A stretch of DNA of 64,000 bases from Ostreococcus lucimarinus (Eukaryota). The position numbers and the translations under genes were made by a program. The DNA is taken from NCBI GenBank assembly GCA_000092065.1, contig CP000583.1; one strand, 5' to 3'. The notes below the pieces were generated by a model. The model was not told the origin of the DNA, searched no databases, and saw only the letters and a list, made by a program, of their open reading frames with translations. Below, piece by piece: positions 1 to 64,000 of this stretch (position 1 is the stretch's first letter; every line of letters starts with the position of its first letter).

Positions 1-1317
1 GCACATCGAACAGCACATGGCAACATAAGCCACCGCCGCGGCGTCGGCTGGTTCGTGCACGACCAAGCCGCGAGAGTCTAAAATTTCCCCATTCTGTGCG
101 TAAGCCTCGCCGCGAATACCGTAGTTGGTAACTTCTGCGGTGCTCGAATTTTCGATGACGCACATGCGCATCACAGTCATGACGTTGCACGTCAGCGTAC
201 CCGTTTTATCGCTACAAATAACCGAAGTGCACCCCAAGGTCTCCACGCTAGGAAGCGTTCGCACGAGAGCGTTCTTTTTCGCCATGCGACGCGTGCCGAG
301 GGCGAGACACGTGGTGACGACGGCGGGTAAGCCTTCGGGAATCGCGGCCACGGCAAGCGCGACGGCAATCTTAAAGTAATAAACCGCACCTCGCAGCAAT
401 CCTCCGTGCGCCTTGTCGGCAAAGTGTCCAATGTTCACCACCCACACTAAAATACAAATTACCGCGATGATTTTCCCGAGCAAGTTCCCGAATTCGTCCA
501 ATTTCTTCTTCAGCGGCGTCAATTCCTCCTCCGTCTGCTCGAGCGTGTGTTGAATCTTCCCCATGGCTGTGTTACTACCCGTACCGACCACCACGCACGT
601 AGCCTTACCCACGGTCACCGTGGTCCCACTGTACACCATGCACGTCTTGTCTTGCAGCACGCACTCGCCGAGATGTTCCACCGCCCGTTCCGTCTTCGCC
701 ACGCTTCCGCTCTCCCCCGTCAACAGCGCCTGATCGCACCGCAGGACGTTGGAGTGAATCTTAACCAATCGGCAATCCGCGGGCACCTTTTCTCCCGTCG
801 CAATCTCCACGATGTCTCCGGGCACGAGCGCCTCCGCGTTCACCTTGCGTTTCTCGCCGTCGCGCGTGCACGTGGCGACGTCCGCCTCGTACTTTTTCAA
901 TTCCTCAATCGCGCGCTCCGCGTTCTTCTCCGTCGCCACTCCCACCGCGGCGTTCGCGATTAATATCGCCACGATCACTCCCGGTTCCAGGAACGCCTCC
1001 GAGCCACCCTCACCGTCCCACAGCGCGAGCGCCAACGACACGAACGCCGCGAGCAACAGCACCTTCACCATCGTGTCGTCGAATTGCTTAATCACCAACG
1101 ACGCGAACGACGTCTCCCGCTGCGCCGGCAGCGCGTTCGCCCCGCACGCATCTCTCCGTCGCTGCACGTCCGCGCGATCGAGCCCGTGCGCGAGATCGAG
1201 GACGCCCAACCGCGCCAAGGTTTCAGTCGCGCTCAATCGATGCGCGTCTTCCGCGTGTCTTCGCCACGCCGTCGCCGCCGCCGCGCTCTCGGGATTGACA
1301 TCGCGCGCGTGAGGCAT
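1..1317 (-). CDS. P-type Ca2+-transporting ATPase (SERCA/ECA-type), N-terminal ~439 aa; the gene continues beyond the window start
   Basis: Minus-strand translation from the ATG at 1317..1315 gives MPHARDVNPESAA... The actuator-domain TGES motif is present (...LRCDQALLTGESGSVAK...). So is the phosphorylation motif ...AIPEGLPAVVTTCLALGTRRMAKKNALVRTLPSVETLGCTSVICSDKTGTLTCN... The ORF runs off the window edge, so it is absent from the ORF track. Confidence 0.9.
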   Translation of the reverse strand, partial: MPHARDVNPESAAAATAWRRHAEDAHRLSATETLARLGVLDLAHGLDRADVQRRRDACGANALPAQRETSFASLVIKQFDDTMVKVLLLAAFVSLALALWDGEGGSEAFLEPGVIVAILIANAAVGVATEKNAERAIEELKKYEADVATCTRDGEKRKVNAEALVPGDIVEIATGEKVPADCRLVKIHSNVLRCDQALLTGESGSVAKTERAVEHLGECVLQDKTCMVYSGTTVTVGKATCVVVGTGSNTAMGKIQHTLEQTEEELTPLKKKLDEFGNLLGKIIAVICILVWVVNIGHFADKAHGGLLRGAVYYFKIAVALAVAAIPEGLPAVVTTCLALGTRRMAKKNALVRTLPSVETLGCTSVICSDKTGTLTCNVMTVMRMCVIENSSTAEVTNYGIRGEAYAQNGEILDSRGLVVHEPADAAAVAYVAMCCSMC

Positions 1318-1459
1318 GCTTTCGCGACGCGCGGTCGGCGCGACGCGCGCTCGAGCGACGCGCGCGCGTCGTCGTTCGCGGATAAGCGTCGCCGGGTGTC
1401 CCGTCCAGCCGAACGTTCGGGACGCCCGACCGCAGTGTTCGCCGCGCGCGACGACCGCG

Positions 1460-2047
1460 ATGCCGTCCTCGACGTCCCGCGCGCTCGTCGCGGCGTCCGG
1501 AATCGTTCTGGCGATCGTCGCGAGCGATATCTACGGCGCGTACGCGTCCACGGCGACGGAGACGGCGCCGTCCGAGACGTTTCGCGCGATGTCCCGAGGC
1601 GCCGGGAAAGTCGTCGTCGGGTTTTGCACCTCGTGATCTTACCGCGGCGGGTTCAACCAGCTCGCGCGCGCGATCGAAAATGAATTCGGGATGGCCACGA
1701 CCGGTGGGCACTGGCCGCCGAGCGCGACGGCGGTGGCGCTCGGTCGAGCGTTCTCGTGGGTGCAAATCGCGCTCTGGACGGCTACGTTTTTCGGCGAGCG
1801 GGCGGCGACGCGCGTCTTCGGCGAGAGCGCGGTCGTCCCGGCGTGGTTGAAGTCGATGAGCGAGAATAAGTTTCAAACCGCCATCATGACTTTTTGGGTG
1901 TTCAACATCGTGAGCGCGAACGTGTTGAACACCGGGGCGTTTGAGGTGTTTTACGACGGCGAGCTCGTGTCTTCAAAGTTGCAGAGCGGGAAATTGCCGA
2001 GGGTCGATACGATATTCGAAGGGATTCGCGCGATTCAGGGGAAGTAG
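1460..2047 (+). CDS. SELENOT: Selenoprotein T (SelT/Rdx family) with an in-frame UGA selenocysteine codon at 1634..1636
   Basis: ORFs 1316..1636 and 1691..2047 are in the same frame and are separated only by TGA. Read-through gives a signal peptide MPSSTSRALVAASGIVLAIVAS followed by ...VVVGFCTS-U-SYRGGFNQLARAIENEF...TGAFEVFYDGELVSSKLQSGKLP. This matches the SelT CxxU redox motif (human ...QICVSUGYRRVFEEY...) and the C-terminus (STGAFEITLNDVPVWSKLESGHLP). Confidence 0.8.
1634..1636 (+). other. UGA selenocysteine codon (Cxx-U) of SelT
   Basis: TGA lies inside the conserved thioredoxin-like CxxU motif (F-C-T-S-TGA-S-Y-R). The upstream and downstream ORFs are in frame. Confidence 0.75.
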
Positions 2048-2119
2048 TGTCATCGCATGGAACGATGAGATGCGATGCTCGTCGTGGTTAGCGATGCGAT
2101 GGGCGCGCGGGATGAAACG

Positions 2120-2185
2120 AACGGTGACGACGCGCGCGGAAAACTCGGTCGAAGAAATCGGCCAGTCGCGCGCGTTTGACTTCTT
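2120..2185 (+). promoter_or_regulatory. Tentative SECIS-like stem-loop in the SelT 3'UTR (non-canonical GUGA quartet)
   Basis: GTGA at 2123 is followed by 12 nt (cgacgcgcgcgg) and then AAAA at 2139. A CGCGCGCG helix can pair with 2164-2171, and a TTTGA follows at 2175-2179. This was built by eye; no canonical AUGA-type SECIS was found in 2048..2430. Confidence 0.15.
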
Positions 2186-2430
2186 CGGTTCGTCCACGCG
2201 CTTCGCTCGTCGTCGTCGTCTGGAAGATGAATCAATATATCATCATCATGTAATAAAAACTAACGTAGTTCTCTCGCGCGAATAAAACTAACGTAGTTCT
2301 CTCGTGCGAGTCGAAGACCGACCGCGGGGCGATGATGGGCGACGTCGACGGCGCTCGCGCGGCGCGTTCGTCGCTCAAATTTTATATAACGACCTTGCCG
2401 TCGAAAATTACAACGCTAAACCGTAAGTGA

Positions 2431-3005
2431 TTACCACGGGATCGGACGGAACTCCTCGTCGCTGCCGTCACCGAGCGTCTTTTGCGCGAGCAAGAACGTC
2501 GGGGCGGTGGACAAGAAGGCGATGAAGGCGACGGCTTCGCCGCCGACGGAGCTCGTGAACAAGTTGACGGCTTGCGGGTTGGCCATGTGCGCCTCCAAGC
2601 CCTCCAACGGGGAGAGACCGGTGACGGCGTATTGGGAAACCATACCGAGGAACGCAACCATCGCGAGGCGCGCGTTCTTCACTTCCTTCACGCGCTTGTC
2701 CGGAGCATCGAGTCCAGCCGGGTCGAACGGGAACGCGTTCAACACGCCGGATTCGCCCGACTTCATGAAACCGCGCGTGCGCGCCGCCTCGAGAATGCTC
2801 ATCGCCACGACTTGGAACCCGACGAGCTGTTGGAAGTCCATACCGTAATCCACGGCACCGGCTTCCCACCACTTCGGCAAACCAACCGCGTCGGTGAACA
2901 AAATACCCGCCGTCGCCGCCATGGCCCAGCGCCCGTTCATGAGCTCCGCCTCTTGCAAGTACGGCAGCGTCTCCGGGTTCGCCCCGAGTCGCAACGGGTC
3001 AAAGC
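2431..3005 (-). CDS. Light-harvesting chlorophyll a/b-binding protein (LHC family), exon 2 including the stop codon
   Basis: The translation GFDPLRLGANPETLPYLQEAELMNGRWAMAATAGILFTD...KNARLAMVAFLGMVSQYAVTG... shows the LHC helix-1 and helix-3 signatures. The AG acceptor is at 3007..3006. Confidence 0.85.
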
Positions 3006-3217
3006 CTGCGCGCGCACCGCATCCGTCAGTCACACATCCACGCGCGCCTCCATTCGTCCCGCGTCCCGCCCTCTTCCGCTCGCGTAGGCGCGTCTCCCCG
3101 CGCCGCCGCCCCGCGCGTCCGCCGCCTTCGAATCGCCATCCCAGCCGTATCCGACCGTATCGTATCTCCCATCGCCCGCCATCGCGCGCGTCCTCGCGCG
3201 TCGCTCGCGTCGCGCAC
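3006..3217 (-). other. Intron of the LHC gene (212 nt, GT..AG)
   Basis: The donor is G|GTGCGCG at 3217. There is a CTGAC branch-like motif about 20 nt upstream of the acceptor ..GCGCAG|. The position is defined by homology: the ORF frame switches between PGDYG and FDPL. Confidence 0.65.
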
Positions 3218-3401
3218 CGTAATCGCCGGCCATCGTCCCATCGAGATATTTCGGCGCCACCGCTCCCGGGTACCACAGCTCGCGGTCCGCGTTCGCCGCG
3301 CGCGCGGCGACGCGCGCGCGCGGCGCGCGCGTCGTCGATCGCGCGTCGACGATCGTCGCGCGGTTCGCGATGGCGTGTCGAGCCGTCGTGAGGGAGAACA
3401 T
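3218..3401 (-). CDS. LHC protein, exon 1 (transit peptide and N-terminal region)
   Basis: MFSLTTARHAIANR...RELWYPGAVAPKYLDGTMAGDYG is the typical LHC N-terminus (PGDYG then FDPLGL). The exon ends in phase 1 before the GTGCGCG donor. Joining the two exons restores ...GDYGFDPL... Confidence 0.75.
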
Positions 3402-3655
3402 CGCGTTCGTCGGGTGTTCGCGCGCGAGAATTTACGCGTTCACGGGTCCGTCGTCGTCGACGGGTGCGCGCGGCTCGTGCGAGGCGCGGGCGTGTGAAGA
3501 CGCGCGCGCGTCCGCGCGCGGCGCGCGCCAATCCGCGCGCGCGATCCGTCGCGATGGATGGGCCGCGTTCGCGTTTGATCGCCTTCGCGCGCGCTCGAAT
3601 ACGGGGGATTCGAATACGCGCGCGGCTGAGTGTCCGTGTGTGAGACGCACCACGA
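3402..3655. promoter_or_regulatory. Divergent promoter region between the LHC gene (-) and the SET-domain gene (+)
   Basis: This is the intergenic stretch between two opposed start codons. It contains a CCAAT box (gccaatc at ~3530). Confidence 0.35.
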
Positions 3656-5257
3656 TTGAGACGCCGCGCGGCATCGCGACCGCGGACCGCGACGCCGTCG
3701 CGGCGCGGCGCGATGCCGCGCGCGCGCGACGCGCGCGCGCGCGTACGAGCGCTCTTTCTCGCGTGCGTCGTTCTCGCGACGCGCGGCGCGCGCGCGAGCG
3801 ACGCGAAAGCCGACGCGCGAGGACGAGCGCTCGCGCTCGAGCGCTGGGCGCGGACGCCGACGCGACGCTGGGACGCGGCGGCGCGAGAGGAAGACGCGAC
3901 GACGGCCGCGCGCGTGTCGGAATCGATTCGAATCGTCGCGGAGGCGCGAGGCGCGGGTCGAGGCGTGGCGACGACGAGGAACGTGAGCGCGGGGGAGCTC
4001 CTGGCGGAGGTGCCGCTGGAGAAGTGCCTGTGCGCGGCGAGCGCGAGGATGGACGCGCGGCTGTGGCGCGCGATCGGGGCGAGCGGGGCGAGCGGGGACG
4101 CGATATTGGCGGCGCACGTGCTGCGGGAGGCGTTCGATGCGGGATCGAAGAGCGCGTATTGGCCGTGGTTGCGGTTGCTGCCGAGAGACGTGGACAGCAC
4201 GGTGGGGTGGAACGAGGACGAGTTGAGCGAGCTGAGCGGATCGAACGTCGTGGTGTTCACGCGAGCGATCAAGGCGCAGTGGAGGATGGAATACGACGCG
4301 CTCGACGTGCCGACGCTTGGGGAAAAATTTCCAGACGTCTTCGGGGGCGAGCGCGCGGCGCATTACACGTTTGACAAGTTTACGTGGGCGCGGTTTATTA
4401 TTTGGTCGCGCGCGATCGATTTATCCACCGAAAGCGCCGAGGCGCCGACGATTCGCGTGCTGGTACCGTTGTTGGACATGGCGAACCACGCGCCAGGGGG
4501 TAAGTTGCGCCCGGAGTGGGACGCGCGCTCGAACGCGGTCAAGGTGTACGCGGCGAGCGCGTTTCGGGAGCACACGGAATTAAGGTTCAACTACGACACC
4601 AAGCCGTCGCAGTACTTTTTGTTACAATACGGTTTCATTCCGGAAACGAATCCCGCCGAGTGCGTCGAGGCGACGGTGCGCGTGAGCGATCACGACTCCC
4701 TTCGAGACGCCAAAGAGGAGCTCTTACGTCTGCACGGTCTCGATCCGAAGAAGAGAAACTTCGAATGGAAACCGCGAAGTATTGATTACGACTTGCTCGC
4801 GGCGACGCGAGTCATAACTATGGACGAGGCAGAAATGAGCGACGCGACGTCGTTGACGCTCGCCGTCAGTGGCGCCTCGGTGAGCGCCAAGAACGACGCG
4901 CGCACGAAAGCCGTACTCCTCAAATCTTTGGCGAGCTTTTTAGAGTCGTATACGACGACTCTCGCGGAAGACAACGAATACGTCGCACGTGTCGATGACG
5001 AATCGAACGATGAGCCGCTTCCAGGAAAGCGAAAGCGCTTCGCCGTGTTGCTGCGCATGCGCGAAAAGCAAATCTTGCTCGCATCCGCGGACGCCTTGTT
5101 CAAGGAATTACCAGACGAAGATCAAGAGCTCGTGAAGTCGACGTGCGAAGAGATCTTCATGAATGAATTCGACGCGTGCATGACGCGCGCGAACGGGACG
5201 GTGTTCGCGTCGTACGAGAAAAAAACCGAGGAGGAGAGGGTGGATGAATCATCGTAA
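3656..5257 (+). CDS. SET-domain protein-lysine methyltransferase, Rubisco LSMT / SETD3-like
   Basis: GRGVATTRNVSAGELLAEVPLEKCL... is the SET N-region. ...RVLVPLLDMANHAPGG... is the SET core with the Rubisco-LSMT-type substrate-binding C-terminal domain. An alternative start is M19 at 3710, which is followed by the signal/transit-like ALFLACVVLATRGARA. Confidence 0.8.
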   Translation: MRRRAASRPRTATPSRRGAMPRARDARARVRALFLACVVLATRGARASDAKADARGRALALERWARTPTRRWDAAAREEDATTAARVSESIRIVAEARGAGRGVATTRNVSAGELLAEVPLEKCLCAASARMDARLWRAIGASGASGDAILAAHVLREAFDAGSKSAYWPWLRLLPRDVDSTVGWNEDELSELSGSNVVVFTRAIKAQWRMEYDALDVPTLGEKFPDVFGGERAAHYTFDKFTWARFIIWSRAIDLSTESAEAPTIRVLVPLLDMANHAPGGKLRPEWDARSNAVKVYAASAFREHTELRFNYDTKPSQYFLLQYGFIPETNPAECVEATVRVSDHDSLRDAKEELLRLHGLDPKKRNFEWKPRSIDYDLLAATRVITMDEAEMSDATSLTLAVSGASVSAKNDARTKAVLLKSLASFLESYTTTLAEDNEYVARVDDESNDEPLPGKRKRFAVLLRMREKQILLASADALFKELPDEDQELVKSTCEEIFMNEFDACMTRANGTVFASYEKKTEEERVDESS

Positions 5258-5330
5258 ATCGGTATTATGTATCAACACAACATTAACTAGGTGTAGTCAA
5301 AGTAGCTTGTAGCGCAGCGCGTCAAATTAT

Positions 5331-6680
5331 TTAGTAAGGACGGTGTCTGTTATCGCGACCTCGGCCATTGCGTCGGTTGTCTCGTCCACGGCCGCCGCCG
5401 CCGCCGATGGCGTAGGCAACTTGGCCGGTGGGAAGGATGACTGGCGTTGCGTTCACTTGTCTGGCGCCAGACCAAGAGCCGCGCGGGGCGAGACCGCCGC
5501 CGTACTTGGAGTCGCCACTTCTGTATTTAGACCAATCGTCCCGACCACCGCCGCGAGAAGGACCGCCGCGGCCCGAGTTTGGCTCTCGACCTCGATTGCC
5601 GGCGTCCGAGCGGTACGATTTGCGCGACGACATCACCTTGATGGTGGAGCCGTCGACGCTGGAGATGAAGGCACCACCCTTGTCACCTTCGGCCGCGCCT
5701 TCAACCGGTTCGCACTCCGCGAGAGCTTTTTCGACGCTCTCGGCGGAATCGTAAAACACCCAGCCTCTCGTGCGATCTTTTTCCATAATCTGCGTGCCGA
5801 GAATTGTACCGTAACGCTCGAAAGCCTCGCGCAAGCCCTGATCTGTGGCGTTCGCTTCGTTCATCTCGGTGACGTGCAACGTCTTGATTTCGATTTCTTT
5901 CTTCTGCGGTCTTGGTCCGACAAATTCGCACACAAGACCTCTCTTGTCCTTGTCGTCCGCCACGGGCAACTTTTCTTCGCGGTTCGCCGCCATGTTCTTC
6001 ATAAAGCGTTCCGCGCACGCCTCGTTGTAAAACGAAGCCCAACCCCGGCCGCCGTTGTGATCTCCACTTTCAACGACCGCGTTCTCGGCGTTCTTCTTCG
6101 CCGATCGCGGTCGCGAGAGCGCGAAAAACTCCAAACCCGCGCCTCGCGAGCGCAACGCCTCCACGATCTCCTCTCGCGTCGCGTCCTTTCGCAGCCCGGT
6201 CACCATCACCCGATACTTGCTCGGTTTCACGCTCGCCGTAATCTTCATCTTCTTCACCTCGCACTCCGCCTTCGCGATCGCCGCCACCGCGTTCGCCGCG
6301 CTCTCCCTCGAGTCGTACCTCGCGAACGCGTACCCGCGATGCGTCCCCGTCGTCCTATCCGTCACCAATTCGAACCCCGTCGCCCCGCTCTCCGCCCCGC
6401 ACTCCCGCAGCGCCGCGTGCACGTCCTTCTCGCTCGCCTCCGCCGCGATTCCCTTCACGAACACCTCCGTCTCCCGTCCCGGTTTCCCCGCGATCAGCGC
6501 ATCCGTCGCGTCCGATTCCAGAAGCACGCTTCGGCGCTCGTCGAAGTCGTACGCGTCGTCCTCGTCCATCGCCGCCGTCGCCGTTTCGCCTCGCGCGTCG
6601 CGAGTCTCAGTCGTCGTCGCGTCGCGCGCGCGCGTGTGCCGACGCGATCGCGCGCGCGATTCGCGATCGCGCGTCGTCAA
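5331..6680 (-). CDS. RNA-binding protein with three RRM domains and an RGG/Gly-Arg tail (hnRNP R/Q-like)
   Basis: RRM1: EVFVKGIAAEASEKDVHAALRECG...RGYAFARYDS. RRM2: YRVMVTGLRKDATREEIVEAL. RRM3: KTLHVTEMNEANATDQGLREAFERYGTILGTQIMEKDRTRGWVFYDSAESVEKAL. The tail is C-terminal GGGRGRDNRRNGRGRD. The likely true start is M38 (ATG 6569..6567, MDEDDAYDFDE...). Confidence 0.8.
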   Translation of the reverse strand: MTTRDRESRARSRRHTRARDATTTETRDARGETATAAMDEDDAYDFDERRSVLLESDATDALIAGKPGRETEVFVKGIAAEASEKDVHAALRECGAESGATGFELVTDRTTGTHRGYAFARYDSRESAANAVAAIAKAECEVKKMKITASVKPSKYRVMVTGLRKDATREEIVEALRSRGAGLEFFALSRPRSAKKNAENAVVESGDHNGGRGWASFYNEACAERFMKNMAANREEKLPVADDKDKRGLVCEFVGPRPQKKEIEIKTLHVTEMNEANATDQGLREAFERYGTILGTQIMEKDRTRGWVFYDSAESVEKALAECEPVEGAAEGDKGGAFISSVDGSTIKVMSSRKSYRSDAGNRGREPNSGRGGPSRGGGRDDWSKYRSGDSKYGGGLAPRGSWSGARQVNATPVILPTGQVAYAIGGGGGRGRDNRRNGRGRDNRHRPY

Positions 6681-6733
6681 TCGTTTTCGCGGGAACGGCG
6701 CGCGCTACAAAAAGCGACTCGACGACGCGCGCG

Positions 6734-8116
6734 ATGTCGCGCGCGGACGCTCGAAACGCGTACGACGCCATCCTCGACGCGCGCACGCGCGACGCGGCGT
6801 CGATGGAGCGGTTCGCCGCGCTCGCGACGGCGCCGAGCGCGGTGCCGCGCGCCGCCGTCGAAGCGGTCGTCGACGCGGGCGCGCGCGCGGCGCTCGTCGA
6901 CGTGCGCTCGCCGGGAGAGCACGCGCGAGGACGCGCGCCGCGCGCGATAAACGCGCCGCTGTTCGATGACGACGAACGCGCGGCGGTGGGGACGGCGTAC
7001 AAGACGAGAGGACGAGGCGAGGCGCTGGTGCTGGGGATGGCGGCGGCGGCGCCGCGGTTGGAGGCGATCGTGGAGCGCGCGAAGCGAGCGGTGGAGACGG
7101 TGGCGACGACGCGAGGGAACGGTGACGGCGAAGACGATGGTGAGATTGATGTGTACGTGATGTGCTTTCGAGGAGGGATGCGGAGCTCGTGCGTGGGGTG
7201 GTTGTTGAAGGAACGGTTGCGCGGCGCGAGAGTCCACGTGGTCGAGGGCGGATACAAGGCGTTTCGGAGGTGGGCGCTCGAGCGGTGCGGACCGACGCGC
7301 GGATTGCCCGCGCCGAGGGTGTGCGTCGTCGGTGGACGCACGGGGGTGGGGAAGACGCGCGCGCTGTTGGCGCTGCGCGCGAAAGGGGAACAGATTATCG
7401 ATTTAGAGGGGTTGGCGAACCACGCCGGGAGCGCGTTCGGGTGGGTCGGGCGAGAGCCGCAGCCGACTTCGGAGCACTACTCTAATTTAGTCGCCTGCGA
7501 GTGGCACGCGTTGGATGCGAGCAGATGGGTGTTCATCGAGGATGAGGGACCGCACGTCGGGCGGTGCTCGGTGGATCCGTTGTTGTTTGAGCGCATGCGA
7601 AACGCTCCTCTGGTGCTTCGCATGGTCGCCCCGCGCGAGGTGCGGTTGCACACTTTAGTGGAAGATTACGCGACGTCAGAGTTGCGTTCTCATCCGGAAT
7701 GGATGCCCACAATGCGTGAAAGCGTCGATAAGCTCGTCAAGCGGCTCGGTGGCGACCGCGTGCGCGACATTCGAGAAAAGCTCGAAGCCGGCGATTTCAC
7801 CGCCGTCGCCGAAGGTTTGCTCGAGTATTACGACGGTTTGTACGACAAGCACCTCATGAGCAAGCGCAAAGACCGTCGCGCGGCGCGGGCCGCCAACGCC
7901 AACGCCGCCAACGCCAACGCCAACGACGACGCGTGTTCGGTGCAATCCTTCACGTCGTCCACCACCGAAGACGAGGCCCGAGCCGGCGTCGTCGTCGACG
8001 TCAACTGCGTCGCCAACGCCTCGGGTGGCCTCGACGAGGACCTTCTCGTCCGCGATGTTCTGTGCGCCGTCGCTCTGTTCGAATGCGAAGGACCGAACGA
8101 CCCCGAACGCGCGTAG
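6734..8116 (+). CDS. selU: tRNA 2-selenouridine synthase (SelU/MnmH/YbbB family; rhodanese domain plus P-loop)
   Basis: [36 protein letters not shown] aligns with E. coli YbbB [36 protein letters not shown]. The rhodanese Cys loop is CFRGGMRSS. Walker A is [11 protein letters not shown], followed by [13 protein letters not shown]. The conserved [12 protein letters not shown] is present. There is a C-terminal extension of ~90 aa with (AN)n and a Cys-rich tail. Confidence 0.85.
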   Translation: [460 protein letters not shown]

Positions 8117-8270
8117 TCGATTCGATTCGCGTCTCGTCTCGAGCGCCGACTCGAGGCTGACTCAGCACGGTCGTGCCGACACGCTTTGCAATAATCCACG
8201 CGCGAGTTCGTCACAAACGCGCGCGTCTCACGCACGTTCGAACGCGCGAACGCTCAAATCCACGAAAAAG

Positions 8271-8696
8271 ATGTTCTCTCTGTCCTCTACCGCCGCTCTC
8301 GCCCGCGCGCGCGTCTCGGCGCCGCGTAAAACCGCGCGAAAGTTGACGATTCGCGCCTCCGTCAACTACATTCTCGATCGCGAGGGATGTTCGAGCGCGC
8401 GGTCCGACGACGACGGCGCGCTGCTCCAGACGGCGGCGAAGACGTGCCTGGCGGTTCCGATCGACGTGAACGCGCTCGTGGCGCAAAATAAGGGTGACTT
8501 GGAGTTTGAGAACGAGCAGTTGAAGTTTGAGCTCGACGACTCGAGCGCGCTCGTCGTGCAATCGCTCAAAGGCAAAACTCTGATCGACGGGAAAGCGGCG
8601 CCCAAGGGACGAAAATTGAAACTTCGCGCGGGATCGAAGATTAAGATCGCCGACGAGGAATTCACGGTGTATCGAAACACGCACGCGCACGCGTGA
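8271..8696 (+). CDS. Small protein with an N-terminal organellar transit-like sequence and a divergent FHA-like C-terminal half (tentative)
   Basis: MFSLSSTAALARARVSAPRK... is transit-like. ...SLKGKTLIDGKAAPKGRKLKLRAGSKIKIADEEFTVY resembles the FHA S.NGT.VNG....L..GD.I.IG...F.V half. The upstream part of ORF 8025..8696 overlaps the selU 3' end, so the internal M83 was chosen. Confidence 0.35.
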   Translation: MFSLSSTAALARARVSAPRKTARKLTIRASVNYILDREGCSSARSDDDGALLQTAAKTCLAVPIDVNALVAQNKGDLEFENEQLKFELDDSSALVVQSLKGKTLIDGKAAPKGRKLKLRAGSKIKIADEEFTVYRNTHAHA

Positions 8697-8996
8697 GACG
8701 CGAGTCGCCGAACGCGAGTCGCCGAACGCGAATCGAATCAAGACCACACTCTTTGACTCCGCACCTTTTATCGTTGTACCATCGCTGTATAGCTACTAAC
8801 TCTGTTGTAAAACACGAGCGGACCTTACTCGATCACTCAAGTGCTCCACCGCGGATCCGGGGCGTGTGCGGCCGTCGGCGAATGGCGAAAGAATATAAAT
8901 GAATACGTATTAAAATCGATTCGAGTCAATTCATTAATAGGCCAGTTCGGGCTGGTCCACGTACTAATCAAATAATAAGATTTTTACAAGGGGCGT

Positions 8997-10814
8997 TCAG
9001 ACGCGCAGGACTTTGACGACGCCGTTTGAGTTCGCGGCGACGAGCACGGATTCATCGCTTCGCCACGCGCACGCGCTGATGAAACCGCGAGGTTCGTTCG
9101 CGTCCCGAGCGAACCCGATGGACGCGATGGGCGACGAAAGATCCTTGCGGTAAATGAATACCTCGTTCGTTTCGCTCCCGCACGCGACGTGGTCGCCGAC
9201 GGCGGTGAGGCCGACAAAGTTTCGTTCGTTGACGTGTCCTTTGAGCGCGCACGTGAGTTCGCCTGTGTTGACGTTCCACACGTTGATGGTGTTATCCGTC
9301 GATGCGCTCGCGATTTCGTTGGCGTTGAGGTACTTGACGTAACTGACCGCCTTGCGATGGCTGTCGAGGATTTGCACCGGCTCGGCCAAGCGTCGCAAAT
9401 CAAAAATATACACCTTTTGGTCGACGCAACCGACCGCGATGCAATGCGCGTTCTCGGGTGAATACTGCGCACAGCAGACGTTCGCTTTCATGTCGATCTC
9501 GTGCACGCTGTTCGGTTGATCGGTGTTCCAAATCTTCACCAAGTAATCATCCGAGCCACTCACTAAAAGTCGCGGATCCGTGCGACAGTAGTCAACGGTC
9601 CAGATTCGCTTTTCATGCTCCTCAAAATCTATGATGCTGCACTTTTTCTCGACATCCCACACCGAAACGACACCTTCGTAATCACTCGCCGCTATGTGAT
9701 GCTTAACAAACTTGTTGTAAGACAAGCACGTCAGCTTGGACCGAGTGTTGATTTCATCCGCGGGTTGCTGTGACCCCTCGAGCACGTGCTCGAGGTTGTA
9801 AAACTGAATTCGTTTGGACACACCTGCGGTAGCGAAGTACTCTTGCGTCGAATCGAACTCAATGCTGCTGACGGGCGCGCCTGGGTTTGACGCGTCTTCT
9901 TCGCCGCGAATCTCCGCCGCGATGGAAATGTTCGAGTATCGTTTAAACGTGTCAATAATCGTCGAAAACTCCTCCATAGTCGTCGAGTCCGGGGCGTACC
10001 CTCGACCACCATTGAGCGCGCTACCACTCGACTTACCACCATCGCTGGTGACATCGTCTCGTTCTGCGCTTCTTCTCTTGGAATACCAGCTCTGCAATTC
10101 GCTAAACTGCCTCAACACTCTGCGTCGCTTCGACTCGTCGATGACGATTTGCGACTCACCCGGCCGCGTCAAACCCAGCGCTTCCATCGCGTGCGCGATC
10201 ACTTCTTTATCGTGCAAATCACTACGTTCGTGCGACACTCGTGCACCGCCACCCAAGGCCTCAATTTCCCTTCGCACCGCGTCGATGTCGGCGTCTAAAC
10301 ACCTCAACTCTCGCTCGAGCGCCACCGCGCTCGCCTGCTTCCTCGCTCGGCTCTCTACTAAGAACTCCTTCAACACCTCTCGCGACACTGCGCGTGATTC
10401 CAGCACCAAACTTCGATGTTTCTCGCTCAAAGTCTTCACCAAAGGTGTCAATCGTTCCAAATCGTCTTCGCCGTCCTCGGCGCTCGTCGAAGCCGCCGCC
10501 GCTTCGCTCGCCCCTGACTTCATAGCCGCAACCATCGCGTTCACCGCCGCATTTGGCACTAACTGTGCGCTGGTAAACATCGACGAGCATGTCGGGCACC
10601 GAGCGCTCACCCCGGCGTCCGCGCCGCCGTCTCGGGGCGCCGCCGCCGCCGCGTCGAGCGCCGCGCTCGCGCACCCGTGACAAAACGTGTGTCCGCACGT
10701 CGCCACGCAGTGCGCGTCCGTGAACGGTTCGAGACATATCGGACACGTAACGTGTGCGAGCATTGCTGACGTCGCGCGCGCGTGCGCGCCTCGCGGTAGC
10801 GTTAACGCCGACAT
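8997..10814 (-). CDS. COP1: COP1-type E3 ubiquitin ligase (RING finger, coiled coil, WD40 repeats)
   Basis: The RING is CPICLEPFTDAHCVATCGHTFCHGC. The coiled-coil segment is followed by seven WD40 repeats (...GVVSVWDV..., ...LVKIWNTD..., ...NTINVWNVNTGE...). The COP1-type C-terminus is ...ANSNGVVKVLRV. Confidence 0.85.
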   Translation of the reverse strand: MSALTLPRGAHARATSAMLAHVTCPICLEPFTDAHCVATCGHTFCHGCASAALDAAAAAPRDGGADAGVSARCPTCSSMFTSAQLVPNAAVNAMVAAMKSGASEAAAASTSAEDGEDDLERLTPLVKTLSEKHRSLVLESRAVSREVLKEFLVESRARKQASAVALERELRCLDADIDAVRREIEALGGGARVSHERSDLHDKEVIAHAMEALGLTRPGESQIVIDESKRRRVLRQFSELQSWYSKRRSAERDDVTSDGGKSSGSALNGGRGYAPDSTTMEEFSTIIDTFKRYSNISIAAEIRGEEDASNPGAPVSSIEFDSTQEYFATAGVSKRIQFYNLEHVLEGSQQPADEINTRSKLTCLSYNKFVKHHIAASDYEGVVSVWDVEKKCSIIDFEEHEKRIWTVDYCRTDPRLLVSGSDDYLVKIWNTDQPNSVHEIDMKANVCCAQYSPENAHCIAVGCVDQKVYIFDLRRLAEPVQILDSHRKAVSYVKYLNANEIASASTDNTINVWNVNTGELTCALKGHVNERNFVGLTAVGDHVACGSETNEVFIYRKDLSSPIASIGFARDANEPRGFISACAWRSDESVLVAANSNGVVKVLRV

Positions 10815-10824
10815 GCGCTCACGC

Positions 10825-10861
10825 TGACGTCACACGAATCACGTCAGAGATATCCGACGTG
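10825..10861. promoter_or_regulatory. Cluster of ACGT-core elements just upstream of the COP1 start codon: a C-box palindrome TGACGTCA, an inverted-repeat partner ACGTCAG and a G-box-like GACGTG
   Basis: The sequence gcTGACGTCAcacgaatcACGTCAGagatatccGACGTGcg lies 11-47 bp upstream of the COP1 ATG (10814..10812). The CTGACGT/ACGTCAG arms form an inverted repeat. ACGT elements are the classical bZIP (HY5/CREB-type) sites. Confidence 0.3.
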
Positions 10862-11110
10862 CGCGTCGCGTTCTAGCGTCTGTGAAGCGTGTGCGCGCGC
10901 TCGAAGCGGCGCACGTTCGTGTTTGGACGCACTCAAACGCGCTCGAGCGTCGCGTTCGAGGCGCGCGGCGAGGTTTGAGGCTGTGCTCACACTCGCCGCC
11001 GTCGCGACGCTTTTTCGTCGACGCGACGCGGTTGTGACTAGGCTACGCTCGCTACATCATACGCTATTGGTGCTAGGACACACTACGATGCGCGCGGTAA
11101 ACGGAATATA

Positions 11111-12247
11111 TCAACGAGGAATCTTCCTGCACTCGACCAATCGATCGCGGATGTCGTCCCAAAATGCTGCCTCCTCGGCGTCTGCGTCTGCGTCGACGCC
11201 GCGCTCGCGAATAAGCTCGAACCTACTGTCACGACGGTAAGCGACGGATGCGAACGTGATCGTTCGCGTTCGCACCTTCGTGCCTTCGCTTCTGTGGATG
11301 CTCTCCACGATGTCTGGGCGTACCCAATCCGCACCGAGACGCAGGACACCCTTGAATCGCGCGACGTCGACGCGTCGCAACACAAACTCTTCAAAAAACG
11401 CCTTCAACTTCGGTCGCACGAAGACGTCGTCGACGTGAAACGCGTATCCACACGAGGCGTATCGATCACTTTCCTGCTTCACCATCCAAGGCGGCGCGTT
11501 GGCGGTGAGGCGCGGCTCCAAAGTGAACGGTCTCGAGCTCGTCGTCGTCGTCGTCGTCGTCGTCGCCTCGGTCGGGAGCTCGCTCGGCTCCCACCCGCAT
11601 CGACCATCGAGAAGCGCCAAATCCATCCCATTCGCGCGATCACGCGCCAAAAACACAGCACTCTTCTTCGGCCAAAACCCACGCCCGAACGCCAAGAACG
11701 CCTCCACCTCTGCCTCGCTCGCGGCGTCCGCGAACGACCCGCACATCGCGTCTGCGCACTCCGTCTGCGCCTTGAACAATTCCGACCGCAACACCGCCGC
11801 TTTCCCTTCGTCTTCCCCGAAAACCCGCACATCGACCACACAAATCGTCGCTCGCACGTCCACGCTCGCTTCCAGGTGTTCCGATCGCAGCGCGTCGATC
11901 ACGCGTCCCGCGTCGCCCATCCCGCTCGGCTCCACGAGCACGCGCGCCGGTCGATACCGCCGCAGCACCTGCGTCACCGCCACCACGAACGGCGCCGCCG
12001 TCGCGCAGCACGCGCACCCTCCCGACACCTCTCGAACGATCGTCCTCCCACTCGCGTCCGCGTCGCGCTCGCGCGTTCCCACCGCGTCATCGAGCAGCGC
12101 CCCGTCGATGCCCAGCGCACCGAAATCGTTCACCACCACCGCCCACGTCTCGTTCGCCGGCTTCGCGCTCGCCAGCGCGCGCAGAACGTGCGTCGTCTTC
12201 CCCGCGCCGAGCGCGCCGGTGATGACGTTCACCGGCGTGCGCGCCAT
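11111..12247 (-). CDS. CobW/COG0523-family G3E GTPase (putative zinc metallochaperone)
   Basis: The P-loop is NVITGALGAGKTT. The metal-binding CxCC motif is SGGCACCAT. A CobW C-terminal domain is present. There is a poly-Thr linker (TTTTTTTT) from an (ACG)n repeat. Confidence 0.85.
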   Translation of the reverse strand: MARTPVNVITGALGAGKTTHVLRALASAKPANETWAVVVNDFGALGIDGALLDDAVGTRERDADASGRTIVREVSGGCACCATAAPFVVAVTQVLRRYRPARVLVEPSGMGDAGRVIDALRSEHLEASVDVRATICVVDVRVFGEDEGKAAVLRSELFKAQTECADAMCGSFADAASEAEVEAFLAFGRGFWPKKSAVFLARDRANGMDLALLDGRCGWEPSELPTEATTTTTTTTSSRPFTLEPRLTANAPPWMVKQESDRYASCGYAFHVDDVFVRPKLKAFFEEFVLRRVDVARFKGVLRLGADWVRPDIVESIHRSEGTKVRTRTITFASVAYRRDSRFELIRERGVDADADAEEAAFWDDIRDRLVECRKIPR

Positions 12248-12297
12248 GCGTCGTCGAGTGTCACCGCGCGCGCCTCGCTCGGCACGCCTCGGCGCGC
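12248..12297. promoter_or_regulatory. 50-bp bidirectional promoter/5'UTR region between the CobW-family gene (-) and XRCC3 (+)
   Basis: The start codons are opposed at 12247 (-) and 12298 (+). Confidence 0.4.
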
Positions 12298-13221
12298 ATG
12301 CGCGTCGCCGCCGCCGCGGCCGCGGACGCGCGCGCCGCGTGCGTCTCCACGATGTGCCCGCGGATCGACGACGCGCTGCGCGGGGGCGTGCGCGCGCGCC
12401 ACGTGACGGAGATCGCGGGCGAGAGCGCGAGCGCGAAGACGACGCTGTGCGCGCAGCTCGCGGTGCGCGCGACCGCGCGCGGCGGCGCGGCGGTGTACGT
12501 GCACACCGACGGGCCGGCGCCGACGGCGCTGATGCGACGGATCGCGTCGTCGGCGCGGTTCGTCGCGGAAGCGTGCGACGGGGACGAAGACGCGGCGACG
12601 GCGGCGCTGGAGCGCGTGTACGTGGTCAAGGCGCTGGGCGACGCGGACGCGCTGCGAGAGACGCTGACGGCGGTCAGCGCGGTCCTCAGAGCGCCGGTGA
12701 GCGAAGACGCGGTGGTGAGGATGATCGTGGTGGATTCGATCGCGGCGCCGTTTCGAGACGACGCGACGAACGGAGGATGGACGTACGCGGCGAAACGGGC
12801 GGGCGCGCTGCACAAGTTGACGATGCTGTTGAAGGAGTACGCGACGAAACACGACGTGGCGGTCGTCGTGACGAATCACGTGGTGGATAGCGTGAGAGAA
12901 AATGGAACCGGAGCGCACGGTGACGGCGCCGTGGCGACGCGGGCGATGGGGGAGTTCACGACGAGCGGACGACGAGTGGTGCCGGCGCTCGGTTTGATGT
13001 GGTCGAATTGCGTCAACGCGCGATTGTTTCTCACGAGACGCGCGACGCGCGGTCAAGGGTACGTCGTGGGCGGTGATGACGGCGATGATGGAAACGCGGG
13101 CGTCGCGCGGACGTTACACGTCGTGTACGCGCCGCATTTGCCCGAGTCGAGCGTCGATTTCGTCGTGCGCGAAGACGGCGCGTGGGACGTCGCCGCGCCG
13201 CGCCCGCGCGCCGTGGCCTAG
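12298..13221 (+). CDS. XRCC3: RAD51 paralog, XRCC3-like recombination repair protein
   Basis: HVTEIAGESASAKTTLCAQLA aligns with XRCC3 [20 protein letters not shown] (Walker A). MIVVDSIAAPFR aligns with LVVIDSVAAPFR (Walker B). PALGLMWSNCVNARLFL aligns with PALGITWANQLLVRL. ARTLHVVYAPHLPESS aligns with ARTLRVLSAPHLPPSS. Confidence 0.8.
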   Translation: MRVAAAAAADARAACVSTMCPRIDDALRGGVRARHVTEIAGESASAKTTLCAQLAVRATARGGAAVYVHTDGPAPTALMRRIASSARFVAEACDGDEDAATAALERVYVVKALGDADALRETLTAVSAVLRAPVSEDAVVRMIVVDSIAAPFRDDATNGGWTYAAKRAGALHKLTMLLKEYATKHDVAVVVTNHVVDSVRENGTGAHGDGAVATRAMGEFTTSGRRVVPALGLMWSNCVNARLFLTRRATRGQGYVVGGDDGDDGNAGVARTLHVVYAPHLPESSVDFVVREDGAWDVAAPRPRAVA

Positions 13222-13263
13222 CGCACGCGTACCGCGCGCTACGCGCGGCGCGTGTACGATAGT

Positions 13264-13345
13264 AGTGAATGAATGAATGAATGTGTTAGCGAATGATTGT
13301 ATTTTTATCGTCGGATTGACGAACGAACGAACGAACGAACGACCG
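13264..13345. repeat. Microsatellites (GAAT)4 and (GAAC)5-6 in the UBA3 upstream/5' region
   Basis: gtgaatgaatgaatgaatgtg at ~13266-13284 and gaacgaacgaacgaacgaacgaccgaacg at 13321-13349. Confidence 0.8.
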
Positions 13346-13435
13346 AACGCGTTCGCGTCGGTTACGCCGCACTCTCACCCTCGACGTTCCAAAATTCCTC
13401 TCGACGCCCCCGCCGTCGAGCCTCCCGCCGAGGCG

Positions 13436-13634
13436 ATGTCTCGCCTCGACGTCGATTTCTGCGTCGACGAACGCGCGCGCTGGCGCTCCATCGACGCGCT
13501 TTTACTTCGCCGTGGGAGATTCACCGGTCCAGATTTTGAGCCGGGAGAAGACGTCGCGCGCGTGCTCCGCGAGCACGTCCGCGTGCTCGTCGTCGGCGCC
13601 GGAGGACTCGGGTGTGAACTGTTGAAAGGGCTCG
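13436..13634 (+). CDS. UBA3: NEDD8-activating enzyme E1 catalytic subunit (UBA3), exon 1
   Basis: MSRLDVDF...[40 protein letters not shown] aligns with human ...[40 protein letters not shown]. The in-frame upstream ATG at 13277 is also possible. The exon ends in phase 1 at the G|GTGCGTG donor. Confidence 0.8.
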
Positions 13635-13722
13635 GTGCGTGACGACGGCGCGAGAGACGCGCGGACGTTGGTGGTGATGAAGGACGCGCGACTGACGAGA
13701 CGAACGCGACGACGCCGCGCAG
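13635..13722 (+). other. Intron of UBA3 (88 nt, GTGCGTG...CAG)
   Basis: Splicing 13634 to 13723 restores ...[33 protein letters not shown], identical in register to human [32 protein letters not shown]. There is a CTGAC branch-like motif at 13692-13696. Confidence 0.8.
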
Positions 13723-14825
13723 CGCTGAGCGGATTCACGACTCTGGACGTGATCGATATGGACACGATCGACGTGACGAATTTAAATAGACAGTTTTTGT
13801 TTCGCGCGGAGGACGTGGGGAAGAGTAAGGCGGAGACGGCGGCGAGACGAGTGCGGGAACGCGTGCGCGGGTGCGCGGTGAACGCGCATCACGGACGAAT
13901 AGAAGAGAAAGAGGATGGGTGGTATAAACAGTTTGATATCATCGCTCTGGGATTGGATTCTCTGGAAGCGCGGGCATACATCAACGCGGTGTGCTGTGGG
14001 TTCTTGGATTACGACGAGGATGGGAACGTGGATCCGGCGACGATTAAACCGCTCGTGGACGGCGGTACGGAGGGATTCAAGGGACACGCGCGCGTCATCG
14101 TTCCGGGAATGACACCGTGTTTCAATTGCACAATGTGGCTGTTCCCTCCGCAAACGACGTTTCCGTTGTGCACGCTGGCAGAGACGCCGAGGAACGCAGC
14201 GCACTGCATTGAATACGCAAAATTAATTCAGTGGCCGGCGGAGCGATACGGGGAGACGTTTGACGCGGATGTCGTCGAGCACATGACGTGGGTGTACACG
14301 AAAGCGCTCAAACGCGCCGAGACATTTGGTATTCCAGGCGTAACGTACGCTCACACGCAAGGTGTGACGAAGAACATCATTCCGGCGATTCCTAGCACGA
14401 ACGCAATCATAGCCGCGGCGTGCGTCATCGAAACGTTGAAAATGGCGACGATGTGCGCCAAGGGAATGAACAATTACATGATGTACGTGGGCACGGATGG
14501 TGTGTACTCGCACACTGTGGAGTACGAACGCGATCCATCGTGCGTGGTGTGCTCACCCGGGATCGCTCACGCGTTGAACGCGAACGCGACACTCGAAGAA
14601 TTCATGGCTTCCATCGTCGCCGCGTATCCAGATTCTCTCGCCGAACCGAGCGTGAGTTTCGGCGGGAAAAATCTGTACTTGCGCGGCGTGCTCGAGTCCG
14701 AATTCGCGGAAAACTTGAATAAACCTATGATTGAGCTCATGAATGGGCGCAAAGAAGGCTTAGTCGTGGTGAATGACAAGAAAATGAAGAAGACGTCGAT
14801 GCGGTTGCGACTGTCGTTAAAATGA
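13723..14825 (+). CDS. UBA3: UBA3, exon 2 (adenylation domain, catalytic Cys, C-terminal E2-binding region)
   Basis: [38 protein letters not shown]...NIIPAIPSTNAIIAAACVIETLKM... is the typical UBA3/ThiF fold. Confidence 0.85.
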
Positions 14826-14856
14826 TAGAAATGTGATTTGAATAGCAATACAGTGA

Positions 14857-17082
14857 CTAAGGGTTAAGCTCTGCGTGCGATTCTTCTATGAACGCCATCG
14901 CCTTTTTCACACTAGCCGCGTCTCCATCGAAATACTTCGAGAGGCCTGCCTCGATGCTCTTTCGATACTCGCCGAGCCCCTCGATTTCCCAAGCGTCGTC
15001 AGCCTCTTTAATCTCTTCTTTCGCGTCCGGATTTTCCAAATCTTTCCCAGAAGGATCGTCCTCGCTAACAACAGTAACGTTCATACCGCTAGAGTTCGTC
15101 TTCTCGGCGAAACCTCCGTTCATCGTCGACGCCTCGAGCGCTTTCATGTCGACGACGCCTTCTTCGAAGAGTGTGACGTTTTCGACGCCGTAGTACTCGT
15201 GATGACCAATTCGACAGCACCAGATGCCCATTCTGATCTGTTTCGCATTTTCCGCTTGCTTGGACGTCGTCGCGCCGATGATGGTATCAAAGTGTAAAAA
15301 CTTTACGTCTCGCGCCGACTCTAGCGACTTCGCCAGCGCGTCGAGTGACTCCGCCGCCGCCGTCAACTTGATGCTCGGCGCCGAGCGGAACACTTCATTT
15401 CTCGCCGGCACACACGCATCACCGGCAGGGCTGACGATTGCGCCCGTCTTTGGGTCACGTCGATGGAAGCACATACCGTACTCTTCGGGAATGAGTGTCG
15501 TCTTCGAGAAAGAGACAGTTGGCGGAACTTCGACGCGACGCACGTTGTCCGCGGACACTGCGCCTGCAGGCATGTGTGGATGACCCAAGAAGGCGTACTC
15601 ACGGTACTCTTTCATGAAATCGCCGCCATAACTCTCCATCCCCATAACGTGATCACCAGGGCAAATGAATGGCAAGCCGAGCATGGAACCCGGGAAGCGA
15701 CCGGCGTGGGGAAACCAAACGCGATCCAACCCGCAAAAGAATGGCGGCAAAATCACCACTCTCCCCAGATTTTTGGCGATCGCCACGGCTTCGTAAAGCT
15801 GCGCAATTTGGTGTTGCACCAGTCGCATGTGCTCCAAAACTACGTGTTCACCCTGTTTCAACGTCTCGAACGCGCCATCAGGCGAAGGGTATCCGCGTTG
15901 TGCAAACTCTTGCAAGTCGACGTCGGAGAGCACGCGAGGCGTGTACGAGAGGAACTTTTGATCGAAATACGACGGATCATCGCGATCTCCGAGCCACTGA
16001 TTCGCCTCTCGCATGCGATTCCGCTTACCTGGGGTACCATCGTACTGGAAAGTCGCGTGCATAGCGTACGGGTTCACGTTGATGAGTTCCGGAAGGCGTT
16101 GCGTAAAGTACGTGTGCCCGTTGTTGAACAACGCCACGGGAAGCGTGCCCATTTGTACTTTACCCTCGTACGCCGAGCCGACGCCGGACCCATCCGGTGA
16201 CGGCGTACCGCACCCACCACGCTGAACCAAAGTATTAAATTCCGCCTGATCCCAAATCTTTTCATCTTTCTCGAGATTACGCACCCATTCGCCCGTGAGT
16301 TGCTGACTCGCCTCCGTCGCCCGAAACCACATCATCCCGATGTTTACCGTCCCCGCGCACGGCGTCGACTCCAACCCTTCACCGTCGACCATGTGCGATA
16401 TTTGCCTCGCATCCTGATGCGTTCTATTTTGCAAGTTATCCGTGCTCACCAGGATGTCCGCCTTGGGATATCGTCGAAAGAATGGAATCGGATTTCTCAA
16501 CCACGCGACGTCGATGTCCGAAATCAACACGTCCACCCCAGTCTTCGTGAAATCATGAATCAAACGTATCTTATCCCGTCCCATCTTATGAAAATTCTTC
16601 GACCCCCACCCAAAATCCTTCTTCACCGCGTCCGCGTCGATCGATTTCGACCCCATCAGCCACGTGTTGACGCCGATTTTCCGCAGCGCCGCGTACAGCT
16701 CCTCGTCCATCGCCCCGATCAAGTAATTCGTCACCTCCAGCGCGTCCAGGTGGCTCAAAAAATTCAGCGCGAAATCGTAGTAGTGCATGTTCGCCCACGT
16801 CACGATCACCGCCCCGTCGACGGCGACGCGGTCGACCAGTTCCTTCGATATCCCCGTGCTCAGGTGTTCGCGGTGCGTCGCCGTCGACGCCCCCGCGGGC
16901 GCTCTCGCCCGCAGCGCTCGCGCGTGCGCGCGCGGCGCTCGCGCGTCGCGCCCGCGATTTCCATCGCTCAGATCGCGCGCCGCGTCTCCGCGCGCGACGC
17001 ACCGCGCCGCCGCGACGACGATCGCGATCGCCAAACCAATCGCCCGCGCCCGCGTCGCCCTCGCGCGCGTCCACCGCGCCAT
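14857..17082 (-). CDS. GT77-family glycosyltransferase (nucleotide-diphospho-sugar transferase domain PF03407), type II membrane topology, with an extra ~350-aa C-terminal domain
   Basis: MARWTRARATRARAIGLAIAIVVAAARCV is a signal anchor. VIVTWANMHYYDFALNFLSHLDALEVTNYLIGAMDEELY...DVLISDIDVAWLRNP carries the DxD motif. The ORF-track ORF 14857..18039 extends 5' into Arg-rich junk; ATG 17082..17080 was chosen. Confidence 0.75.
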   Translation of the reverse strand: MARWTRARATRARAIGLAIAIVVAAARCVARGDAARDLSDGNRGRDARAPRAHARALRARAPAGASTATHREHLSTGISKELVDRVAVDGAVIVTWANMHYYDFALNFLSHLDALEVTNYLIGAMDEELYAALRKIGVNTWLMGSKSIDADAVKKDFGWGSKNFHKMGRDKIRLIHDFTKTGVDVLISDIDVAWLRNPIPFFRRYPKADILVSTDNLQNRTHQDARQISHMVDGEGLESTPCAGTVNIGMMWFRATEASQQLTGEWVRNLEKDEKIWDQAEFNTLVQRGGCGTPSPDGSGVGSAYEGKVQMGTLPVALFNNGHTYFTQRLPELINVNPYAMHATFQYDGTPGKRNRMREANQWLGDRDDPSYFDQKFLSYTPRVLSDVDLQEFAQRGYPSPDGAFETLKQGEHVVLEHMRLVQHQIAQLYEAVAIAKNLGRVVILPPFFCGLDRVWFPHAGRFPGSMLGLPFICPGDHVMGMESYGGDFMKEYREYAFLGHPHMPAGAVSADNVRRVEVPPTVSFSKTTLIPEEYGMCFHRRDPKTGAIVSPAGDACVPARNEVFRSAPSIKLTAAAESLDALAKSLESARDVKFLHFDTIIGATTSKQAENAKQIRMGIWCCRIGHHEYYGVENVTLFEEGVVDMKALEASTMNGGFAEKTNSSGMNVTVVSEDDPSGKDLENPDAKEEIKEADDAWEIEGLGEYRKSIEAGLSKYFDGDAASVKKAMAFIEESHAELNP

Positions 17083-17247
17083 CGCGCCTCTATCGCGCGC
17101 GCGCGCGTCGCGCCGCGCGCGATCGCGCCTCGCCGCGCCTCGCGCCTCGCCTCGCGCGTCGCGCGCGACGCGCGCGGCGTCGCGAAGTCTCGCGGCGCGC
17201 GTCGTCGTGCGTCGTCGAATCCTTCGTCCCGCACACGCGCGCGCGCG
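17083..17247. promoter_or_regulatory. Bidirectional promoter region between the GT77 gene (-) and the MTG1-like GTPase gene (+)
   Basis: The start codons are opposed at 17082 (-) and 17248 (+). Confidence 0.35.
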
Positions 17248-18357
17248 ATGCGCGTCGCGTTCCCTCGCGCGCGCGCGCTCGCGCTCGCGAAGACGCCCTC
17301 CGATCGAGCGCGCGCGTCGTCGTCGTCGCGCGCGCTCGCGTCGCGTCGCGATCCGCGCGCGCGATTCGCCGCCGCCGCCGGCGCGCGCGAGCCGACGCGA
17401 CGCGACGCGAGCGCGCGCGCGCGCGAGCCGACGCGACGCGTCGAGGACGCCGAGGACGCGAACGCGCGTCGCATCGCGAGCGCTGGGAGCGTGCGCCTGG
17501 TGCAGTGGTACCCGGGGCACATCGCGCGCGCGGAGCGACTGCTCAAGGCGCAGCTCAAGGGCGTGGACGCGGTGCTGGAGGTGCGAGACGCGCGATTGCC
17601 GCTCGCGACGAGTCACCCGGAGATCGCGAGCTGGTGCGGAGATAAGATGCGAATCGTGGTGCTGAATCGAGCGGACATGGTGAGCGACGGGGAGCGAGCG
17701 CGATGGGTGAGTCATCTGAAGAGGGAGGGAGAGACGAGGGTGGTGCTGACGGACGCGCGAGCGGGGAAGGGGACGCGAAGGGTGAAAGAGATGGCGATGG
17801 AGATGAGCGAGGAGATAAACGCGAAGAGAGCGGCGAAGGGGTTGCTGCCGCGACCGGTGCGAGCGGCGGTGGTGGGGTACCCGAACGTGGGGAAGAGCGC
17901 GTTGATAAATAGGCTGGTGGGGAAGGCGGCGTGCGCGAGCGCGCCGAGACCGGGAGTGACGAGAGATTTGCGGTGGGTGCGCATCGGGGGGGATTTGGAT
18001 CTTTTGGACGCACCGGGGGTGCTGCCGGCGCGCATGCACGATCAGCGCGCGGCGTCGCGGTTGGCGATGGCGAACGACATCGGCGAGGCGAGTTACATCG
18101 CGAGTTCCATGGCGGCGGCGATGATCGAAGAGCTGAAACGTTTGCCGACGTGGAAATCAATCAGACCGGGAATCATCAAAAGATTTAAAGACGAACGCGT
18201 GGACGACATGACTGGAGAGGAATTCGTGCAGTATTTCGCCGATAAGACGTGCGGCGGCGACGTCGAGCGCGCGGGGACGCGAATGCTAAACGACTTTCGC
18301 GGAGGGCACATCGGGAACTTTTGCTTAGAATTGCCGCCGTCGGCGGACGGTTCTTAA
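17248..18357 (+). CDS. Circularly permuted ribosome-biogenesis GTPase (YlqF/RbgA/MTG1 family), organellar presequence
   Basis: VQWYPGHIARAERLLKAQLKGVDAVLEVRDARLPLATSHPEIASW...IVVLNRADMV (the G4 motif precedes G1). AVVGYPNVGKSALINRLVG is G1, followed by DAPGVL. The in-frame ATG at 17248 gives MRVAFPRARALALAK... The long upstream ORF 16300.. runs antisense through the GT77 gene. Confidence 0.75.
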   Translation: MRVAFPRARALALAKTPSDRARASSSSRALASRRDPRARFAAAAGAREPTRRDASARAREPTRRVEDAEDANARRIASAGSVRLVQWYPGHIARAERLLKAQLKGVDAVLEVRDARLPLATSHPEIASWCGDKMRIVVLNRADMVSDGERARWVSHLKREGETRVVLTDARAGKGTRRVKEMAMEMSEEINAKRAAKGLLPRPVRAAVVGYPNVGKSALINRLVGKAACASAPRPGVTRDLRWVRIGGDLDLLDAPGVLPARMHDQRAASRLAMANDIGEASYIASSMAAAMIEELKRLPTWKSIRPGIIKRFKDERVDDMTGEEFVQYFADKTCGGDVERAGTRMLNDFRGGHIGNFCLELPPSADGS

Positions 18358-18454
18358 ACACATTCAACGCATCATCGCATCACACCGATAGAGCTGTATA
18401 ATTTATGTGCTACATTTTTGACTTCATTCGACTTCACATTCTCTTCGCGACGCC

Positions 18455-19720
18455 TCACCACTGTTCGCCGACCTCCTCGCTTCGCATCTTGCGGCCTCGC
18501 CCGCGCGCGCCGCGTTGCATGAATCGCGTCGGCGAGAACGGTTTGATGTCGATCGAACTCTTGCCTTTCGTGATGAGATCGGCGATTATTTCTCCCGCGA
18601 CGGGCGACCAAAGGATGCCCCAACAGTTTCCAGCGGTCGCCATGTACGCGTTTTCGATGCCGTCCACGGGGCCTAGAATCGGAAGCGCGTCCGGGGCGCA
18701 GGGACGCATGCACGCCTGAGTCACCAACGGCGCCTTGCCGTCGCCGCCGATGCTGCGCGACATGCCTCCGAAACTGCGCATCGCTGCGGCGACGCGACTG
18801 GGATCCTCGACGATCTTTTCGCTTCGATCGCAGTCGCCGCCCGGCAACAATCGTTCCTCGTCGATGTATTGGGATCCCCCGATCCCGCAAATGTACACCT
18901 CCCCGGTGCTCCGAGGATACACCTCCAAGTGGCACCCATTTTCATCTTCACCGCAAAACAACGCCGCCGGTTCCCTCATCACCGCCTCCGACGCCTCGTA
19001 CATCACGCTCGTCGAACGAATGCCCGTCATCGGTACTTTAATCCCAAACCATTCGCTCGCGCGCGTCGCCCACGGACCCATGGCCACGACGACGTGATCC
19101 GCTTCAATTTCTTCCACCGTTCCATCGTCCTCATTTTTATACACCAATCCGCGCACTTTCGCGCCATCATCCGCGAACGTCACCCCAGTGACTTCGCCCT
19201 TGACGCACGTGGCGCCGAGTCGCACGGCGGCGTCGTGCAATTTTTCGCACAATTCCTTCGGTGTCACCTGCGCCGTGCCGAATTCGTCCATCATTCGACA
19301 CATTTGAATGTCGCCGTCGAGCCACGACACGAGGGGAGTCGGTCCACCGTCCAGCGCCGATCCGCCCAGCACGCTCAGCGTCGGGATTTTTCGATACGTC
19401 TCCAGCAGCAACTCCTCCGCGAGCGTCTCGTGCAGCTCAAACGCGCGCTTATGCAGCGGCGCGGTCGGCGTGCCGTCTCCCCAGTCCCTGGCGAGGAAAC
19501 CTCCGCCCTTACCGCTCGCCGCGCTCGCCACGCGCGATCGCTCGACGATGACGACGTCGCAGTGGGAGGTGCGCTGACAAAAATACGCGCACGCGCATCC
19601 CCAAAGGCCGCCTCCGGCGATCGCGACGACGGGTTTGTCGCGAGCGACGCTCGCGTTGACCGCGCGGTTGGCCTCGGCGCGCGGAATCACGGCGGGCGCG
19701 CGGTGATGGACGGCGCGCAT
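18455..19720 (-). CDS. FAD-dependent oxidoreductase (DAO superfamily; FOXRED1/TDA3-like)
   Basis: The Rossmann motif is KPVVAIAGGGLWGCACAYF. ...GKGGGFLARDWGDG... and C-terminal ...ATAGNCWGILWSPVAGEIIADLI are present. The ORF-track start 19855 overlaps the TAP46 3' end, so M46 (ATG 19720..19718, MRAVHHRAPAV...) was preferred. Confidence 0.7.
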   Translation of the reverse strand: MRAVHHRAPAVIPRAEANRAVNASVARDKPVVAIAGGGLWGCACAYFCQRTSHCDVVIVERSRVASAASGKGGGFLARDWGDGTPTAPLHKRAFELHETLAEELLLETYRKIPTLSVLGGSALDGGPTPLVSWLDGDIQMCRMMDEFGTAQVTPKELCEKLHDAAVRLGATCVKGEVTGVTFADDGAKVRGLVYKNEDDGTVEEIEADHVVVAMGPWATRASEWFGIKVPMTGIRSTSVMYEASEAVMREPAALFCGEDENGCHLEVYPRSTGEVYICGIGGSQYIDEERLLPGGDCDRSEKIVEDPSRVAAAMRSFGGMSRSIGGDGKAPLVTQACMRPCAPDALPILGPVDGIENAYMATAGNCWGILWSPVAGEIIADLITKGKSSIDIKPFSPTRFMQRGARGRGRKMRSEEVGEQW

Positions 19721-19805
19721 CGAGACTGAGCGCCGGCGAGTGGCGCGCGCGTCCCGCTCGGGACGCGACGCGAGGAGAGTTTGAACAAAGTTTACAGTCG
19801 CTAAG

Positions 19806-20846
19806 TCATCCGCACGGGCGAAGTTTTGAGTTACCGCCGCCGTAGGGGTTATCATCCTTGAACTCGTCCCACGCGCGCGCCTTTCGAAGCGCCTCTTCCT
19901 CGAGCTGGTCTTCGGATTTCGAAGCGCGGTCGATTTCGGCGAGACGCGCGCGCTCGACTTCCCGCGCCCGGCGCTCGAGCATCTCCGCGCGTTCGATCTC
20001 TCCCGCCTGCTCGATCGTCATCGTCGGTAAGATGTGCGATGGACGAAACACCTCCGAGCGCATGCGCGCGCGCGGGTCGACTCGGACGACGTCCGCGGCG
20101 AGCGACATCGCGGCGGCGTCGCGTTCGATTGTATAAATCTCCGGCGCGCGCCGCCCGACGCGCTCGTCTTCGTTCGCCATGCGCTCGCGTTCGCGCTCGC
20201 GCGCGTCCTCCAGCTCAGACCGTCGCGCCAACATCTCGCTCTCCACTCGCAGCGTCGGGAGCTCATCCAGAGATTCATACACCGCGCGCTCCAACGTCAG
20301 CGTCCAAAACTCGCGCTCGAGCGCGTCCCCGTCCTCGTCCTCTTCATCCTCATCCCCATCTCCACCGTCCCTTCGCGCCAGCGTCGCTCGAATCGTCTCC
20401 AACCGCGTCTCCACCGTTCGTTTCGCCCTGTACCGTCGCACTTTCTCTTCCCTCGCGTCGTTTCTTCCCGTCGTCCCGTCGCCTCCGCGCGTCCCCGCGC
20501 GCGTCGTCGCCTCGTCTCGCCCGTCCGCGTTCGCCTCCCTCTCGTACGCCTCCACCTCCGCTCGCGGCATCGCCTCGATCGCGCGCGTCAGCGCCAGAAA
20601 CCTCTCGTGCGCGTCCACGGCCTCCGCGATCGCGCCCGCGCGTCGCAGCGCGTCCGCCTCGCGTCGGCTCGCGAGCGCGTACTTGACGTCCGCCGTCGGC
20701 CACGCGTCGAGCGTCTCCGTCGCGCCCGCGACGCTCGATCGCGCGACGGCGCGTCGCAGGCGCGCGCAGTCGTCGACGCTCGCGGTCGGCGCGCTCGCGC
20801 GCGCGTACAGCGTCGGCAGCGGCGCGTCGTCGTCGCGCGTCGCCAT
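19806..20846 (-). CDS. TAP46: TAP42/TAP46/alpha4-family PP2A regulatory subunit
   Basis: The C-terminus ...EVFRPSHILPTMTIEQAGEIE...ARAWDEFKDDNPYGGGNSKLRPCG matches Arabidopsis TAP46 ...PTHILPTMSIEEAG...ARAFDDWKDDNPRGAGNKKLTPCG. The start was chosen at M54 (MATRDDDAPLPTLY), because the upstream part overlaps the divergent lectin gene. Confidence 0.75.
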   Translation of the reverse strand: MATRDDDAPLPTLYARASAPTASVDDCARLRRAVARSSVAGATETLDAWPTADVKYALASRREADALRRAGAIAEAVDAHERFLALTRAIEAMPRAEVEAYEREANADGRDEATTRAGTRGGDGTTGRNDAREEKVRRYRAKRTVETRLETIRATLARRDGGDGDEDEEDEDGDALEREFWTLTLERAVYESLDELPTLRVESEMLARRSELEDARERERERMANEDERVGRRAPEIYTIERDAAAMSLAADVVRVDPRARMRSEVFRPSHILPTMTIEQAGEIERAEMLERRAREVERARLAEIDRASKSEDQLEEEALRKARAWDEFKDDNPYGGGNSKLRPCG

Positions 20847-20947
20847 CGCGCGCGCGTGTGTCGACCGCGCTTTGTCCGTGCGTCGCGTCCACTCGACGAC
20901 GCGCGCGGCGCGAGCGACGCGAGGGAAGGCGCGACGAACGACGAGAG
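20847..20947. promoter_or_regulatory. ~100-bp bidirectional promoter region between TAP46 (-) and the SUEL-lectin membrane protein gene (+)
   Basis: The start codons are opposed at 20846 (-) and 20948 (+). Confidence 0.35.
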
Positions 20948-23563
20948 ATGACGCGCGGGAAGACGGCGTCCGCGGGCGCGACGCGATGGACGCGAACGCT
21001 CGCACTGGCGCTCATCGCGATGGTGTTGGGCGCGGTCAGGGGGGATTCGACGACGGGCGCGACGCGAAAGTTGCTCGGCGGTGGCGGCGGTGGGAACGTC
21101 ATAGACACCGTCGTGGAAACGGCGGAAGATTTCGGGGAAACGGTGAGCGAGGTGATCGAACCGGTGGTGTCGGAAGTGATGAACGACGCGACGGTGCAAT
21201 CCATGGTCACGGAGACGGTGAGCTTCGCGGAGGCGGAGTACCAAGCGTCTTACGACTGGACCGAAGACGCGTACCACACGGTTCGACAAGACGAGATTTG
21301 TCAACTCGTGGGTCAGGCCACCGTGGATGCGTTTGAATCGACCGAAATCGTGTCTCGAATGGATGAGTATTACGACGACGCTAAGGGTTGGACCGAAGGA
21401 GCGGTCCAAAAGCTCGAAGAAACCGCGGTGGAACTCGCCAAGGACATTGAAAAAGTCGCCGAAATGATCGCAGCCTTCTTCAACGGCTTACAATGTCTTG
21501 AAGTCGCAGACACTTTACAAGACATGTTAAAATCTGTCCTGAAGGACGTCAGTTCCGGGAACGTGAAAAATTTGCTCGACGATGTCAGCAAGCGAGTGGA
21601 CAAATACAAGAATAATCTCGACGGCCCACTGTGCGAATCCATGTGGGCTCTGACTCTTGGTCCACAAGCGATCGTCATCGCAGAAATGATGAGATCTTTC
21701 ATCTCGACGCTCAAAGATAAATGTCCGGCTGCCATGTCTGGCTCCGATCTGCCCGCGTTTGCGCTCGGATTCATAGCGAGTGGCGACGCTTACGCCCTCG
21801 CTTCCACCGGTGCGGGTATCGAGCTCGCCATCGGCATGGATTTGCACGGTGAACGCTTTTGCTACGTCGCAGGCTGTGCGTACGGCGGCATCACCTTCGG
21901 TGATGCCGGTTACGGTGGTACCGCTGGCATACAAGTCACGGGATACAAATCTATTTCGTCGGTTCCCGGTACGGCAAACTTCATCTCCCTCGGGCTCGGT
22001 GTCGATATTCCGCTCACTCCTATCGGTGCAGAAGCCGGTGTGACTTACGTGTATTCTGGTAATGACATGTCCGATCCCATTGGGGTGGCATTTATGGGTG
22101 GGGGGAGCTTGAGCGCGAGCACGTCCTTGCTTCCGGCGTCAGTTTCCCTCATGCACGGTATTTGTCACACACCAGTCTGCGTGACCGTTCAGGGAACAGA
22201 ATGCGGCGCAAAGGAACCAATCTTGGCGATCGGAAATAAACACAAAAACGTCGCATGCGAAGGCAGTAGTAAAACGCTTTCGTGTCCAGCTGGTAAGACG
22301 ATAAGCGTGAACGCAGCGTCGTATGGGCGACATGATGGAACCACGTGCCCGCACAGCGCGACTTCGAATCGAAACTGCCACGCCACCAATTCGCTCGAAA
22401 AAGTGAAGAAAATGTGCGAAGGCAAGACCTCCTGCACGGTCACGGCGAGTCATGGTATTTTCGGTGATCCCTGTGCAGGTACGTACAAGTACTTGAGTGT
22501 TGACTACGAATGTACAGATTCGAAAACAGCGCTCGCGTGTGAAAGCCAATATACCGACTTGTCTTGCCCGGAAGGTCACACCATCAGCGTGCACACTGCA
22601 TCGTATGGGCGACATGATGGAACCACGTGCCCGCACAGCGCGACTTCAAATCGAAATTGCCACGCATCTGGCAGTATGAAGTATGTCAATGAAATGTGCG
22701 GGGGCAAGAATAAGTGCACGGTTCGGGCAGATCATAAAATCTTGGGTGACCCTTGTGGCGGAACCTACAAGTATCTGGAGGTGACATACGGCTGCGTGCT
22801 TAGTGTCATGAGTAGATCGACTCTCACGTGTGAAGGTGGTACAGATGCTCTTGAGTGTCCACCTGGATACGTAATCGATCTGCAAGATGCGCTCTACGGT
22901 AGAGTCGATCGTGACGTCTGTCCTCACCCCGCTATTCACACTGACACGTGCAGTGCGAACGGTGTCTTCGACAAGATTGCAGCCGAATGTAACGGCAGGT
23001 CAACCTGCTCTCCAAGTGCGTCGAACTCAAGGTTTGGAGATCCTTGCGGTGGGACATATAAATACTTGAGCACGAAGTACCAATGCGTTCCACCATCTAC
23101 ATCGACGAGCGCGCTCGCTTGCGAAGGACGTCCAGCGTCGATGTCATGTCCATCAGGACAAACTGTTTCGGTCATCTCGGCATCCTATGGACGACACAAC
23201 GCACACACGTGTCCCCACTCGGCCGTATCGAACCAGAACTGTCACGCGAGCAACTCTCTCGAAAAAGTCAAAAGTCAGTGCGACGGACGGCGCAGTTGCT
23301 CGCCGCACGCGAGTCACCACACTTTCGGTGATCCCTGCGGAGGCACATACAAGTATCTCGAAGCTGCGTACACGTGCGTCTCAGACTCAGCGTCCGCCGG
23401 GTTGGGGAGCGGCCCACTGACGACCAGAGTGTCCTGGTTGCAAACGTTTTGCCTCGCCGTCGCGGCCGTCGGATTCGCGCTCTACGGACGCGCCGACCGC
23501 CGAGACGCCGCCCTTCGCCCAGCCGCGCTCCGCGACGCGCGAGACTACGGCGCGAGACGCTGA
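20948..23563 (+). CDS. Type I membrane protein: signal peptide, ~410-aa N-terminal domain of unknown function, four tandem SUEL/rhamnose-binding (Gal_Lectin) domains, TM helix, short basic tail
   Basis: MTRGKTASAGATRWTRTLALALIAMVLGAVRG is the signal. The four repeats have the form C-E-(G/S)...L-(S/E)-C-P-x-G-x-(T/V)-I...A-x-Y-G-R...C-P-H...N-C...C-x-G-K/R...C...F-G-D-P-C-x-G-T-Y-K-Y-L...Y-x-C. The C-terminal TM is WLQTFCLAVAAVGFALYG. Confidence 0.8.
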   Translation: MTRGKTASAGATRWTRTLALALIAMVLGAVRGDSTTGATRKLLGGGGGGNVIDTVVETAEDFGETVSEVIEPVVSEVMNDATVQSMVTETVSFAEAEYQASYDWTEDAYHTVRQDEICQLVGQATVDAFESTEIVSRMDEYYDDAKGWTEGAVQKLEETAVELAKDIEKVAEMIAAFFNGLQCLEVADTLQDMLKSVLKDVSSGNVKNLLDDVSKRVDKYKNNLDGPLCESMWALTLGPQAIVIAEMMRSFISTLKDKCPAAMSGSDLPAFALGFIASGDAYALASTGAGIELAIGMDLHGERFCYVAGCAYGGITFGDAGYGGTAGIQVTGYKSISSVPGTANFISLGLGVDIPLTPIGAEAGVTYVYSGNDMSDPIGVAFMGGGSLSASTSLLPASVSLMHGICHTPVCVTVQGTECGAKEPILAIGNKHKNVACEGSSKTLSCPAGKTISVNAASYGRHDGTTCPHSATSNRNCHATNSLEKVKKMCEGKTSCTVTASHGIFGDPCAGTYKYLSVDYECTDSKTALACESQYTDLSCPEGHTISVHTASYGRHDGTTCPHSATSNRNCHASGSMKYVNEMCGGKNKCTVRADHKILGDPCGGTYKYLEVTYGCVLSVMSRSTLTCEGGTDALECPPGYVIDLQDALYGRVDRDVCPHPAIHTDTCSANGVFDKIAAECNGRSTCSPSASNSRFGDPCGGTYKYLSTKYQCVPPSTSTSALACEGRPASMSCPSGQTVSVISASYGRHNAHTCPHSAVSNQNCHASNSLEKVKSQCDGRRSCSPHASHHTFGDPCGGTYKYLEAAYTCVSDSASAGLGSGPLTTRVSWLQTFCLAVAAVGFALYGRADRRDAALRPAALRDARDYGARR
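22257..23372 (+). repeat. Four tandem ~285-bp coding repeats (SUEL lectin domains); repeats 1 and 2 share a 63-bp block identical except for 2 nt (22321..22383 vs 22603..22665)
   Basis: gtatgggcgacatgatggaaccacgtgcccgcacagcgcgacttc(g/a)aatcgaaa(c/t)tgccacgc occurs twice. Confidence 0.8.
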
Positions 23564-23571
23564 CCTCACCG

Positions 23572-23645
23572 CGGATCGCCTTTTTTCCTTTTGTCATATC
23601 TATTTTTGTCTCCTTTACGTTTACATCGTTTACGTTTCGTCGACG
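23572..23645. promoter_or_regulatory. Pyrimidine-rich AT island (~30% GC) with repeated TTTACGTTT motifs between the lectin gene 3' end and the G-patch gene
   Basis: ttttttccttttgtcatatctatttttgtctcctttacgtttacatcgtttacgtttcg sits in an otherwise ~70% GC context. Its function (terminator or promoter) is not determinable from sequence. Confidence 0.3.
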
Positions 23646-23706
23646 GCGCGTCGTCGCGTCGTCGTCCCGGCGACCTCTCGCGGTCTCGCGACCGCAGACG
23701 GCGACG

Positions 23707-23956
23707 ATGTCCGAGCGCTTCTCGGCCAAGGGCGCGGCGCTGATGCGCGCGTGCGGGTACAAGGGACACGGGGGACTGGGCGCGCGCGAGCGCGGGCGCG
23801 AGGCGCCCGTGGAGGCGCGCGTGAAGCGCGACCGCGCGGGATTGGGAAGCGCGCGCGAGAGAGATTACGAAATCGTCGGTGCGACGACGACGCGCGCGCG
23901 ATCGACGACGACGACGACGACGACGACGCGCGCGAGGAAACGCGCGAAGTCGACGC

Positions 23957-23990
<34 letters not shown>

Positions 23991-24288
23991 GACGGTGAAG
24001 GCGAAGGCGAAGGCGATTCGCGCGAACGCCGAGGCCAAGGCGAGGCGGGACGCGAACCTCGCGCGAGCGGTGTATCGAGCGTTCAAGAGCGAGGACGGCG
24101 AGGAGAGAGCGAACGAGAATCCCGTCGCGCGCGCGACGCTGAGCGGGATGTCGGCGAGGAATCCGTTGCGCGGGAAGAGTTTCGAGCGGTCGAGCGGCGG
24201 AACGCGCGGTTACGGCGGAACGGTGAGTTACAGTGGTTACAGTGGTCTCGGCGCGCGCCTCGGCGGCGTCGCGCGAGGTAAAGAATAG
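23707..24288 (+). CDS. G-patch domain protein with a poly-Thr/poly-Asp low-complexity region
   Basis: MSERFSAKGAALMRACGYKGHGGLGARERGREAPVEARVKRDRAGLG carries the G-patch consensus GxxLLxKMGWxxGxGLG...GLG. (GAC)n/(ACG)n repeats at 23905-23990 encode T9 and D10. The upstream part of ORF 23374..24288 is Arg-rich junk. Confidence 0.65.
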
Positions 24289-24355
24289 ATCGTAGTCGTA
24301 GCGTTTGTGCGTCGGATAGAGAGTACAGTAGTGTATAACGCGAGACGACGACGAA

Positions 24356-24832
24356 TTAGACGTTGGTGTCGTCGCCCGTCGTCTTCGCGTCGTCGTCGTC
24401 GCCCGCCTCGCGCAGCGTCACCACGCACGTCACCGCATCGCGCGCGCGCGCGTCGTCACCGTTCTCGATCGTCTCGTCGTCGTCGTCGTCGTCGTCGTCG
24501 CGCGTCTCGATCGCGATCATCACCTCGCCTCCCGGCATCGCGAACGCCGCGCATCGCCCCCTCCACGCCTCGTGCGCGCGTTCCTTCTCCTCCAGCGCCC
24601 TTCGCCGCGCCTCCGCCGCCGCGCGCGCCTCCATCGCCGCCGCGCGCGTTTTCGCGCGCTTCACTCGGCACAGGCACACCAGCATCCACGCCACGACCGC
24701 CATCAGCGCGGCGGCGACGACGAACAGCATCGCCCCGCCGTCGTCGTCGCGCGGCGGCGACCGCGCGACCGCGTCCGCGCGCGTCGCGTTCGCGCTCGAC
24801 GCGCGCGGCGCGTCGACGACGCTCGTCGACAT
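24356..24832 (-). CDS. Candidate small single-pass TM protein, or an alternative C-terminal exon/frame of the upstream membrane protein (unresolved)
   Basis: MSTSVVDAPR...GGAMLFVVAAALMAVVAWMLVCLCRVKRAKTRAAAMEARAAAEARRRALEEKERAHEAWRG...poly-D. The codon usage is protein-like, whereas the overlapping frame of ORF 24456..26306 is Arg/Asp low-complexity here. Confidence 0.25.
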   Translation of the reverse strand: MSTSVVDAPRASSANATRADAVARSPPRDDDGGAMLFVVAAALMAVVAWMLVCLCRVKRAKTRAAAMEARAAAEARRRALEEKERAHEAWRGRCAAFAMPGGEVMIAIETRDDDDDDDDETIENGDDARARDAVTCVVTLREAGDDDDAKTTGDDTNV

Positions 24833-26306
24833 CGCGCGCGCGCGTCGTCGTCGGTCGTCGCGCGCGCGTCGCGGCGCGCGCGTGTGACGACCGTCGCGCG
24901 GTCGGTGTCGACCCGAACGGCAGGCGAAGCGACGTTTTCGACGACGAAACGGCGCGCAGTGGGCAAACAGTGCGACGCGAACGATGGGCGCGGTCGGTCG
25001 CGGTCGACCGCCCGCTTCCACGGGTGACATTCCACGACGACGCGGGCGGGACGACGGCACGGTCGACGACGGAACGACCGACGCCGACGCGGACGGCGGC
25101 GCCGACGGTGCGGGAGGCGGAGGCGCGGGCGCGGAGGTGGCGGACGCGACGCTCGACGCGCGCGCTCGCGGCGACGGAGCGGTCGGCGAGGGAGAGGACG
25201 GGGACGACGACGGGAGGTTTGGTGGTGGCGATCCCGTCGGCGTCGTCTTCGCCGACGACGGTGGTCACGACGGTCCATTCGTTGAGGTACGCGTCGAGGG
25301 AGGCGGAGAGGACGCCGGCGTAGCGAACGCTTCGATCCGGGTTGGTCGTCGACGGCGCGAGGAAGCTTTGCTCGCGGCGCCTTTCGATTCGCGACGCCTC
25401 TCCGCTCGTTCGTCTCGGCACGGCGCGTCTGATGCGCGCAGACAAGGTCAAATCGTGAAACATGAGTGAGCTCGTGGAGTGCGTCAACAGCGTTTTGACG
25501 ATGAGCAAAGATTCGACGATCCAGCGAGAAAGCGAGACGAGGATTTCACGTAGCTCTTCGTCTTCGCTCGCGACGCCGACGAACTCTTCGTCCATCGTAT
25601 TCACCTGTAAAGCGGTGATGACGGATGAGATCCTCATTAATTCTTTCAGCAGATTCGTCCAAGCGGTCGTTTGAAAGTACTGGCGCCTCACGCTCTCGCG
25701 TAAATACGCCTCGGCGCTTGCGGGGTACAGGAGCGCTTGCGCGGCGGAGATGCTCTTGGCGATCGCGACGCACTCGTCGAGCTTCACCTCGCGAATGTCG
25801 TCTCCTTCGCTGATGTGATTCATCGTCAGCGCGTGATACGCGCTCGAGAGACTGCCGACGATGACGCCGGTTTGTAATCGTAACGTCTTACGCGCGTAAT
25901 TCGGAAACACCACGCGCGACGTCGCGACGATGATGACGCACCCCAAAGCCACGTGAACCGTGCGCCACAGCGCCGTTTCGAAACTGTGAGAAATCACGTT
26001 GTCCCCCGCGACGACTTTCCAGCCGTCGTTCACGACGATTAAAAACGTGAGCATGAAAATCAACCACGCGTACCCCGTCTTCGGCGATTTCGCCGTGTGA
26101 AATCTGCCAAACATCACGATACCACCGCTCAGAATCGCCCCAGCCAAGTTCTGCTTCCACCGTCCACCGACGGCGTCGACGACGTACGAGAAAACCGACC
26201 CGGTCGACGCCCCGCCGATCGTCCCCGCCATGACGCCGTGACGACCGCGCGTCGGCGCCGCGCGGTGACGCGAAACGAACCGGCGGCGGCGCTCGACGCC
26301 CGACAC
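24456..26306 (-). CDS. Integral membrane protein (four predicted TM helices, possibly ArAE/FUSC/ALMT-like) with a long low-complexity Arg/Asp-rich C-terminal tail; 3' gene model uncertain
   Basis: MAGTIGGASTGSVFSYVVDAVGGRWKQNLAGAILSGGIVMFGRFH...YAWLIFMLTFLIVVN...VHVALGCVIIVATSRVVFPNYAR is followed by a ~230-aa soluble region. After ~aa 370 the translation degenerates into RRRR/RDDR repeats. Confidence 0.45.
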   Translation of the reverse strand: MSGVERRRRFVSRHRAAPTRGRHGVMAGTIGGASTGSVFSYVVDAVGGRWKQNLAGAILSGGIVMFGRFHTAKSPKTGYAWLIFMLTFLIVVNDGWKVVAGDNVISHSFETALWRTVHVALGCVIIVATSRVVFPNYARKTLRLQTGVIVGSLSSAYHALTMNHISEGDDIREVKLDECVAIAKSISAAQALLYPASAEAYLRESVRRQYFQTTAWTNLLKELMRISSVITALQVNTMDEEFVGVASEDEELREILVSLSRWIVESLLIVKTLLTHSTSSLMFHDLTLSARIRRAVPRRTSGEASRIERRREQSFLAPSTTNPDRSVRYAGVLSASLDAYLNEWTVVTTVVGEDDADGIATTKPPVVVPVLSLADRSVAASARVERRVRHLRARASASRTVGAAVRVGVGRSVVDRAVVPPASSWNVTRGSGRSTATDRAHRSRRTVCPLRAVSSSKTSLRLPFGSTPTARRSSHARAATRARRPTTTRARDVDERRRRAARVERERDARGRGRAVAAARRRRRGDAVRRRRRADGGRGVDAGVPVPSEARENARGGDGGARGGGGAAKGAGGEGTRARGVEGAMRGVRDAGRRGDDRDRDARRRRRRRRRDDRER

Positions 26307-26317
26307 CGCCGCGCGCG

Positions 26318-27631
26318 ATGCCGCCGCCGCGCGACGCGCGCCGCGGGGTGTTCGAACGCGACGCGCTCGTCGCGTTCGTGCGCGAACGCGCGTCGTGCGA
26401 CGCGGAAAAGGCGGAGAAACACGCGAAGACGCTGCGACATCGCTGCGCGGTGGCGTGTCGCGGCGGCGCGATGACGCTCGATGACGTCGAGAACGTGCGC
26501 GCGCTGGGGCTGCCGCGCGCGGTGGTGGACGCGCTGAGAGCGAACTTTGTGCTGTACACGACGAAAGTGCGACACGAGTCGCGGTCGGGGGATGGGACGA
26601 CGACGAAGATGATCGTGGAGCTCGCGGGCGGGGACGTCGTGGAGGCGTGCGTGATGCGACACGCCAAGGGAAGGACGACGCTGTGCGTGAGCTCGCAGGT
26701 CGGATGTAAGATGGGATGCACGTTTTGCGCGACGGGAACGCTCGGAGAGCTCGGGAATCTGAGCGCGGGGGAGATTTGTGAACAGTTGGCGCACGCGAGT
26801 CGAGGCGACGCGGTGAGAAACGTCGTGTTCATGGGGATGGGCGAACCGTTGAATAATTACAGAAACGTGATCGACGCGATCGAGGCGATGACGAGCGATA
26901 AGGGGTTTGGATTGTCGCCGGCGAAAATAACGGTGAGCACGGTGGGGGTGATTCCGAGGATGCGGACGCTGCGGCGAGACGCGCCGGGGACGCGCTTGGC
27001 GCTGTCGCTGCACGCGCCGAACCAGGCGCTGAGACAAAAGATTGTGCCGACGGCGACGGCGTACAAATTGGAGGATTTAATGGCGACTTTGGATGAGCAC
27101 ATGGCCAGTGGACCAAAGATGAAGACGATGATCGAGTATTGCGTCTTGGGAGGCGTGAACGACGACGAGGCGTGCGCGCGAGAGCTCGGCGCCCTGTTGC
27201 GCGGTAAGGAGGTAATCGTGAACTTGATACCGTTGAACCCGACGGATACGCCGGCTGGGCACGTGCCGCCGACGCGCGAGGCGGTGCAAAAAATGTTGGA
27301 AATTTTGACGTCGCCGGAGTTCGATTTGTTCACCACCGTGCGTCACGAGATGGGGCAAGACATCGCCGGGGCGTGCGGGCAACTCGCGCTAAAGACGCCC
27401 GATGCGCCGGACATGGAGGACATGATTGCGCCCAAGAAAAAGACGCGTGCGGTGGCGAAGAAGTTCAAATCATCATCTTCGTCAACGAAATCACCCGAAG
27501 AATTAAGTATTTCGTCTTCGGTGGTGCCATCGCGAGATTGGTCTCGAGTCGAGTGCGCGCTCGTCGCCGCCACGGCGTTGAGCGCCGTCGTCTTGGCGGT
27601 GACGATATCGAACCGAAAAGCCCGAGCGTAG
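26318..27631 (+). CDS. rlmN: Radical SAM RNA methyltransferase, RlmN/Cfr family, with a C-terminal hydrophobic tail
   Basis: The radical-SAM cluster is CVSSQVGCKMGCTFCATG (CxxxCxxC). ...NVVFMGMGEPLNNY..., ...ALSLHAPNQALRQKIVP... and the conserved Cys355 region are present. The C-terminal ...WSRVECALVAATALSAVVLAVTISNRKARA is a predicted TM anchor. Confidence 0.85.
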   Translation: MPPPRDARRGVFERDALVAFVRERASCDAEKAEKHAKTLRHRCAVACRGGAMTLDDVENVRALGLPRAVVDALRANFVLYTTKVRHESRSGDGTTTKMIVELAGGDVVEACVMRHAKGRTTLCVSSQVGCKMGCTFCATGTLGELGNLSAGEICEQLAHASRGDAVRNVVFMGMGEPLNNYRNVIDAIEAMTSDKGFGLSPAKITVSTVGVIPRMRTLRRDAPGTRLALSLHAPNQALRQKIVPTATAYKLEDLMATLDEHMASGPKMKTMIEYCVLGGVNDDEACARELGALLRGKEVIVNLIPLNPTDTPAGHVPPTREAVQKMLEILTSPEFDLFTTVRHEMGQDIAGACGQLALKTPDAPDMEDMIAPKKKTRAVAKKFKSSSSSTKSPEELSISSSVVPSRDWSRVECALVAATALSAVVLAVTISNRKARA

Positions 27632-27740
27632 CACTAGCGATGTAATTTTACAAGTAGGATAGGAAATCAAATGTGTCGCTGAGTTTCGCGAGAACTCACA
27701 TCGTCGGCGTCGGTTAAGTGATTGTGCATCAAATCGTCCA

Positions 27741-30700
27741 TCAAATCATCGCCCGGTCGTCGTCGCCGTGCGCGTCGAGCACATCCAAAGCAAAACGTCC
27801 ATCAGGACAATCTCGAGACCTAGTCGCTATGAACGTTCGACCGAGGTTGTCAATAGACCACATGCTTGCGTTTTCAAAATGCTTACGATCCGATCGTCGC
27901 ATCGTTTCGTCCACTTCGGGCATCCACGACGCGTCGTCGTCGAACGGAGCCAACGTGAGGAAATCCGTTCGTACGCACGTGACCAGGTCTTTCTTGGGCG
28001 GTTCGACACCTTTGACGACGACGGCACCAAGGGCGCGGAATCTCGCGGGAGCCACGGGCATCCACACCGTAAAATCGGACTGCTCGCGATATATGAGCTC
28101 AAATCGAACTGGTGGACTGAGCACAACGCTGTTGCCGCCGCTTCGTAAAACCATACTCACAGGCTCGGACGGAGGATTTGTGCCACCGATGACGTGACCG
28201 AACGCGATGTACTTATCTACTGGTGGGATGGGTGCCCAAAAACACGTCTGACCTCGGCTTACCACGCATTTCCAGTTGACACAAGGCATGTATGGAGGAA
28301 GAGGTTCGCCGTCGTCGTCGTACTCGTCCTCATCAAACTTTGAGTTTGATCGTCGCGTCATTTCGTCTGCAATCATCGCCGTCAGCTCCTCCGGTTGATT
28401 CGTACCAGGAGTCGTTTTGATCACACGTGTGATTCGTTGCTTTTCGAAAAGTCGCTTCTTTCGACTGTACTCTTTTAGGTGCAGTACACAATTCGCCGGG
28501 GCTTGCACTTCGACGTGAAGTAACTCGTGCCATCCCACGTGCCAAAGGGCGACGTACTTGTCTGCCGCCGTTCGTTTCAACGTCACCACGCGCTGATCGG
28601 TGAGAACGATCAAATAAGCCCTCGAGTTGACCTCAACGCTTCCGAGATACTTGTCTCGGCCGTAGTACCCTTTGTGTGTGAACACTTCATCGATTCCACC
28701 GCCCAACTTTCCTCGCTCGGCGGTCCGCAATGCGCGCTGCGAGCGCGCGGCGTTCGCGTCGTACGTGCGCAAAATACCGTCGGCATGCTGAGCGCGAGGT
28801 TCCCGAATTCGATGTTGCGGCGCCGACGAGTTAACGCCAAGCGCACTTTTCACTCCATCGACACCCGACGCAATACCTTCCGCAGTTCGACCTACGGCGG
28901 CTAAACCGCCGGCGATGGGTTGCGTCACGGCTCCAACCAAACCTTTACCGACACCTTTGACGAAGCCAAGCGCGCCGCCTTTCGTAGCACCTTCGATCGG
29001 TTTTCGGAAAACCCCGGTAAAACCTCGGAAGACGCCCTTGGCGAGCATCTCGGTGCCGGAAGCTAAACCATTTTTGATGGAATCAGCCTTTTGGGCGTCG
29101 GGTCCAAGCGTAGCGTTCATAGAGTGCGAAAACTTTTTGTCAAGACTTAAAGCGGCGACTCCCGCGGACGCCTGACTAAGCGCCTGTGAAAACGAGTCCA
29201 AAACATCGACACCGACGAGCAACAAGAGTGCTTGTCTGGCGACTTGTCGAGAGTAAGAATCCGATATCATCCTCATGAAGGCTTGCTCGAGCGTGCGCAC
29301 TCTCCTTACTCGAAGCGCATGCAGATACAATTGACCGTCATCGATGTTTACGAAAGCCATGCCAGCCATAAAAGCAGGCATCGCGTGCTTCGGCCTTGAA
29401 TAAAGCGCAGAACGGAATCGCAATCGCAATTTCAGTTCACTCACGTGGAAGCTACCGATAGCTATCGGAAGGTTGACGACTTCGAGACGTTCTCCTCCAT
29501 CTTTTGATGACGTCGTGTTCATCACCTCTGAAAAGTTTACCAGTCGCCAAATGAGCGGTTCGTGCACGGCGAGTTGCACGTCAAGCGGAGCGAAGGTAAC
29601 GTCGATGAATGGATAAATGCGCATTTCCAACCCAGCAGATGTCTTGGTGACCACTTTAACGGTCAAGAATGAATGTTCTCGCGTGTCCCCAAGCAAACGC
29701 ACGACGACAGGATACTGAGAGCCATCATTCATATCGTCGACTTGTAATGATTTCACCGTGAGTGCCATGCGTTCAATTCCCCCACCGACGCCTGAGAGAT
29801 ACTCGAAACCAACGCCACTGGTAGTGCAATTGATAATTTCACTCATCGCACCATCGACAATAGCAAGGCTGCTTTCTGTGATAAGCACTGAGATGCGCGA
29901 CTCCGTCGAGCTCGCGCGGCTTGCGGAGACCAAATGCTTGGAGACTGTCGAGCTGCCGTATGACTTGATACGCACAATACGCCTTCCTCTTCTTAACCGA
30001 CGGGTGACCGGCAGGAAATTGAAGTAAACTGAATCACCACCGTCAATGTCGAGTTCCGCCGTCGTCTTCAGCTCGATCTTTGGTACGGGCAAACCGGGCA
30101 ACATTTCGTTCTCTGTTCCGAGATCCAAGTGGTCGAAATCATAGACGCGTTGAATCGAACTTTGAAACGAGCCTTTCTGAAGCACTCGCACTGCAAGTTT
30201 TCTCGCATCTCGCGGTCGAGACCACGCGAAAGCTTTCGCTGATTGCGGAGGTACCACGATCCACGCTTCCAAATTGTCTTCAATCGCACAAGCTTGTCTG
30301 AAGGCGACGAAATCGACATCGCTGGCGTTCTCAATGAGAATGTTTGCGGTGAAACGAGGTTCGATCGCACAGCTGACTCTTGACACTCCGAGTTTTGACG
30401 TATCCAAATGTAAACTCAACAAATCGAACTCTTCGGGATTGACTGAACTCCGTATCGGGATTTTCATGGAATCCTTGATCGTCTTGATGCCGTACAAGTC
30501 TATCGGAGCAGACCATTTTGCGTGTGGAAGTTTGATTCGAACCAAACCGTCGTCGTTCGCGGTTTGCATCTTCAGAGGCACGGTGATATCAGTCGCCTTC
30601 AAAATTAGTGCGGAAGCGTCTTTGTCATCAGAACTTTGAGCCAGCAAAATATCCATGCCAGTTTGATTCGTAACCGTACATCGCGGCTCAATGAAAACAA

Positions 30701-33700
30701 CCTGCGCGCCCTCCTTCGAGTATTCACTGCCAGTTTCCATTCGCACCGTGAGAGAGTAGAAAGAACCATCTTTGCAAAGTGCTCGCACGACGACGGCGCC
30801 ACGAAGAAGTTCGCGTTCATCTATGGGAATGCCAGGCGATAAATGTACGTGAGCGTTCGAATTGTCGATGCCAACTTCAAGCATGATTACTTGGTTCTCC
30901 TTTGGCGCTTTGCGAATCGCGCAATGATGAAGCGATTGAATGCCTCTCTTGGATTTTGGAGCGTAAGTTTCGACCATTTTGACTTTAGAAATAGACGAAT
31001 CCTCATCCGTTGACGGTATTTCCATCGTCGAAGTTCTAATGGCGAGATTGACACCGCTTTTGTTCACTATGATCAAGGATGCGGAGAAAACTGTTTTGCG
31101 CGCAGAGCGCGAGAGGAAACCAAAGTCAGTGCGTGCGTCCAAAACCGCAGTCCTTCCGTCTGAGCTCCGCAAATTCACTTCATCTAACGAAGTCGCATCA
31201 TCATCAGTTTTGACTGCATCAGTTAATGGCATTTCGAAAGCATCAAAAGCATCCAGTGTTCCGGCTGACGCCAACGCTTCGACCGCCATCGGGGACACTG
31301 GTATCAAACGTCTCGGAGGAACCATGACTTCGAAACCATCATCAAGCGCGAGACGCAAGTAATACGGCGTTTCAGGATGCACACTGTGTATCGGTAGAGA
31401 GTTCCAAGGGGTGATGGTCGCAGTGCTTATCGCCTTGACGCTCAGCGGTGTATCTACTTGTCCTTGAAACACAGTCAGCGTCATCGTATGCGGAGAATGA
31501 TTTGTGATGATGTGCGGAGCGCCGGCAGTGATTTTCCACTCCATTGCCTCTGGGTTGAGGTTGTAATATCCGTCTTCCAATAGCTCACAGTCTTCGAAAC
31601 CTGTACCATCATCTGCAGCTTTACAGTCAGGTGTGACCGCGTCGGCTTCGACTTGAATGCCGATGAATCTGTTTTTACCCTCAGCGTCGGTTGTGCAAGC
31701 AATTTCGGCGCCTTCCATGGCACTATGAATCATACAAGACCACGTGCTTCCATGGTCGTCGACATTTGCCCCCCATGATGATTGTCCTCGCAATGTGATG
31801 TTACGCACAAACAGTTCCGCTCGGGCATCCGGTCCAATAATCGCGGGAATCAATCCCACGGTTTCATTTGGCTTGACGACAACACTCTGACGAAGCGCAG
31901 CGTCATCTTCGGCGTCGAGCACGACTGGTCGATTTTCTTCGATAGGCACTCGTCGACGAACCCAGCGACGCATGCGCACCATAGATAAAGGGCCTTGCTG
32001 TCGGTTGTCGCTAAACGGATATTTCAGATCTGGTAAATTTATCGCGTATGCCCAGCCTTCCGAATCGGTGTTTTCACCGACGTGCACTTCCCACTGGCCG
32101 TCCCACTTGAAATCTGCAGGCAGCAGTCTTGTAGTGAACTCGTCGATTGAGTTCGTGCTGTTAGCTCCTTGACCGTTTGACCACGCTTTGCGTTCGGTGG
32201 GAATCAAATGTTTTGACGAAAAACCAGCGAGGGGTATTCTGCGCTGATTCTCGAAAACTTCTTCGTAGATGCGTTTTGGTCGTTTCTTCGTCGACGCACG
32301 ACCTGGTTTGTCATCGGGATGCATTCCCGCCGGACAAATACAAACTTCAATGTCATTTGACGTAGTGTTTATGAACGTGGCCATCGGTTTGAACGTGCAA
32401 ACGCTCGGACCAGAGGATTTTGCGATGCACCGGGAAGACTTTCCATCAATAATTTGTGCCGCATTCCACACGCGAGCGTCAATCGATTTCCATGGACCGT
32501 GAGGTGCAAAAGCTATGCAAACTTCAGAATCACCTTGATTCGAATCATCATTGCTCGCATGCTCACGCTTGCTGTCTAATTCTACAAACTCGACTCGCAC
32601 CTTCACTTCGAGCGAACCGTCGTCGTCCACGAGCGGAACTTTAATGACGCCTTCACCAATGTGAGAACGCTCTCCCGACACCGTCAGATTGCTGAAGAAA
32701 GACGCTAAAGTCATAGATTTTGTGGCGACACCATTCTCTGAGGATTCGATGTTGTGATCATCAGCAATGACCAATGTCACTAACACATCTTTCGCGTACT
32801 CTCGCCAGTGCGTCTTTGATGCGCGCGTGACGCGCGGAATGATTTGAAATTCTTCATTCCAATTGATGCGTGAATTTTGTGAATTCGACGTGATAGCGCG
32901 AGTTGTCACCTTGGTAGAGCCAAGACCGTCTGGAAACTCGAATATCATGCTCGCAACGATTTGCGACATTTCATCGTCAGTAGGGACATCGGCGGAAATC
33001 AGATGAATGTTTGCGGACCATTTCGCTCGCACCGGCATCTTTTCACTATTCTGCGATGATGTCAAAGGCGACGACGTGTCGTCTATCGGCAACGCGTATG
33101 ATTCAACATGTCGATTTGCTGTTCGAATCTCGCGTGATTCTCCAGGCTTGAGACAGACAGCCTCCGACGAGCCAACCCGCAAATACACGTCTTGATTCAC
33201 AAGGTGATTGTCGTAACGAATAGAGTCTTCATCGGCTGCCCGAAGTTCTGACACACCACTGGCGACCATAGTTGTCTGGTCTTGCCACTCACTCCAACGC
33301 AACATCGATGCTACGAATCTCTGCGAAACTGTCATGCAAAGAGGCGTGACGGTCTTTACTTGCACCGCCGTTCCTGCTGGCGCGGATTCATCGCCTGTAT
33401 CGCTGTACGAGAATTTCAAATAAGAATTCGTCGCATCAATGACGGGTTCCCAAACGTTGCGAGAACTGTTATAAGAGGAAACTGCTACGTTGAACATGGT
33501 GTTTCCATCCATACGCGTAGATGTACCGTTAACAACGAACGCAGTGTCTGACAAAGTGGCGCAGATGAGCGGGTATGAAAACGCCTCTCGCTCGAGTAGT
33601 ACAAGACTCACTCGCGGCATTGAAATCTTGAGAGAAACGTTCGGATCTTTGCCTTTTGACTTGTTCGCCCTGGCTCGAACGTAATCTAAAACAGATTGCC

Positions 33701-36700
33701 GCGGACGGAACTGTCGTGGAGCGATTGCTTTGTCTAGCTTCGAGAAATGAAATAACCCCCACCGCGGAAGCTGATCGAGAGGTGCATCCGGATCCGAACT
33801 CCACAACTGACAGTGCGAACTATGCGCGCTCCAGAGCGCGTCTTGAACGAATATCGCGTCATGCGCCAACTGAGTTGGGTCAGTACATATCCCCTTTCTC
33901 GAAACTTCAATAGCCAAGTCTTGACGTAAGCACGCGCAAGTGGTCAGTTGCGGTGGGTTTTTAGTGTCATTTGTTACGACGTCGCCACAGGAAACGTAAC
34001 CTTGCGGATTAATTGGACGCCACACGGCGTGCGTTCCGCTATCGCCTTGGCGTATGGACCCAACCAATACGAATCCGATCGGCGAAGCGATAATGTCGCT
34101 ATCTTCTGCCACTGCGAGCACACCTGCAGTCGGCGGTTCTGGCCCAGCGATGAGACAGTCGCCGAGCGATACGTATCCTTGCGGCGGTCGGGGGCGCCAA
34201 ATCGACGCCTGGCGACTTCCTTCCGGTTTTTCGTCTGACCATAAAATTTTGAAGTCATACGTCGTCACTGTTTGTAGCATATCTGTACTGTCCATCGAAA
34301 TATTATCTTCTAAAATCTGCTCGGCGTCTGCGATGAGTGGAAACGGTTCGGGTAGCAAGGGCGACGACAAGTCCGCCGCCGTCATGGGATCGAAACCGTC
34401 TGCAAATGCCTGAAAAGTTCGTGGTCCGTTTTTAACTTGTCTTAGATACGCGGATGACGTCTTGTGCGAAATGCACGCACTGTAGTACGCCTCGTTGACA
34501 ACCTCAGCGCGCATGCATCGCATCACATCGAGAGGTGGTGGCTCTTCGTCGGAGGTCACAACGCATCCGAGCGAACAGTACCCGTCCGGAGGAATTGGGC
34601 GCCAAACCACCGACTTTTGCGTTTCACCTTCAAACGCACACATGCGGTGAAACTCTACCGGAGCTTTCGTCAAACCATCAGCGTCTGTGATGACTACGAC
34701 TGGTCGCGTGGGCGGCGTTTCGTCGAGAGTCACGCAGTCGCCTAAGAGCGTAAATCCGGGCGGCGGAACAGGACGCCAGAAAAATGCACCACCTTCTCCT
34801 CCACCTACGCGTACGAAAGTTGAGCATGAGACAGTTTGGTTATACAAACCAGTTGACTGAAGCGTTGCCGTGAACCCTTTGGAGAGCGAAGTAAGTCGCT
34901 CGATAGACTGTGCGTCGAGGACAAAATCAGCGTCTGTGGCTCGCATCATCATTTCCATATCGTCCGCCGTCGCCTGCATGCGTCCGTCTATGTCGATCGG
35001 TCTTAGCACGATACTGGAGTCGAACATGTTTCCTTTTGAGCTCCATTCACTCACCGCGACCTGGAACTGCGTGAACGCAAACGCGGCATCTTGCTTGCTC
35101 TCGGCGGAGGTATATTGAAATTCTGCGTCGGTGCGCATGCGCAACACATAATCCGCTGCTCCGCTTGAGGTATCTAAGAAAATAAGCTCAACTCCAGGCA
35201 TCGACGCCTTGACGTTGTAATCGAACGAAGAAGTTCCCGCGGTAGCGAGGGAGTTCTCACTTCCGCGCCGCGACTTGGTACGATTTTCGTGTACAATGAC
35301 GACACCATCCACCTCTTCCGCGCTCAATTGAGAATCCGCCTCCAACTGCACGAAGTCACTCAGCTCGGAGCCGATCGGGATGATGATTCGCACATTCGTC
35401 AGCTTGAGGTGCCTCGCCGCAGCAATATATATCAACGGCGTGTTTGAAACGTGGAAGACGAGCTCGCGCCCATTGCCATTCAACTCCACTTCTTTGGCTC
35501 CCTCGGGTGCGTTGCAAAGGATGCGCGTCGACGAGCTCAAGTCGAAGTCTTCCTCGAGCGTCAAGGACGCCCGTGTTCCGAAATTCAAGTCTTGCCTCAA
35601 GCGAGCGTTCACAAGTCCTGATTCAGATTCGTCTTCTGATGTATTCGAGAAGAAGTTGTAGATTGCCAAGCCGAATTGCGGATCGTACATCATTCTGCAA
35701 TCTTGGAAAAAGACGTCGCAGTCGTAAGACGTTGACGATTGCTTTGCGTCGACGCGAAACAAAGTCTTGGTAGAAGTCGAGCCATGACTCGACCCAAACA
35801 CTTGTTGGGCTCTCGTCGGAATCCCGACTCTTAAATCATTCAGCGCTAAGTCCGGGCAGATCACTGAAACAGACATCTCGCCGTCTTTGTCCTTCCTGTA
35901 GCCGACGTGCATATTGTCAATTTGAAACGCCGCGAGGGGTTTATTTCGTTTCGGTTTGGCCGAAGCAAATGTCACCATTCGCATTTTATTCACGTTCATC
36001 GACATCAGCATGTATGGTGCGCCGAACTTATCGTTTAAATTGCCCGACTCGACGGAAACAATTTCAGCAATTTGGTATAAAGGCTGCGGGACGGGGACAA
36101 CTTCTGCAAAATTTTCCACGGAAAGTGCTGTGAGGACCCGATATTCAAAATCGGACATTTCGACTTTCGTTTCGTTCAAAAAATCAACGACAATCTCGTA
36201 GCTCGGCGATCGACTTTTCGGGTCCCATTTCGGGCTACGAACATAGACATCGAGCGCCATGTCGCGCTCCGGAATCATGGACGTCGTCTTTTTAAATTTG
36301 TCCCACACACAAGCCGAGCAACGAAAAAATGAAACGTTCGTTGAATCCAAGAGCACGGCTCCCACATCTAAATGCGACTTACCTCCTTCCCATTTTAGTT
36401 TATTGTTAACCCTTATGCACTCGGCATCCATAGAAAACGCTTGATCGGAGGTGCTGCTTCGTGGAAAGATGAGTTCAGGCCTCTCCATTTCGACGGCGTA
36501 AATCATCGTGAAAGGCCTCGGGTCGCCTCGCCGCAACAGCTCTGCATTTCTCTCCGACTCTGGAAGTGCACTTACAGGGAGTGGTGGTGGTGTAAACATA
36601 GACGTATATCCCATCAGTTTCTGGATGAATGCATACATGACAATCATCTTGACATCATGGAATTTGACGCGAACGTCGTATTCGTATCCTGGGAAGTTTG

Positions 36701-39700
36701 ACGCAAGATGGTTGTACATGAAGACATCAATCTGCGTGCGACTGGTATTTGATGCATCAGATGAATTCAAGTCGATGAATTGTCGATACGCATTGTCTTT
36801 CGGCGCAGTCTGATCACCCACGCGAAGGTTTCCGAGCGACATAGAAACTTCTTGCACGGCGGCTTTCGAGTTCATCTCCAACTGCAAATCATCCATGCAG
36901 CAATCAAACAGAGGTTGAAGACTCGACGCTTCTTCTTCTTTTTCGAGATATGCCATGATGACGGTGGAATGAAAATGAAGTAACATTTGGAAACTGATTC
37001 GATCCGAATCCTCGTCGATGAGGCCGCCGAAGGACGCTACTTTTGTAATTGCCTCAGTGTCTGTCGATGAAAACGCCGCCAAGATGACCTTGATTTCCTC
37101 TTGCATGCGATACAGTGAACCGATGGTCGGTCTGTGAAGCGCGAAGCTGATATTCTCGGTATCCAAGCACATTGTTGTACTGATGTTGTTGTATTCTGGT
37201 GAACTTTCGCTTAATTCCTTGTATTTGAGTCGAACTTTCACGTCATCGCGCGCGTGCGCACTCATAAGACGCATGGTTTCGGTTGTACCGCAAAGCTTGT
37301 CCACGATATCCATGCTCGATACCTCCATGACAAACTCTCGGCTATGTTCTTTCGTTTGAACGCTGATCAAAGCCGATGTAGAGCTGAGCTCTGCGACAGG
37401 GATTTCCGTGGATTCTGCCAAGTTGCGATCCAACAGCCTCGCCACACCACCATTTTCTAAACCATCACACTTCGCTCCGGGAATACCCATTGGCTGGCCA
37501 GAAAGATGCACGGACACGCTTCCTAGCTCCATTGTGAGCACAGAGTCTACGACATCTTCCTCGTCGAAGTCCCGATTAAGATTTTCAGAAGTTTCTTCCT
37601 CGACAATAGCTTTCGTAGATGATTGTACCGCTCTCGTGGCCACAGCGACTTCATTCATATCCTGAAGCCATCGCTGCCACTTTGAATGCTCTTGTTCGTC
37701 AGCAAAACGGAATAGCCAAGTATTGTTCGTATCACGCGCGCGTGATTTCGGCGTTTTCGAATCGTGGATCGCCAAAATTAAATTCTGCTTTTCTCCGTCT
37801 TCCTCGTCTTCCAAAACGGTTACTCTAACGCTGTAGCCGATGCGAACGAAATCAATGTAACCCGCCGCATCGGGTTTTTCTAAAATGTACAAGTACGGAC
37901 CTTGAATACACAACCAGCGACTGTGGTAACCGCTCGCGCCACCAACTAGACCCACTTTCTTCGCAGAGGCGGCACCGCTGATGAGCGCATCTGACCAAGG
38001 TTTCGCATCAATTGCGGCGGTGCTGCCGGCATCCTCAGATAATGCCATGGAACTTTGCTTTGCGGACGATGTCATCTGCATGGTCGCGTATACCCGTGCC
38101 ATTTTCGACGGCGACATGTACATCTGAAAAGCACTTAAAGATATTTGCACTTTTGAACGAGGTCCAACTTCAGGTGTCCATCCGGCGCCTTGCATCGCAA
38201 AACGCATTTTGGCGTCACACGGGGCAAGGAGTGTTTCGCAGACTTGATCGAGCGACGTCGACACCGAGTTCCCCCAATCGAAATCCGACGGCGCGAGAAA
38301 CACGGCCGTATCCCTACTGGCGACGGCAAACGTCTGGTACACTGGCGCGCCAGTTTTGCGATCAAAACTCACCGATGGATCAAGTGGATCGGCCACCATG
38401 GTAAAATGACCGAAATCCACCAACGTTTGGAACGCCACTCGACCTCGTCGGCGAACTGGAATTGTCACCTTTGGCGCGTGAATGTCGAACGTCATGGCAA
38501 CTTTATTCAACGCTTCAGTGGTTGATTCTTTTGCTTCTTCAAGCTTAATCATCGCCTCATCCACTTGGAGCGCAAAATTTGTTTGGACTAATTCTTTTGA
38601 GCTAAAAAAGTTGCGCAGTTGGTCGACGGTTTGTCCATCAAAGACAATGTACACCGGAGAAAGCTTGACATCCACGTTGGCATCGAGATCGTGTTCGAGT
38701 GGGTAGGCGTTGTGCTTGACTTCGAGCGCGTGTTTACGCAACGACGCTCCTACTCCGCTCGACAATATTCGATCATTCGTAGTCTCGCACGTCCAACTGT
38801 TAATGGTGAAATACGTGTTTGATTGATCCTTGTACGTCTTCGTCAAGATCTTCGCGCCAATCATACTTGAATTCAAAACGAGACGCTCTTTATTGTGATC
38901 ATCGTGATCGGTGAGCTCCATGGAAAGCTTTTTCATCGATCCTCTGAATTCCATGCCGAGTTCCTTTGGGTCGAAATCCTCTTCCTCCACGCCGCCGCGC
39001 ATGAGCTCTTCCAGCTTGCTCCAGTCGTCGTTTGACATTTCCAGCGACTTAGCCGTCAACTCCGTCGACGATTGCCACATCCACGAAAAATAGCCCGATT
39101 TTTCCGATTCTTCTTCTTTCAACATAAGAATAACATCGCCTCTAGCTTTTGAGGCGAGAGAAGGCGGTCGTCCGTCGGTGCTCGCGGCTTTCGATTTGCT
39201 ATGAGCGATGCAGCGCCAGGCGAGCGCGACTTCAAAGTCGATGTTGCGCTCTATCTCGTGTACTCGATTGATAAACTCAGCGTTTGATGCGCTACCCTCC
39301 GCTATGTATATGGAAAGATATTCACGCCTTAACGCTCCGGTCTCTTGGATATTGCGCCATTCGAAAGTCCCTAAAACGTTCTTCTTTCTCGCCGAGACGG
39401 CGCACTTGGCGTACGTCCACCACGCGCGCGGTTGAGCTTTGACGCTCACCATCGGGCGAAACTCGGCGTGCGGCAATCGCAAGCGATACTGATTGAAGGC
39501 CTCTAGCAAGCGGACCGTACTGCGGTATTGATTACGACTCAACGCCATGCGCGCGTCTTGAAACTTCAAGTCACACATTTGCCTCGGTTCACCCGCCTCG
39601 GTTTGTTCTTTTCGTCCTTTGCGGTGATAAAACAGTTCCACCGTCACCGGGTACAACATGTAGTTTCGCACATCGCTCGGCGCTTCTCCGACCAACCCTA

Positions 39701-40469
39701 CGCCAAATAGTGCCCACCACGCCTCTGTGTCTTCCACTTTCGGCGGCGTCCATCCCGCGTGCGTTTTCCACGGTCGATACACCGCCCCCGAGTCGAGATA
39801 CATTGAAAAGTTTTCCAACGCCACGCGCTTGTGAATGCGTTCCAGCGACCCTCCCGCGACGAACGTCGGCTCCCCAAAATCATCCACCGTGATCGCGCTC
39901 AACTTTCCTATCGTCATTCCGCACGAAAACGTGTGCCCAGGCGTCGTGATTTCATCCTCGTACCGCACGTGTACGTTTTGCACCGTTATTTGTAAATTTC
40001 CCAGCACCGTGTTTAACGTCTTCCAAAACCAACTATCCGATCTCTCCGCCTCCTCCCGCATCGTCTTCGTCATCTTCCCCATCGCCGTCCTCAACCAATC
40101 TCGCTCTCCCTCATCGATTCGTTTCTTCTTCTCCGCCGCGTCTTCCTCCTCGTCTCGCGTCTCGTCCGCCGTCGCCGCCGCCTCCTCCATCGTCACCCTC
40201 GACGCCAGCACGAACACTCGATCGATCTCCACCACCACCGGTTCGCGTCCGAGGTTCATCCACGGCACCTTCAACCGCAGCGACCCGACGCATCCCGCGT
40301 CGACCGTCACCGGCGCGCGCAGCGTCGACAGCGCCGTTTTTTTCAGACGAACGTTTCGCAATTCGACGTCGCCGTTCCACGCGGACACGCGCAGTTTCTC
40401 GCCGTCGATGCCGTCGCAGTACGCGCCGAGCGCCTTATTCAGGGCGTCGGCGAGGTACTGCTCGAACAT
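27741..40469 (-). CDS. VPS13: VPS13-family bridge-like lipid-transfer protein (4241 aa) encoded by a single 12.7-kb exon
   Basis: The N-terminal Chorein_N is MFEQYLADALNKALGAYCDGIDGEKLRVSAWNGDVELRNVRLKKTALSTLRAPVTVDAGCVGSLRLKVPWMNLGREPVVVEIDRVFVLA, against yeast/human Vps13 MFE..VA.LLN..LG.YVEN...QL...IW.G.V.L.NL.LKK.AL..L.LP..V..G..G.L.L.IPW.NL...PV.V.I. The ORF is uninterrupted. Confidence 0.9.
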   Translation of the reverse strand: MFEQYLADALNKALGAYCDGIDGEKLRVSAWNGDVELRNVRLKKTALSTLRAPVTVDAGCVGSLRLKVPWMNLGREPVVVEIDRVFVLASRVTMEEAAATADETRDEEEDAAEKKKRIDEGERDWLRTAMGKMTKTMREEAERSDSWFWKTLNTVLGNLQITVQNVHVRYEDEITTPGHTFSCGMTIGKLSAITVDDFGEPTFVAGGSLERIHKRVALENFSMYLDSGAVYRPWKTHAGWTPPKVEDTEAWWALFGVGLVGEAPSDVRNYMLYPVTVELFYHRKGRKEQTEAGEPRQMCDLKFQDARMALSRNQYRSTVRLLEAFNQYRLRLPHAEFRPMVSVKAQPRAWWTYAKCAVSARKKNVLGTFEWRNIQETGALRREYLSIYIAEGSASNAEFINRVHEIERNIDFEVALAWRCIAHSKSKAASTDGRPPSLASKARGDVILMLKEEESEKSGYFSWMWQSSTELTAKSLEMSNDDWSKLEELMRGGVEEEDFDPKELGMEFRGSMKKLSMELTDHDDHNKERLVLNSSMIGAKILTKTYKDQSNTYFTINSWTCETTNDRILSSGVGASLRKHALEVKHNAYPLEHDLDANVDVKLSPVYIVFDGQTVDQLRNFFSSKELVQTNFALQVDEAMIKLEEAKESTTEALNKVAMTFDIHAPKVTIPVRRRGRVAFQTLVDFGHFTMVADPLDPSVSFDRKTGAPVYQTFAVASRDTAVFLAPSDFDWGNSVSTSLDQVCETLLAPCDAKMRFAMQGAGWTPEVGPRSKVQISLSAFQMYMSPSKMARVYATMQMTSSAKQSSMALSEDAGSTAAIDAKPWSDALISGAASAKKVGLVGGASGYHSRWLCIQGPYLYILEKPDAAGYIDFVRIGYSVRVTVLEDEEDGEKQNLILAIHDSKTPKSRARDTNNTWLFRFADEQEHSKWQRWLQDMNEVAVATRAVQSSTKAIVEEETSENLNRDFDEEDVVDSVLTMELGSVSVHLSGQPMGIPGAKCDGLENGGVARLLDRNLAESTEIPVAELSSTSALISVQTKEHSREFVMEVSSMDIVDKLCGTTETMRLMSAHARDDVKVRLKYKELSESSPEYNNISTTMCLDTENISFALHRPTIGSLYRMQEEIKVILAAFSSTDTEAITKVASFGGLIDEDSDRISFQMLLHFHSTVIMAYLEKEEEASSLQPLFDCCMDDLQLEMNSKAAVQEVSMSLGNLRVGDQTAPKDNAYRQFIDLNSSDASNTSRTQIDVFMYNHLASNFPGYEYDVRVKFHDVKMIVMYAFIQKLMGYTSMFTPPPLPVSALPESERNAELLRRGDPRPFTMIYAVEMERPELIFPRSSTSDQAFSMDAECIRVNNKLKWEGGKSHLDVGAVLLDSTNVSFFRCSACVWDKFKKTTSMIPERDMALDVYVRSPKWDPKSRSPSYEIVVDFLNETKVEMSDFEYRVLTALSVENFAEVVPVPQPLYQIAEIVSVESGNLNDKFGAPYMLMSMNVNKMRMVTFASAKPKRNKPLAAFQIDNMHVGYRKDKDGEMSVSVICPDLALNDLRVGIPTRAQQVFGSSHGSTSTKTLFRVDAKQSSTSYDCDVFFQDCRMMYDPQFGLAIYNFFSNTSEDESESGLVNARLRQDLNFGTRASLTLEEDFDLSSSTRILCNAPEGAKEVELNGNGRELVFHVSNTPLIYIAAARHLKLTNVRIIIPIGSELSDFVQLEADSQLSAEEVDGVVIVHENRTKSRRGSENSLATAGTSSFDYNVKASMPGVELIFLDTSSGAADYVLRMRTDAEFQYTSAESKQDAAFAFTQFQVAVSEWSSKGNMFDSSIVLRPIDIDGRMQATADDMEMMMRATDADFVLDAQSIERLTSLSKGFTATLQSTGLYNQTVSCSTFVRVGGGEGGAFFWRPVPPPGFTLLGDCVTLDETPPTRPVVVITDADGLTKAPVEFHRMCAFEGETQKSVVWRPIPPDGYCSLGCVVTSDEEPPPLDVMRCMRAEVVNEAYYSACISHKTSSAYLRQVKNGPRTFQAFADGFDPMTAADLSSPLLPEPFPLIADAEQILEDNISMDSTDMLQTVTTYDFKILWSDEKPEGSRQASIWRPRPPQGYVSLGDCLIAGPEPPTAGVLAVAEDSDIIASPIGFVLVGSIRQGDSGTHAVWRPINPQGYVSCGDVVTNDTKNPPQLTTCACLRQDLAIEVSRKGICTDPTQLAHDAIFVQDALWSAHSSHCQLWSSDPDAPLDQLPRWGLFHFSKLDKAIAPRQFRPRQSVLDYVRARANKSKGKDPNVSLKISMPRVSLVLLEREAFSYPLICATLSDTAFVVNGTSTRMDGNTMFNVAVSSYNSSRNVWEPVIDATNSYLKFSYSDTGDESAPAGTAVQVKTVTPLCMTVSQRFVASMLRWSEWQDQTTMVASGVSELRAADEDSIRYDNHLVNQDVYLRVGSSEAVCLKPGESREIRTANRHVESYALPIDDTSSPLTSSQNSEKMPVRAKWSANIHLISADVPTDDEMSQIVASMIFEFPDGLGSTKVTTRAITSNSQNSRINWNEEFQIIPRVTRASKTHWREYAKDVLVTLVIADDHNIESSENGVATKSMTLASFFSNLTVSGERSHIGEGVIKVPLVDDDGSLEVKVRVEFVELDSKREHASNDDSNQGDSEVCIAFAPHGPWKSIDARVWNAAQIIDGKSSRCIAKSSGPSVCTFKPMATFINTTSNDIEVCICPAGMHPDDKPGRASTKKRPKRIYEEVFENQRRIPLAGFSSKHLIPTERKAWSNGQGANSTNSIDEFTTRLLPADFKWDGQWEVHVGENTDSEGWAYAINLPDLKYPFSDNRQQGPLSMVRMRRWVRRRVPIEENRPVVLDAEDDAALRQSVVVKPNETVGLIPAIIGPDARAELFVRNITLRGQSSWGANVDDHGSTWSCMIHSAMEGAEIACTTDAEGKNRFIGIQVEADAVTPDCKAADDGTGFEDCELLEDGYYNLNPEAMEWKITAGAPHIITNHSPHTMTLTVFQGQVDTPLSVKAISTATITPWNSLPIHSVHPETPYYLRLALDDGFEVMVPPRRLIPVSPMAVEALASAGTLDAFDAFEMPLTDAVKTDDDATSLDEVNLRSSDGRTAVLDARTDFGFLSRSARKTVFSASLIIVNKSGVNLAIRTSTMEIPSTDEDSSISKVKMVETYAPKSKRGIQSLHHCAIRKAPKENQVIMLEVGIDNSNAHVHLSPGIPIDERELLRGAVVVRALCKDGSFYSLTVRMETGSEYSKEGAQVVFIEPRCTVTNQTGMDILLAQSSDDKDASALILKATDITVPLKMQTANDDGLVRIKLPHAKWSAPIDLYGIKTIKDSMKIPIRSSVNPEEFDLLSLHLDTSKLGVSRVSCAIEPRFTANILIENASDVDFVAFRQACAIEDNLEAWIVVPPQSAKAFAWSRPRDARKLAVRVLQKGSFQSSIQRVYDFDHLDLGTENEMLPGLPVPKIELKTTAELDIDGGDSVYFNFLPVTRRLRRGRRIVRIKSYGSSTVSKHLVSASRASSTESRISVLITESSLAIVDGAMSEIINCTTSGVGFEYLSGVGGGIERMALTVKSLQVDDMNDGSQYPVVVRLLGDTREHSFLTVKVVTKTSAGLEMRIYPFIDVTFAPLDVQLAVHEPLIWRLVNFSEVMNTTSSKDGGERLEVVNLPIAIGSFHVSELKLRLRFRSALYSRPKHAMPAFMAGMAFVNIDDGQLYLHALRVRRVRTLEQAFMRMISDSYSRQVARQALLLLVGVDVLDSFSQALSQASAGVAALSLDKKFSHSMNATLGPDAQKADSIKNGLASGTEMLAKGVFRGFTGVFRKPIEGATKGGALGFVKGVGKGLVGAVTQPIAGGLAAVGRTAEGIASGVDGVKSALGVNSSAPQHRIREPRAQHADGILRTYDANAARSQRALRTAERGKLGGGIDEVFTHKGYYGRDKYLGSVEVNSRAYLIVLTDQRVVTLKRTAADKYVALWHVGWHELLHVEVQAPANCVLHLKEYSRKKRLFEKQRITRVIKTTPGTNQPEELTAMIADEMTRRSNSKFDEDEYDDDGEPLPPYMPCVNWKCVVSRGQTCFWAPIPPVDKYIAFGHVIGGTNPPSEPVSMVLRSGGNSVVLSPPVRFELIYREQSDFTVWMPVAPARFRALGAVVVKGVEPPKKDLVTCVRTDFLTLAPFDDDASWMPEVDETMRRSDRKHFENASMWSIDNLGRTFIATRSRDCPDGRFALDVLDAHGDDDRAMI

Positions 40470-40657
40470 CGTCGCCCGAGCCGTCGCGCGCGCGCGACGG
40501 TCTGAGACGCCAGGGTGGATTAATGCGGGCAGACGGTTACAGCGGTCGGTCGGTCGGTCGGACAGCGCTGGACGGGCGCGACGCGACGCGACGCGACGCG
40601 GACGCGCGATGGAGCGCGGCGGCGGCGACGAATGCGATGTTATCTCACCGTGCTATC

Positions 40658-41431
40658 TCACTGGAGTCCCATGTCGCGCTTCAACTCGGCGAGCATGTCG
40701 TCCACGGTTTGCGACGTGACGCTCGGCGCGGGCGACGGTTTCTTCGGTTTGGGTTTCGGCGGCGGCGCGGCGCGACTAAACTCCGTCTCCGACGTGGGCT
40801 TCGGTTTCGGCGCGGCGTCCTCGAGGAAATCCACGAACTCCTCGCCGATTTCGTAGAGCTCTTCCCAGAGGGATTTCGGGGCGGCGCCGGCGGGGCGCGC
40901 GGCGTCTCGCGCGGCGAGCTCCTTCTCCAAGTCGCGGAAAAAGTCGCCAAAACCATAAAATTCTTCCTCCTCTCGCGCGCCCGCCGCGCGCGCACCGGAC
41001 GACGACGGCGACGCGCGTGACGACGACGCGCGCGGTGCTCGAGCGCCGCTCGTCGCGCGCGTCCACGCATCGCTCCAATCCGTCGCCGTCGCGCGTCCCC
41101 GGGACGTCGCCGCCGCGTCGTACGCCTCCCGCCTCGCCGGGTCCACGAGCACGTTATACGCCTCTTTCACCTCGTTGAACCGCGCCGACGCGTCGGGCGC
41201 TTTGTTCACGTCCGGGTGCAGCTCGAGCGCGCGCCTGCGGTAGGCGGATTTGATCTCCTTCGTCGTCGCTTTCGGGGACACGCCCAGGAGATTGTACAGG
41301 TGCCGCGCCGAGTCACCGCCGCGTGACGTCGACGCGGCGGCGTGCGTGGCGCGACGCGCGCGTCGCGCGGTGACGCTCGCGCGTCTCGGCGCGACGTCGA
41401 GGGCGACGGCGCGAGCGCACGCGCGCGACAT
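40658..41431 (-). CDS. J-domain (DnaJ-like) protein with an organellar transit-like N-terminus and a Pro/Lys-rich C-terminal region
   Basis: The J domain is HLYNLLGVSPKATTKEIKSAYRRRALELHPDVNKAPDASARFNEVKEAYNVL, with the HPD motif. Confidence 0.8.
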   Translation of the reverse strand: MSRACARAVALDVAPRRASVTARRARRATHAAASTSRGGDSARHLYNLLGVSPKATTKEIKSAYRRRALELHPDVNKAPDASARFNEVKEAYNVLVDPARREAYDAAATSRGRATATDWSDAWTRATSGARAPRASSSRASPSSSGARAAGAREEEEFYGFGDFFRDLEKELAARDAARPAGAAPKSLWEELYEIGEEFVDFLEDAAPKPKPTSETEFSRAAPPPKPKPKKPSPAPSVTSQTVDDMLAELKRDMGLQ

Positions 41432-41517
41432 CTCGGCGGGGCGAGGCGCGCTGAGAGGCGACGCGACGCGTCGACTGAGATTTTACGCGTCGTGACAAAA
41501 CGAGGAAAAAGTACTAT

Positions 41518-41889
41518 TTAGGCCGCCGGATCGCTCGCGCGAATGTCTCGCTCGGCGCTCGCGATGGCGTCGCGCAGCGCGCTCACGGGTGCCTTGGCGA
41601 ACAGACTCGCCGGGTACACCGCGCTGCCCCACGTCGGATGCAAAACCACCTTGCAGCACCCGCTGTTGGTGGTTTGATAATTCAAAAGCGTCACCAACGC
41701 GTCCACCTCGCCGTACACGTGTTGCGAATCGCGATTGATCATCGACAACCCGCTGCACGGATCGATGTAATCGCACCAATACCCACCCGCGCGAAGCGCG
41801 TCCGTCACGCGTTTCGCAAAGTCGACGAAGCGCTCGAGACAGAAATCCTTTTCGATGTCCACGTTTTCCCCGGTCTGCACCAAATCCAT
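41518..41889 (-). CDS. MMADHC: MMADHC (CblD)-like cobalamin-trafficking protein, C-terminal exon
   Basis: ...VDIEKDFCLERFVDFAKRVTDALRAGGYWCDYIDPCSGL...NSGCCKVVLHPTWGSAVYPASLFAKAP matches human MMADHC ...[38 protein letters not shown]...[25 protein letters not shown]. Confidence 0.7.
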   Translation of the reverse strand: MDLVQTGENVDIEKDFCLERFVDFAKRVTDALRAGGYWCDYIDPCSGLSMINRDSQHVYGEVDALVTLLNYQTTNSGCCKVVLHPTWGSAVYPASLFAKAPVSALRDAIASAERDIRASDPAA

Positions 41890-41979
41890 CTTCGTCCGCT
41901 ATCGATCGCGCGATTACCACGCGTGGTCCATCGTCAGTCGTCGTCGTCGCGCGCGTCGTCGTCGCGCGCGTCGTCGTTC
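41890..41979 (-). other. Intron of the MMADHC-like gene (90 nt, GTGCGCG...AAG)
   Basis: Splicing 41980 to 41889 joins ...FPGVDVGDMLVVPTRQ to MDLVQTGENVDIEKDF, parallel to human ...[32 protein letters not shown]. The donor is CAG|GTGCGCG. There is a CTGAC motif inside. Confidence 0.55.
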
Positions 41980-42301
41980 GCCCGCGCACCTGACGCGTCG
42001 GCACGACCAACATGTCCCCGACGTCCACCCCCGGGAACATCGCCTCCGCCTCCATCTTGTGCCGCTTCGGGCACGCTGCGTCGCGCGATCGCGCCGCGTT
42101 CGTCGTCGTCAGTCCGCGTCTCTCTCCCGTCTCTCTCGCGCGCGTCGTTCGCGTCGTTCGCGCGACCGTTTCGAGAATTCCACGCCGCGCGTTCGCGGCG
42201 CCTCGCGCGTCTTCCTCGCGCGTCGCGCGCGCACCGTGCGCGGAGTACTCCATGCCCCACACCGTCTTCGTCGTCTCGATCGCCGGCGGCGTCGCGCCCA
42301 T
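41980..42301 (-). CDS. MMADHC: MMADHC-like gene, upstream exon (start codon uncertain; candidates M1 at 42301, MEYSAHG, MEAEAM)
   Basis: The frame of ORF 41483..42301 encodes ...HKMEAEAMFPGVDVGDMLVVPTRQ before the frame is lost. Confidence 0.45.
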
Positions 42302-42327
42302 GTCTCGCGCCGTCGTCGCGTCGCGCG

Positions 42328-45300
42328 ATGGCGTCGTCGGCAGTGATGCGCGCGCGCAGTCTCGCGCGTCGCGCGCGAGTCGTCGCCGCGAGCGCGTGCG
42401 AAGCGGCGTCGCTCGCGTCTCGCGCGCGCGCGTCCGGCGCGTCGCGCGCGTCGCGCGTCGCGCGCGGCGGCGCGGCGACAGCTCGACGCGCGATGGCGAC
42501 GACGACGACGGCGACGACGACGGCGGCGCGCGCGCGCGCGACGCCGCGATGGCGATGCGCGACGACGACGGCGACGGCGAGACGCGCGATGCGCGCGATG
42601 CGCGCGGAGACGGACGAGACGACGGCGCGCGCGAGCGACGACGCGCGCGCGGTGTCGTATTGGCGAGAACAGATTCAAAACTACGACGCGAGCGCGAAGG
42701 CGTCGACGCGAGGGATGATCGCGAGACTCGATCGAGACGATCCGCTGGGCGTGGATCTGACGCTGCGAGGGGCGTCGACGCGGCATGGGGCGGGGAAACG
42801 GATGACGCTGTATGATTACGCGAGGACGGTGAAGGCGGCGCATCCGCGGAAAATATCGTTGATTCGAGTGGGAGATTTTTACGAGTGCTTGGGATACGAC
42901 GCGGTGATGCTGGTGATGCACGCGGGGTTGAATCCGATGGGGATTTCGGGGGTGCCCAAGGCGGGGTGCCCGGTGGTGAAGATTCAGGAGACGCTCGATC
43001 GGTTGACGTCGAGAGGGTACTCGTGCGTCGTTTGCGAAGAGGTGCCGCAGATGAATAGATACGGCCAACCGACGCCGCCTAAGGATCGGTACATCGCCGC
43101 GATCGTGACGCCGGCGTCGCCGAATTACGTCAAAGGCGCGGCATCGCAGGGCGAAGACGTCGATTTCGGGGATGGGAGCGCGCCACCGGTGATTGGGCTC
43201 GCGAGCAGCGCGCTCGGGTACACCGTAGTCACCGTCGAACCGGATCTGCGTCGAGTATCCGTCCTCGAGGGATTGACGGCGGAAGCCGCCGCGGCGAAGC
43301 TGTCGGCGGGCGGCATCGCGCCGCCGCTTTACAGGCACGCAAGTCTGGGAAGTGGTCACGCACAGAGCGGTCGGCACGCGGCCGGCACGAGCGCGCCGAG
43401 TCGGCGTTTACGCTGGGAGGTGCAATCGATTTTGAGCGCCGCCGAAGGCGTCGACGCGGTGAAATACAACGGCGACGTCGTGGAGAAGCTCCTAGATCTC
43501 GTGCGTTTGGATCACGGACTCGGGCCCGAAGATGCTTTCCATCGCGTGACTGTGCCTAACAAAGGCCGCCCAGCGCCGCTCTCACTCGCGACCGCGCAAC
43601 AGCTCGGAATCTTGCCGTCGCGATCCGTGCCTCCGCTCTTGACGCATCTGTTGCCCGAGAGGTCGGCACCGGCGGCGTGTCGCTCGTACTTACAAGAGCT
43701 ATTGCTTCATCCACCGCCACCTCAAACTGCGCTCGCGATTCAAGAGGCTTCGGTGCTTTTCACGAAGTCGACGTCGGCCATGCCGCAACTCGAAGTCCTG
43801 CCGCCGAGCAAAGTGGCGAAACTTTTGGCCCAACGCGAGGCGAGCCATACATTTTTCGCCGATCTCGCGTCCATGGCGCGCGGTGTCGAGGCACTGCTAA
43901 CGAACAGCAGCGCGGACATTCGTCGTGCCGGACATTTGTTGATCGATCCCACGTCTTTGAAGCTCGGCGCCAAGCTGAACGGCGACGCGCTCGCCAAGGT
44001 GTGCTCGGAGGCGAGCGCGATGATCGAAAACGTGGTGAGCGAAGACGTTCTGAATGGAATCGCAGTTGTTCGTCAGAAGAGCGATGAAGACGAAAGCGAC
44101 GACGAGGATGAGCGCGATGACGCATCTTTCGTCATGGACGGTTTAGATCAACCACTCAAGCTCCTCAACATACCGAACAGATTTATGTTTGAAAACGAGC
44201 GTTGGCGAGGCAGAGTTCGTCGCGAGCACATTCCCGAAGCGATCGATCGGGTTGAATCCGCCGCACGCGCGCTTGAAACGGCAGTGAACGAAGATTTCAT
44301 GCCAATCATCGAAAAAGCCGCGGCCGAAAAGAAGACAAAAGCGAGGAAATGTGAGTTGGAACACGACATGCGAAACAACGCGCTTTGGATGCGTCACGCT
44401 CCAAAAGATGCGATGAAAATGGACGATTTTATTCATCCGCGCGATAGATTCGGAAAAGAGGTCGCAGATAGATGGACGACGGCACGAGTCGAGCTTGCTT
44501 TGGACGATTACAGAGTTGCGACGCAAAAAGCCGCGGTCGCAGTCTCTGACACTCTCATCAACCTCGCCGACGATTTGCAGGAGCACATATCGTCGCTCGT
44601 GGGCGCGGCGACTCTTTCAACGGTGACGATTGCGATTCTCGCCCACGCAAGCAACGCCATCAACAAACGTTGGACGCCGCCAACGCTTCTTCCCGAAGGC
44701 GACACGGCGAGTCCGCTTGCGGTCGAGGGCTTGGTACCGTTTTGGATGCGACTTGATGGCGCGGAGACGGTGCCGAATAGCTTTGACATCGATGGTTTGG
44801 TTTTACTCACCGGTCCAAATATGGCGGGAAAGAGTACGGTTTTACGCTCAGTGGCCGCGCTAGCGCTTCTTGCGCAGTGTGGACTACACGCACCCGCGAT
44901 TTCCGCCCAAGTACCTCGCTTAGACTCGCTCATAGTTCGAATGGCGAGCACGGATTCCCCAGTCGAAGGTTTGAGCTCGTTTGCGGTTGAGATGCTCGAA
45001 ATTAAATCCATGCTTAGCTCTTGCACCGCTGGTAGTCTGATCATGGTTGACGAACTTGGTCGAGGCACGGAGGCTTCGCACGGCACTGCAATAGGCGGCG
45101 CAGTTGTCGAGGCGCTCGATGAGTGCGGCGCGCGTGGAATTTTCGCCACGCACCTGCACGGCATTCTGGATTTGCCGTTGCGCGTCTCGCCGTGGACGCG
45201 TCGAGCGCGCATGGAGACGGCAAAGTCGGATGATGGAAGCACGCGCCCGACGTGGAGAATGGTCCCAGGCGAATGCCGTGAGTCACTCGCGCTCCAAACC

Positions 45301-45831
45301 GCCCTTGATTGCGGTATTTCACACGCCATCGTCGCTCGAGCCAATGCATTGCTCGAGGAACAAACGAGCATCCCGCTCGTAAAGTTGAGCGACTCAGAGC
45401 AGGCGACGTTGATCGAGAAGCAAGACACCAGCCCGGAAAGACCGCGTGTCGATGGTGAATATTTGAAACTTCTCCTCGCTGAATCAACTGCGCGAGCGCT
45501 TCAACTTGAAAATGCGCAAGTGATTCACGTGGGTCCGAATCAAACGCCGCCGATTGGCTCCGCCGGACAAACGTGCGTGTACATTCTTCGCCGCGGAGAC
45601 GGCTGGTGCTATTGCGGCGAGAGCGACCATCTTCCTACGCGACTCGCGACGCATCGTCAAAGTTCCCAGCGTCTCATCGAGCTAGTGTACGTCGCGGTGC
45701 CGAAAGAAGCGGGAGGAAAGAGCGCCGCGCGCGCCCTCGAGAGCCGCGTCATCCAAGCGTTACAGCGAGCGCGCGTGCCGTTGTGGTCGGATCAAGACGC
45801 CGCACACAAACATTTTGGCGCCGCAGGGTGA
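42328..45831 (+). CDS. MSH1: Plant-type MutS homolog 1 (MSH1): MutS mismatch-binding and ATPase domains fused to a C-terminal GIY-YIG endonuclease domain; organellar presequence
   Basis: Domain I is ...MTLYDYARTVKAAHPRKISLIRVGDFYECLGYDAVM. The ABC ATPase is LLTGPNMAGKSTVLRSVAALALLAQCG...SLIMVDELGRGTEASHG...IFATHLHGI. The GIY-YIG is TCVYILRRGDGWCYCGESDHLPTRLATHRQ. The start was set at MASSAVMRARSLARRARVVAAS (ATG 42328), because the 5' part of ORF 41638.. overlaps the MMADHC gene. Confidence 0.8.
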   Translation: MASSAVMRARSLARRARVVAASACEAASLASRARASGASRASRVARGGAATARRAMATTTTATTTAARARATPRWRCATTTATARRAMRAMRAETDETTARASDDARAVSYWREQIQNYDASAKASTRGMIARLDRDDPLGVDLTLRGASTRHGAGKRMTLYDYARTVKAAHPRKISLIRVGDFYECLGYDAVMLVMHAGLNPMGISGVPKAGCPVVKIQETLDRLTSRGYSCVVCEEVPQMNRYGQPTPPKDRYIAAIVTPASPNYVKGAASQGEDVDFGDGSAPPVIGLASSALGYTVVTVEPDLRRVSVLEGLTAEAAAAKLSAGGIAPPLYRHASLGSGHAQSGRHAAGTSAPSRRLRWEVQSILSAAEGVDAVKYNGDVVEKLLDLVRLDHGLGPEDAFHRVTVPNKGRPAPLSLATAQQLGILPSRSVPPLLTHLLPERSAPAACRSYLQELLLHPPPPQTALAIQEASVLFTKSTSAMPQLEVLPPSKVAKLLAQREASHTFFADLASMARGVEALLTNSSADIRRAGHLLIDPTSLKLGAKLNGDALAKVCSEASAMIENVVSEDVLNGIAVVRQKSDEDESDDEDERDDASFVMDGLDQPLKLLNIPNRFMFENERWRGRVRREHIPEAIDRVESAARALETAVNEDFMPIIEKAAAEKKTKARKCELEHDMRNNALWMRHAPKDAMKMDDFIHPRDRFGKEVADRWTTARVELALDDYRVATQKAAVAVSDTLINLADDLQEHISSLVGAATLSTVTIAILAHASNAINKRWTPPTLLPEGDTASPLAVEGLVPFWMRLDGAETVPNSFDIDGLVLLTGPNMAGKSTVLRSVAALALLAQCGLHAPAISAQVPRLDSLIVRMASTDSPVEGLSSFAVEMLEIKSMLSSCTAGSLIMVDELGRGTEASHGTAIGGAVVEALDECGARGIFATHLHGILDLPLRVSPWTRRARMETAKSDDGSTRPTWRMVPGECRESLALQTALDCGISHAIVARANALLEEQTSIPLVKLSDSEQATLIEKQDTSPERPRVDGEYLKLLLAESTARALQLENAQVIHVGPNQTPPIGSAGQTCVYILRRGDGWCYCGESDHLPTRLATHRQSSQRLIELVYVAVPKEAGGKSAARALESRVIQALQRARVPLWSDQDAAHKHFGAAG

Positions 45832-45907
45832 GTTAGAGAAATTGAAATAGCAGTGATATGGGTTCGTTTCATTTATTCATGAAAATACATTGTGTGTGTA
45901 GATGCGG

Positions 45908-47290
45908 CTAAACGCTCAGACCGGATCCCAAAACGAAACGCTCGATGCGTTTGTCCAAGGGAAACGTCGGCGCGACTTTGAATCCCGTCACCGACTTGAA
46001 GCGCGCGTTGAGCCAAGAACCGAGGCGACGCAGTAAATCGCCTCTACGATGCATCATCAAATCCGCGACGTCGCCTCCATGGCCTTGTTGATACTGAACA
46101 CGCAACGAATCGTGTGTGTTTTGCGATCCCGTGGAGCGCGTCGGCCTCGCGCCGCGGGATGATTGACCCACGCTTTGCGCCGCGTTTCTCCGCTCGTTCG
46201 TAAATCTATCCAGCTCTTTCGACACGTACGCGGCGTTAGATACAGCTTGAAACCGCTGTCTCGCCAACTGTGAAGCGCGCAGCGCGTCCTCTGACGCCCG
46301 CGCCGCCGGCAGCGCGCCCGCGGGAGTCGCGTCGACAGTCACTGGCACGGGCATTTCGCCCACTATCTTACCGCCCGCCTCACCACCCTCGACTGAGTTT
46401 TCTTGACTCGAGTCTCGCACCGCCGAGTCGTCGTCCGACCGCCGCGTGGACGCCGCGCGGTACTGCGCGATCGCGCGCGCCACCGATCCATCACCTCCCC
46501 GACTCGCACCAGCGGATCCACCGTAACTCGGAATCCCGCCCCCGGGCTTACTTCCGCCTCCCCGACTCGCCGCGTACGAAACCGAACTCTCTCGTTCAAC
46601 CACCGCTTTGCTCCACGGCGCCGCGCGCGTCTCCGTCGCCGCCGTCGTCGCCATCGCGGGCGATCCGCTGTCACCGACGATAGAATTCTCGTTCGCATTA
46701 AATCGCACGACCTTGCTCGCGCTCGCCTTGGTCTTCGTCTCCTCTCGTCCGATCATCACGAATTCATACTCTGGCGCCGTTCTCTTCGCCCCCCCCGTCG
46801 CCGTCGGCTTCGCGTTCTCATCCATCTCATCCCTCGCCGCGTCGCGCGCCGTCTCGTAGGCGCTTCGCTTCGCCACCGGTTTCGCCTCCAACCGCGTGTT
46901 CCCCGACGTCGTCCGCTTCAGGTCGTACTGCTCGCCCAGCAGCGCCAACAGCGACGTCGCGTCGAATTTCCCCTCGTTCGCTCCCTTCGCCCCCGTCGTC
47001 CCTCTCGCCGCGCCCGACGCCCCGGATTCGTACGCTGGATTCATCCGCGCGTCGCGCTCGCGCGTTCGTCCCCCCCGCGTCCCGCGCGCGTCCTCGTCAT
47101 CGCCCGTTTCATTCAGAATTCTAAAATTTCCGTTCGATCGCCGTTCGCGCGAATTCGACCCCGTCCTCGCGTCGTACGCCAGCACGTCGCTCACGTCCTC
47201 GAACCGCCGCGTCGAGCGCGTCTCGAGCGACGATCCCTCGCTGTTCGGCGCGCGGTCACCGCGTCGGCGTCGATGCGTCGTCGTCGTCAT
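45908..47290 (-). CDS. Hypothetical, largely disordered Ser/Ala/Gly/Arg-rich protein of unknown function
   Basis: ORF 45908..48175 was truncated to ATG 47290..47288 (MTTTTHRRRRGD...), because the upstream part is antisense to the ABCF gene. The only non-repetitive segments are ...LLALLGEQYDLKRTTSG... and the C-terminus ...VQYQQGHGGDVADLMMHRRGDLLRRLGSWLNARFKSVTGFKVAPTFPLDKRIERFVLGSGLSV. Confidence 0.4.
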   Translation of the reverse strand: MTTTTHRRRRGDRAPNSEGSSLETRSTRRFEDVSDVLAYDARTGSNSRERRSNGNFRILNETGDDEDARGTRGGRTRERDARMNPAYESGASGAARGTTGAKGANEGKFDATSLLALLGEQYDLKRTTSGNTRLEAKPVAKRSAYETARDAARDEMDENAKPTATGGAKRTAPEYEFVMIGREETKTKASASKVVRFNANENSIVGDSGSPAMATTAATETRAAPWSKAVVERESSVSYAASRGGGSKPGGGIPSYGGSAGASRGGDGSVARAIAQYRAASTRRSDDDSAVRDSSQENSVEGGEAGGKIVGEMPVPVTVDATPAGALPAARASEDALRASQLARQRFQAVSNAAYVSKELDRFTNERRNAAQSVGQSSRGARPTRSTGSQNTHDSLRVQYQQGHGGDVADLMMHRRGDLLRRLGSWLNARFKSVTGFKVAPTFPLDKRIERFVLGSGLSV

Positions 47291-47366
47291 CGAATCCAAT
47301 CGAATTCGCGCGTCGATTACTGACGCGACGCCGCGACACCGCGACGCCGCGACGCGCGCGCGCGCG
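47291..47366. promoter_or_regulatory. 76-bp bidirectional promoter region between the hypothetical gene (-) and the ABCF gene (+)
   Basis: The start codons are opposed at 47290 (-) and 47367 (+). Confidence 0.35.
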
Positions 47367-47494
47367 ATGCGCGCGGCGGACGCGCGCGCGGACGCGCTCG
47401 TGCGCGCGCTCGGCGGCGACGACGCCGTCGCGGCGTTTCGCGCGCACTTTGACGACGACACGCGGCGGTTCGTCGAGGACGCGCTCGGCGACGT

Positions 47495-47532
<38 letters not shown>

Positions 47533-47659
47533 TCGACGCGCTGGTGGAGATTTTGCTGCCGTTCGCGGCGGAGGCGATGGGATTGGACGCCGAGGACGAG
47601 GGCGTGGCGCGGCGCGCGCGAGTCGCGTGGGCGCGGCGCGACGGCGGCGGCGACGGCGA

Positions 47660-47693
<34 letters not shown>

Positions 47694-50243
47694 CCGGCGG
47701 TTCCGACGACGACGACGAGGAATGAAAAAGAAAATGATGCGGACGCGTCGACGGCGAGGGACGGGGATCGAGGCGGCGCGGACGCGTCGACGGCGACGGA
47801 TTGGATGGCGAACGCGTCGACGCTGATGCGAGCCGAATTCGAGGCGTCGACGGCGGAACGAGCGGTTCGAAGACGGCCGAGGGACGAGAAAACAGTCAAA
47901 GCGTGCGTCGAGCGCGCGTTCGGGGTCGGTGCGTTCGCGAACGACGAGGACGCGCTCGAATACGTCGCGAGTTTGGTCGCGGCGGACGTGGACGAGGCGG
48001 AGGAGACGCTCGAGGACGCGCTGTCCGCAGTGATAGACGCGTACGATTTGAAGATTTCTGGTTCGGTCGAGGAGGTCTGTCGTCGCTTGCGCGAGCTTTT
48101 GGACGAACGCGCGGAGTTGGAGATTTGTAAGACGAAGCGCGGGGTGACGCCGGACGCGGCGACCGGGGTTCGCAAGCTCGCGAACGTCGTTAAGATGGGC
48201 GACGACGCCTCTCGCCGAGGACGAAAAGGTCAAAGCGTGGACGCCGCGGCGGGACTCATCGGTGGGAGCGCGTTTTGGGAGCAAGAGCAACGAAAGCAAC
48301 AGCTGGAAGAGGAAGAGCGCATGACGGCGCTGGCGAAAGCGAACGCGGAGGCGGTCGAGCAGAAGCGTCGGCGACGAGACGAAAAAGCGGCCAAGGCCAA
48401 GGCCAAGGCGCGCGAACGACAGCTCGAGGAAGAGATTCAAAACATGGAGCAGCTCGCCATCAACGCCGTGTACTCCAAAGGCGCGTCCAGTCGACTTGGT
48501 TCGCGCGATATATCTGTCTCCGAATTTAGTATGCCGCATCCTCGCGGTGGCGACGACTTGCTCGAAGGGACGACGCTGAGTTTGATGCACGGTCATCGGT
48601 ACGGCTTGTGCGGGCGAAACGGATGCGGGAAGTCCACGCTCCTTCGTTTGCTCGCTCAAAAGCGCGTACCAGGGATTCCCGCGGACTTGCGTATTATGTA
48701 TGTCGCGCAAGACTCGAGCGATGATCTCGCCTCGTGCGAGTTGACTCCGATCGAAGTCTTGGTGAAGTCGGACACGCGTCGCGAACTTTTGTCCAAGCAA
48801 CTCAAGGAGTTGCAAGATCACGAGGACGCGGCGGTGGATGTGGCCATCGACAAACGCATTCGGGAAATTTGCGATGAACTGAAAGCTATCGGGGCCTCAG
48901 ACGCGCACGAGCGCGCGAGAAAAGTTTTGCGCGGTCTTCAGTTTGACGCCGAACAGACTAGACGGCCGGTGGCATCGTTGAGCGGCGGCTGGCGCGTGCG
49001 CGTATCGCTCGCTCGCGCTTTGTACGTCAATCCAGATTGTTTATTGCTCGATGAGCCCACGAATCACTTGGACTTGGAAGCGTGTTTATGGCTCGAGCAG
49101 TACATTTGCAACGCGTTCGATGGGCGCACGCTCGTCGTGGTCTCGCACGACCGCTCATTCCTGAACGCTGTATGTACCGACGTCCTAGCGGTGTCGAATA
49201 AGAAGCTCACCGCGTACGCGGGCGATTACGCCACGTATGAAGCCGTGCGAGACGAGCAAAATGCGCGCCAGCAAAAAATGTACGACGAGCAGCAGGCTAA
49301 AAAGAAGCAAATGCAAAAGTTTGTCGATAAACATTTGCACAAAGGTTCGTCGTCCATGTTTGACGACGGAAACGCCAAAAAAGCAAAAGAGTTGGCAAAA
49401 AAAATGGAACGCATGGGTGCCATGGGACACGACGGAAAGAAGTGGAAACTCTCGTACGACGGCGCGCAGAAAGAGCTGACAGCGCCTGAAGTGGAGACCG
49501 GAAGTTTTAAATTTAGCTTTCCAGATCCTGGTCCGCTCCCGTCTAGCGAAAGCGTCCAGCTGCGCGAGATTGCGTTCAAATACGCCGCCGACGAGCCGGC
49601 GATGTTTGATCAGTTTTCGCACCCATTCGACTTGACCACGCGGATTGCGCTCGTGGGTAGAAACGGCGCGGGTAAGTCCACACTCATGAAACTCATCACG
49701 GGCGCGTTAAAGCCAACGCGAGGTGAGATTTTCAAAAGCGGCAAGATGAGAATCGCTCACATCACGCAGCATCACGTCGAACAGCTCGACATGACTATGA
49801 CGCCGCTGGAGTTTGTGTTGCACGTCTCCGGCATCGAACTCAGCGCGTCGACCTCACCCGAGCACGAGCAAGACGCCCGTCGTCGACTCGGTCGATTCGG
49901 TATTTCCGGCTCGCTCCAAACGCAAACCATCGCGCTGTTGTCCGGAGGGCAAAAATCGAGAGTCGCCTGGGCCGTCGCCACGTGGGACGAGCCACACATC
50001 CTCCTCCTCGACGAGCCCACCAATCATTTGGATTACGAAAGCGTCAACGCATTAATCGACGCCATCAACGCTTTCGACGGCGGCGTCGTTTTCGTCTCCC
50101 ACGACGAATTCTTCGTCCAATCCATTCACGGCGCCCGCGTGTTGGAGATCACCGGCGACGGCGCGCCGGGCGCGGTGTCCTTCGACGACGATTTCGACGC
50201 CTACAAGCGCAAAGCCCTGAGAGCCCTCAAACGATGGACGTGA
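47367..50243 (+). CDS. ABCF-type soluble ATP-binding cassette protein (two NBDs, no TMD; GCN20/ABCF3-like) with a ~330-aa low-complexity N-terminal extension
   Basis: NBD1 has GLCGRNGCGKSTLLRLL...LSGGWRVRVSLARAL...LLLDEPTNHLD. NBD2 has ALVGRNGAGKSTLMKLI...LSGGQKSRVAWAV...LLLDEPTNHLD. The N-terminus has D9/T9 runs. The upstream part of ORF 46896.. is out-of-gene junk; ATG 47367 was chosen. Confidence 0.8.
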
Positions 50244-50295
50244 CTCTCGCGCATTCCTCCGTTCCACGCCTCGCGCCTCGATCGCGCGTCGCGAA

Positions 50296-50338
50296 TGTAG
50301 TCTAAACGTAGTTCGTAGTTCGTAGTTCGCGGTTCGCG
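50296..50338. repeat. Tandem heptamer repeat (GTAGTTC)n in the ABCF/CysRS intergenic region
   Basis: tctaaacgtagttcgtagttcgtagttcgcggttcgcg. Confidence 0.7.
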
Positions 50339-50458
50339 TCCCGAAGCCCCGCGCGGCGAGGTCAACTCTGCCCCGCGCGATGCGTTCGCCGCACACCGCA
50401 TCGCGTCGCGACGCGACCGCAATCGACGCGCGCGCGCGAACGAACGTCCACCGCGGGC

Positions 50459-52699
50459 ATGCCGGTCGACGCGCGCGTGCGCGAGGGTTACTTTTTCGGG
50501 CGCGCGTGCGCGTGCGCGCCGCCCACGAGCTGGTGGCGCGATGACGCCGAACGCGCCGCGCGCGACGCCGCGGACGCGCGTCGACGCGCGCCGGCGCTGC
50601 TGAACACGTTCACGAAGACCAAAGTACCGTTTAAACCGCTGAGCGGGAACTCGGTGGGGTGGTACATCTGCGGACCGACGGTGTACGACTCGGCGCACGT
50701 GGGACACGCGCGCAACTACGTCAACTTTGACGTCTTGCGCAGGGTGATGATGGAGTACTTTGGCTACGACGTGCGGTTCGTGATGAACGTGACGGACATA
50801 GATGATAAAATTATCATGCGCGCGCACACGAGACGGGCGGAGGCGGTGGTGAAGGCGGCGAGGGAAACGGGCGAGACGAGACTCGGAGCGGAGACGCTGG
50901 CGGTGGAAAAGTTGTTGGCGGAGGGTGGGAAACCGTTAGGGGCGCTCGATAGCGCCACGCGGACGCTGGCGAACGCGGTGAAGGCGGCGATAGGAAGCGG
51001 GATCGATGCCGAGCACTGTTGCGCGAAAGATTGGACGATTCAGGATGGATACCTGACGCTCGCGCACCAATTCGAAGCCGAGTTCATGGAGGATATGAAA
51101 TCCTTGGGCGTGGCGCGACCGGACATGCTGACGCGGGTTTCGGAGTACGTGGATAAGGTGATTTTGTACATTCAAGTCATCATTAACAAAGGATTCGCGT
51201 ACGAGTCCAACGGCAGCGTGTACTTTGACGTCAAGGCTTTCGAGGCGGCGGAGAACCACAAGTACGGCAAGCTGAATCAAAACGCCATGGAAAACATCAC
51301 GGAAGCCATGGATGGAGAGGGCGCACTCGAGGCGGAAAAGAGCGAAAAGAAGTGCGATTTTGACTTTGTGCTTTGGAAGATGAGCAAAGACGGTGAGCCG
51401 TGCTGGAGCTCGCCCTGGGGTATGGGTCGCCCGGGGTGGCACATCGAGTGCTCCGCGATGTGCAGCGACATTCTCGGTCAATCCGTCGATATCAACGGTG
51501 GCGGGATCGATTTGAACTTTCCTCATCACGAAAATCAGCTCGCGCAGTCGGAGGCGCATTACGATACCGAACAATGGGTGAACTTTTTCATCCACACCGG
51601 TCACTTGCACATCGACGGGTTGAAGATGAGCAAGAGTTTGAAGAATTTCATCACCATTCGCGCGGCGCTCAAGATGTACTCGGCGAGACAAATTCGGTTC
51701 TTATTCCTGCTTAACCAGTGGTGCGATCCGATGGAACTCACCCCAGTCGCTGCGCCTGATGGATCTGGCGTCATCGGCTTTAAGCAGATGGATCTCGCGC
51801 TGAGCATCGAACGCTTGTTTGTGGAATTTTTCCACTCCATCAAGGGCGTGTTCCGCACCTCTGGAAGTTACCACGTCGACAAGCAGCAGACTTGGAACGA
51901 GCGCGAGCGCGAACTTAGTGATGCGCTCGACACGTCTCAAGCCGCCGTGCACGAAGCACTCATCGACAATATCAACACCCCCAACACCCTTCTTGCACTG
52001 CAAGATCTCGTCAAGGCGACGAATAAGTACCTCGCGGAGACAGGCAGCGTTGATGTTCGACCACTTCTCCTCGAACGCGTGGGCAAGTTTGTCACGAAGA
52101 TCCTTAACTGCTTGGGCGTGTGCTTAGACACCGGCGCGGTCGGGTTCCCGGAGTCTTCGGAGGGTTCGTCCGAAGGTCGTGAAGAAACGCTTTCACCGTT
52201 TCTTGATTTGATGACGAAATTCAGAGACGACATTCGCAAGCTCGCCCAAGGCGGGGCGTCCGCGAAGGAACTTCTCACCGCGTGCGACAACCTGCGAGAC
52301 GTCGGGTTACCAGAGCTCGGCGTGAAGCTCGACGACAAGGAGGGCGGTGCGTTGTGGAAGCTTTACGACGCGGACGAGTTGAAGAAAGAAATTGCGCGCG
52401 AGCACGAAGCCAAGGAGGAGAAGGAAAGAGCGAAGCGCGCAGCCAAGGAGGAAGCGGCGCGCAAGGCGGCGGAAAAAGAAGCCAGGGCTAAGGTTCCACC
52501 GAGTGAAATGTTCAAGACGTTCAGTGAATACGAAGGATTGTACTCCAAGTACGACGACGACGGAGTGCCGACGCACGACGCCGCGGGCGAGGCTTTGGCG
52601 AAGAGCGCGGCAAAGAAACTGCTCAAGTCGCGCCAACAGCAAGAGAAGGCTCACGAAACGTACCTCGCCAAGGCGGGCATGGAAAAGCTCGCAGTCTAA
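50459..52699 (+). CDS. CARS: Cysteine--tRNA ligase (class I, eukaryotic cytosolic-type with insertion and Lys/Glu-rich C-terminal extension)
   Basis: WYICGPTVYDSAHVGHARNYVNFDVLRRVM is the HIGH motif. The catalytic core is ...GRPGWHIECSAMCSDILG...NGGGIDLNFPHHENQLAQSEA... KMSKSLKNF is the KMSKS motif. Confidence 0.9.
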   Translation: MPVDARVREGYFFGRACACAPPTSWWRDDAERAARDAADARRRAPALLNTFTKTKVPFKPLSGNSVGWYICGPTVYDSAHVGHARNYVNFDVLRRVMMEYFGYDVRFVMNVTDIDDKIIMRAHTRRAEAVVKAARETGETRLGAETLAVEKLLAEGGKPLGALDSATRTLANAVKAAIGSGIDAEHCCAKDWTIQDGYLTLAHQFEAEFMEDMKSLGVARPDMLTRVSEYVDKVILYIQVIINKGFAYESNGSVYFDVKAFEAAENHKYGKLNQNAMENITEAMDGEGALEAEKSEKKCDFDFVLWKMSKDGEPCWSSPWGMGRPGWHIECSAMCSDILGQSVDINGGGIDLNFPHHENQLAQSEAHYDTEQWVNFFIHTGHLHIDGLKMSKSLKNFITIRAALKMYSARQIRFLFLLNQWCDPMELTPVAAPDGSGVIGFKQMDLALSIERLFVEFFHSIKGVFRTSGSYHVDKQQTWNERERELSDALDTSQAAVHEALIDNINTPNTLLALQDLVKATNKYLAETGSVDVRPLLLERVGKFVTKILNCLGVCLDTGAVGFPESSEGSSEGREETLSPFLDLMTKFRDDIRKLAQGGASAKELLTACDNLRDVGLPELGVKLDDKEGGALWKLYDADELKKEIAREHEAKEEKERAKRAAKEEAARKAAEKEARAKVPPSEMFKTFSEYEGLYSKYDDDGVPTHDAAGEALAKSAAKKLLKSRQQQEKAHETYLAKAGMEKLAV

Positions 52700-52778
52700 C
52701 GTCTCAGTCATCCTCATTAGCGAGTTGTCGAATAAACGAAAGTGAATTTAAAAATTGTGCTTACATTTTTCACGCGCT

Positions 52779-54779
52779 CTACGAAGAGTATCCGAGCTTC
52801 TTGGACAACTCTTCAGCCTCGGCCATAAGACCACCGAGGTGGGCATGCAACGCGTCGCTCCAGAACGTCGCCGATTTCGGGTCCAAACCAAACGGTTCGA
52901 CCGCCTCGACGAAGTCCTTCGTGCCGCCGGCTCGCAAGAGATCGAGAAGCTTCGCTTCAAAGCCCTCCGGTTGCTTCATGTACGCGCCGTACAACGAGCC
53001 GACCAAGAGATCACCGAATGCATAAGCGTAGACGTAGAAGGCGACGTTGTGGAAGTGCGAGACGTACGCGTAAAGGTGAGAAGTGTCTTCGAGAGAGTCG
53101 AAGATTTCACCCTCCTTGCCGTAATACTCTTCCGTGCACTCGCGCCACGCCTTGGACATTTCCTCCGGCGTCACCGTACCCTTGGCGCGCATGGTGTGCA
53201 CCTTTTCTTCAAATTTATCAAAAGAGCATTGACGCACGACGGAGTTGATGATGTCGTCCACCTTGGACATGATCATCGCCAAACGATCTTCATCGCTCGG
53301 AGTCTTCTCCAACAAGTCACGGAACACAATCATTTCTCCAAAGATGCTCGCGGTTTCCGCGAGCGTGAGCGGCGGGTGGAATTGCAAGATGCCTTGCGGG
53401 TAACTCAACTCAAAATGGACTGCGTGCCCAGACTCGTGCGCCAGCGTGGCGACGTCACGCGCGGAGTGGGTAAAGTTGAGAAGCTGGAACGGGCCGGAGC
53501 CGTACGCCGAAGAGCAGTATGCGCCGCCTCTTTTCCCATCTTGCGCCGGCACGTCGATGCGCTTTTCGTCGACGAACTTCGTGAACATGTCCGCCATAGT
53601 GGGAGAAAACTTGTTGTAGCCCTTGTGCACGAGTTCCACCGCTTGTTCCCACGAGTAGTTGTCCTCGCCCGAACCGATGTCGATGGAAGCGTTGCGATCG
53701 GCCCAAGTGAAGGTTTCAAGTCCTTGCGTCGACTTCAAGATTTGTTTCTTCAACGTGTAGTACTTCTTGCAGTAATCCACACCTGTGGTCGCCACGGCGG
53801 CCAAGAGCGAGTCGACGACGTCGTCGGGCAAGTTGTTGCTCAGGTTGCGCGACGAACGCAAATTCTTAAACCCGCGCTCCTTGTTTTCGATTGCCCAGGA
53901 CCCGGCAGCCATATTGAGCGAAAGCGCGCAGATTCTCTCAAAATCCTTCAATCCATCGTTGAGCGTCTTCATGCACTGGCGACGCACCATCGTGTCCTTG
54001 CTGCTCGTCATCTTCGCCAGCAAAACTTCCATGTTGACCTTTTTGCCGTCGAGGTCGAACTGCAACCGAGAGAGCTCGTTGCCGTAGAATTCAATAACCT
54101 TGCCCTTGCCCGTGAACGAGCTGCGCACGGTCAACGCCCGCTCGACTTCTTTGGACAAGTTATACGGCGCCGATCGACGCACCTCATCGATGTACGGCTT
54201 GTAATTCTTCAACTTTGCGTCCTTTGCGTACTGCGCCTCCAACGCGCTCTCCGCCATATCCGCCAACTCGAGTCCGAACCACGTCAAATAATTCCCGCTC
54301 GCCTGTCCGTACTGCTGCATCAGCGCCCCTTTTCTTTGCTGCACCGCATCATCCATCAACCGCGTGTCCGCGCTCAACGACATGTAGCTCAGCACCGTCG
54401 TCAGCGTTTGCTCGATGCCCTCGTACGTTTCGATCGCCGCGAGCAGCGACGTGTCGAGCGTCCCCTCGTACGTCGCCTTGAATCCTTCGCACGCCTTCTC
54501 CACCGCCGACATCGCCTCATCGATCGCGGAGTCGTTCGTTCCCGCGTATCCAAAGTGTTTTTCCAGATCCCATCGCGGTTCCGTCGTCGTTTGCGCGTCG
54601 ACGGCGACGGCGTTCGTCGTCATGCGTCGCGATGACGTCGCGCGCGCGGTCGACGTCGCGCGCGGTTTCGCGGCGACGCGCGCGGTCGCGAGGCGCGCGC
54701 GGGGGGACGAGGACGCGCAGACGTTGGCGTATCGACGGAGCGCGCGCGTGACGAGGGTGACGCGTCCGAGGGCAGACAT
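52779..54779 (-). CDS. M3-family zinc metallopeptidase (oligoendopeptidase F-like) with an organellar presequence
   Basis: The zinc site is ...ATLAHESGHAVHFELS... (HExxH). The M3B-like fold is supported by ...TWFGLELADM... and ...FWSDALHAHLG... Confidence 0.75.
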   Translation of the reverse strand: MSALGRVTLVTRALRRYANVCASSSPRARLATARVAAKPRATSTARATSSRRMTTNAVAVDAQTTTEPRWDLEKHFGYAGTNDSAIDEAMSAVEKACEGFKATYEGTLDTSLLAAIETYEGIEQTLTTVLSYMSLSADTRLMDDAVQQRKGALMQQYGQASGNYLTWFGLELADMAESALEAQYAKDAKLKNYKPYIDEVRRSAPYNLSKEVERALTVRSSFTGKGKVIEFYGNELSRLQFDLDGKKVNMEVLLAKMTSSKDTMVRRQCMKTLNDGLKDFERICALSLNMAAGSWAIENKERGFKNLRSSRNLSNNLPDDVVDSLLAAVATTGVDYCKKYYTLKKQILKSTQGLETFTWADRNASIDIGSGEDNYSWEQAVELVHKGYNKFSPTMADMFTKFVDEKRIDVPAQDGKRGGAYCSSAYGSGPFQLLNFTHSARDVATLAHESGHAVHFELSYPQGILQFHPPLTLAETASIFGEMIVFRDLLEKTPSDEDRLAMIMSKVDDIINSVVRQCSFDKFEEKVHTMRAKGTVTPEEMSKAWRECTEEYYGKEGEIFDSLEDTSHLYAYVSHFHNVAFYVYAYAFGDLLVGSLYGAYMKQPEGFEAKLLDLLRAGGTKDFVEAVEPFGLDPKSATFWSDALHAHLGGLMAEAEELSKKLGYSS

Positions 54780-54939
54780 CGACGGGGCGATGAGTGCGGC
54801 GGATTAGTGTGGCGAAGACGAAGCGCGAGAACGCCTCCTCGGCGGCGCGAACGCGCGCGAGAGAACGCCTCCGTGGCGACCGACTGCGTACGACTACGAC
54901 TATTTCGCTAAGTATAAAAATATGGGTCGACGCACGCGG

Positions 54940-56790
54940 CTAAATTTCGACGCACACGGCGGCGGTGCGACGCCGGACGTAGGACATGGACGCGAGCTCT
55001 TCCCACGCGCGCTCGCGAATGTGATAGGCGAACGCGCGACCGGTCCATCGACCGTCGACGATGCCTCCGATGGCGTATAACACACCGTCGTGCGCGCACG
55101 CGGTGAAACCGAACCATTGTTTGAGCGGGAGCGCGCCGAGATCTTCGTACCTATCGCTGGCGGTGTCGTAGCGATAAAAACCGCCCGAGGACGCGACGGA
55201 TTTCGCGCGTTTGGTGGCGTCGCTCGTGCCCCAGGCGAAGACGAAGCAATCCGATCCCTCGGCGCACGCCGTGGCGCACGCGGGCGATGGTAACGGCGCG
55301 ATCGGGGTCCAACTGTCCGTGACTGGGTCGTAGCGCTCGGCGAGATCGGTTTCGATGCCTTTGCGAAGCATGCCGCCGAAGACGAAGACGTTGGCATCCG
55401 TGGCGCAGACGCCGTGCAAACGCCTCGCGTGCGAAATTTCAGCGCCCGCGCGCCAGGTTTTCGTCGCACAATCGTACACATCGTTCGTCGCCAACGCCTC
55501 GCTCCCGTTGAACCACCCGCCAACGGTGTAAATCTTTCCGTCTTTCGTCGCCGCCGAGCCCATGGCGTGTCGAGGTCGAACGACGTCTTCGACGAGCGTC
55601 CAAGCCGCGTCGTTCGCCGCGTCCAAGGTTTCCATGGACGACAGATTCGACTTTATGCCACCGCCAGAGACGACGTAAATCGTCGAATTCACCGCACACG
55701 CGCCGTGCGACCCGCGCGGCTCGACGAGCGTCGGCGCGCGCTCCCATCTATTTTTCAGCACGTCGTATCGCTCGACGACGCCCACCGTTAAGCCGCGATT
55801 TCTTCCGCCCAACACGTACACGTACGGCTGCGTCGTCGTCGCTCGCGCACGCTTCAAGCGTTCGCGATAATCCTCGTGCGTCGTCTTCACGCGCGTGTCC
55901 TTGACGCTCGGCTTCAAACGCACCCGAGTTTCGCGCTCGTGCTCGGCGAGTCGTTCGCAATCGTACGCGCGATGCCCGTCTTCGCCGCAATACGCGCACT
56001 CGTCGTGATTCAGCGCGCACGCGCCGCCGCCTCGCGCCACCGCCTCGCACCCCCCTCGCGCGTAGTTGTGAAACTTACACACCCCCTCGCGCGCTTCGAA
56101 ATCATTCGGCCACGCGTTTCCGAAGAGCGCCTCCGCCGACGCTTCGTCCTCTACCCCGCGCGTCTCCTCTCGCGTCACCATCTCTCGCAAGATCGCCCCG
56201 TCCCGCGTCGTTCCGTCTTCATCGACGTCCCCACCTTTTTCTCGCGCGTACGCGCACGCCAACGGCGACCGCACGAACACGATTCGTTCGCCGTCCGCGC
56301 GTTCCATCGCCGCCGCGACTCGCGCCGTCGCCTCCGCGCCGTCCTCCCCATCCTCCACGTCCACCACGCACGCGTCCGCGCGCCGCGCGCGCGCGATCGT
56401 CGCTCGCATCGCGCGCGTCGCGTCCAACCTCCGCGCGCGCGCGTCCGTCCCCGCGCCGTCGCGCTCGAGCTCAAGCGCCAACCGTCGCGCGTCTCGCGTC
56501 GTCGCCGTCGCCGCGTCGCGCGTCTTCGCGAGCTTCCCGATCGCGCGCGTCGCGTCGAGCGCCGCGGAAGCGCTCGACGCGACGACGAAGGCGCGCGCCC
56601 GTCGCGGCGCGCGCGCGTCGGCGTCGTCGCGGCGCGCGCGCGCGACGGCGCGCGCGAGCGCCGCGCGCGTCGGACACCAGACGAAACGGACGCGCGCGTC
56701 GGCGTCGTCGCGCGCCGACGCGGCGTCGTCGCGGCGCGGCGCGACGGACGCGGCGTCGGCGTCGGCGCGCGCGTCGGCGTCGCGCGGCAT
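54940..56790 (-). CDS. Kelch-repeat (beta-propeller) protein preceded by a Cys/His zinc-finger-like region; N-terminal Arg/Asp-rich low-complexity segment
   Basis: The Cys/His cluster is CKFHNYARGGCEAVARGGGACALNHDECAYCGEDGHRAYDC. Six Kelch-type blades follow (YVYVLGG, IYVVSGG, IYTVGGW, VFVFGGM, CFVFAWG, LYAIGG). The start codon is uncertain. Confidence 0.65.
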   Translation of the reverse strand: MPRDADARADADAASVAPRRDDAASARDDADARVRFVWCPTRAALARAVARARRDDADARAPRRARAFVVASSASAALDATRAIGKLAKTRDAATATTRDARRLALELERDGAGTDARARRLDATRAMRATIARARRADACVVDVEDGEDGAEATARVAAAMERADGERIVFVRSPLACAYAREKGGDVDEDGTTRDGAILREMVTREETRGVEDEASAEALFGNAWPNDFEAREGVCKFHNYARGGCEAVARGGGACALNHDECAYCGEDGHRAYDCERLAEHERETRVRLKPSVKDTRVKTTHEDYRERLKRARATTTQPYVYVLGGRNRGLTVGVVERYDVLKNRWERAPTLVEPRGSHGACAVNSTIYVVSGGGIKSNLSSMETLDAANDAAWTLVEDVVRPRHAMGSAATKDGKIYTVGGWFNGSEALATNDVYDCATKTWRAGAEISHARRLHGVCATDANVFVFGGMLRKGIETDLAERYDPVTDSWTPIAPLPSPACATACAEGSDCFVFAWGTSDATKRAKSVASSGGFYRYDTASDRYEDLGALPLKQWFGFTACAHDGVLYAIGGIVDGRWTGRAFAYHIRERAWEELASMSYVRRRTAAVCVEI

Positions 56791-56852
56791 CGCGCGCGCG
56801 GCGCGCGAGGACGCGACGTCGCTCGCGTCACTCTCTGACGCGACATCGATCG
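56791..56852. promoter_or_regulatory. 62-bp bidirectional promoter region between the Kelch gene (-) and the PP2C gene (+)
   Basis: The start codons are opposed at 56790 (-) and 56853 (+). Confidence 0.35.
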
Positions 56853-58148
56853 ATGGATGCGATGCGCGCCGTCGCGGCGCCGCGCGCGAGCGCCGCGAGA
56901 CCCGCGCGCGCGGCGCGCGACGCGCCGACGCGCCGACGCGTCGTCGCCGGCGCGTCGCGGTACGCGCTGTGCGCGCACGGGGAGAATCTGCCGCATCCGG
57001 ACAAGACGGCGAAGGGCGGCGAAGACGCGTGGTTCGCGCGCGTCTCGGCGGCGAACGGCGGCGGCGCGCTCGGCGTCGCGGACGGCGTCGGTGGGTTCAA
57101 CGATCAGGGCGTCGATCCGGGGCTGTACGCGCGCGTGCTGAGCTACGAGGGACTGCGGGCGTGCGACGGCGGCGACGGCGGATTCTTCGGGTCGAGCGCG
57201 AAGATCGACCCGAGGGCGATCGCGATCGAGGCGCAGGCGAAAACGATGCTGCCGGGCGCGGCGACGATGTGCGTGGTGGCGCTGGATGGGAAAAAGCTGA
57301 CGTGCGCGAACGTGGGGGACTCTGGGTTCCGAGTGGTGCGACGCGGGGGGGTGACGTACGGGTCGACGGCGGGGCAGCATTATTTTAATTGCCCGTATCA
57401 GTTGGCGTACGAGGCGCTGGCGAAGGATTGCGACAGCGCGAGAGACGCGGATGTGTACAGTTTCGACGTCGAGGCTGGGGACGTGGTCGTGGCGGGGAGC
57501 GACGGGTTGTTTGATAACGTGTTCGACGAGGAAATCGCGAGCGTGGTAAACGCGGCGTACGCGAGCGCCGGGGACGCGGCGTCGGCGGCGGAATCGGCGG
57601 CGAAGGCGCTAGTGAAGGTGGCGAGAAAGCACGCGGAGGATAAAAAGTACGACTCGCCGTACGCGCGCGAAATGGCGAAGAGCGAAACCGACAAGGGCGG
57701 CGCGCCGAAAGCCGTGGGATTGTTTGGGGGATTTCAGCAAATGCTCGGCGGTGGCAACTTGGGCGGGAAGATGGACGATATCACCGTCGTTGTTGCCACC
57801 GTCGTCGACACGGCGTCGTCGCAGCGCGAGCTCGCGCGATCCGAAGCTGTGTGCGACGCCAACACCAAGGCGCTGACCAAGGCGCGCGGTTTGGCGTCAA
57901 TCGAAGAGACCAAAGTCGCTCGTACGGTGGCGCTCCGTAAGGAAATGGACGACGCGTTCAACGAAAAAGTCGCCGAAGTAAACAAGAGAGAGAAAGCCGT
58001 GGCGAACGCCAAGTCGGAATTCACTCGCGCGCAAATCGATTCGATGGACGCGCCCACGGTGCGCAAGCTCTTACAAGAGCGCGGACTTCCCACGAGCGGC
58101 AAGATCGATCGATTACGCGATCGCTTAGCCGAAGTTAAGGCGCTTTAA
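56853..58148 (+). CDS. PP2C-type (PPTC7/SpoIIE-like) protein phosphatase fused to a C-terminal coiled coil and SAP DNA-binding motif
   Basis: The PP2C signatures are GEDAWF...GVADGVGG, ...MCVVALDGKKLTCANVGDSGFRVVRRG..., ...VAGSDGLFDNV... and ...KMDDITVVVA. The C-terminus ...PTVRKLLQERGLPTSGKIDRLRDRLAEV matches the SAP motif (L..L..RGL...G.K..L..RL). Confidence 0.75.
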   Translation: MDAMRAVAAPRASAARPARAARDAPTRRRVVAGASRYALCAHGENLPHPDKTAKGGEDAWFARVSAANGGGALGVADGVGGFNDQGVDPGLYARVLSYEGLRACDGGDGGFFGSSAKIDPRAIAIEAQAKTMLPGAATMCVVALDGKKLTCANVGDSGFRVVRRGGVTYGSTAGQHYFNCPYQLAYEALAKDCDSARDADVYSFDVEAGDVVVAGSDGLFDNVFDEEIASVVNAAYASAGDAASAAESAAKALVKVARKHAEDKKYDSPYAREMAKSETDKGGAPKAVGLFGGFQQMLGGGNLGGKMDDITVVVATVVDTASSQRELARSEAVCDANTKALTKARGLASIEETKVARTVALRKEMDDAFNEKVAEVNKREKAVANAKSEFTRAQIDSMDAPTVRKLLQERGLPTSGKIDRLRDRLAEVKAL

Positions 58149-58172
58149 TGAATTATTACCTGCATATTCATT

Positions 58173-59275
58173 TTAAATTACAGTGATCGACCCGCCGTTG
58201 AGTGCGATCTGCTCGAGGAAAATGAGCGAAACGGCGACTGCGTACGTTCCGCTCACCGCGCCCAGAGGTTCGTAGTCGTAGTCCACGTAGTCGCTCGCTC
58301 GCGCCTCACCGCCGGCGTCTTCGTATTCGTCGTAGTCTGCCGCCCCGTTTGTGGACGTGTTCTTGCCGAGGCTTGTGAAATGCGTCGCTCGAGCGGTGTC
58401 CACGCCTCGAGGACCTTCGACAGCGGTGTCGTTCGACAACGGACGGATCCATCGCTTGACGCGCTCGGTTAACGTCATGTTGGCGTCGTCTCCACCACCC
58501 TGCGCGGAAACCTCGCCGTTGGCATCGGCCTCGCGAGACGCGATATCACTCTCGACGATGGAATTGACTTCGTTCACGATGCTCGTGACCGCATCGATGA
58601 TTTTCGTCGCGTCGTCGATGGCGTTGGCCACGGCGATGCCTTTTGAAATACTTCCGGCGATGGCCACCGCGGGATCGATTGCCGATGCGAAATCGATAGC
58701 GGCGTCGTAGCCGTGAAATACGATTTGGTTTGAAATCGTGTTCTCCGCCGCCGCTTCGTAGGTCGTGATCCCGACGCCTGGCGTCGCGACGCCGACCAAA
58801 GCCACCGTGATGTCCAAACTGATACGAATTTGGGGATCGACGACGTATTCTTCGAGTAAAGCGATGAATCGGTCGCGAATAGCGAGTGGTAGCGTCGCGG
58901 GAAAAGACTCGAACCAATTCGTCGTGAAAAGCTCAACGTCGTCGTACGTGACGTCCACGATTTCAGATAGATGACGTCTTTCGATCGATTCCGTCGACGT
59001 ACCGTTTCTTCGCTGAAGTGCGCGTTTTGCCGCAGCGCGCAAGTCGACTGGATGTTGAACTTGCGTTATGACCTCCGCACCTTCCGGGAGTTTTCGCGCC
59101 CTGGCTTCAGAAGCGCTTAATAATCGCCGTCGGCGTCTATTGGGCGCGCCTTCGATGGATTCCGCCGCATACTCGTACTCGTACTCGTATTCAGTGTCCT
59201 TGGGTTGTAATGCCTGTTGGATCGCCATCGCGGCTAATCCACTGACCTCGAAGCCAAATCCATAGAATTGTTCGA
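58173..59275 (-). CDS. Secreted/possibly membrane-anchored protein of unknown function, exon 2
   Basis: It continues the reading frame of exon 1 after a 55-nt intron (...AFG|VEQFYGFGFEVSG...). It contains an (EY)3 repeat, a basic RRRRR, and a C-terminal hydrophobic segment AVSGTYAVAVSLIFLEQIALNGGSITVI (a possible TM or GPI signal). Confidence 0.5.
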
Positions 59276-59330
59276 CTAGTTCGCACACACCGTCAGTCGT
59301 CGAAATCGCATCGTCGCATCGCATACTCAC
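59276..59330 (-). other. Short intron (55 nt, GTGAGT...CTGAC...AG) of the secreted-protein gene
   Basis: ORFs 59293..59949 and 58173..59435 overlap in different frames. A GGCG|GTGAGTATGCG donor and an ACTAG| acceptor join them in frame, with a CTGAC motif 20 nt upstream of the acceptor. Confidence 0.5.
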
Positions 59331-59841
59331 CGCCGAACGCGCCGCCCGCAAAGAATTCGCTGAACACGGTGTTATCGAGCGTCGAAGATCCATCGATGAC
59401 CCACTCTTGCGCGAGTACGGTGTCCGTGGTGACACCAGAGCTGAAATCCTGAATCACCCCCGACGCGAAGCTCGCGAACACGTTGGTGAATTTGGTGAAA
59501 CCCAGATCAGTCGTCAAGATCATTTGCAGAAATTCCTCCACCATTCCACCGTTATTGTTCACCGAGTTGCGAAGAATGAGCAGTGCGACGCGTAAGAAGG
59601 TCGTTGGCTGAATGATAGCGTTAAGAATCACTCCTGCGGGACCGACAGGGGCGGTCAAGAGTTTCCTCGATGAAGCGGCTGTCCCTGAGGCGACGGATGA
59701 AGCGGCTGTCCCCGAGGCGACGGTGTCGCCAACCGCGGTGTCGCCAACCGCGGAAGCGCGAGGAATATAAATCGTCGTCGTCGCAATAACGAGCGCACAC
59801 GCGCACGCCACGGCCAACACGAATTTTAGAGTACGATTCAT
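59331..59841 (-). CDS. Secreted-protein gene, exon 1 (signal peptide MNRTLKFVLAVACACALVIATTTIYIPRASA; alternative ATG at 59856)
   Basis: A hydrophobic h-region follows a short charged n-region. A Thr/Ala/Ser/Gly-rich stretch follows, with the direct repeat ASGTAASSVASGTAASS. Confidence 0.5.
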
Positions 59842-60015
59842 GTTATTTCTTCGCATGCGTGCGCCGAGATTCGCGCGCGCGCGTGAAAGTGTCCGCGAGC
59901 ACGCGCTTCGCCTCGATGTCGTCGCCGTTCTCGATTGTGCCAAAGACATGTTGTTACAGCGTTTTCCTTCGTATCAAATCATTCAAAGTCTTGCTCACGC
60001 GTGTTCCCGCGCTCA

Positions 60016-61233
60016 TCACGCGACCACCATTTTGTCGCGCTGCTTTGCAACCTCTTCGGTGGACATTCCCATTTGCGCAATGACTGCAAGGACGTCCGCG
60101 AGCGCGATGACGCCTGTCGGCACGCCGGCGTCGTCGACGACCCACACTCTATGCACCGCGTTCACGTCCATTTTCGTCAAAACGTCCGTGAGTGTATCCG
60201 ATGGCCTGCACGAGACCACCAATCTCTCGCGATGCCGCATCAACGCGGCGGCAAACGCGCTGGTGTTTGGGTTGTACAGCCCACCCGATTGTTGCGCGGG
60301 CGTGGACACCGACAGTTTGTGCGCGTGCAGAAGGAACTCCGCGACGGGTAGAGCCAACGCGGCAAACGAAGCGCCTCCTCGTAAATGCGTCAAATCAGAC
60401 TCACTCAATGTCCCAATCAGCGTCCGCGTGGCTTCGTCTACGATTGGCACCGCCCCGACGCGGTGACGCTCCATTTCGCGAAACGCCTCGATCGTCGGTG
60501 TCGACGCGCCGACGAAGGCGATCCCCGGCGTGCTCGCCAACCCAAGCTCATTCACGGTGGCTTCAGTAAACAGTGGCGTGAGAATGTCGCGATTGGTGTG
60601 CAAGTACATCACGATGTCCGATTGCGAAACGATGTGTTCAATCGCGTTGTCTGAATTCATGACGGCGAAGCGATGCGGAAGCGCGCGCAAACGAACATCA
60701 CCCGGCTTTTCGCTCGGCGAGATATACAGGCATCGCTCCAAACACTCGGCCAGAGATTGTGTCGCCGTAGCGCTCTTCCATATCACAGTCCCATCCCACT
60801 TCGTTCTCGCTTGCTTCAGCGGCAGACTTTCGATCTCGAGTCCGATCGTCGCCATTCGTCCCATGAGACCGAGAACGTCGTCGTCCCGCGCGTTCAATTC
60901 GGCTTTGTCGCACGCCTCGATCAGCGTCGTCACGAGATCACCGTTCGATAGAAAGCACAGCGCGTCGTATGCACCGACATCTCGACTCGCACCAGACTTG
61001 TACCGCACTAACGGCATCGAAGAGACGCGGAACCGGTTCATACTGCTCAACGCTTCCTGAAACGAAGAGTCGCTAGACAAAACCAGCGTACATTTGCCGC
61101 GAAGCGATTCAGGTTGGTCACCGCACGTCTTTCCCGCGAGTGCATGTCTCTCAGTGAGATACTTTGCCAAGTTGGTGCGGCTAAGCACGCTGAGAGGTGT
61201 TTCTTTCATCGCCTTCGTGTCGGTGGATGCCAT
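60016..61233 (-). CDS. CBS-domain protein (two Bateman CBS pairs; SNF4/AMPK-gamma-like)
   Basis: There are four CBS-like units (...DLVTTLIEACDKAE..., ...IVSQSDIVMYL..., ...GTLSESDLTHL..., ...GVIALADVLAVIAQ). Confidence 0.7.
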   Translation of the reverse strand: MASTDTKAMKETPLSVLSRTNLAKYLTERHALAGKTCGDQPESLRGKCTLVLSSDSSFQEALSSMNRFRVSSMPLVRYKSGASRDVGAYDALCFLSNGDLVTTLIEACDKAELNARDDDVLGLMGRMATIGLEIESLPLKQARTKWDGTVIWKSATATQSLAECLERCLYISPSEKPGDVRLRALPHRFAVMNSDNAIEHIVSQSDIVMYLHTNRDILTPLFTEATVNELGLASTPGIAFVGASTPTIEAFREMERHRVGAVPIVDEATRTLIGTLSESDLTHLRGGASFAALALPVAEFLLHAHKLSVSTPAQQSGGLYNPNTSAFAAALMRHRERLVVSCRPSDTLTDVLTKMDVNAVHRVWVVDDAGVPTGVIALADVLAVIAQMGMSTEEVAKQRDKMVVA

Positions 61234-61258
61234 CCAGAGTCGCGTTGTGCTGACGAGG

Positions 61259-63133
61259 CTACGACGCGGATTGGGAAAACTCGCCGGCGCGAACGCGATC
61301 GCGCTTGACCCTCGCCAACATCTGTTCGATTTTGGATTGAGCTTTAAGCAGACGCTGCGGCGTGCCTAAACCATCCTGTGCGAGCGCTAAGTCGTTCACC
61401 ATGGATTTCAACTCGGCGCGTAAGTTCGACGCGCTGGCGGATCGCGACGCCGAGGCGGAAATCCCGCTCGAGTCTTCGTCGCCGGTGAGGATGAACGATC
61501 GAAGCGAGGCTTCATCGTCGTCTTGCAACGATCCGAACTCGTCGTCATCGCCGTCATCGACAAGAATAGACTCACTGTCGTCCGTGAACGCGAAACTCCT
61601 TCGATTCACCGTCGACGGCGGCGGACGCAAATCTGGAGAATTGTCAAAGGAGTCGTCGATACCGCGGTGGCTTTGCTCGTCGTGGCGAGTGGCCGCGCGC
61701 ACGAGCCGCACGTTTGACCAATGCGATGGCTTTCGCGACGATGTCGTCTCCGGCGTTTTCGATTTGGATGTCGACCCAAATACTTCTCTTGGCGAATGGA
61801 AATCATCGTCTTCGTCGGCGGAGGACGCGCCGGCGTTTGCGTCGTCGGCGTCGTCGCTCACGGCGTCTCGAGTGGGACGCGATTTCGTTGCCGATCGAAT
61901 CGGTGAAATCATGCGCAGCGCGTCCATGGAAATATCATAATTCGTGGATCGAACGCGACCACTGGGCGAGGGTCTGCCGATGTCGTCGCCGTCGTCGCCA
62001 TCGCTTTCTGAACTCACGTCGCGCGATAACCAATGCTCGGTGCGATCGAGCGGCGGGTCCTCTGGATACAGTCGCGCGCCTTCGACCATGAACGACGCGT
62101 CAACGTCGTCTTCACTATCTAAACTACTGGTCGTGTCATCACCGTTTTCGCGACGCGCGTTGACTGGAACGAACGAAGATACCGAAAACATCGAGCAGCT
62201 TTGCTCGTCGCCCGCAGAGGAGCGCCGCCGAGCGTCAAATCCGCCACCAAGCATAGAATCCGTTGGTGCGCAAACGCTATGCAAATACTCCCCAAGGACC
62301 CACGGCGGCGCTTGTTCTTTCAGCATCGACAGCAAAGGTTCGCTCAACTCGCCCGCGTCGTTTCGAAACAACCGGCTCGCGGCGAGAGCCCACGACGAGC
62401 CGAGCGCCGCGGCGCCGTCGCACGTCCGCAACGAAGGCGCGCAAAATTTCGCTACCGCCCGCGCGTCGTATCCATAATGATGCGCGCGCGCATCGATTGG
62501 ATTACCCCTAAATCTCAAATTCGCTAACCGAGGAAAGTACCTCAAAAATCGAAGCTCTTGCACGTCGGCGAAGTCGTTGCCGCCGACGTCCAAATCCGTA
62601 ATCGTGGCCGGCGTCAACCGCTCGATCCCCTCCAACGACGCGATCGCATTCTCCCTATAAACCACCACTCGCAACCCGACGCACGACGAGCAATCCACCA
62701 TCGCCATCAAGCAATTATCCGACAGATCCAGCATGCGCAGCGCGGGAAATCCATCCACGCGCGCGTCCGCGAACGCGTTCGACTTGAGCGAAAGCGTCCG
62801 CAGCCGCGTCATCGCCCTCCCCAGCCCCTTCACGCTCGAGATCGCGTTCCCATCCGCGACGACCACTCGCAGCGTCGACCCACACGCCCGTAATTCGTCC
62901 AGCGTCGTCAACCGATTCTCCGACACGTCTATCGCGCGCAATCGCTCGCAACTCTCGACGCCCTTGAGCGTCGTTAAACCGTTCGCTCGCAAATCCAACC
63001 GCGTCAACGACGCCCACGACGCCTCCGCGCGCGCCGCGCCGATCGATGTCGTCGCCAACCATCGCGCGCGATCGCCAGACGCCTCCGCGCGCGCGTCGTC
63101 GTCGTCGTCGTCGCTGAAAACGCTTCGGGACAT
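61259..63133 (-). CDS. Leucine-rich-repeat protein (SDS22-like LRRs) with a long acidic/Ser-rich disordered region and a C-terminal coiled coil
   Basis: LTRLDLRANGLTTLKGVESCERLRAIDVSENRLTTLDELRACGSTLRVVVADGNAISSVKGL... has ~10 LRRs of the LxxLxLxxNxIxxIxxL type. Alternative in-frame starts are at 63187 and 63247; 63133 was chosen to avoid overlapping the divergent Cx9C gene. Confidence 0.65.
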   Translation of the reverse strand: MSRSVFSDDDDDDARAEASGDRARWLATTSIGAARAEASWASLTRLDLRANGLTTLKGVESCERLRAIDVSENRLTTLDELRACGSTLRVVVADGNAISSVKGLGRAMTRLRTLSLKSNAFADARVDGFPALRMLDLSDNCLMAMVDCSSCVGLRVVVYRENAIASLEGIERLTPATITDLDVGGNDFADVQELRFLRYFPRLANLRFRGNPIDARAHHYGYDARAVAKFCAPSLRTCDGAAALGSSWALAASRLFRNDAGELSEPLLSMLKEQAPPWVLGEYLHSVCAPTDSMLGGGFDARRRSSAGDEQSCSMFSVSSFVPVNARRENGDDTTSSLDSEDDVDASFMVEGARLYPEDPPLDRTEHWLSRDVSSESDGDDGDDIGRPSPSGRVRSTNYDISMDALRMISPIRSATKSRPTRDAVSDDADDANAGASSADEDDDFHSPREVFGSTSKSKTPETTSSRKPSHWSNVRLVRAATRHDEQSHRGIDDSFDNSPDLRPPPSTVNRRSFAFTDDSESILVDDGDDDEFGSLQDDDEASLRSFILTGDEDSSGISASASRSASASNLRAELKSMVNDLALAQDGLGTPQRLLKAQSKIEQMLARVKRDRVRAGEFSQSAS

Positions 63134-63164
63134 CGCGCTTCGGGACAACACAGCGCGACGCCGA

Positions 63165-63383
63165 ATGTCGAAGAGCTGCTCTGGCATGCTCGCCGAGTTC
63201 CTCGATTGCGTCGAGTCGTCGGCGTGCGTCAAAAAGCACGGACACACGCTGAAGCAGTGCGCGTCGCCGACGTGGACAGAGCACGCGCCGAGCGAGTGCG
63301 AGGTGAAGCGTTCGAATTACTTTGCCTGTCGAAAGGGACAACTCGACATGCGCGCGCGATTGCGCGGGAATAAGGGATATTGA
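63165..63383 (+). CDS. Small CHCH-fold protein with twin Cx9C motifs (Cmc/COX-assembly-like mitochondrial IMS protein)
   Basis: MSKSCSGMLAEFLDCVESSACVKKHGHTLKQCASPTWTEHAPSECEVKRSNYFACRKGQLDMRARLRGNKGY. C5-x9-C15 and C45-x9-C55 form the twin Cx9C, with an extra C21-x10-C32 pair. It is the 3' part of ORF 62733..63383; the upstream part is antisense to the LRR gene. Confidence 0.45.
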   Translation: MSKSCSGMLAEFLDCVESSACVKKHGHTLKQCASPTWTEHAPSECEVKRSNYFACRKGQLDMRARLRGNKGY

Positions 63384-64000
63384 AACGCGCGCGCCGGAAA
63401 GAGAACGGTGATGGAGGCGCGACGCGCGATGGCGCGCGCGCGACGCGCGTCGGGATGGCGCGGTGGTGGAAGCGCTCGAGCGTCGAGACGACGCCGAAAC
63501 GCGAAAGCGCGCCGCGCGGCGAATCGCGACGACGCGGTGACGTACGAGTGCGTGGATGGTGAGACGTATTGCGATGGACGTCACGCGCGCGCGCTCGGGC
63601 GCGCGTGCGCGGCGCTTCGAACGAGGTGTTTTTATGAGTTTGAGCGCGAGGAGACTTTTACGTACGATTTTTCGTACGACGAGGACGACGATTCGGCGGC
63701 GTACCTCAGAGCGCGGTTACGATGGTGGGAGGATCGAATCGCGAGCGAGACGTTGCGAGAACCGATGATGCGTCAGGCTGGCGTGCGCTCGCTGCGTACG
63801 TTCGCAGTGTTGGCGAGAACGGACGCCTCCGGTCGACGAGCGGGATTCGAAGAGAGTTCGACGACGGGCGAGACGCCAGCAGACGCAGAGGCTTTGCGTC
63901 GCTGGAGTATTGTGCACGAAGGTGCCGATGCAAACGCAGACACTAGCGTTGCGGAATCGCATCTCGCCGTCGTGGGTACGCTTGACGTGCATCTGGGGGC

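What the first reader, a model, noticed from the sequence alone, without database searches (positions are those of the whole stretch)
1316..2047. Selenoprotein T gene with an in-frame UGA that the ORF track splits into two ORFs
ORFs 1316..1636 and 1691..2047 share one reading frame and are separated only by a TGA at 1634..1636. That TGA falls exactly at the U position of the SelT/Rdx CxxU redox motif (GFCTS-TGA-SYRGGF). The N-terminal side carries a signal peptide and the C-terminal side the SelT hallmark TGAFE...SKLQSGKLP. A conventional gene caller would annotate only the 118-aa downstream ORF, or nothing. This gives direct evidence that this genome decodes UGA as selenocysteine.
Basis: partly seen in the sequence, partly recalled or inferred. 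Interest (0 to 1): 0.8.

Follow-up and report, generated by a model that had tools for sequence, protein, structure and literature searches.

The report
Known Ostreococcus selenoprotein T gene

Summary
ORFs 1316..1636 and 1691..2047 share a frame and are separated by one TGA (1634-1636) inside GFCTS-TGA-SYRGGF.

With that codon read through, the Pfam Rdx match rises from 28 to 47 bits and covers the whole profile. Human SELENOT aligns at E 3e-14 with its Sec on this codon.

A 46%-identical orthologue from a metagenome (L020) keeps the TGA. The flanking residues are identical and differ only by synonymous codon changes. All 19 environmental variants of this species also keep the TGA.

A type II SECIS lies at 2118-2192: G-UGA core, 11-bp helix, unpaired AAA and a long mini-stem. 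Against L020 it shows 5 compensatory pair changes and no broken pair. Rfam SECIS_1 detects the L020 element (25.8 bits, E 0.004) but misses the window's own.

The 118-aa ORF is exactly XP_001416767.1 / UniRef A4RV21 'Selenoprotein T' of Ostreococcus lucimarinus CCE9901. The full Sec-containing protein is printed in Lobanov et al. 2007 (Genome Biol 8:R198), whose Figure 1 uses an Ostreococcus SelT SECIS as its typical example.

Verdict: real, correctly interpreted, already known. The likely start codon is 1460, not 1316.

The parts
1318..1459 (.). Divergent intergenic region (promoters and 5'UTRs) between the P-type ATPase gene (minus strand, start codon 1315-1317) and SelT. It is the in-frame upstream part of the mechanical ORF 1316..1636 and is probably not translated.
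   Evidence: Gene calls on identical metagenome contigs place the ATPase at locus 1550-4627(-) and the SelT 5' fragment at 4770-4946(+), which map to window ..1317 and 1460-1636. Translation of 1018-1317(-) gives a Cation_ATPase_N-like N-terminus starting with Met. The only population variant here (1377 C>T) is non-synonymous in the 1316 frame. O. tauri SelT starts just before the hydrophobic segment.
1460..1633 (+). SelT coding sequence, part 1 (58 codons). It encodes the N-terminal hydrophobic signal/anchor segment (residues about 5-29) and the first strand up to C56-T-S of the CxxU motif (Cys codon 1625-1627).
   Evidence: 15-residue Kyte-Doolittle mean up to 2.4 over residues 5-29. Gene callers call 1460-1636 as a separate 58-aa gene.
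1634..1636 (+). In-frame TGA, the selenocysteine codon (U59 of a 195-aa protein).
   Evidence: It aligns to Sec of human SELENOT and to the U in the published O. lucimarinus, O. tauri, C. reinhardtii and T. pseudonana SelT. It is conserved in L020 and in all 19 population variants.
1637..2047 (+). SelT coding sequence, part 2 (136 codons plus stop TAG 2045-2047). It includes the SelT-type hydrophobic insertion and the C-terminal NTGAFEVFYDGELVSSKLQSGKLP motif. The sub-ORF 1691..2047 is the 118-aa protein held in RefSeq and UniProt.
   Evidence: One search shows an exact match to ABO95060.1 / XP_001416767.1 / UniRef100_A4RV21.
2118..2192 (+). Type II SECIS element. Its parts are helix I 2118-2122/2188-2192, the unpaired G 2124, the core 5' UGAC 2125-2128 and 3' UGAC 2177-2180, helix II 2129-2138/2167-2176, the unpaired G + AAA 2139-2142, the mini-stem 2143-2152/2158-2166 and the apical loop 2153-2157.
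   Evidence: The fold is. My own pattern scan found it as the only strong hit in 128 kb. Structure comparison with L020 629-696 gave 14 identical, 1 one-sided and 5 compensatory pairs, with 0 broken. The only meaningful 3'UTR similarity to L020 is the core GTGACGACGCG, 2124-2134. The orthologous L020 element hits Rfam RF00031 at 25.8 bits, E 0.0043. The element is invariant in 19 variants. It matches the published Ostreococcus SECIS traits, a G before the quartet and a long mini-stem.
2249..2309 (+). Distal 3' region. It holds a TGTAA (2249-2253; I infer a green-algal-type poly(A) signal) followed by a 28-nt tandem repeat (2256-2309, 1.9 copies) whose copy number varies between strains.
   Evidence: TRF. 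One search shows one copy deleted in L009 and L012. One search shows assemblies L006 and L010 broken by N-gaps here. The poly(A) role is inference only.

Best explanation
Window 1460-2047 (+) is the single-exon selenoprotein T (SELENOT/SelT, Rdx family) gene of Ostreococcus lucimarinus. It encodes a 195-residue protein with an N-terminal hydrophobic signal/anchor and a thioredoxin-like fold carrying a C56-T-S-U59 redox centre. U59 is encoded by the UGA at 1634-1636. During translation, the type II SECIS hairpin in the 3'UTR (2118-2192, about 490 nt downstream of the UGA) recruits the eukaryotic Sec-insertion machinery (SBP2, eEFSec, Sec-tRNA[Ser]Sec). The UGA is then decoded as selenocysteine instead of terminating. 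Shown here: the reading frame, family membership, conservation of the UGA with purifying selection on both sides, the SECIS structure with compensatory changes, and identity with the published gene. Inferred from established knowledge: binding of the Sec machinery, actual Sec incorporation in this species, ER-membrane location and oxidoreductase function.
For: There is one in-frame TGA in an otherwise open 244-codon frame. The Pfam Rdx PF10262 match on the read-through protein scores 47.3 bits and covers profile positions 1-73/74; the downstream ORF alone scores 28.3 bits and covers 17-73. BLASTP against human SELENOT gives E 3e-14 over 170 aa, with the Sec columns aligned and TGAFE/SKL.SG.LP conserved. 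The orthologue L020 (46% identity, syntenic LHC gene downstream) keeps the TGA. The 8 residues before it are identical with 5 synonymous codon changes, and the 15 residues after it are identical with 4 synonymous changes. The TGA and the SECIS are invariant in 19 environmental variants. For the SECIS, the window and L020 each fold on their own into the same hairpin. A pattern scan gives one strong hit in 128 kb, inside this 3'UTR on the right strand. Five compensatory pair changes and no broken pairs separate it from L020. The core is the only conserved 3'UTR block. Rfam SECIS_1 hits the L020 element at E 0.0043. TGA is otherwise the commonest ordinary stop of long ORFs here, for example VPS13-like 27741..40652 and 8997..10814, so UGA is not globally reassigned. 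The 118-aa ORF equals XP_001416767.1 / UniRef A4RV21 'Selenoprotein T', O. lucimarinus CCE9901. Lobanov et al. 2007 list SelT among the selenoproteins of O. tauri and O. lucimarinus, print this sequence with U at this position, and describe the G-preceded quartet and long mini-stem, with SelT as the example.
Against: Rfam covariance models report no SECIS in the window's own 3'UTR, even at E<=10 and on an 87-nt slice. The L020 hit (25.8 bits) is below Rfam's gathering score of 35. The covariation rests on only two divergent sequences and on a hand alignment fitted to the structure. No tRNA-Sec or other Sec-machinery gene lies in the window. No transcript or protein data were available here. 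The 75Se labelling in the literature is for O. tauri, not this species.
Confidence: 0.95

Rival explanations
1. The TGA is a genuine stop. The locus holds two independent small genes (58 aa and 118 aa), or only the 118-aa gene as annotated in RefSeq.
For: Gene callers and RefSeq annotate it this way. TGA is a normal stop in this genome. Rfam finds no SECIS in the window.
Against: The Rdx domain is split by the TGA, and neither piece is a complete fold. The 54 nt between the TGA and the ATG at 1691 encode residues that are identical or conserved in L020 and in human SelT. The CxxU alignment is exact. The SECIS is supported by structure and covariation.
Confidence: 0.02
2. This is a pseudogene or a sequencing error: a Cys-type SelT (TGC/TGT) that acquired a TGA by mutation or miscall.
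For: Land plants and C. elegans have Cys at this position, and a single base separates TGC/TGT from TGA.
Against: The TGA is present in 19 independent environmental assemblies, in a 46%-identical orthologue and in published O. tauri SelT. The frame is otherwise intact and shows an excess of synonymous changes around the TGA. A conserved SECIS would have no reason to persist next to a pseudogene.
Confidence: 0.01
3. UGA is recoded, but not as Sec. It could be near-cognate read-through inserting Cys, Trp or Arg. Alternatively, termination could predominate in vivo under selenium limitation, with the full-length protein only a minor product.
For: Sec insertion efficiency is known to depend on selenium supply (general knowledge). 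No protein data exist for this species.
Against: The SECIS core, spacing and AAA motif are those that specify Sec insertion. Per Lobanov et al. 2007, this species has 29 selenoprotein genes, and 75Se labelling of the sister species O. tauri verified a selenoprotein banding pattern.
Confidence: 0.02

Closest known systems
Ostreococcus lucimarinus / O. tauri selenoprotein T as published by Lobanov et al. 2007 (Genome Biol 8:R198, PMC2375036)
   Same: It is the same gene. The published O. lucimarinus SelT row (…STATETAPSETFRAMSRGAG-KVV.GFCTSUSYRGGFNQ… MSENKFQTAIMTFWVFNIVSANVLNTGAFEVFYDGE.VSSKLQSGKLPRVDTIFEGIRAIQGK) matches the window protein apart from OCR noise, with U at the TGA. The SECIS has the published Ostreococcus traits, a G before the quartet and a long mini-stem.
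   Different: The published model has 42 residues before STATET and begins MLSRRAVGATRARATR…, which is the 1316 ATG joined to SRALVAAS…. I found no GT..AG intron that produces this. The ATPase start at 1315-1317 and the O. tauri N-terminus favour a start at 1460, which leaves 29 residues before STATET.
Human/vertebrate SELENOT (Rdx family, with SelW, SelH, SelV, Rdx12)
   Same: It shares the CxxU redox motif at the start of a thioredoxin-like fold, a roughly 70-residue hydrophobic insertion, the C-terminal TGAFE…SKLESG.LP motif, an N-terminal signal-like segment and the same length of 195 aa. BLASTP gives E 3e-14.
   Different: Identity is only 25%. The motif is CTSU rather than CVSU. The SECIS has GUGA instead of AUGA, a 9-bp mini-stem and a U·C instead of a U·U pair in the quartet.
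RefSeq XP_001416767.1 / UniProt A4RV21 'Selenoprotein T' (118 aa)
   Same: It is identical to window 1691..2047.
   Different: The database entry is the truncated downstream ORF. It lacks the signal segment, the CxxU centre and 77 N-terminal residues.
Rfam RF00031 SECIS_1
   Same: The orthologous L020 element aligns over the full model (1-64) with the UGA…AAA…UGAU registers as parsed by hand, at 25.8 bits and E 0.0043.
   Different: The window's own element is not reported at E<=10. The likely causes are the long mini-stem insertion and the non-consensus G and U·C. Both elements are below the gathering score of 35.

Membership tests
SelT / SELENOT (Pfam Rdx, PF10262) | Rdx-domain match above the Pfam gathering score that covers the N-terminal redox motif | tested here: met
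   the read-through protein scores 47.3 bits (cut-off 22.6), with residues 50-190 on profile positions 1-73/74. The downstream ORF alone covers only profile 17-73.
SelT / SELENOT (Pfam Rdx, PF10262) | CxxU (or CxxC) redox motif, with U aligned to the Sec of characterised SelT proteins | tested here: met
   C56-T-S-U59 is seen. It aligns to CVSU of human SELENOT and to the U in the published algal, diatom and vertebrate SelT alignment.
SelT / SELENOT (Pfam Rdx, PF10262) | SelT-specific architecture: a hydrophobic insertion inside the thioredoxin-like fold and the C-terminal TGAFE…SKL.SG.LP block, which distinguish it from SelW, SelH and Rdx12 | tested here: met
   141 residues are matched to 73 profile positions, implying an insertion of about 68 residues. 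NTGAFEV…SKLQSGKLP aligns to STGAFEI…SKLESGHLP.
SelT / SELENOT (Pfam Rdx, PF10262) | N-terminal signal peptide or membrane anchor | tested here: inconclusive
   Hydropathy only: the 15-residue Kyte-Doolittle mean is 1.6-2.4 for windows starting at residues 5-15. No signal-peptide predictor was available, and the start codon (1460) is inferred.
Eukaryotic SECIS-dependent selenoprotein gene | In-frame UGA conserved in orthologues, with protein-level constraint on both sides | tested here: met
   (L020: TGA conserved, synonymous-only changes in the flanking 8 + 15 codons). (19 variants). (O. tauri U).
Eukaryotic SECIS-dependent selenoprotein gene | SECIS in the 3'UTR by structural criteria: R-UGA…GA non-Watson-Crick quartet, helix II, unpaired AA(R) 9-13 nt from the UGA, and an apical loop or mini-stem | tested here: met
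   G-UGAC 2124-2128 and UGAC 2177-2180; an 11-position helix with 11/11 pairs; AAA 12 nt after the UGA; a 9-bp mini-stem. Five compensatory changes against L020 and none broken. The expected number of chance hits is about 1.2 per 128 kb, so roughly 0.004 for this 384-nt UTR strand.
Eukaryotic SECIS-dependent selenoprotein gene | SECIS recognised by a curated covariance model (Rfam RF00031) | tested here: inconclusive
   Window element: no hit at E<=10. Orthologous L020 element: 25.8 bits, E 0.0043, full-length alignment, but below the gathering score of 35. SECISearch3 was not available.
Eukaryotic SECIS-dependent selenoprotein gene | Sec-decoding machinery in the genome (tRNA-Sec, SBP2, eEFSec, SPS, PSTK, SepSecS) | not testable with these tools
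   There is no tRNA gene in the 64-kb window, and the rest of the genome is not in hand. The literature reports 29 selenoprotein genes in O. lucimarinus.
Eukaryotic SECIS-dependent selenoprotein gene | Physical incorporation of selenium into the protein | not testable with these tools
   This needs 75Se labelling or mass spectrometry. Lobanov et al. 2007 labelled O. tauri, not this species.

The most novel reading that the evidence does not exclude
A bacterial-type tRNA 2-selenouridine synthase gene (MnmH, 6734-8116) lies only 4.7 kb downstream of SelT. The most novel reading still open is that this reflects a selenium-utilisation gene neighbourhood in a picoeukaryote, through co-regulation or a shared acquisition history. 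A more practical reading is that Mamiellales-type SECIS elements (GUGA plus a long mini-stem) are systematically missed by Rfam. In that case picoeukaryote selenoproteins would be split into fragments throughout metagenome gene catalogues; this fragment alone is listed in 1461 blocks of the collection's index. Neither reading changes what the SelT gene itself is.
Probability: 0.05. Interest if true: 0.35.

Novelty: already known. Interest (0 to 1): 0.1.

Why it matters
This is a clean textbook case of eukaryotic UGA-to-selenocysteine recoding. The first-stage reader recognised it correctly from raw sequence alone. Biologically it adds nothing new. SelT was listed, aligned and its SECIS drawn for Ostreococcus in 2007, and the genus is known for one of the largest eukaryotic selenoproteomes. 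The practical value is curatorial, in three ways. First, RefSeq and UniProt still hold only the 118-aa downstream fragment. Second, metagenome catalogues carry the gene as two unrelated small ORFs in well over a thousand data blocks. Third, the Rfam SECIS model misses this species' element. Together these show how selenoproteins of abundant marine picoeukaryotes stay hidden from automated pipelines.

Tried and rejected
- **Rfam on the window's 3'UTR.** I ran cmscan three times with progressively smaller slices. No SECIS hit appeared. I treat this as a sensitivity failure, because the orthologous L020 element does hit RF00031.
- **ATGA at 2112-2115 as the SECIS core.** Rejected. It lies 24 nt from the AAAA, has no matching 3' GA register, and sits in the lower stem.
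- **Hairpin at 2051-2078 (catcgcat…atgcgatg).** It has no SECIS features.
- **The search for homologous proteins with the read-through protein.** Two searches, one with X and one with C at the Sec position, returned only the protein's own cluster. They gave no help with orthologues. One search was a parameter error.
- **Scans for further orthologues.** Nothing was found in viral contigs or in bacterial/archaeal genome contigs. The single metagenome scan gave eight near-identical loci and one divergent locus, so the covariation rests on two lineages.
- **Intron hypothesis for the published N-terminus (MLSRRAVGATRARATR… joined to SRALVAAS).** I saw no GT..AG pair that gives that junction. This is left unresolved, and I favour the 1460 start.
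- **Second SECIS-pattern hit at 36958-37007 (+).** It has 7/8 pairs and lies antisense inside the VPS13-like ORF, at the level expected by chance. Rejected.
- **Extra length in L006 and L010 at the 28-nt repeat.** These turned out to be N-gaps in scaffolds, not extra repeat copies.
- **Global UGA reassignment.** Rejected, because TGA terminates many long, well-supported ORFs.
Full report
**1. Observation**

Translating 1316-2047 in one frame gives 244 codons with a single internal stop. That stop is the TGA at 1634-1636, in the context VVVGFCTS*SYRGGFNQLARAIENEF, and the frame ends at TAG 2045-2047. All quoted motifs are present.

**2. What the protein is**

I started the protein at the ATG at 1460 and put Cys in place of the stop. 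That 195-residue read-through product matches Pfam Rdx (PF10262) at 47.3 bits and E 2.3e-12, with residues 50-190 on profile positions 1-73 of 74. The downstream ORF alone reaches only 28.3 bits on positions 17-73, and the upstream ORF alone matches nothing. So the domain is split by the TGA.

- 141 residues are spread over 73 profile positions. This reflects the hydrophobic insertion of about 70 residues that separates SelT from SelW, SelH and Rdx12 (the family distinction is from my own knowledge of the Rdx family).
- BLASTP against human SELENOT gives E 3e-14 and 25% identity over 170 residues.
- In that alignment CTS[U]SYR lies on CVS[U]GYR, and NTGAFEV…SKLQSGKLP lies on STGAFEI…SKLESGHLP.
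- Residues 5-29 are strongly hydrophobic. This fits a signal peptide or anchor, but I could not run a predictor.

**3. Which organism, and is it known**

The 118-aa ORF is, residue for residue, ABO95060.1 / XP_001416767.1 'predicted protein [Ostreococcus lucimarinus CCE9901]', which is UniRef100_A4RV21 'Selenoprotein T'. The index lists the same sequence in 1461 data blocks of the assembly collection. The ten contigs shown are metagenome assemblies, some labelled marine, and three of them are 0.96 Mb long. On those contigs, gene callers report two separate genes of 58 aa (window 1460-1636) and 118 aa.

Lobanov et al. 2007 (Genome Biol 8:R198, PMC2375036) list SelT among the 26 selenoprotein genes of O. 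tauri and the 29 of O. lucimarinus. Their Additional file 2 prints the O. lucimarinus SelT with U at this position. Apart from OCR noise, that sequence equals the window protein. O. tauri, Chlamydomonas, Thalassiosira and human SelT also have U there, while Arabidopsis, rice and C. elegans have Cys. The gene is therefore already published as a selenoprotein.

**4. Independent test of the UGA**

One metagenome scan returned eight near-identical loci and one divergent orthologue, L020. L020 is 46% identical, comes from a 1642-nt contig, and has the same light-harvesting-complex gene converging downstream.

- L020 has TGA at the homologous codon.
- The eight residues before it (VVVGFCTS) are identical, with five codons changed synonymously.
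- The fifteen residues after it are identical, with four synonymous changes. This is the signature of translation through the TGA in this frame.
- Across 19 environmental variants of the same species (L001-L019), the TGA never varies.
- TGA is otherwise the commonest terminator of long ORFs in the window, for example the 4303-codon VPS13-like ORF and the 605-aa ORF at 8997..10814. UGA is therefore not globally reassigned, and a local recoding signal is needed.

**5. The SECIS**

The 3'UTR shared with the converging LHC gene is 2048-2431. The slice 2100-2215 folds into a long hairpin (-59.6 kcal/mol, z = -3.5). Reading the fold as a SECIS gives these parts (coordinates):

| Part | Coordinates |
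|---|---|
| Helix I | 2118-2122 / 2188-2192 |
| Unpaired G | 2124 |
| Quartet, 5' UGAC | 2125-2128 |
| Quartet, 3' UGAC | 2177-2180 |
| Helix II | 2129-2138 / 2167-2176 |
| Unpaired G + AAA | 2139-2142 |
| Mini-stem (9 bp) | 2143-2152 / 2158-2166 |
| Apical loop (5 nt) | 2153-2157 |

The AAA begins 12 nt after the UGA. This is what Lobanov et al. describe for Ostreococcus: a G rather than an A before the quartet and a long mini-stem, with SelT as their Figure 1 example.

Several results support this reading:

- A SECIS-pattern scanner I wrote finds two hits in both strands of the 64-kb window. One is this element, with 11 of 11 helix positions paired. The other is a weak hit at 36958-37007, antisense inside the VPS13-like ORF.
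- Dinucleotide shuffles give 1.2 hits per window on average. A chance hit inside this particular UTR strand is therefore expected about 0.004 times.
- The same scanner finds one hit in L020, at 636-684, about 80 nt after its stop codon.
- The two 3'UTRs are otherwise unalignable. Their best shared block is GTGACGACGCG, window 2124-2134 = L020 636-646.
- On a hand alignment of the two elements, 20 pairs are comparable. Of these, 14 are identical, 1 changes on one side (G·U to G-C), 5 change on both sides while staying paired (one in helix II, four in the mini-stem) and none is broken.
- Each sequence also folds on its own into this shape.
- The element is invariant in the 19 population variants.

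Rfam gives a mixed result. RF00031 SECIS_1 aligns the L020 element end to end at 25.8 bits and E 0.0043, which is below the gathering score of 35. It does not report the window's own element even on an 87-nt slice. I attribute the miss to the 24-nt mini-stem insertion and to the non-consensus G and U·C. This remains the weakest point. The covariation rests on two lineages and on an alignment fitted to the structure.

**6. Gene boundaries**

- The divergent P-type ATPase gene on the minus strand begins at 1315-1317. Its N-terminus translates as a typical Cation_ATPase_N segment. The + strand ATG at 1316 overlaps that start codon (CATG).
- The 142 nt up to 1459 are therefore a divergent intergenic region.
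- The Arg-rich extension of ORF 1316..1636 is probably not translated.
- O. tauri SelT begins a few residues before its hydrophobic segment, like a start at 1460.
- The published O. lucimarinus model has 42 residues before STATET and begins MLSRRAVGATRARATR. It matches neither simple reading, and I found no canonical intron that yields it. This is a minor open point.
- Downstream of the SECIS lie a TGTAA (2249-2253) and a 28-nt tandem repeat (2256-2309). Some strains have one copy of the repeat and others two.

**7. Mechanism**

Shown here:

- a single reading frame of a SelT protein, interrupted only by a conserved UGA at the catalytic position;
- a conserved, covarying type II SECIS about 490 nt downstream in the 3'UTR.

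Inferred from established knowledge of eukaryotic Sec decoding:

- SBP2 binds the kink-turn core and recruits eEFSec with Sec-tRNA, which decodes the UGA;
- the product is a membrane-associated thioredoxin-like oxidoreductase with a Cys-x-x-Sec centre.

**8. Rivals**

- **A real stop with two genes.** This is contradicted by the split domain and by the conserved 18 codons between the TGA and the next ATG.
- **A pseudogene or sequencing error.** This is contradicted by 19 assemblies, a distant orthologue, O. tauri and the retained SECIS.
- **Non-Sec read-through.** This cannot be excluded without protein data, but nothing supports it.

**9. Verdict**

It is already known: the same gene in the same species was published in 2007. 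What remains is curation. The public protein entry is truncated, and Rfam misses this SECIS variant. Interest is low.

Noticed in passing
window 6734-8116 (+): A 460-aa ORF 4.7 kb downstream of SelT is a strong match to bacterial-type tRNA 2-selenouridine(34) synthase MnmH/SelU (NCBIfam NF008750, 285 bits against a cut-off of 241; TIGR03167, 282 bits). It is a second selenium-utilisation gene in the same neighbourhood of a eukaryote. JGI names it tRNA 2-selenouridine synthase, and a 2023 microalgal review lists mnmH. I did not check whether the proximity to SelT is conserved in other species.
   Followed up: partly
window 1691-2047 (+) and 1460-1636 (+): RefSeq XP_001416767.1 / UniProt A4RV21 hold only the 118-aa downstream fragment of SelT. 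Metagenome gene catalogues carry the gene as two separate ORFs (58 + 118 aa). The index lists the 118-aa fragment in 1461 data blocks of the collection.
   Followed up: yes
window 2249-2309 (+): A TGTAA is followed by a 28-nt tandem repeat (AAAACTAACGTAGTTCTCTCGCGCGAAT, 1.9 copies) between the converging SelT and LHC genes. L009 and L012 have one copy, and scaffolds L006 and L010 break into N-gaps here. It may mark the poly(A) region, but its function is unknown.
   Followed up: partly
window 2056 and 2283: All 19 environmental loci differ from the window at the same two 3'UTR positions: T instead of C at 2056, and an extra A at 2283. The window therefore carries either strain-specific alleles or reference sequencing errors.
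   Followed up: no
window 27741-40652 (-): The low-GC stretch (about 48-53% against about 60-67% elsewhere) coincides with a single uninterrupted 4303-codon ORF. That ORF encodes a VPS13-like lipid-transfer protein with VPS13_N, Vps62, VAB and VPS13_C domains.
   Followed up: partly
window 1315-1318: The start codon of the minus-strand P-type (SERCA-like) ATPase gene and the first ATG of the mechanical + strand ORF overlap in a CATG palindrome. The published O. lucimarinus SelT model appears to use this upstream ATG with an unexplained junction to SRALVAAS.
   Followed up: partly
window 36958-37007 (+): A weak SECIS-like pattern (ATGA…AAAA…GA, 7/8 helix pairs) lies antisense inside the VPS13-like ORF. 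It is at the frequency expected by chance.
   Followed up: partly
window 1342-1434 (-): There is a sub-threshold Rfam hit to Caulobacter sRNA CC1840 (27.9 bits against a gathering score of 50, E 0.26) in the GC-rich divergent intergenic region. It is almost certainly a GC-rich hairpin artefact.
   Followed up: no

What the first reader, a model, noticed from the sequence alone, without database searches (positions are those of the whole stretch)
6734..8116. Bacterial-type tRNA 2-selenouridine synthase (SelU/MnmH) encoded in a eukaryotic nuclear context, 4.7 kb from the SelT gene
The alignment to E. coli YbbB is strong over the rhodanese domain ([12 protein letters not shown]...[12 protein letters not shown] vs [12 protein letters not shown]...[12 protein letters not shown]), the Cys loop, Walker A and C-terminal motifs. 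Together with SelT, this indicates selenium is used both as Sec in proteins and as 2-selenouridine (mnm5Se2U) at the tRNA wobble position. Eukaryotic SelU homologues are uncommon. The gene has no bacterial hallmarks and sits among typical eukaryotic genes. Its ~90-aa C-terminal extension ((AN)n and Cys-rich [10 protein letters not shown]) has no bacterial counterpart.
Basis: partly seen in the sequence, partly recalled or inferred. Interest (0 to 1): 0.7.

Follow-up and report, generated by a model that had tools for sequence, protein, structure and literature searches.

The report
Algal nuclear tRNA selenouridine synthase gene
A marine green picoalga carries, among ordinary nuclear genes, an intact copy of the enzyme that bacteria use to put selenium into the wobble base of some tRNAs, and it belongs to a little-noticed group of such genes spread across marine protists, although reviews describe this tRNA modification as prokaryotic.

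Summary
Window 6734..8116 (+) is an uninterrupted 460-aa ORF. It passes two curated MnmH/SelU equivalog models above their cut-offs and keeps every defining motif: the catalytic Cys144, the rhodanese insertion and the Walker A motif. It is a native nuclear gene of a Mamiellophyceae alga, probably Ostreococcus. Neighbouring genes have GT-AG introns, its codon GC3 matches its neighbours, and the same arrangement recurs in at least 16 independent assemblies. The LHC–SET–RRM–SelU order is shared with Micromonas pusilla. It is not a recent bacterial transfer: the best GTDB bacteria found are 33-43% identical. It groups (NJ bootstrap 80-85) with sequences from a choanoflagellate, a dinoflagellate, a MAST stramenopile and other eukaryotic contigs or transcripts. 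Eukaryotic homologues form a recognisable subfamily. The 'C-terminal extension' is mostly a disordered, non-conserved spacer followed by a conserved strand-helix that probably matches the normal bacterial C-terminus; the Cys residues and the (AN)n run are not conserved. No targeting peptide is apparent, so cytosolic tRNAs may be the substrate (inferred). This is a new member of a known enzyme family, of moderate interest, because the literature I could search treats selenouridine as prokaryotic and the prediction can be tested by LC-MS.

The parts
6734..8116 (+). [quoted passage not shown]
   Evidence: ORF. NF008750 285 bits and TIGR03167 282 bits, both above their cut-offs. 33% identity to E. 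coli K-12 SelU, E = 8e-40. GC3 0.81, like its neighbours.
6734..6883 (+). N-terminal ~50 residues: helical extension with a conserved MEAF motif (M24, E25, F27 invariant). It is acidic and not transit-peptide-like.
   Evidence: AF2 helices 3-14, 21-31 and 42-51 with pLDDT 85-93. Invariant columns. 5 acidic residues in the first 30, against 0-1 in the leaders of the neighbouring LHC and the 141-aa ORF.
6881..7288 (+). Rhodanese-homology domain (residues ~50-185), including the SelU-specific ~36-aa insertion (residues ~79-115; G86, G93, G101)
   Evidence: Pfam PF00581 at 50-178. Matches the C. difficile SelU N-domain 3g5j by sequence (E = 9e-14) and by fold (TM 0.82). Conserved columns.
7163..7165 (+). 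Codon of the catalytic cysteine Cys144 in C-F-R-G-G-M-R-S (equivalent to E. coli/Salmonella Cys97)
   Evidence: Invariant in 16 Mamiellophyceae sequences and in 20 bacterial-type sequences. Aligned to the CARGGQRS motif of E. coli. Cys97 is required for selenation (PMC4830565).
7310..7873 (+). P-loop (AAA_SelU) domain, residues ~193-380, ending in the YYDGLYDKH motif
   Evidence: Precomputed PF26341 on the identical protein. HMM coverage to residues 380-393. Weak fold resemblance to P-loop kinases.
7331..7357 (+). Walker A motif G-G-R-T-G-V-G-K-T (residues 200-208)
   Evidence: Invariant G201, T203, G204, K207, T208. An intact Walker A is required for geranylation (PMC4830565).
7880..7975 (+). 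Low-complexity spacer (residues 383-414), including the (AN)n run encoded by a GCCAAC repeat. Not conserved; predicted disordered.
   Evidence: Length and sequence vary among orthologues. pLDDT below 50 for residues 395-414. Absent from bacterial-type and short eukaryote-type tails.
7976..8089 (+). Conserved C-terminal block (residues 415-452): beta-strand VVVDV plus helix [18 protein letters not shown]. Probably the displaced equivalent of the bacterial SelU C-terminal strand-helix.
   Evidence: R416, G418, D434 and V446 invariant in Mamiellophyceae. AF2 strand 419-424 and helix 435-451 with pLDDT ~83. Graded series of tails from bacteria to the window. hhalign on the tail alone is only weak, P = 0.019. 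A bacterial HMM does not detect the block.

Best explanation
This is a functional, vertically inherited nuclear gene of a Mamiellophyceae picoalga. By its tree position, sister to Bathycoccus, the alga is probably Ostreococcus. The gene encodes a two-domain tRNA 2-selenouridine synthase of a eukaryote-type subfamily.

By analogy with the E. coli and Salmonella enzyme, the likely mechanism has two steps. [quoted passage not shown] Second, the rhodanese domain (Cys144) uses selenophosphate, made by the cell's selenophosphate synthetase, to replace the geranylthio group with selenium, giving a 5-substituted 2-selenouridine.

Shown here: family membership, intact catalytic motifs, native eukaryotic context, conservation across Mamiellales, and membership of a clade of eukaryotic sequences.

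Inferred: the enzymatic activity in vivo, the selenium donor, and the site of action. The protein has no presequence-like N-terminus, so I consider the cytosol, and therefore mcm5s2U-bearing cytosolic tRNAs, the most likely site. This last step is the weakest.
For: Family and motifs:
- Curated equivalog models are passed.
- Catalytic Cys, rhodanese insertion and Walker A are invariant. Their roles are defined in PMC4830565.
- The two-domain model has pTM 0.72, and its rhodanese domain matches the only solved SelU fragment.

Native eukaryotic gene:
- GT-AG introns in LHC (3217..3006, minus strand) and UBA3 (13635..13722) restore conserved motifs.
- Neighbours are LHC, a Rubisco-LSMT-like SET protein, an RRM protein, a RING+WD40 protein, CobW, Rad51, UBA3 and VPS13.
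- GC3 of 0.81 lies within the neighbours' range.
- Identical or near-identical proteins with the same neighbours occur in at least 16 independent assemblies, including Tara samples.

Old and vertical within Mamiellales:
- The LHC–SET–RRM–SelU order is shared with Micromonas pusilla CCMP1545 scaffold GG663735.1 and with a 70%-identical relative.
- The gene tree ((window clade, Bathycoccus), Micromonas) has bootstraps of 97-100.

Selection: 6 synonymous against 4 non-synonymous polymorphic codons, pN/pS about 0.23.

Not a recent bacterial gift:
- The best GTDB matches are 33-43% identical.
- Every known eukaryotic homologue groups with it at bootstrap 80-85. These share the signature F.EDEG.[HN].G, where bacteria have W.EDESR.IG.

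Substrate tolerance: E. coli SelU acts independently of the C5 substituent (PMC9105526).

Selenium supply:
- SelT, with an in-frame UGA, is on the same contig.
- Green algae have large selenoproteomes and SPS2; NADH-SPS fusions are reported in protists and Ndh-SelD fusions in Ostreococcus (PMC4561486; PMC2398784).

No presequence: the N-terminus is acidic and folds as confident helices.
Against: - No biochemical or expression evidence for this gene was available.
- No selD/SPS gene lies in the 64-kb window, so the donor rests on literature about related algae.
- The cytosolic assignment rests only on N-terminal composition and a predicted structure. No targeting predictor was run, and Mamiellophyceae presequences can be short.
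- The phylogeny is neighbour-joining on Kimura-corrected distances. The root of the eukaryote-type clade and its bacterial sister are unresolved (bootstrap below 10).
- The polymorphism count is small: 10 codons.
Confidence: 0.8

Rival explanations
1. The enzyme works in an organelle. It is imported into the plastid or mitochondrion and selenates the bacterial-type (c)mnm5s2U34 tRNAs there, the ancestral substrate. The product would then be (c)mnm5Se2U.
For: The family is bacterial in origin, and its canonical substrates exist in organelles (established knowledge of MnmA/MnmE/MnmG homologues, e.g. the abstract of PMC10723064 listed). In the NJ tree the nearest bacteria to the eukaryote-type clade are Prochlorococcus and then other cyanobacteria. 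Several non-Mamiellophyceae members have long N-terminal extensions, for example P0206, whose match starts at residue 236.
Against: The cyanobacterial neighbourhood has bootstrap below 10. The window protein's first 30 residues contain 5 acidic residues, whereas the plastid LHC encoded 3.5 kb away has an S/T/R-rich, nearly acid-free leader. Orthologue N-termini are even more acidic (poly-E in Bathycoccus, D-rich in P0004). Residues 1-50 are predicted as confident helices packed on the domain. Only 164 bp separate the ATG from the divergent RRM gene, so there is no room for a missing upstream exon. A plastid-only role cannot explain the choanoflagellate member.
Confidence: 0.25
2. The gene is bacterial contamination, a chimeric assembly, or a very recent horizontal transfer from a bacterium into this one alga.
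For: The family is overwhelmingly bacterial, and reviews describe it as prokaryotic. The gene has no intron.
Against: The same flanking eukaryotic genes occur in at least 16 independently assembled contigs. Introns are present in genes on both sides. GC3 is native. Synteny is conserved with Micromonas pusilla and with a 70%-identical relative. No GTDB bacterium found was more than 43% identical. The Mamiellophyceae are monophyletic at bootstrap 100 inside a eukaryotic clade at 80-85.
Confidence: 0.02
3. The protein has changed function in eukaryotes. It keeps the fold but acts only as a tRNA geranyltransferase, or as a sulfur or selenium carrier for another pathway, and makes no selenouridine.
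For: The eukaryote-type subfamily has its own motif changes: EDES to EDEG, a Trp in GSAFGW, and Arg in the Walker A motif. It also has an extra N-terminal helical segment. Geranylation and selenation are separable activities in Salmonella MnmH (PMC4830565).
Against: The Cys that is needed only for selenation is invariant in all Mamiellophyceae and in nearly all eukaryote-type sequences. The protein scores above the cut-offs of equivalog models, which are built for functional equivalence. The organisms that carry it are selenium users.
Confidence: 0.1

Closest known systems
[quoted passage not shown]
   Same: Single polypeptide with an N-terminal rhodanese domain carrying the SelU-specific insertion and the catalytic Cys, and a C-terminal P-loop domain with Walker A and the YYD motif. 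33% identity over 366 residues to E. coli SelU. Equivalog cut-offs are passed.
   Different: Encoded in a eukaryotic nucleus. It has about 35 extra structured N-terminal residues and a 30-60-aa disordered low-complexity spacer before the C-terminal strand-helix. It carries subfamily motif changes (F.[19 protein letters not shown].GKT). It is not in an operon with selD. The tRNA substrate pool is unknown.
Eukaryote-type SelU homologues: Micromonas pusilla XP_003054879 ('predicted protein'), Bathycoccus prasinos CAL6413667, Didymoeca costata EP00039_P030727, a dinoflagellate, MAST and MMETSP transcripts
   Same: Same subfamily signature and the same clade (bootstrap 80-85). Micromonas shares the LHC–SET–RRM–SelU gene order. 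The conserved C-terminal R.G.(I/V)V.V strand is shared with several of them.
   Different: 48-57% identity to Micromonas and Bathycoccus. Those two carry a long insert between the two domains that the window protein lacks. The non-green members have short tails without the spacer. None has been characterised experimentally, as far as the searched literature shows.
Archaeal split SelU (Methanococcales; TIGR04568 + TIGR04569)
   Same: Same two domains and the same presumed chemistry.
   Different: In archaea the domains are encoded by two adjacent genes. The window protein scores far below both archaeal cut-offs (52.7 against 200 and 25.1 against 180 bits) and has the fused bacterial arrangement.
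Selenoprotein U (SELENOU), the eukaryotic selenoprotein family also abbreviated 'SelU'
   Same: Only the abbreviation and the link to selenium. It is listed among eukaryotic selenoproteins in marine samples (PMC2398784).
   Different: An unrelated family. As far as I know it is a thioredoxin-fold selenoprotein that contains Sec (my own knowledge, not tested here). The window ORF has no in-frame TGA and consists of rhodanese plus P-loop domains.

Membership tests
[quoted passage not shown] | Whole-protein score above the curated cut-off of the equivalog HMMs | tested here: met
   NF008750 scores 285 bits against a cut-off of 241. TIGR03167 scores 282.4 against 219.75. Three other sub-models (NF008749, NF008751, NF008752) match but fall below their own cut-offs.
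[quoted passage not shown] | Rhodanese domain with the catalytic Cys in a C-x-x-G loop (Cys97 of Salmonella/E. coli), required for selenation | tested here: met
   C144-F-R-G-G-M-R-S. Invariant in 16 Mamiellophyceae and 20 bacterial-type sequences. Aligned to E. coli CARGGQRS. The requirement is stated in PMC4830565.
[quoted passage not shown] | Conserved ~33-36-aa insertion in the rhodanese domain, absent from single-domain rhodaneses and containing the position equivalent to G67 | tested here: met
   Residues ~79-115 ([22 protein letters not shown]...). They align without gaps to E. coli and to the C. difficile SelU N-domain 3g5j. G86, G93 and G101 are conserved. The feature is described in PMC4830565.
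[quoted passage not shown] | C-terminal P-loop domain with Walker A G-x4-GKT, required for geranylation | tested here: met
   G-G-R-T-G-V-G-K-T at residues 200-208. PF26341 AAA_SelU is on the identical protein.
[quoted passage not shown] | Both domains in one polypeptide (bacterial arrangement) | tested here: met
   One uninterrupted ORF. The archaeal split-subunit models fall far below their cut-offs.
[quoted passage not shown] | Selenophosphate synthetase (SelD/SPS) present in the same genome | not testable with these tools
   None of the genes I scanned across the 64-kb window is a selD/SPS. The rest of the genome is not available. The literature reports SPS2 and large selenoproteomes in green algae and an Ndh-SelD fusion in Ostreococcus. 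SelT with a UGA codon on this contig shows that the cell uses selenophosphate.
[quoted passage not shown] | Catalyses selenophosphate-dependent conversion of 2-thiouridine-34 to 2-selenouridine in tRNA | not testable with these tools
   This needs an enzymatic assay or tRNA nucleoside LC-MS.
Archaeal split SelU (TIGR04568 / TIGR04569) | Score above cut-off, with the two domains on separate adjacent genes | tested here: not met
   52.7 bits against 200, and 25.1 bits against 180. The domains are fused.
Eukaryote-type SelU subfamily (proposed here) | Signature F-x-E-D-E-G-x-[HN]-x-G (bacteria: W-x-E-D-E-S-R-x-I-G) and grouping with sequences of proven eukaryotic origin | tested here: met
   The window has [18 protein letters not shown] and GGRTGVGKT. 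The clade holding the MMETSP, Didymoeca, dinoflagellate and MAST sequences and the contigs with eukaryotic neighbours has bootstrap 80-85 in NJ. The signature alone is not fully specific: four loosely matching sequences fall outside the clade.

The most novel reading that the evidence does not exclude
Selenouridine is not a purely prokaryotic trait. A monophyletic, eukaryote-type SelU works in the cytosol of many marine protists (prasinophyte algae, choanoflagellates, dinoflagellates, MAST stramenopiles). There it converts the eukaryotic wobble base mcm5s2U into mcm5Se2U. It may be paired with the bacterial-like NADH-SPS fusion that some protists acquired by horizontal transfer, perhaps as a former selD–ybbB operon. 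Under this reading, selenium supply in the ocean would directly affect decoding of Lys, Glu and Gln codons in abundant picoplankton.
Probability: 0.3. Interest if true: 0.75.

Novelty: new member of a known kind. Interest (0 to 1): 0.5.

Why it matters
Reviews and comparative-genomics papers up to 2024 describe 2-selenouridine and YbbB/SelU as features of prokaryotes (PMC9312934, PMC11227280, PMC4561486). I found no paper in the searchable library that reports a eukaryotic SelU, although annotation pipelines already name these proteins.

This gene is native, conserved and intact in some of the most abundant marine picoeukaryotes, and it belongs to a clade spread over several eukaryotic supergroups. 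That turns an old, vague question, whether eukaryotes make seleno-tRNA and by what enzyme, into a direct experiment on culturable organisms (Ostreococcus, Micromonas, Bathycoccus).

The finding would add a second selenium-dependent process to these algae, which are known for large selenoproteomes. It would also bear on selenium limitation of phytoplankton, and it may reveal a new modified nucleoside if the substrate is cytosolic mcm5s2U.

Tried and rejected
- **Rfam scans.** A scan of the whole window at gathering thresholds and a permissive scan of the SelT 3' region found no SECIS or any other family. A SECIS-like stem-loop is seen only by folding.
- **tRNA genes.** None in the window.
- **Bacterial-only HMM against the C-terminal tail.** Not significant (E = 1.1), and deleting the spacer did not raise the score. 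Homology of the tail therefore rests on intermediate sequences, the predicted structure and a weak hhalign hit (P = 0.019). My first 'bacterial' set was contaminated by a truncated eukaryote-type sequence (P0212), which made the first hhalign run uninformative.
- **First NJ tree.** The 150-representative tree left everything outside the Mamiellophyceae unresolved. A second tree with fragments removed and named bacteria added gave the supported eukaryotic clade. The bacterial sister group remains unresolved.
- **AlphaFold-database fold search.** The library was unavailable. The PDB search only confirmed the domains.
- **Naming the organism.** The attempt through NCBI-sourced cluster members ended at a marine metagenome.
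- **G-ending codon idea.** I asked whether SelU helps decode G-ending Lys/Glu/Gln codons in a GC-rich genome. These codons are roughly balanced (AAG 63%, GAG 57%, CAG 44%), and low-GC Bathycoccus also has the gene, so nothing supports the idea.
- **SelT–SelU functional cluster.** Rejected. Three unrelated genes lie between them, and the linkage is ordinary conserved synteny.
- **The Micromonas 'intron' as a eukaryotic hallmark of the gene itself.** Rejected. An uninterrupted 491-aa ORF exists for the same sequence, so the intron may be a gene-model artefact.
- **Literature.** Seven searches found no report of eukaryotic SelU. The first multi-term search was badly designed and uninformative.
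Full report
**1. The observation**

Window 6734..8116 (+) is a single ATG-initiated ORF of 460 codons. Two curated NCBIfam equivalog models for tRNA 2-selenouridine(34) synthase MnmH are passed above their cut-offs: NF008750 at 285 bits (cut-off 241) and TIGR03167 at 282.4 bits (cut-off 219.75). The archaeal split-subunit models fall far below theirs. Pfam finds the rhodanese domain at residues 50-178. The precomputed annotation of the identical database protein adds PF26341, AAA_SelU.

I fetched the real E. coli K-12 selU (b0503) and compared it. The only solved relative is the N-terminal domain of a C. difficile SelU (3g5j). It matches by sequence (E = 9e-14) and by fold (TM 0.82 on the target).

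**2. Defining features**

Jäger et al. (PMC4830565) define MnmH by four features:
- a rhodanese domain with catalytic Cys97, absolutely required for selenation;
- a conserved insertion of about 36 aa in that domain, containing G67;
- a P-loop domain whose Walker A motif (G-x4-GKT) is required for geranylation;
- fusion of both domains in bacteria, against two genes in archaea.

All four are present here: C144 in CFRGGMRS, the insertion at about residues 79-115 with G86, G93 and G101, GGRTGVGKT at 200-208, and one polypeptide. These columns are invariant both in an alignment of 16 Mamiellophyceae orthologues and in an alignment with 20 bacterial-type sequences. An AlphaFold2 model from the 16-sequence alignment has mean pLDDT 77 and pTM 0.72 and shows the two domains.

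**3. Eukaryotic nuclear context**

The neighbouring genes are, in order:
- a P-type ATPase;
- SelT/Rdx, with an in-frame TGA at 1634-1636;
- a chlorophyll a/b-binding protein;
- a Rubisco-LSMT-like SET protein;
- an RRM protein;
- SelU;
- a conserved 141-aa ORF;
- a RING+WD40 (COP1-like) protein;
- CobW;
- a Rad51 paralogue;
- UBA3;
- further on, TAP42, a G-patch protein, a 4242-aa VPS13, MutS and an ABC-F protein.

Two neighbours contain canonical GT-AG introns whose removal restores conserved motifs. In LHC the intron is 3217..3006 on the minus strand and restores GDYG|FDPLRLG. In UBA3 it is 13635..13722 and restores LKGL|ALSGFTTLDVIDMDTIDV. SelU's third-position GC (0.81) lies within its neighbours' range (0.66-0.87).

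The identical protein, and a variant from the same 90%-identity cluster (P0122), are found with the same flanking genes on at least 16 contigs from independent marine runs, including Tara Oceans samples. Contamination and chimerism are excluded.

**4. Age and origin**

The LHC–SET–RRM–SelU order is conserved on Micromonas pusilla CCMP1545 scaffold GG663735.1. On a 198-kb contig of a 70%-identical relative, SelT, the RING-WD40 gene, cobW, Rad51 and ThiF are also in place. The Bathycoccus prasinos orthologue is in NCBI.

In an NJ tree the Mamiellophyceae are monophyletic (bootstrap 100) with the topology ((window clade, Bathycoccus), Micromonas). As far as I know this matches the accepted species relationships, and it suggests that the window comes from Ostreococcus.

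A pattern-based scan of one genome from each of 185,579 bacterial and archaeal species, capped at 600 matched stretches, found nothing above 43% identity. The best matches are Bacteroidota, Cyanobacteria and a Pirellulaceae MAG.

The nearest non-Mamiellophyceae representatives in an exhaustive HMMER search turned out to be eukaryotic:
- an MMETSP transcript;
- the choanoflagellate Didymoeca costata;
- a dinoflagellate;
- a MAST stramenopile and another EukProt protein;
- a sequence on a 397-kb contig among importin-11, BCAS2, SF3b10, ribosomal P0 and PIH1 genes;
- a sequence among Myb, EF-hand and LRR genes.

These share a signature (F.EDEG.[HN].G, GSAFGW, GGRTG.GKT) that bacterial-type sequences lack. 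They form one clade with the Mamiellophyceae at bootstrap 80-85. The position of that clade among bacteria is unresolved; the Prochlorococcus and cyanobacterial neighbourhood has bootstrap below 10.

The gene is therefore neither alga-specific nor a recent transfer. It belongs to a eukaryote-type SelU subfamily of uncertain ultimate origin.

**5. The C-terminal 'extension'**

After YYDGLY the window protein has 90 residues, against 33-50 in bacterial-type sequences. Within the Mamiellophyceae this tail has three parts:
- a spacer (residues 383-414) that varies in length and sequence and contains the (AN)n run;
- a conserved block with R416, G418, D434 and V446 invariant;
- a variable acidic end.

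The cysteines of [10 protein letters not shown] are replaced in close relatives, so they are not a conserved motif.

The model puts the spacer at pLDDT below 50. It folds the block as a β-strand (419-424) plus a helix (435-451) at pLDDT about 83. Eukaryote-type sequences outside the Mamiellophyceae have tails of nearly bacterial length that carry the same strand and helix. Lined up, the tails form a graded series from bacterial (…TLDVSIAEGMTAAEAAAHVLEAW) through P0219 (…VTVDVIIEEMDIEKAAKLVLEKI) and P0202 (…RVVDVSAPEDGDVLDAVAVARTVIALL) to the window (…[28 protein letters not shown]).

Statistical support is weak. A bacterial HMM does not see the tail, and hhalign on the tails alone gives P = 0.019 in the expected register. 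My reading is that the block is the ordinary SelU C-terminus displaced by a lineage-specific disordered insert. The claim 'no bacterial counterpart' is therefore probably wrong for half of the tail and right for the spacer.

**6. How it most likely works**

[quoted passage not shown] The rhodanese Cys, together with selenophosphate, then replaces the geranylthio group by selenium (PMC4830565; PMC7694415; PMC9105526). Retention of the Cys, which is needed only for selenation, argues that selenation has been kept.

The selenium donor is inferred. The contig itself encodes a UGA-containing SelT, and a SECIS-like stem-loop lies just downstream (2098-2210, ΔG −65 kcal/mol, z = −3.6; no Rfam match). 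Green algae have SPS2 and large selenoproteomes, and Ndh-SelD fusions are reported in Ostreococcus.

The site of action is the least certain step. The N-terminus ([23 protein letters not shown]…) has 5 acidic residues in its first 30. The LHC and the 141-aa neighbour have acid-poor, S/T/R-rich leaders. Orthologue N-termini are even more acidic. Residues 1-50 are modelled as confident helices. Only 164 bp separate the ATG from the divergently oriented RRM gene.

This points to the cytosol, where the 2-thiolated wobble base is mcm5s2U (established knowledge). E. coli SelU acts independently of the C5 substituent, so mcm5Se2U is a plausible product. An organellar role remains a serious rival (about 0.25).

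**7. Selection**

Six haplotypes among 17 coding sequences differ at 6 synonymous and 4 non-synonymous codons, giving pN/pS of about 0.23. All four amino-acid changes lie in variable parts of the rhodanese region (residues 63, 64, 79 and 122). The sample is small, but it agrees with the deep conservation of the motifs.

**8. Comparison with what is known, and novelty**

The protein is a bona fide member of the SelU/MnmH family. JGI's pipeline already labels the metagenomic copies 'tRNA 2-selenouridine synthase', and the Micromonas orthologue sits in RefSeq as a 'predicted protein'. The gene itself is therefore not a discovery.

The literature I could search treats the trait as prokaryotic:
- 'some prokaryotic tRNAs' (PMC11227280);
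- 'ybbB: selenouridine synthase (prokaryotes)' (the preprint of Mariotti et al.).

Seven searches found no report of a eukaryotic SelU. One general review assigns mnm5se2U to all three domains without naming an enzyme (PMC7694415).

I rate it a new member of a known kind. Interest is moderate (0.5), because it points to an under-appreciated eukaryote-type clade and gives a directly testable prediction in culturable, ecologically dominant algae.

**9. Limits**

- No experiment and no expression data for this gene were available.
- The rest of the genome could not be searched.
- The trees are distance-based.
- No targeting predictor was available.
- The AlphaFold-database fold library was unavailable.
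- The structural equivalence of the C-terminal block to the bacterial C-terminus was not checked by superposition.

Noticed in passing
window 1316..2050 (+), and 2098..2210 (+): SelT-like selenoprotein gene with an in-frame TGA at 1634-1636 (GFCTS-U-SYRGG) and an Rdx domain. About 50 nt after its stop codon lies a long stem-loop (ΔG −65 kcal/mol, z = −3.6) with a GUGA/UUGA internal loop, an AAAA bulge and a 6-bp apical helix. It looks like a type-II SECIS with a non-canonical core. Rfam finds no SECIS here.
   Followed up: partly
window 27741..40469 (-): One uninterrupted 4242-codon ORF encoding a VPS13-like lipid-transfer protein (VPS13_N, Vps62, VAB and VPS13_C domains). It accounts for the drop in GC to about 0.50, against about 0.62 in the flanks. 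Unlike the other genes, it prefers A-ending Lys/Glu/Gln codons. I did not explain this compositional oddity.
   Followed up: partly
window 8271..8696 (+): A 141-aa ORF with no Pfam match sits directly downstream of SelU in every assembly, and in a 70%-identical relative as well (149 aa, L008 7728..8177). Its N-terminus is S/T/R-rich and free of acidic residues, like a transit peptide.
   Followed up: partly
window 3217..3006 (-) and 13635..13722 (+): Canonical GT-AG introns (212 and 88 nt, each with a CTGAC branch-like motif upstream of the AG) in the LHC gene and the UBA3 gene. Splicing restores GDYG|FDPLRLG and LKGL|ALSGFTTLDVIDMDTIDV.
   Followed up: yes
window 20858..23563 (+): A 901-aa protein with four SUEL-type (D-galactoside/L-rhamnose-binding) lectin domains (E = 4e-100), which struck me as unexpected in a picoalga.
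   Followed up: no
window ~7889..7924 (+): A GCCAAC hexanucleotide repeat encodes the (AN)n run inside the SelU spacer. Spacer length and sequence differ even between 89-92%-identical relatives, which suggests microsatellite-type instability inside a coding region.
   Followed up: partly
L007 6001..7386 (Micromonas pusilla CCMP1545, GG663735.1): The RefSeq model XP_003054879 (421 aa) lacks the N-terminal region and an in-frame low-complexity linker. An otherwise identical uninterrupted 491-aa ORF (P0023) retains both, so the annotated intron and start codon may be gene-model artefacts.
   Followed up: partly
L089 and L090 (metagenomic contigs of 397 kb and 102 kb): Eukaryote-type SelU genes lie on long, compact, apparently intron-poor contigs of unidentified marine eukaryotes. 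The neighbours are importin-11, BCAS2, SF3b10, RPLP0 and PIH1 on one contig, and Myb, EF-hand and LRR genes on the other. I did not identify the organisms.
   Followed up: no

What the first reader, a model, noticed from the sequence alone, without database searches (positions are those of the whole stretch)
27741..40469. 12.7-kb single-exon VPS13 gene sitting in a sharp low-GC trough
An uninterrupted 4241-codon ORF is remarkable in itself. It also coincides with a compositional discontinuity. Spot counts give about 52% GC inside the gene (for example 30001-30060 and 33001-33060). The flanks 12-27 kb and 41-57 kb give 70-80% (for example 56401-56460 at about 82%). The boundaries fall within a few hundred bp of the gene ends (27.7 kb and 40.5 kb). 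This may be selection or expression-linked GC3, gBGC, or different evolutionary origin or age.
Basis: seen in the sequence. Interest (0 to 1): 0.5.

Follow-up and report, generated by a model that had tools for sequence, protein, structure and literature searches.

The report
Long VPS13 gene outruns 5' GC zone
The low-GC stretch is real, but it is an ordinary length effect: every gene in this Ostreococcus region is GC-rich only in its first kilobase, and the 12.7-kb VPS13 gene lies mostly beyond that zone.

Summary
The window matches Ostreococcus lucimarinus CCE9901 or a near-identical strain. The 27741-40469 (-) ORF is a complete, uninterrupted 4242-aa VPS13 gene. The trough is real: GC is 0.51 between breakpoints 27451 and 40050, against 0.62 on both sides. 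The flanks are a 53-76% sawtooth, not 70-80%. The 5' breakpoint lies about 420 bp inside the gene, and the 3' side is gradual.

All about 27 genes start GC-rich (GC3 about 0.84) and decay over 1-1.5 kb. Promoter spacers are 71-81% GC and 3'-3' spacers mostly 25-44%. VPS13's first 100 codons are as GC-rich as any neighbour's. One decay curve fits all genes, VPS13 included (residual -0.02). A curve fitted without VPS13 explains about 53% of its GC3 deficit, and the remainder is 1.6 among-gene SD. Amino-acid make-up (GC1 and GC2) supplies 44% of the total GC deficit.

The trough and the convergent neighbour gene are conserved in O. tauri, three other Ostreococcus lineages and Bathycoccus, so foreign origin is rejected. 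The gradient is mainly a coding-strand G and CpG gradient, so biased gene conversion alone cannot explain it. This is an ordinary case of a known phenomenon, and interest is low.

The parts
27741..40469 (-). Complete single-exon VPS13 coding sequence (4242 aa plus stop)
   Evidence: ORF found. Pfam VPS13_N 277 bits (cut-off 80), Vps62 111 bits, VPS13_C 51.8 bits and VAB 29.9 bits, all above their cut-offs. PDB matches to VPS13C, VPS13A and a fungal Vps13 N-terminus. The identical 4242-aa ORF is called on many marine metagenome contigs.
27451..40050 (.). Low-GC plateau, the 'trough' (GC 0.510)
   Evidence: Maximum-likelihood two-breakpoint segmentation, log-likelihood ratio statistic 502. GC3 is 0.47-0.56 in most 150-codon bins beyond codon 600.
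39570..40469 (-). 5' compositional zone of VPS13 (first ~300 codons): GC-rich, G-rich at third positions and CpG-rich, as in every other gene
   Evidence: GC3 is 0.84-0.90 in the first 100 codons. G at 4-fold sites is 0.60-0.77 in codons 0-300 and 0.26-0.35 afterwards. NCG makes up 0.86-0.91 of NCN codons.
40470..40657 (.). Spacer upstream of VPS13 (promoter side), GC 0.71, with a CGCGA repeat at 40577-40606
27632..27740 (.). Convergent 3'-3' spacer between VPS13 and the RlmN-like gene, GC 0.44
   Evidence: Six of the eight convergent spacers in the window are 0.25-0.44 GC. The two exceptions (0.56 and 0.63) may hold uncalled genes.
26318..27631 (+). Convergent neighbour, a radical-SAM RlmN/Cfr-like gene. 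Its 3' part continues the low GC and its 5' end is the next GC peak.
   Evidence: Pfam Radical_SAM. GC3 by bin is 0.85, 0.78, 0.72. The convergent arrangement with VPS13 is conserved in O. tauri, three other Ostreococcus lineages and Bathycoccus.
40658..41431 (-). Upstream neighbour, a DnaJ-domain gene on the same strand
   Evidence: Pfam DnaJ. GC3 is 0.87 and 0.80.
38394..40469 (-). VPS13_N (chorein) region, aa 1-692
   Evidence: profile positions 1-722 of 1317. PDB entries 6cbc, 9yrm and 9yg4 match this N-terminal region.
33891..34355 (-). Best-scoring Vps62 stretch, aa 2039-2193 (one of three stretches)
   Evidence: 111 bits for the whole protein against a cut-off of 22.1.
31956..32288 (-). 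Pex24p-type domain, aa 2728-2838, similar to a TECPR1 domain
   Evidence: 29.1 bits against 26.8. (8p5p_A, E = 8e-8).
30210..31193 (-). VPS13 adaptor-binding (VAB) domain, aa 3093-3420
   Evidence: 29.9 bits against a cut-off of 22.6.
28455..28808 (-). VPS13_C domain, aa 3888-4005
   Evidence: 51.8 bits against 21. The C-terminal part of VPS13A matches nearby.

Best explanation
The trough is the interior of a very long gene in a genome where base composition depends on distance from a gene's 5' end.

Shown here. In this Ostreococcus lucimarinus region, the first 0.9-1 kb of each transcription unit, together with the promoter spacer, is GC-rich, rich in G on the coding strand and CpG-rich. Beyond that zone composition relaxes with a length scale of about 1-1.5 kb towards GC3 of about 0.5-0.55. 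Most genes are 300-700 codons, so they lie largely inside the 5' zone. They are packed 25-300 bp apart, so the flanks average 62% GC. VPS13 has the same 5' zone, but 93% of its 4242 codons lie beyond codon 300. The 14.1 kb between its start codon and the next one (26318) is by far the longest interval without a gene start in the window. A second, smaller contribution comes from the protein itself: it has fewer Ala, Gly and Arg residues and more Ile, Val, Ser, Asn and Met, which lowers GC1 and GC2.

Inferred mechanism of the gradient. A process centred on the transcription start raises G+C against an AT-biased mutation pressure. The mutational equilibrium GC in O. tauri is 0.37 against a genomic GC of 0.59. 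I think the most likely cause is a combination of two things. One is promoter-proximal GC-biased gene conversion. The other is a transcription-linked strand asymmetry of the kind seen downstream of start sites in plant, fungal and CpG-island promoters. The trough itself has no function.
For: Gradient in all genes. GC3 in the first 150 codons is about 0.83, falling to 0.62-0.66 by 2-3.5 kb. The likelihood-ratio statistic is 250 against a flat model for the 26 other genes. Six of the eight hold-out genes outside the window (all that span two or more bins) fall in the same way.

VPS13's own 5' end is typical. GC3 is 0.84-0.90 in the first 100 codons. A fit to VPS13 alone gives a start of 0.90, an asymptote of 0.54 and tau of 550 nt.

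Non-coding DNA follows the same geography. Divergent spacers are 0.71-0.81 GC and most convergent spacers are 0.25-0.44. GC1 and GC2 also fall with distance. The effect is therefore regional, not codon-specific.

One common curve (start about 0.84, asymptote 0.54, tau 1.5 kb) fits all 27 genes. The VPS13 residual is -0.02, and the among-gene residual SD stays at 0.054. When VPS13 is excluded from the fit its residual is -0.084, or 1.6 SD. Two ordinary genes are lower, at -0.096 and -0.126.

Interior codon usage lies on the host continuum. The RSCU correlation is 0.81 with the distal parts of other genes and 0.61 with their proximal parts.

The trough is stable and old. The convergent RlmN-like/VPS13 arrangement and a GC3 deficit of 0.10-0.22 hold in O. 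tauri, three other Ostreococcus lineages and Bathycoccus. Against a 95%-identical relative, 4-fold divergence is flat along the gene (0.10-0.14) and exchanges between G/C and A/T are close to symmetric (110 against 99).

Literature. 5'-3' GC gradients and their link to gene length are described in plants (PMC4684703). AT-biased mutation and evidence for gBGC are reported in Mamiellophyceae (PMC5455958; PMC5498103; PMC8557840).
Against: Extrapolating from the other 26 genes alone predicts GC3 of 0.64 for VPS13, against 0.56 observed. At matched distances of 450-2500 nt VPS13 is 0.07-0.10 below the pooled others. A gene-specific component such as low expression is therefore not excluded.

Only five genes of about 870 codons or more were available, and none exceeds 1400 codons, so the plateau level is defined by VPS13 itself.

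On the proposed mechanism, the gradient is almost entirely in coding-strand G. At 4-fold sites G falls from 0.56-0.62 to about 0.3, while C does not fall. Strand-symmetric gBGC does not predict this.

In Bathycoccus the neighbours show only a weak gradient (0.61 to 0.55), yet VPS13 is 0.17 lower. That comparison rests on two genes.
Confidence: 0.75

Rival explanations
1. Gene-wide weak codon selection. VPS13 is expressed at a low level, so selection for the GC-ending optimal codons of Ostreococcus is weak along the whole gene.
For: Codon bias rises with expression in O. tauri (rho = -0.22) and optimal codons are GC-rich (PMC3673656). At matched distance from the start, VPS13 is 0.07-0.10 lower than the pooled other genes.
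Against: The first 100 codons of VPS13 have GC3 of 0.84-0.90, as high as any neighbour. Non-coding promoter spacers and GC1 and GC2 follow the same geography, which codon selection cannot explain. The residual after the gradient is within the among-gene spread. No expression data were available.
Confidence: 0.15
2. Protein make-up. A giant beta-groove lipid-transfer protein needs many residues encoded by AT-rich codons, and that alone makes the gene GC-poor.
For: GC1 is 0.552 against 0.625 and GC2 is 0.434 against 0.499. Together they account for 44% of the total GC deficit. Gly+Ala+Arg+Pro make up 0.25 against 0.30 in the distal parts of other genes, and Phe+Tyr+Met+Ile+Asn+Lys make up 0.22 against 0.19.
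Against: The largest single component is at synonymous sites. GC3 is 0.559 against 0.737, and 4-fold GC is about 0.50-0.60 against 0.65-0.86. Amino-acid content does not dictate these. It is a real contributor, not a sufficient cause.
Confidence: 0.05
3. Foreign or younger DNA. The gene was acquired from a lower-GC donor and has not yet ameliorated.
For: The composition contrasts with both flanks.
Against: The 5' end has host composition. Codon preferences within each base class match the host's distal coding sequence. VPS13 is a universal eukaryotic gene, and the nearest non-Mamiellales hits are green algae. Orthologues with the same neighbour, the same orientation and the same low GC occur in O. 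tauri, three other Ostreococcus lineages and Bathycoccus. Composition is stationary against a 95%-identical relative.
Confidence: 0.01
4. Local loss of recombination, as in the low-GC mating-type region of the Mamiellophyceae 'big outlier chromosome', confined here to one gene.
For: Low-GC regions with suppressed recombination, 9-17% lower in GC, are known in these algae (PMC8557840; PMC5498103). The depth of the trough is similar.
Against: Those regions span 450-650 kb and many genes. Here the low GC covers 12.6 kb, starts inside one gene and follows the same decay seen in every neighbour. There is no sign of degeneration, since the ORF is intact in six lineages. No excess of G/C-to-A/T changes is seen (22 against 23 polarised SNPs).
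Confidence: 0.03
5. The gradient, and hence the trough, is caused by gene-body CpG methylation by DNMT5. Methylated CpGs downstream of an unmethylated 5' zone decay to TpG or CpA.
For: DNMT5-type enzymes are present in O. lucimarinus, Micromonas and Bathycoccus (PMC9861306). CpG observed/expected falls from 1.8 to 1.4 and TpG/CpA rises from 0.7 to 1.0-1.2 with distance from the start. NCG codons fall from 0.8 to 0.4-0.5.
Against: CpG is still over-represented in the interior, at 1.4 times expectation. G3 also falls outside CpG context, from 0.35-0.47 to 0.13-0.24. C3 not followed by G rises rather than falls. I could not read the primary methylome paper.
Confidence: 0.1

Closest known systems
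5'-to-3' GC (GC3) gradients along plant genes and the resulting dependence of gene GC on length (Wong et al. 2002; Glemin et al. 2014; Ressayre et al. 2015, PMC4684703)
   Same: GC3 is highest at the 5' end and declines along the coding sequence. All codon positions move in the same direction. Longer genes have lower mean GC. A recombination or gBGC gradient from the promoter is the usual explanation.
   Different: The genes here have no introns and spacers are tiny, so the gradient shows up as a genomic sawtooth. The decline is carried mainly by coding-strand G and by CpG rather than by G and C equally. I found no paper in the held library describing the intragenic gradient in Ostreococcus.
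GC skew and CpG richness downstream of transcription start sites in plants, fungi and CpG-island promoters (own knowledge: Fujimori et al. 2005; Ginno et al. 2012)
   Same: The first ~1 kb of the transcription unit shows an excess of G over C on the non-template strand and is CpG-rich.
   Different: Here the zone lies almost wholly in coding sequence and is read out at synonymous sites. R-loops and methylation state were not testable.
Low-GC outlier regions of Mamiellophyceae chromosomes (candidate mating-type locus on the big outlier chromosome; small outlier chromosome)
   Same: A GC drop of about 10 points in the same group of algae, attributed to reduced gBGC.
   Different: Those regions are hundreds of kb long and multigenic. 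This one covers one gene, is explained by distance from 5' ends, and has normal flanks.
VPS13 family of bridge-like lipid-transfer proteins (yeast Vps13, human VPS13A-D, plant VPS13s)
   Same: N-terminal chorein region, VAB domain, VPS13_C region, and a length above 4000 aa.
   Different: It carries Vps62 and Pex24p-type (TECPR1-like) domains in the middle. The middle-region profile scores below its cut-off (15 bits against 50).

Membership tests
VPS13 (bridge-like lipid-transfer protein) | N-terminal chorein / VPS13_N region at the very N-terminus | tested here: met
   PF12624 scores 277 bits against a cut-off of 80, covering aa 1-692 and profile positions 1-722. PDB 6cbc, 9yrm and 9yg4 match aa 1-340, 1-491 and 1-660; 9yqp (VPS13C) matches aa 138-661.
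VPS13 (bridge-like lipid-transfer protein) | VAB (adaptor-binding) domain and VPS13_C region near the C-terminus | tested here: met
   PF25036 scores 29.9 bits against 22.6. PF25037 scores 51.8 bits against 21. The VPS13A C-terminal chain matches aa 3762-3923.
VPS13 (bridge-like lipid-transfer protein) | Long repeating beta-groove middle region | tested here: inconclusive
   PF25033 VPS13_M scores only 15.1 bits against a cut-off of 50. No structure prediction was run.
VPS13 (bridge-like lipid-transfer protein) | Bulk lipid transfer between membranes | not testable with these tools
   Biochemical property.
5'-3' GC gradient / gene-length effect | GC3 declines with distance from the start codon in most genes of the genome | tested here: met
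   For the 26 other genes the likelihood-ratio statistic is 250, with a start of 0.85 and tau of 0.9 kb. Hold-out genes agree. The same holds in O. tauri (0.83 to 0.66). Only about 85 kb of the genome was sampled.
5'-3' GC gradient / gene-length effect | The low-GC gene has a normal GC-rich 5' end and falls on the common curve | tested here: met
   GC3 is 0.84-0.90 in the first 100 codons. The joint-fit residual is -0.02. The residual when VPS13 is excluded from the fit is -0.084, or 1.6 SD.
5'-3' GC gradient / gene-length effect | Non-coding DNA and all codon positions shift together (a regional process) | tested here: met
   Divergent spacers are 0.71-0.81 GC and most convergent spacers are 0.25-0.44. 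GC1 and GC2 decline with distance.
gBGC-driven gradient (mechanism) | Strand-symmetric enrichment of both G and C | tested here: not met
   At 4-fold sites G falls from about 0.6 to about 0.3, while C stays at 0.2-0.38.
gBGC-driven gradient (mechanism) | Recombination or conversion rate peaks at promoters, and A/T-to-G/C alleles are favoured there | not testable with these tools
   This needs a fine-scale LD map or site-frequency spectra. Only 51 polarised SNPs were available.
Horizontally acquired / foreign island | Absent from, or not syntenic in, related genomes | tested here: not met
   The gene has the same neighbour and orientation in O. tauri, three further Ostreococcus lineages and Bathycoccus.
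Horizontally acquired / foreign island | Atypical composition and codon usage along the whole unit | tested here: not met
   The 5' end is typical. The interior RSCU correlates at r = 0.81 with the distal parts of host genes.
Mamiellophyceae low-GC outlier (non-recombining) region | Multigenic block of hundreds of kb | tested here: not met
   The low segment is 12.6 kb and lies within one gene, with flanks at 0.62 GC. The sizes of the known regions come from the literature.

The most novel reading that the evidence does not exclude
The 5' zone of about 0.9 kb may be a discrete, undescribed compositional domain of Ostreococcus and Bathycoccus genes. In it, synonymous sites are driven to G on the coding strand and to CpG (NCG is 0.73-0.91 of NCN codons). 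That pattern points to a transcription- or chromatin-linked process rather than gBGC. If so, giant intronless genes such as VPS13 would serve as natural rulers. They would give both the decay length of the process and the composition reached without it (GC3 about 0.53, still well above the mutational equilibrium of 0.37).
Probability: 0.2. Interest if true: 0.45.

Novelty: new member of a known kind. Interest (0 to 1): 0.2.

Why it matters
The practical lesson is caution. In compact, intron-poor, GC-rich genomes, a sharp low-GC block over a long gene should not be read as foreign DNA or as a recombination desert before distance from 5' ends has been controlled. There is also a small positive yield. 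The window shows a very clean promoter-centred GC sawtooth in Ostreococcus, and the gradient is strand-asymmetric. That constrains explanations of why Mamiellophyceae genomes sit far above their mutational GC equilibrium. Finally, public gene models for this VPS13 are wrong in two reference genomes.

Tried and rejected
Searching homologues with the full 4242-aa protein timed out. Searches with the N-terminal 700 aa and the C-terminal 813 aa returned only short fragments (853 aa or less) and no full-length VPS13, not even the query's own cluster. That tool therefore could not supply orthologues directly.

The single metagenome scan returned only relatives at 95-100% identity. I reached more distant orthologues indirectly, by searching with the conserved neighbour gene and fetching its flanks. 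This covers only the 3' 9.9 kb of VPS13 in other species, not their 5' ends.

Micromonas-like loci (L016, L019) are not syntenic, so they say nothing about VPS13 there.

A model summing contributions from all promoters fitted slightly better on the 26 genes, but it did not reduce the VPS13 residual (-0.104).

The interior GC3 bump at codons 1500-1800 is not conserved in orthologues (r = 0.01-0.24), so I dropped it as a feature.

The polarised-SNP test is too small to decide anything (22 against 23).

No tRNA, Rfam family or tandem repeat lies inside the gene.

The primary methylome paper could not be retrieved. Seven literature searches found no description of an intragenic GC gradient in Ostreococcus.
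Full report
**Observation.** The window holds a single ORF at 27741-40469 on the minus strand, 4242 aa plus stop. Its GC is 0.515, against 0.623 to the left and 0.614 to the right. A maximum-likelihood two-breakpoint segmentation places the low segment at 27451-40050. GC there is 0.510 against 0.624 and 0.615, with a log-likelihood ratio statistic of 502 against a homogeneous model. Every 3-kb window inside the gene (0.528 or less) is lower than every one outside (0.547 or more). The trough is real.

Two parts of the description do not hold. First, the flanks are not 70-80% GC. They average 0.62, only 11% of their 1-kb windows reach 0.70, and 43% are below 0.60. Second, the boundaries are not at the gene ends. 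The 5' breakpoint lies about 420 bp inside the gene. On the 3' side GC rises gradually over 1.4 kb through the neighbouring gene.

**What the gene and the organism are.** Pfam finds VPS13_N (277 bits, aa 1-692, starting at profile position 1), Vps62, a Pex24p-type domain, VAB and VPS13_C, all above their cut-offs. Only the middle-region profile is below its cut-off. Solved VPS13C, VPS13A and fungal Vps13 chains match the N- and C-terminal parts.

Several window proteins are identical to Ostreococcus lucimarinus CCE9901 proteins on a 982,987-bp record. The identical 4242-aa ORF is called on many marine metagenome contigs.

The window is extremely compact. I count about 27 genes, almost all confirmed by Pfam, nearly all read as single ORFs, with spacers of 25-300 bp. 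An uninterrupted ORF is the rule here. No tRNA, Rfam family or tandem repeat lies inside the gene.

**The key result.** GC3 in 150-codon bins falls from the 5' end in nearly every gene. Typical values are 0.85 in the first bin and 0.60-0.70 by codon 600-900. The other long genes fall furthest before any rise at the 3' end:
- the 872-codon lectin gene, from 0.76 to 0.49;
- the MutS gene, from 0.79 to 0.57;
- the 953-codon glycosyltransferase, from 0.81 to 0.62.

VPS13 starts at 0.83, is 0.62-0.65 for codons 150-600, and then stays near 0.50 for 11 kb.

A logistic decay fitted to the 26 other genes is highly significant (likelihood-ratio statistic 250). It gives a start of 0.85 and tau of 0.9 kb. 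The hold-out genes just outside the window that span two or more bins (six of the eight examined) also fall.

Non-coding DNA follows the same geography. All seven divergent (promoter-promoter) spacers of 50-800 bp are 0.71-0.81 GC; an eighth nominal one (41432-42348, GC 0.65) contains the MMADHC-like gene. Six of eight convergent (3'-3') spacers are 0.25-0.44. GC1 and GC2 also decline with distance. The flanks therefore form a sawtooth with peaks at gene 5' ends. VPS13 is the one place where consecutive start codons are 14 kb apart instead of 1-4 kb.

**How much the gradient explains.** The other genes have mean GC3 of 0.737 and VPS13 has 0.559. The curve fitted without VPS13 predicts 0.643, which is 53% of the deficit. 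The residual of -0.084 is 1.6 times the among-gene SD of 0.054, and two ordinary genes have lower residuals. That curve's asymptote is poorly constrained, because no other gene extends beyond 3.5 kb and 4-fold GC is still falling there.

A single curve fitted to all 27 genes (asymptote 0.54, tau 1.5 kb) leaves VPS13 at -0.02 and does not increase the spread of the others.

Of the total GC deficit (0.620 against 0.515 in coding sequence), GC3 supplies 56%. GC1 and GC2 supply 44%. The GC1 and GC2 share reflects fewer Ala, Gly and Arg residues and more Ile, Val, Ser, Asn and Met than even the distal parts of other genes.

**Foreign origin is rejected.** Interior codon usage correlates better with the distal parts of host genes (r = 0.81) than with their proximal parts (r = 0.61). 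Preferences within each base class also match the distal parts.

I used the convergent RlmN-like neighbour as a handle and fetched the homologous loci in five other lineages:
- O. tauri (L013);
- three other Ostreococcus lineages (L014, L017, L018);
- Bathycoccus prasinos (L015).

In all five the same neighbour faces the 3' end of a VPS13 of 4250-4310 aa (the O. tauri model, 4601 aa, is fused to its neighbours) that is uninterrupted over the 9.8-9.9 kb recovered. GC3 of that part is 0.54, 0.68, 0.68, 0.56 and 0.42. Neighbouring genes have 0.76, 0.77, 0.78, 0.71 and 0.59.

A 95%-identical relative (L007) is colinear with the same GC profile. Its 4-fold divergence is flat along the gene, and G/C-A/T exchanges are close to symmetric (110 against 99). 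The trough is therefore old and at compositional steady state.

It is also unlike the known low-GC outlier regions of these algae, which span hundreds of kb.

**Mechanism of the gradient (inferred, not shown).** Mamiellophyceae have AT-biased mutation. The equilibrium GC in O. tauri is 0.37 against an observed 0.59, and gBGC or selection is invoked to explain the excess. Chromosome-scale evidence for gBGC exists. In plants the same kind of gradient and its link to gene length are attributed to a recombination and gBGC gradient running from the promoter.

The gradient here is strand-asymmetric. At 4-fold sites, coding-strand G is 0.52-0.62 in the first 300 codons (0.60-0.77 in VPS13) and about 0.3 later. 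C does not fall, and when it is not followed by G it rises. NCG codons fall from 0.73-0.91 to 0.4-0.5 of NCN codons, and G3 also falls outside CpG context. The same pattern holds in O. tauri, L014, L018 and Bathycoccus. The Micromonas-like locus L016 shows no gradient and has C-rich 5' ends.

CpG remains over-represented everywhere, at 1.4-1.9 times expectation, so simple methylation decay does not fit either. My best guess is promoter-proximal gBGC combined with a transcription-linked asymmetry of the kind known downstream of start sites in plants, fungi and CpG-island promoters. This guess rests on own knowledge and is not tested here.

**Verdict.** The low GC is an ordinary consequence of gene length in a genome with a strong 5'-centred compositional gradient, plus a contribution from amino-acid make-up. 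A modest gene-specific component such as low expression cannot be excluded without expression data. I found no paper describing the intragenic gradient in Ostreococcus. I therefore file it as a new instance of a known kind of phenomenon, of low interest. The strand-asymmetric 5' zone is the one point that may deserve a genome-wide look.

Noticed in passing
All genes in window 1-64000, e.g. 39570-40469 (-); also L013, L014, L015, L018: The 5'-3' GC3 gradient is mostly a coding-strand G and CpG gradient. At 4-fold sites G is 0.52-0.77 in the first 300 codons and about 0.3 later, while C does not fall. NCG makes up 0.73-0.91 of NCN codons early and 0.4-0.5 later. The Micromonas-like locus L016 shows the opposite, with C-rich 5' ends and no gradient.
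   Followed up: partly
Spacers, e.g. 12248-12297, 26232-26317, 56791-56852 (divergent); 5258-5330, 14826-14856, 45832-45907, 58149-58172 (convergent): Divergent promoter spacers are 0.71-0.81 GC, while most convergent 3'-3' spacers are only 0.25-0.44 GC. This is a very clean promoter-centred sawtooth.
   Followed up: yes
27741-40469 and 26318-27631; L013 11312-21140: Public gene models are poor. NCBI's O. lucimarinus annotation has only a 354-aa partial protein for VPS13 and a 298-aa partial protein for the RlmN-like gene. One O. tauri assembly (GCA_002158475) fuses DnaJ, MMADHC and VPS13 into a 4601-aa model.
   Followed up: no
41483-42348: The MMADHC-like ORF 41518-41889 (-) matches only the C-terminal third of its Pfam profile (positions 169-264 of 272). 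Another frame is open up to 42301, which suggests an intron or a frameshift. It overlaps the first ~230 codons of the long MutS ORF (41638-45831), whose first bin has low GC3 (0.56). The real MutS start is probably an ATG at 42328 or 42346.
   Followed up: partly
20948-23563 (+): A gene with four SUEL-lectin domains has the lowest GC3 at matched distance among the longer genes (0.49-0.57 mid-gene, residual -0.096). It is lower than VPS13 at the same positions.
   Followed up: no
58173-59393 (-): An ORF with no Pfam match has an inverted gradient (GC3 0.53, 0.68, 0.72) and the most negative residual (-0.126). The start codon or the gene model may be wrong.
   Followed up: no
33891-34355 and 31956-32288 (-): This VPS13 carries Vps62 stretches and a Pex24p-type domain similar to a TECPR1 domain (PDB 8p5p) in its middle.
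   Followed up: no
Whole window: CpG is over-represented everywhere, at 1.4-1.9 times expectation, although this lineage has DNMT5-type CG methylation. The excess is highest in the intergenic spacers taken together and at gene 5' ends.
   Followed up: partly
L014 11447-21395, L017 1996-11907: One Ostreococcus lineage (59% aa identity) has a much shallower VPS13 trough (GC3 0.68). Its GC3 climbs steadily towards the 3' end (0.55 to 0.78), and its neighbours show a weaker 5'-3' gradient.
   Followed up: partly
L019 5420-9406: A Micromonas-like contig has a local duplication. There are two RNA_pol_Rpc34 genes (5420-6322 and 8504-9406), with a radical-SAM fragment between them, next to the full RlmN-like gene.
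   Followed up: no
8055-8696 (+), 59293-59949 (-), 812-1312 (+): These ORFs show coding-like GC3 but have no Pfam match. The first overlaps the end of the gene at 6734-8116 by about 60 nt and lies in an otherwise long 'convergent' spacer.
   Followed up: no
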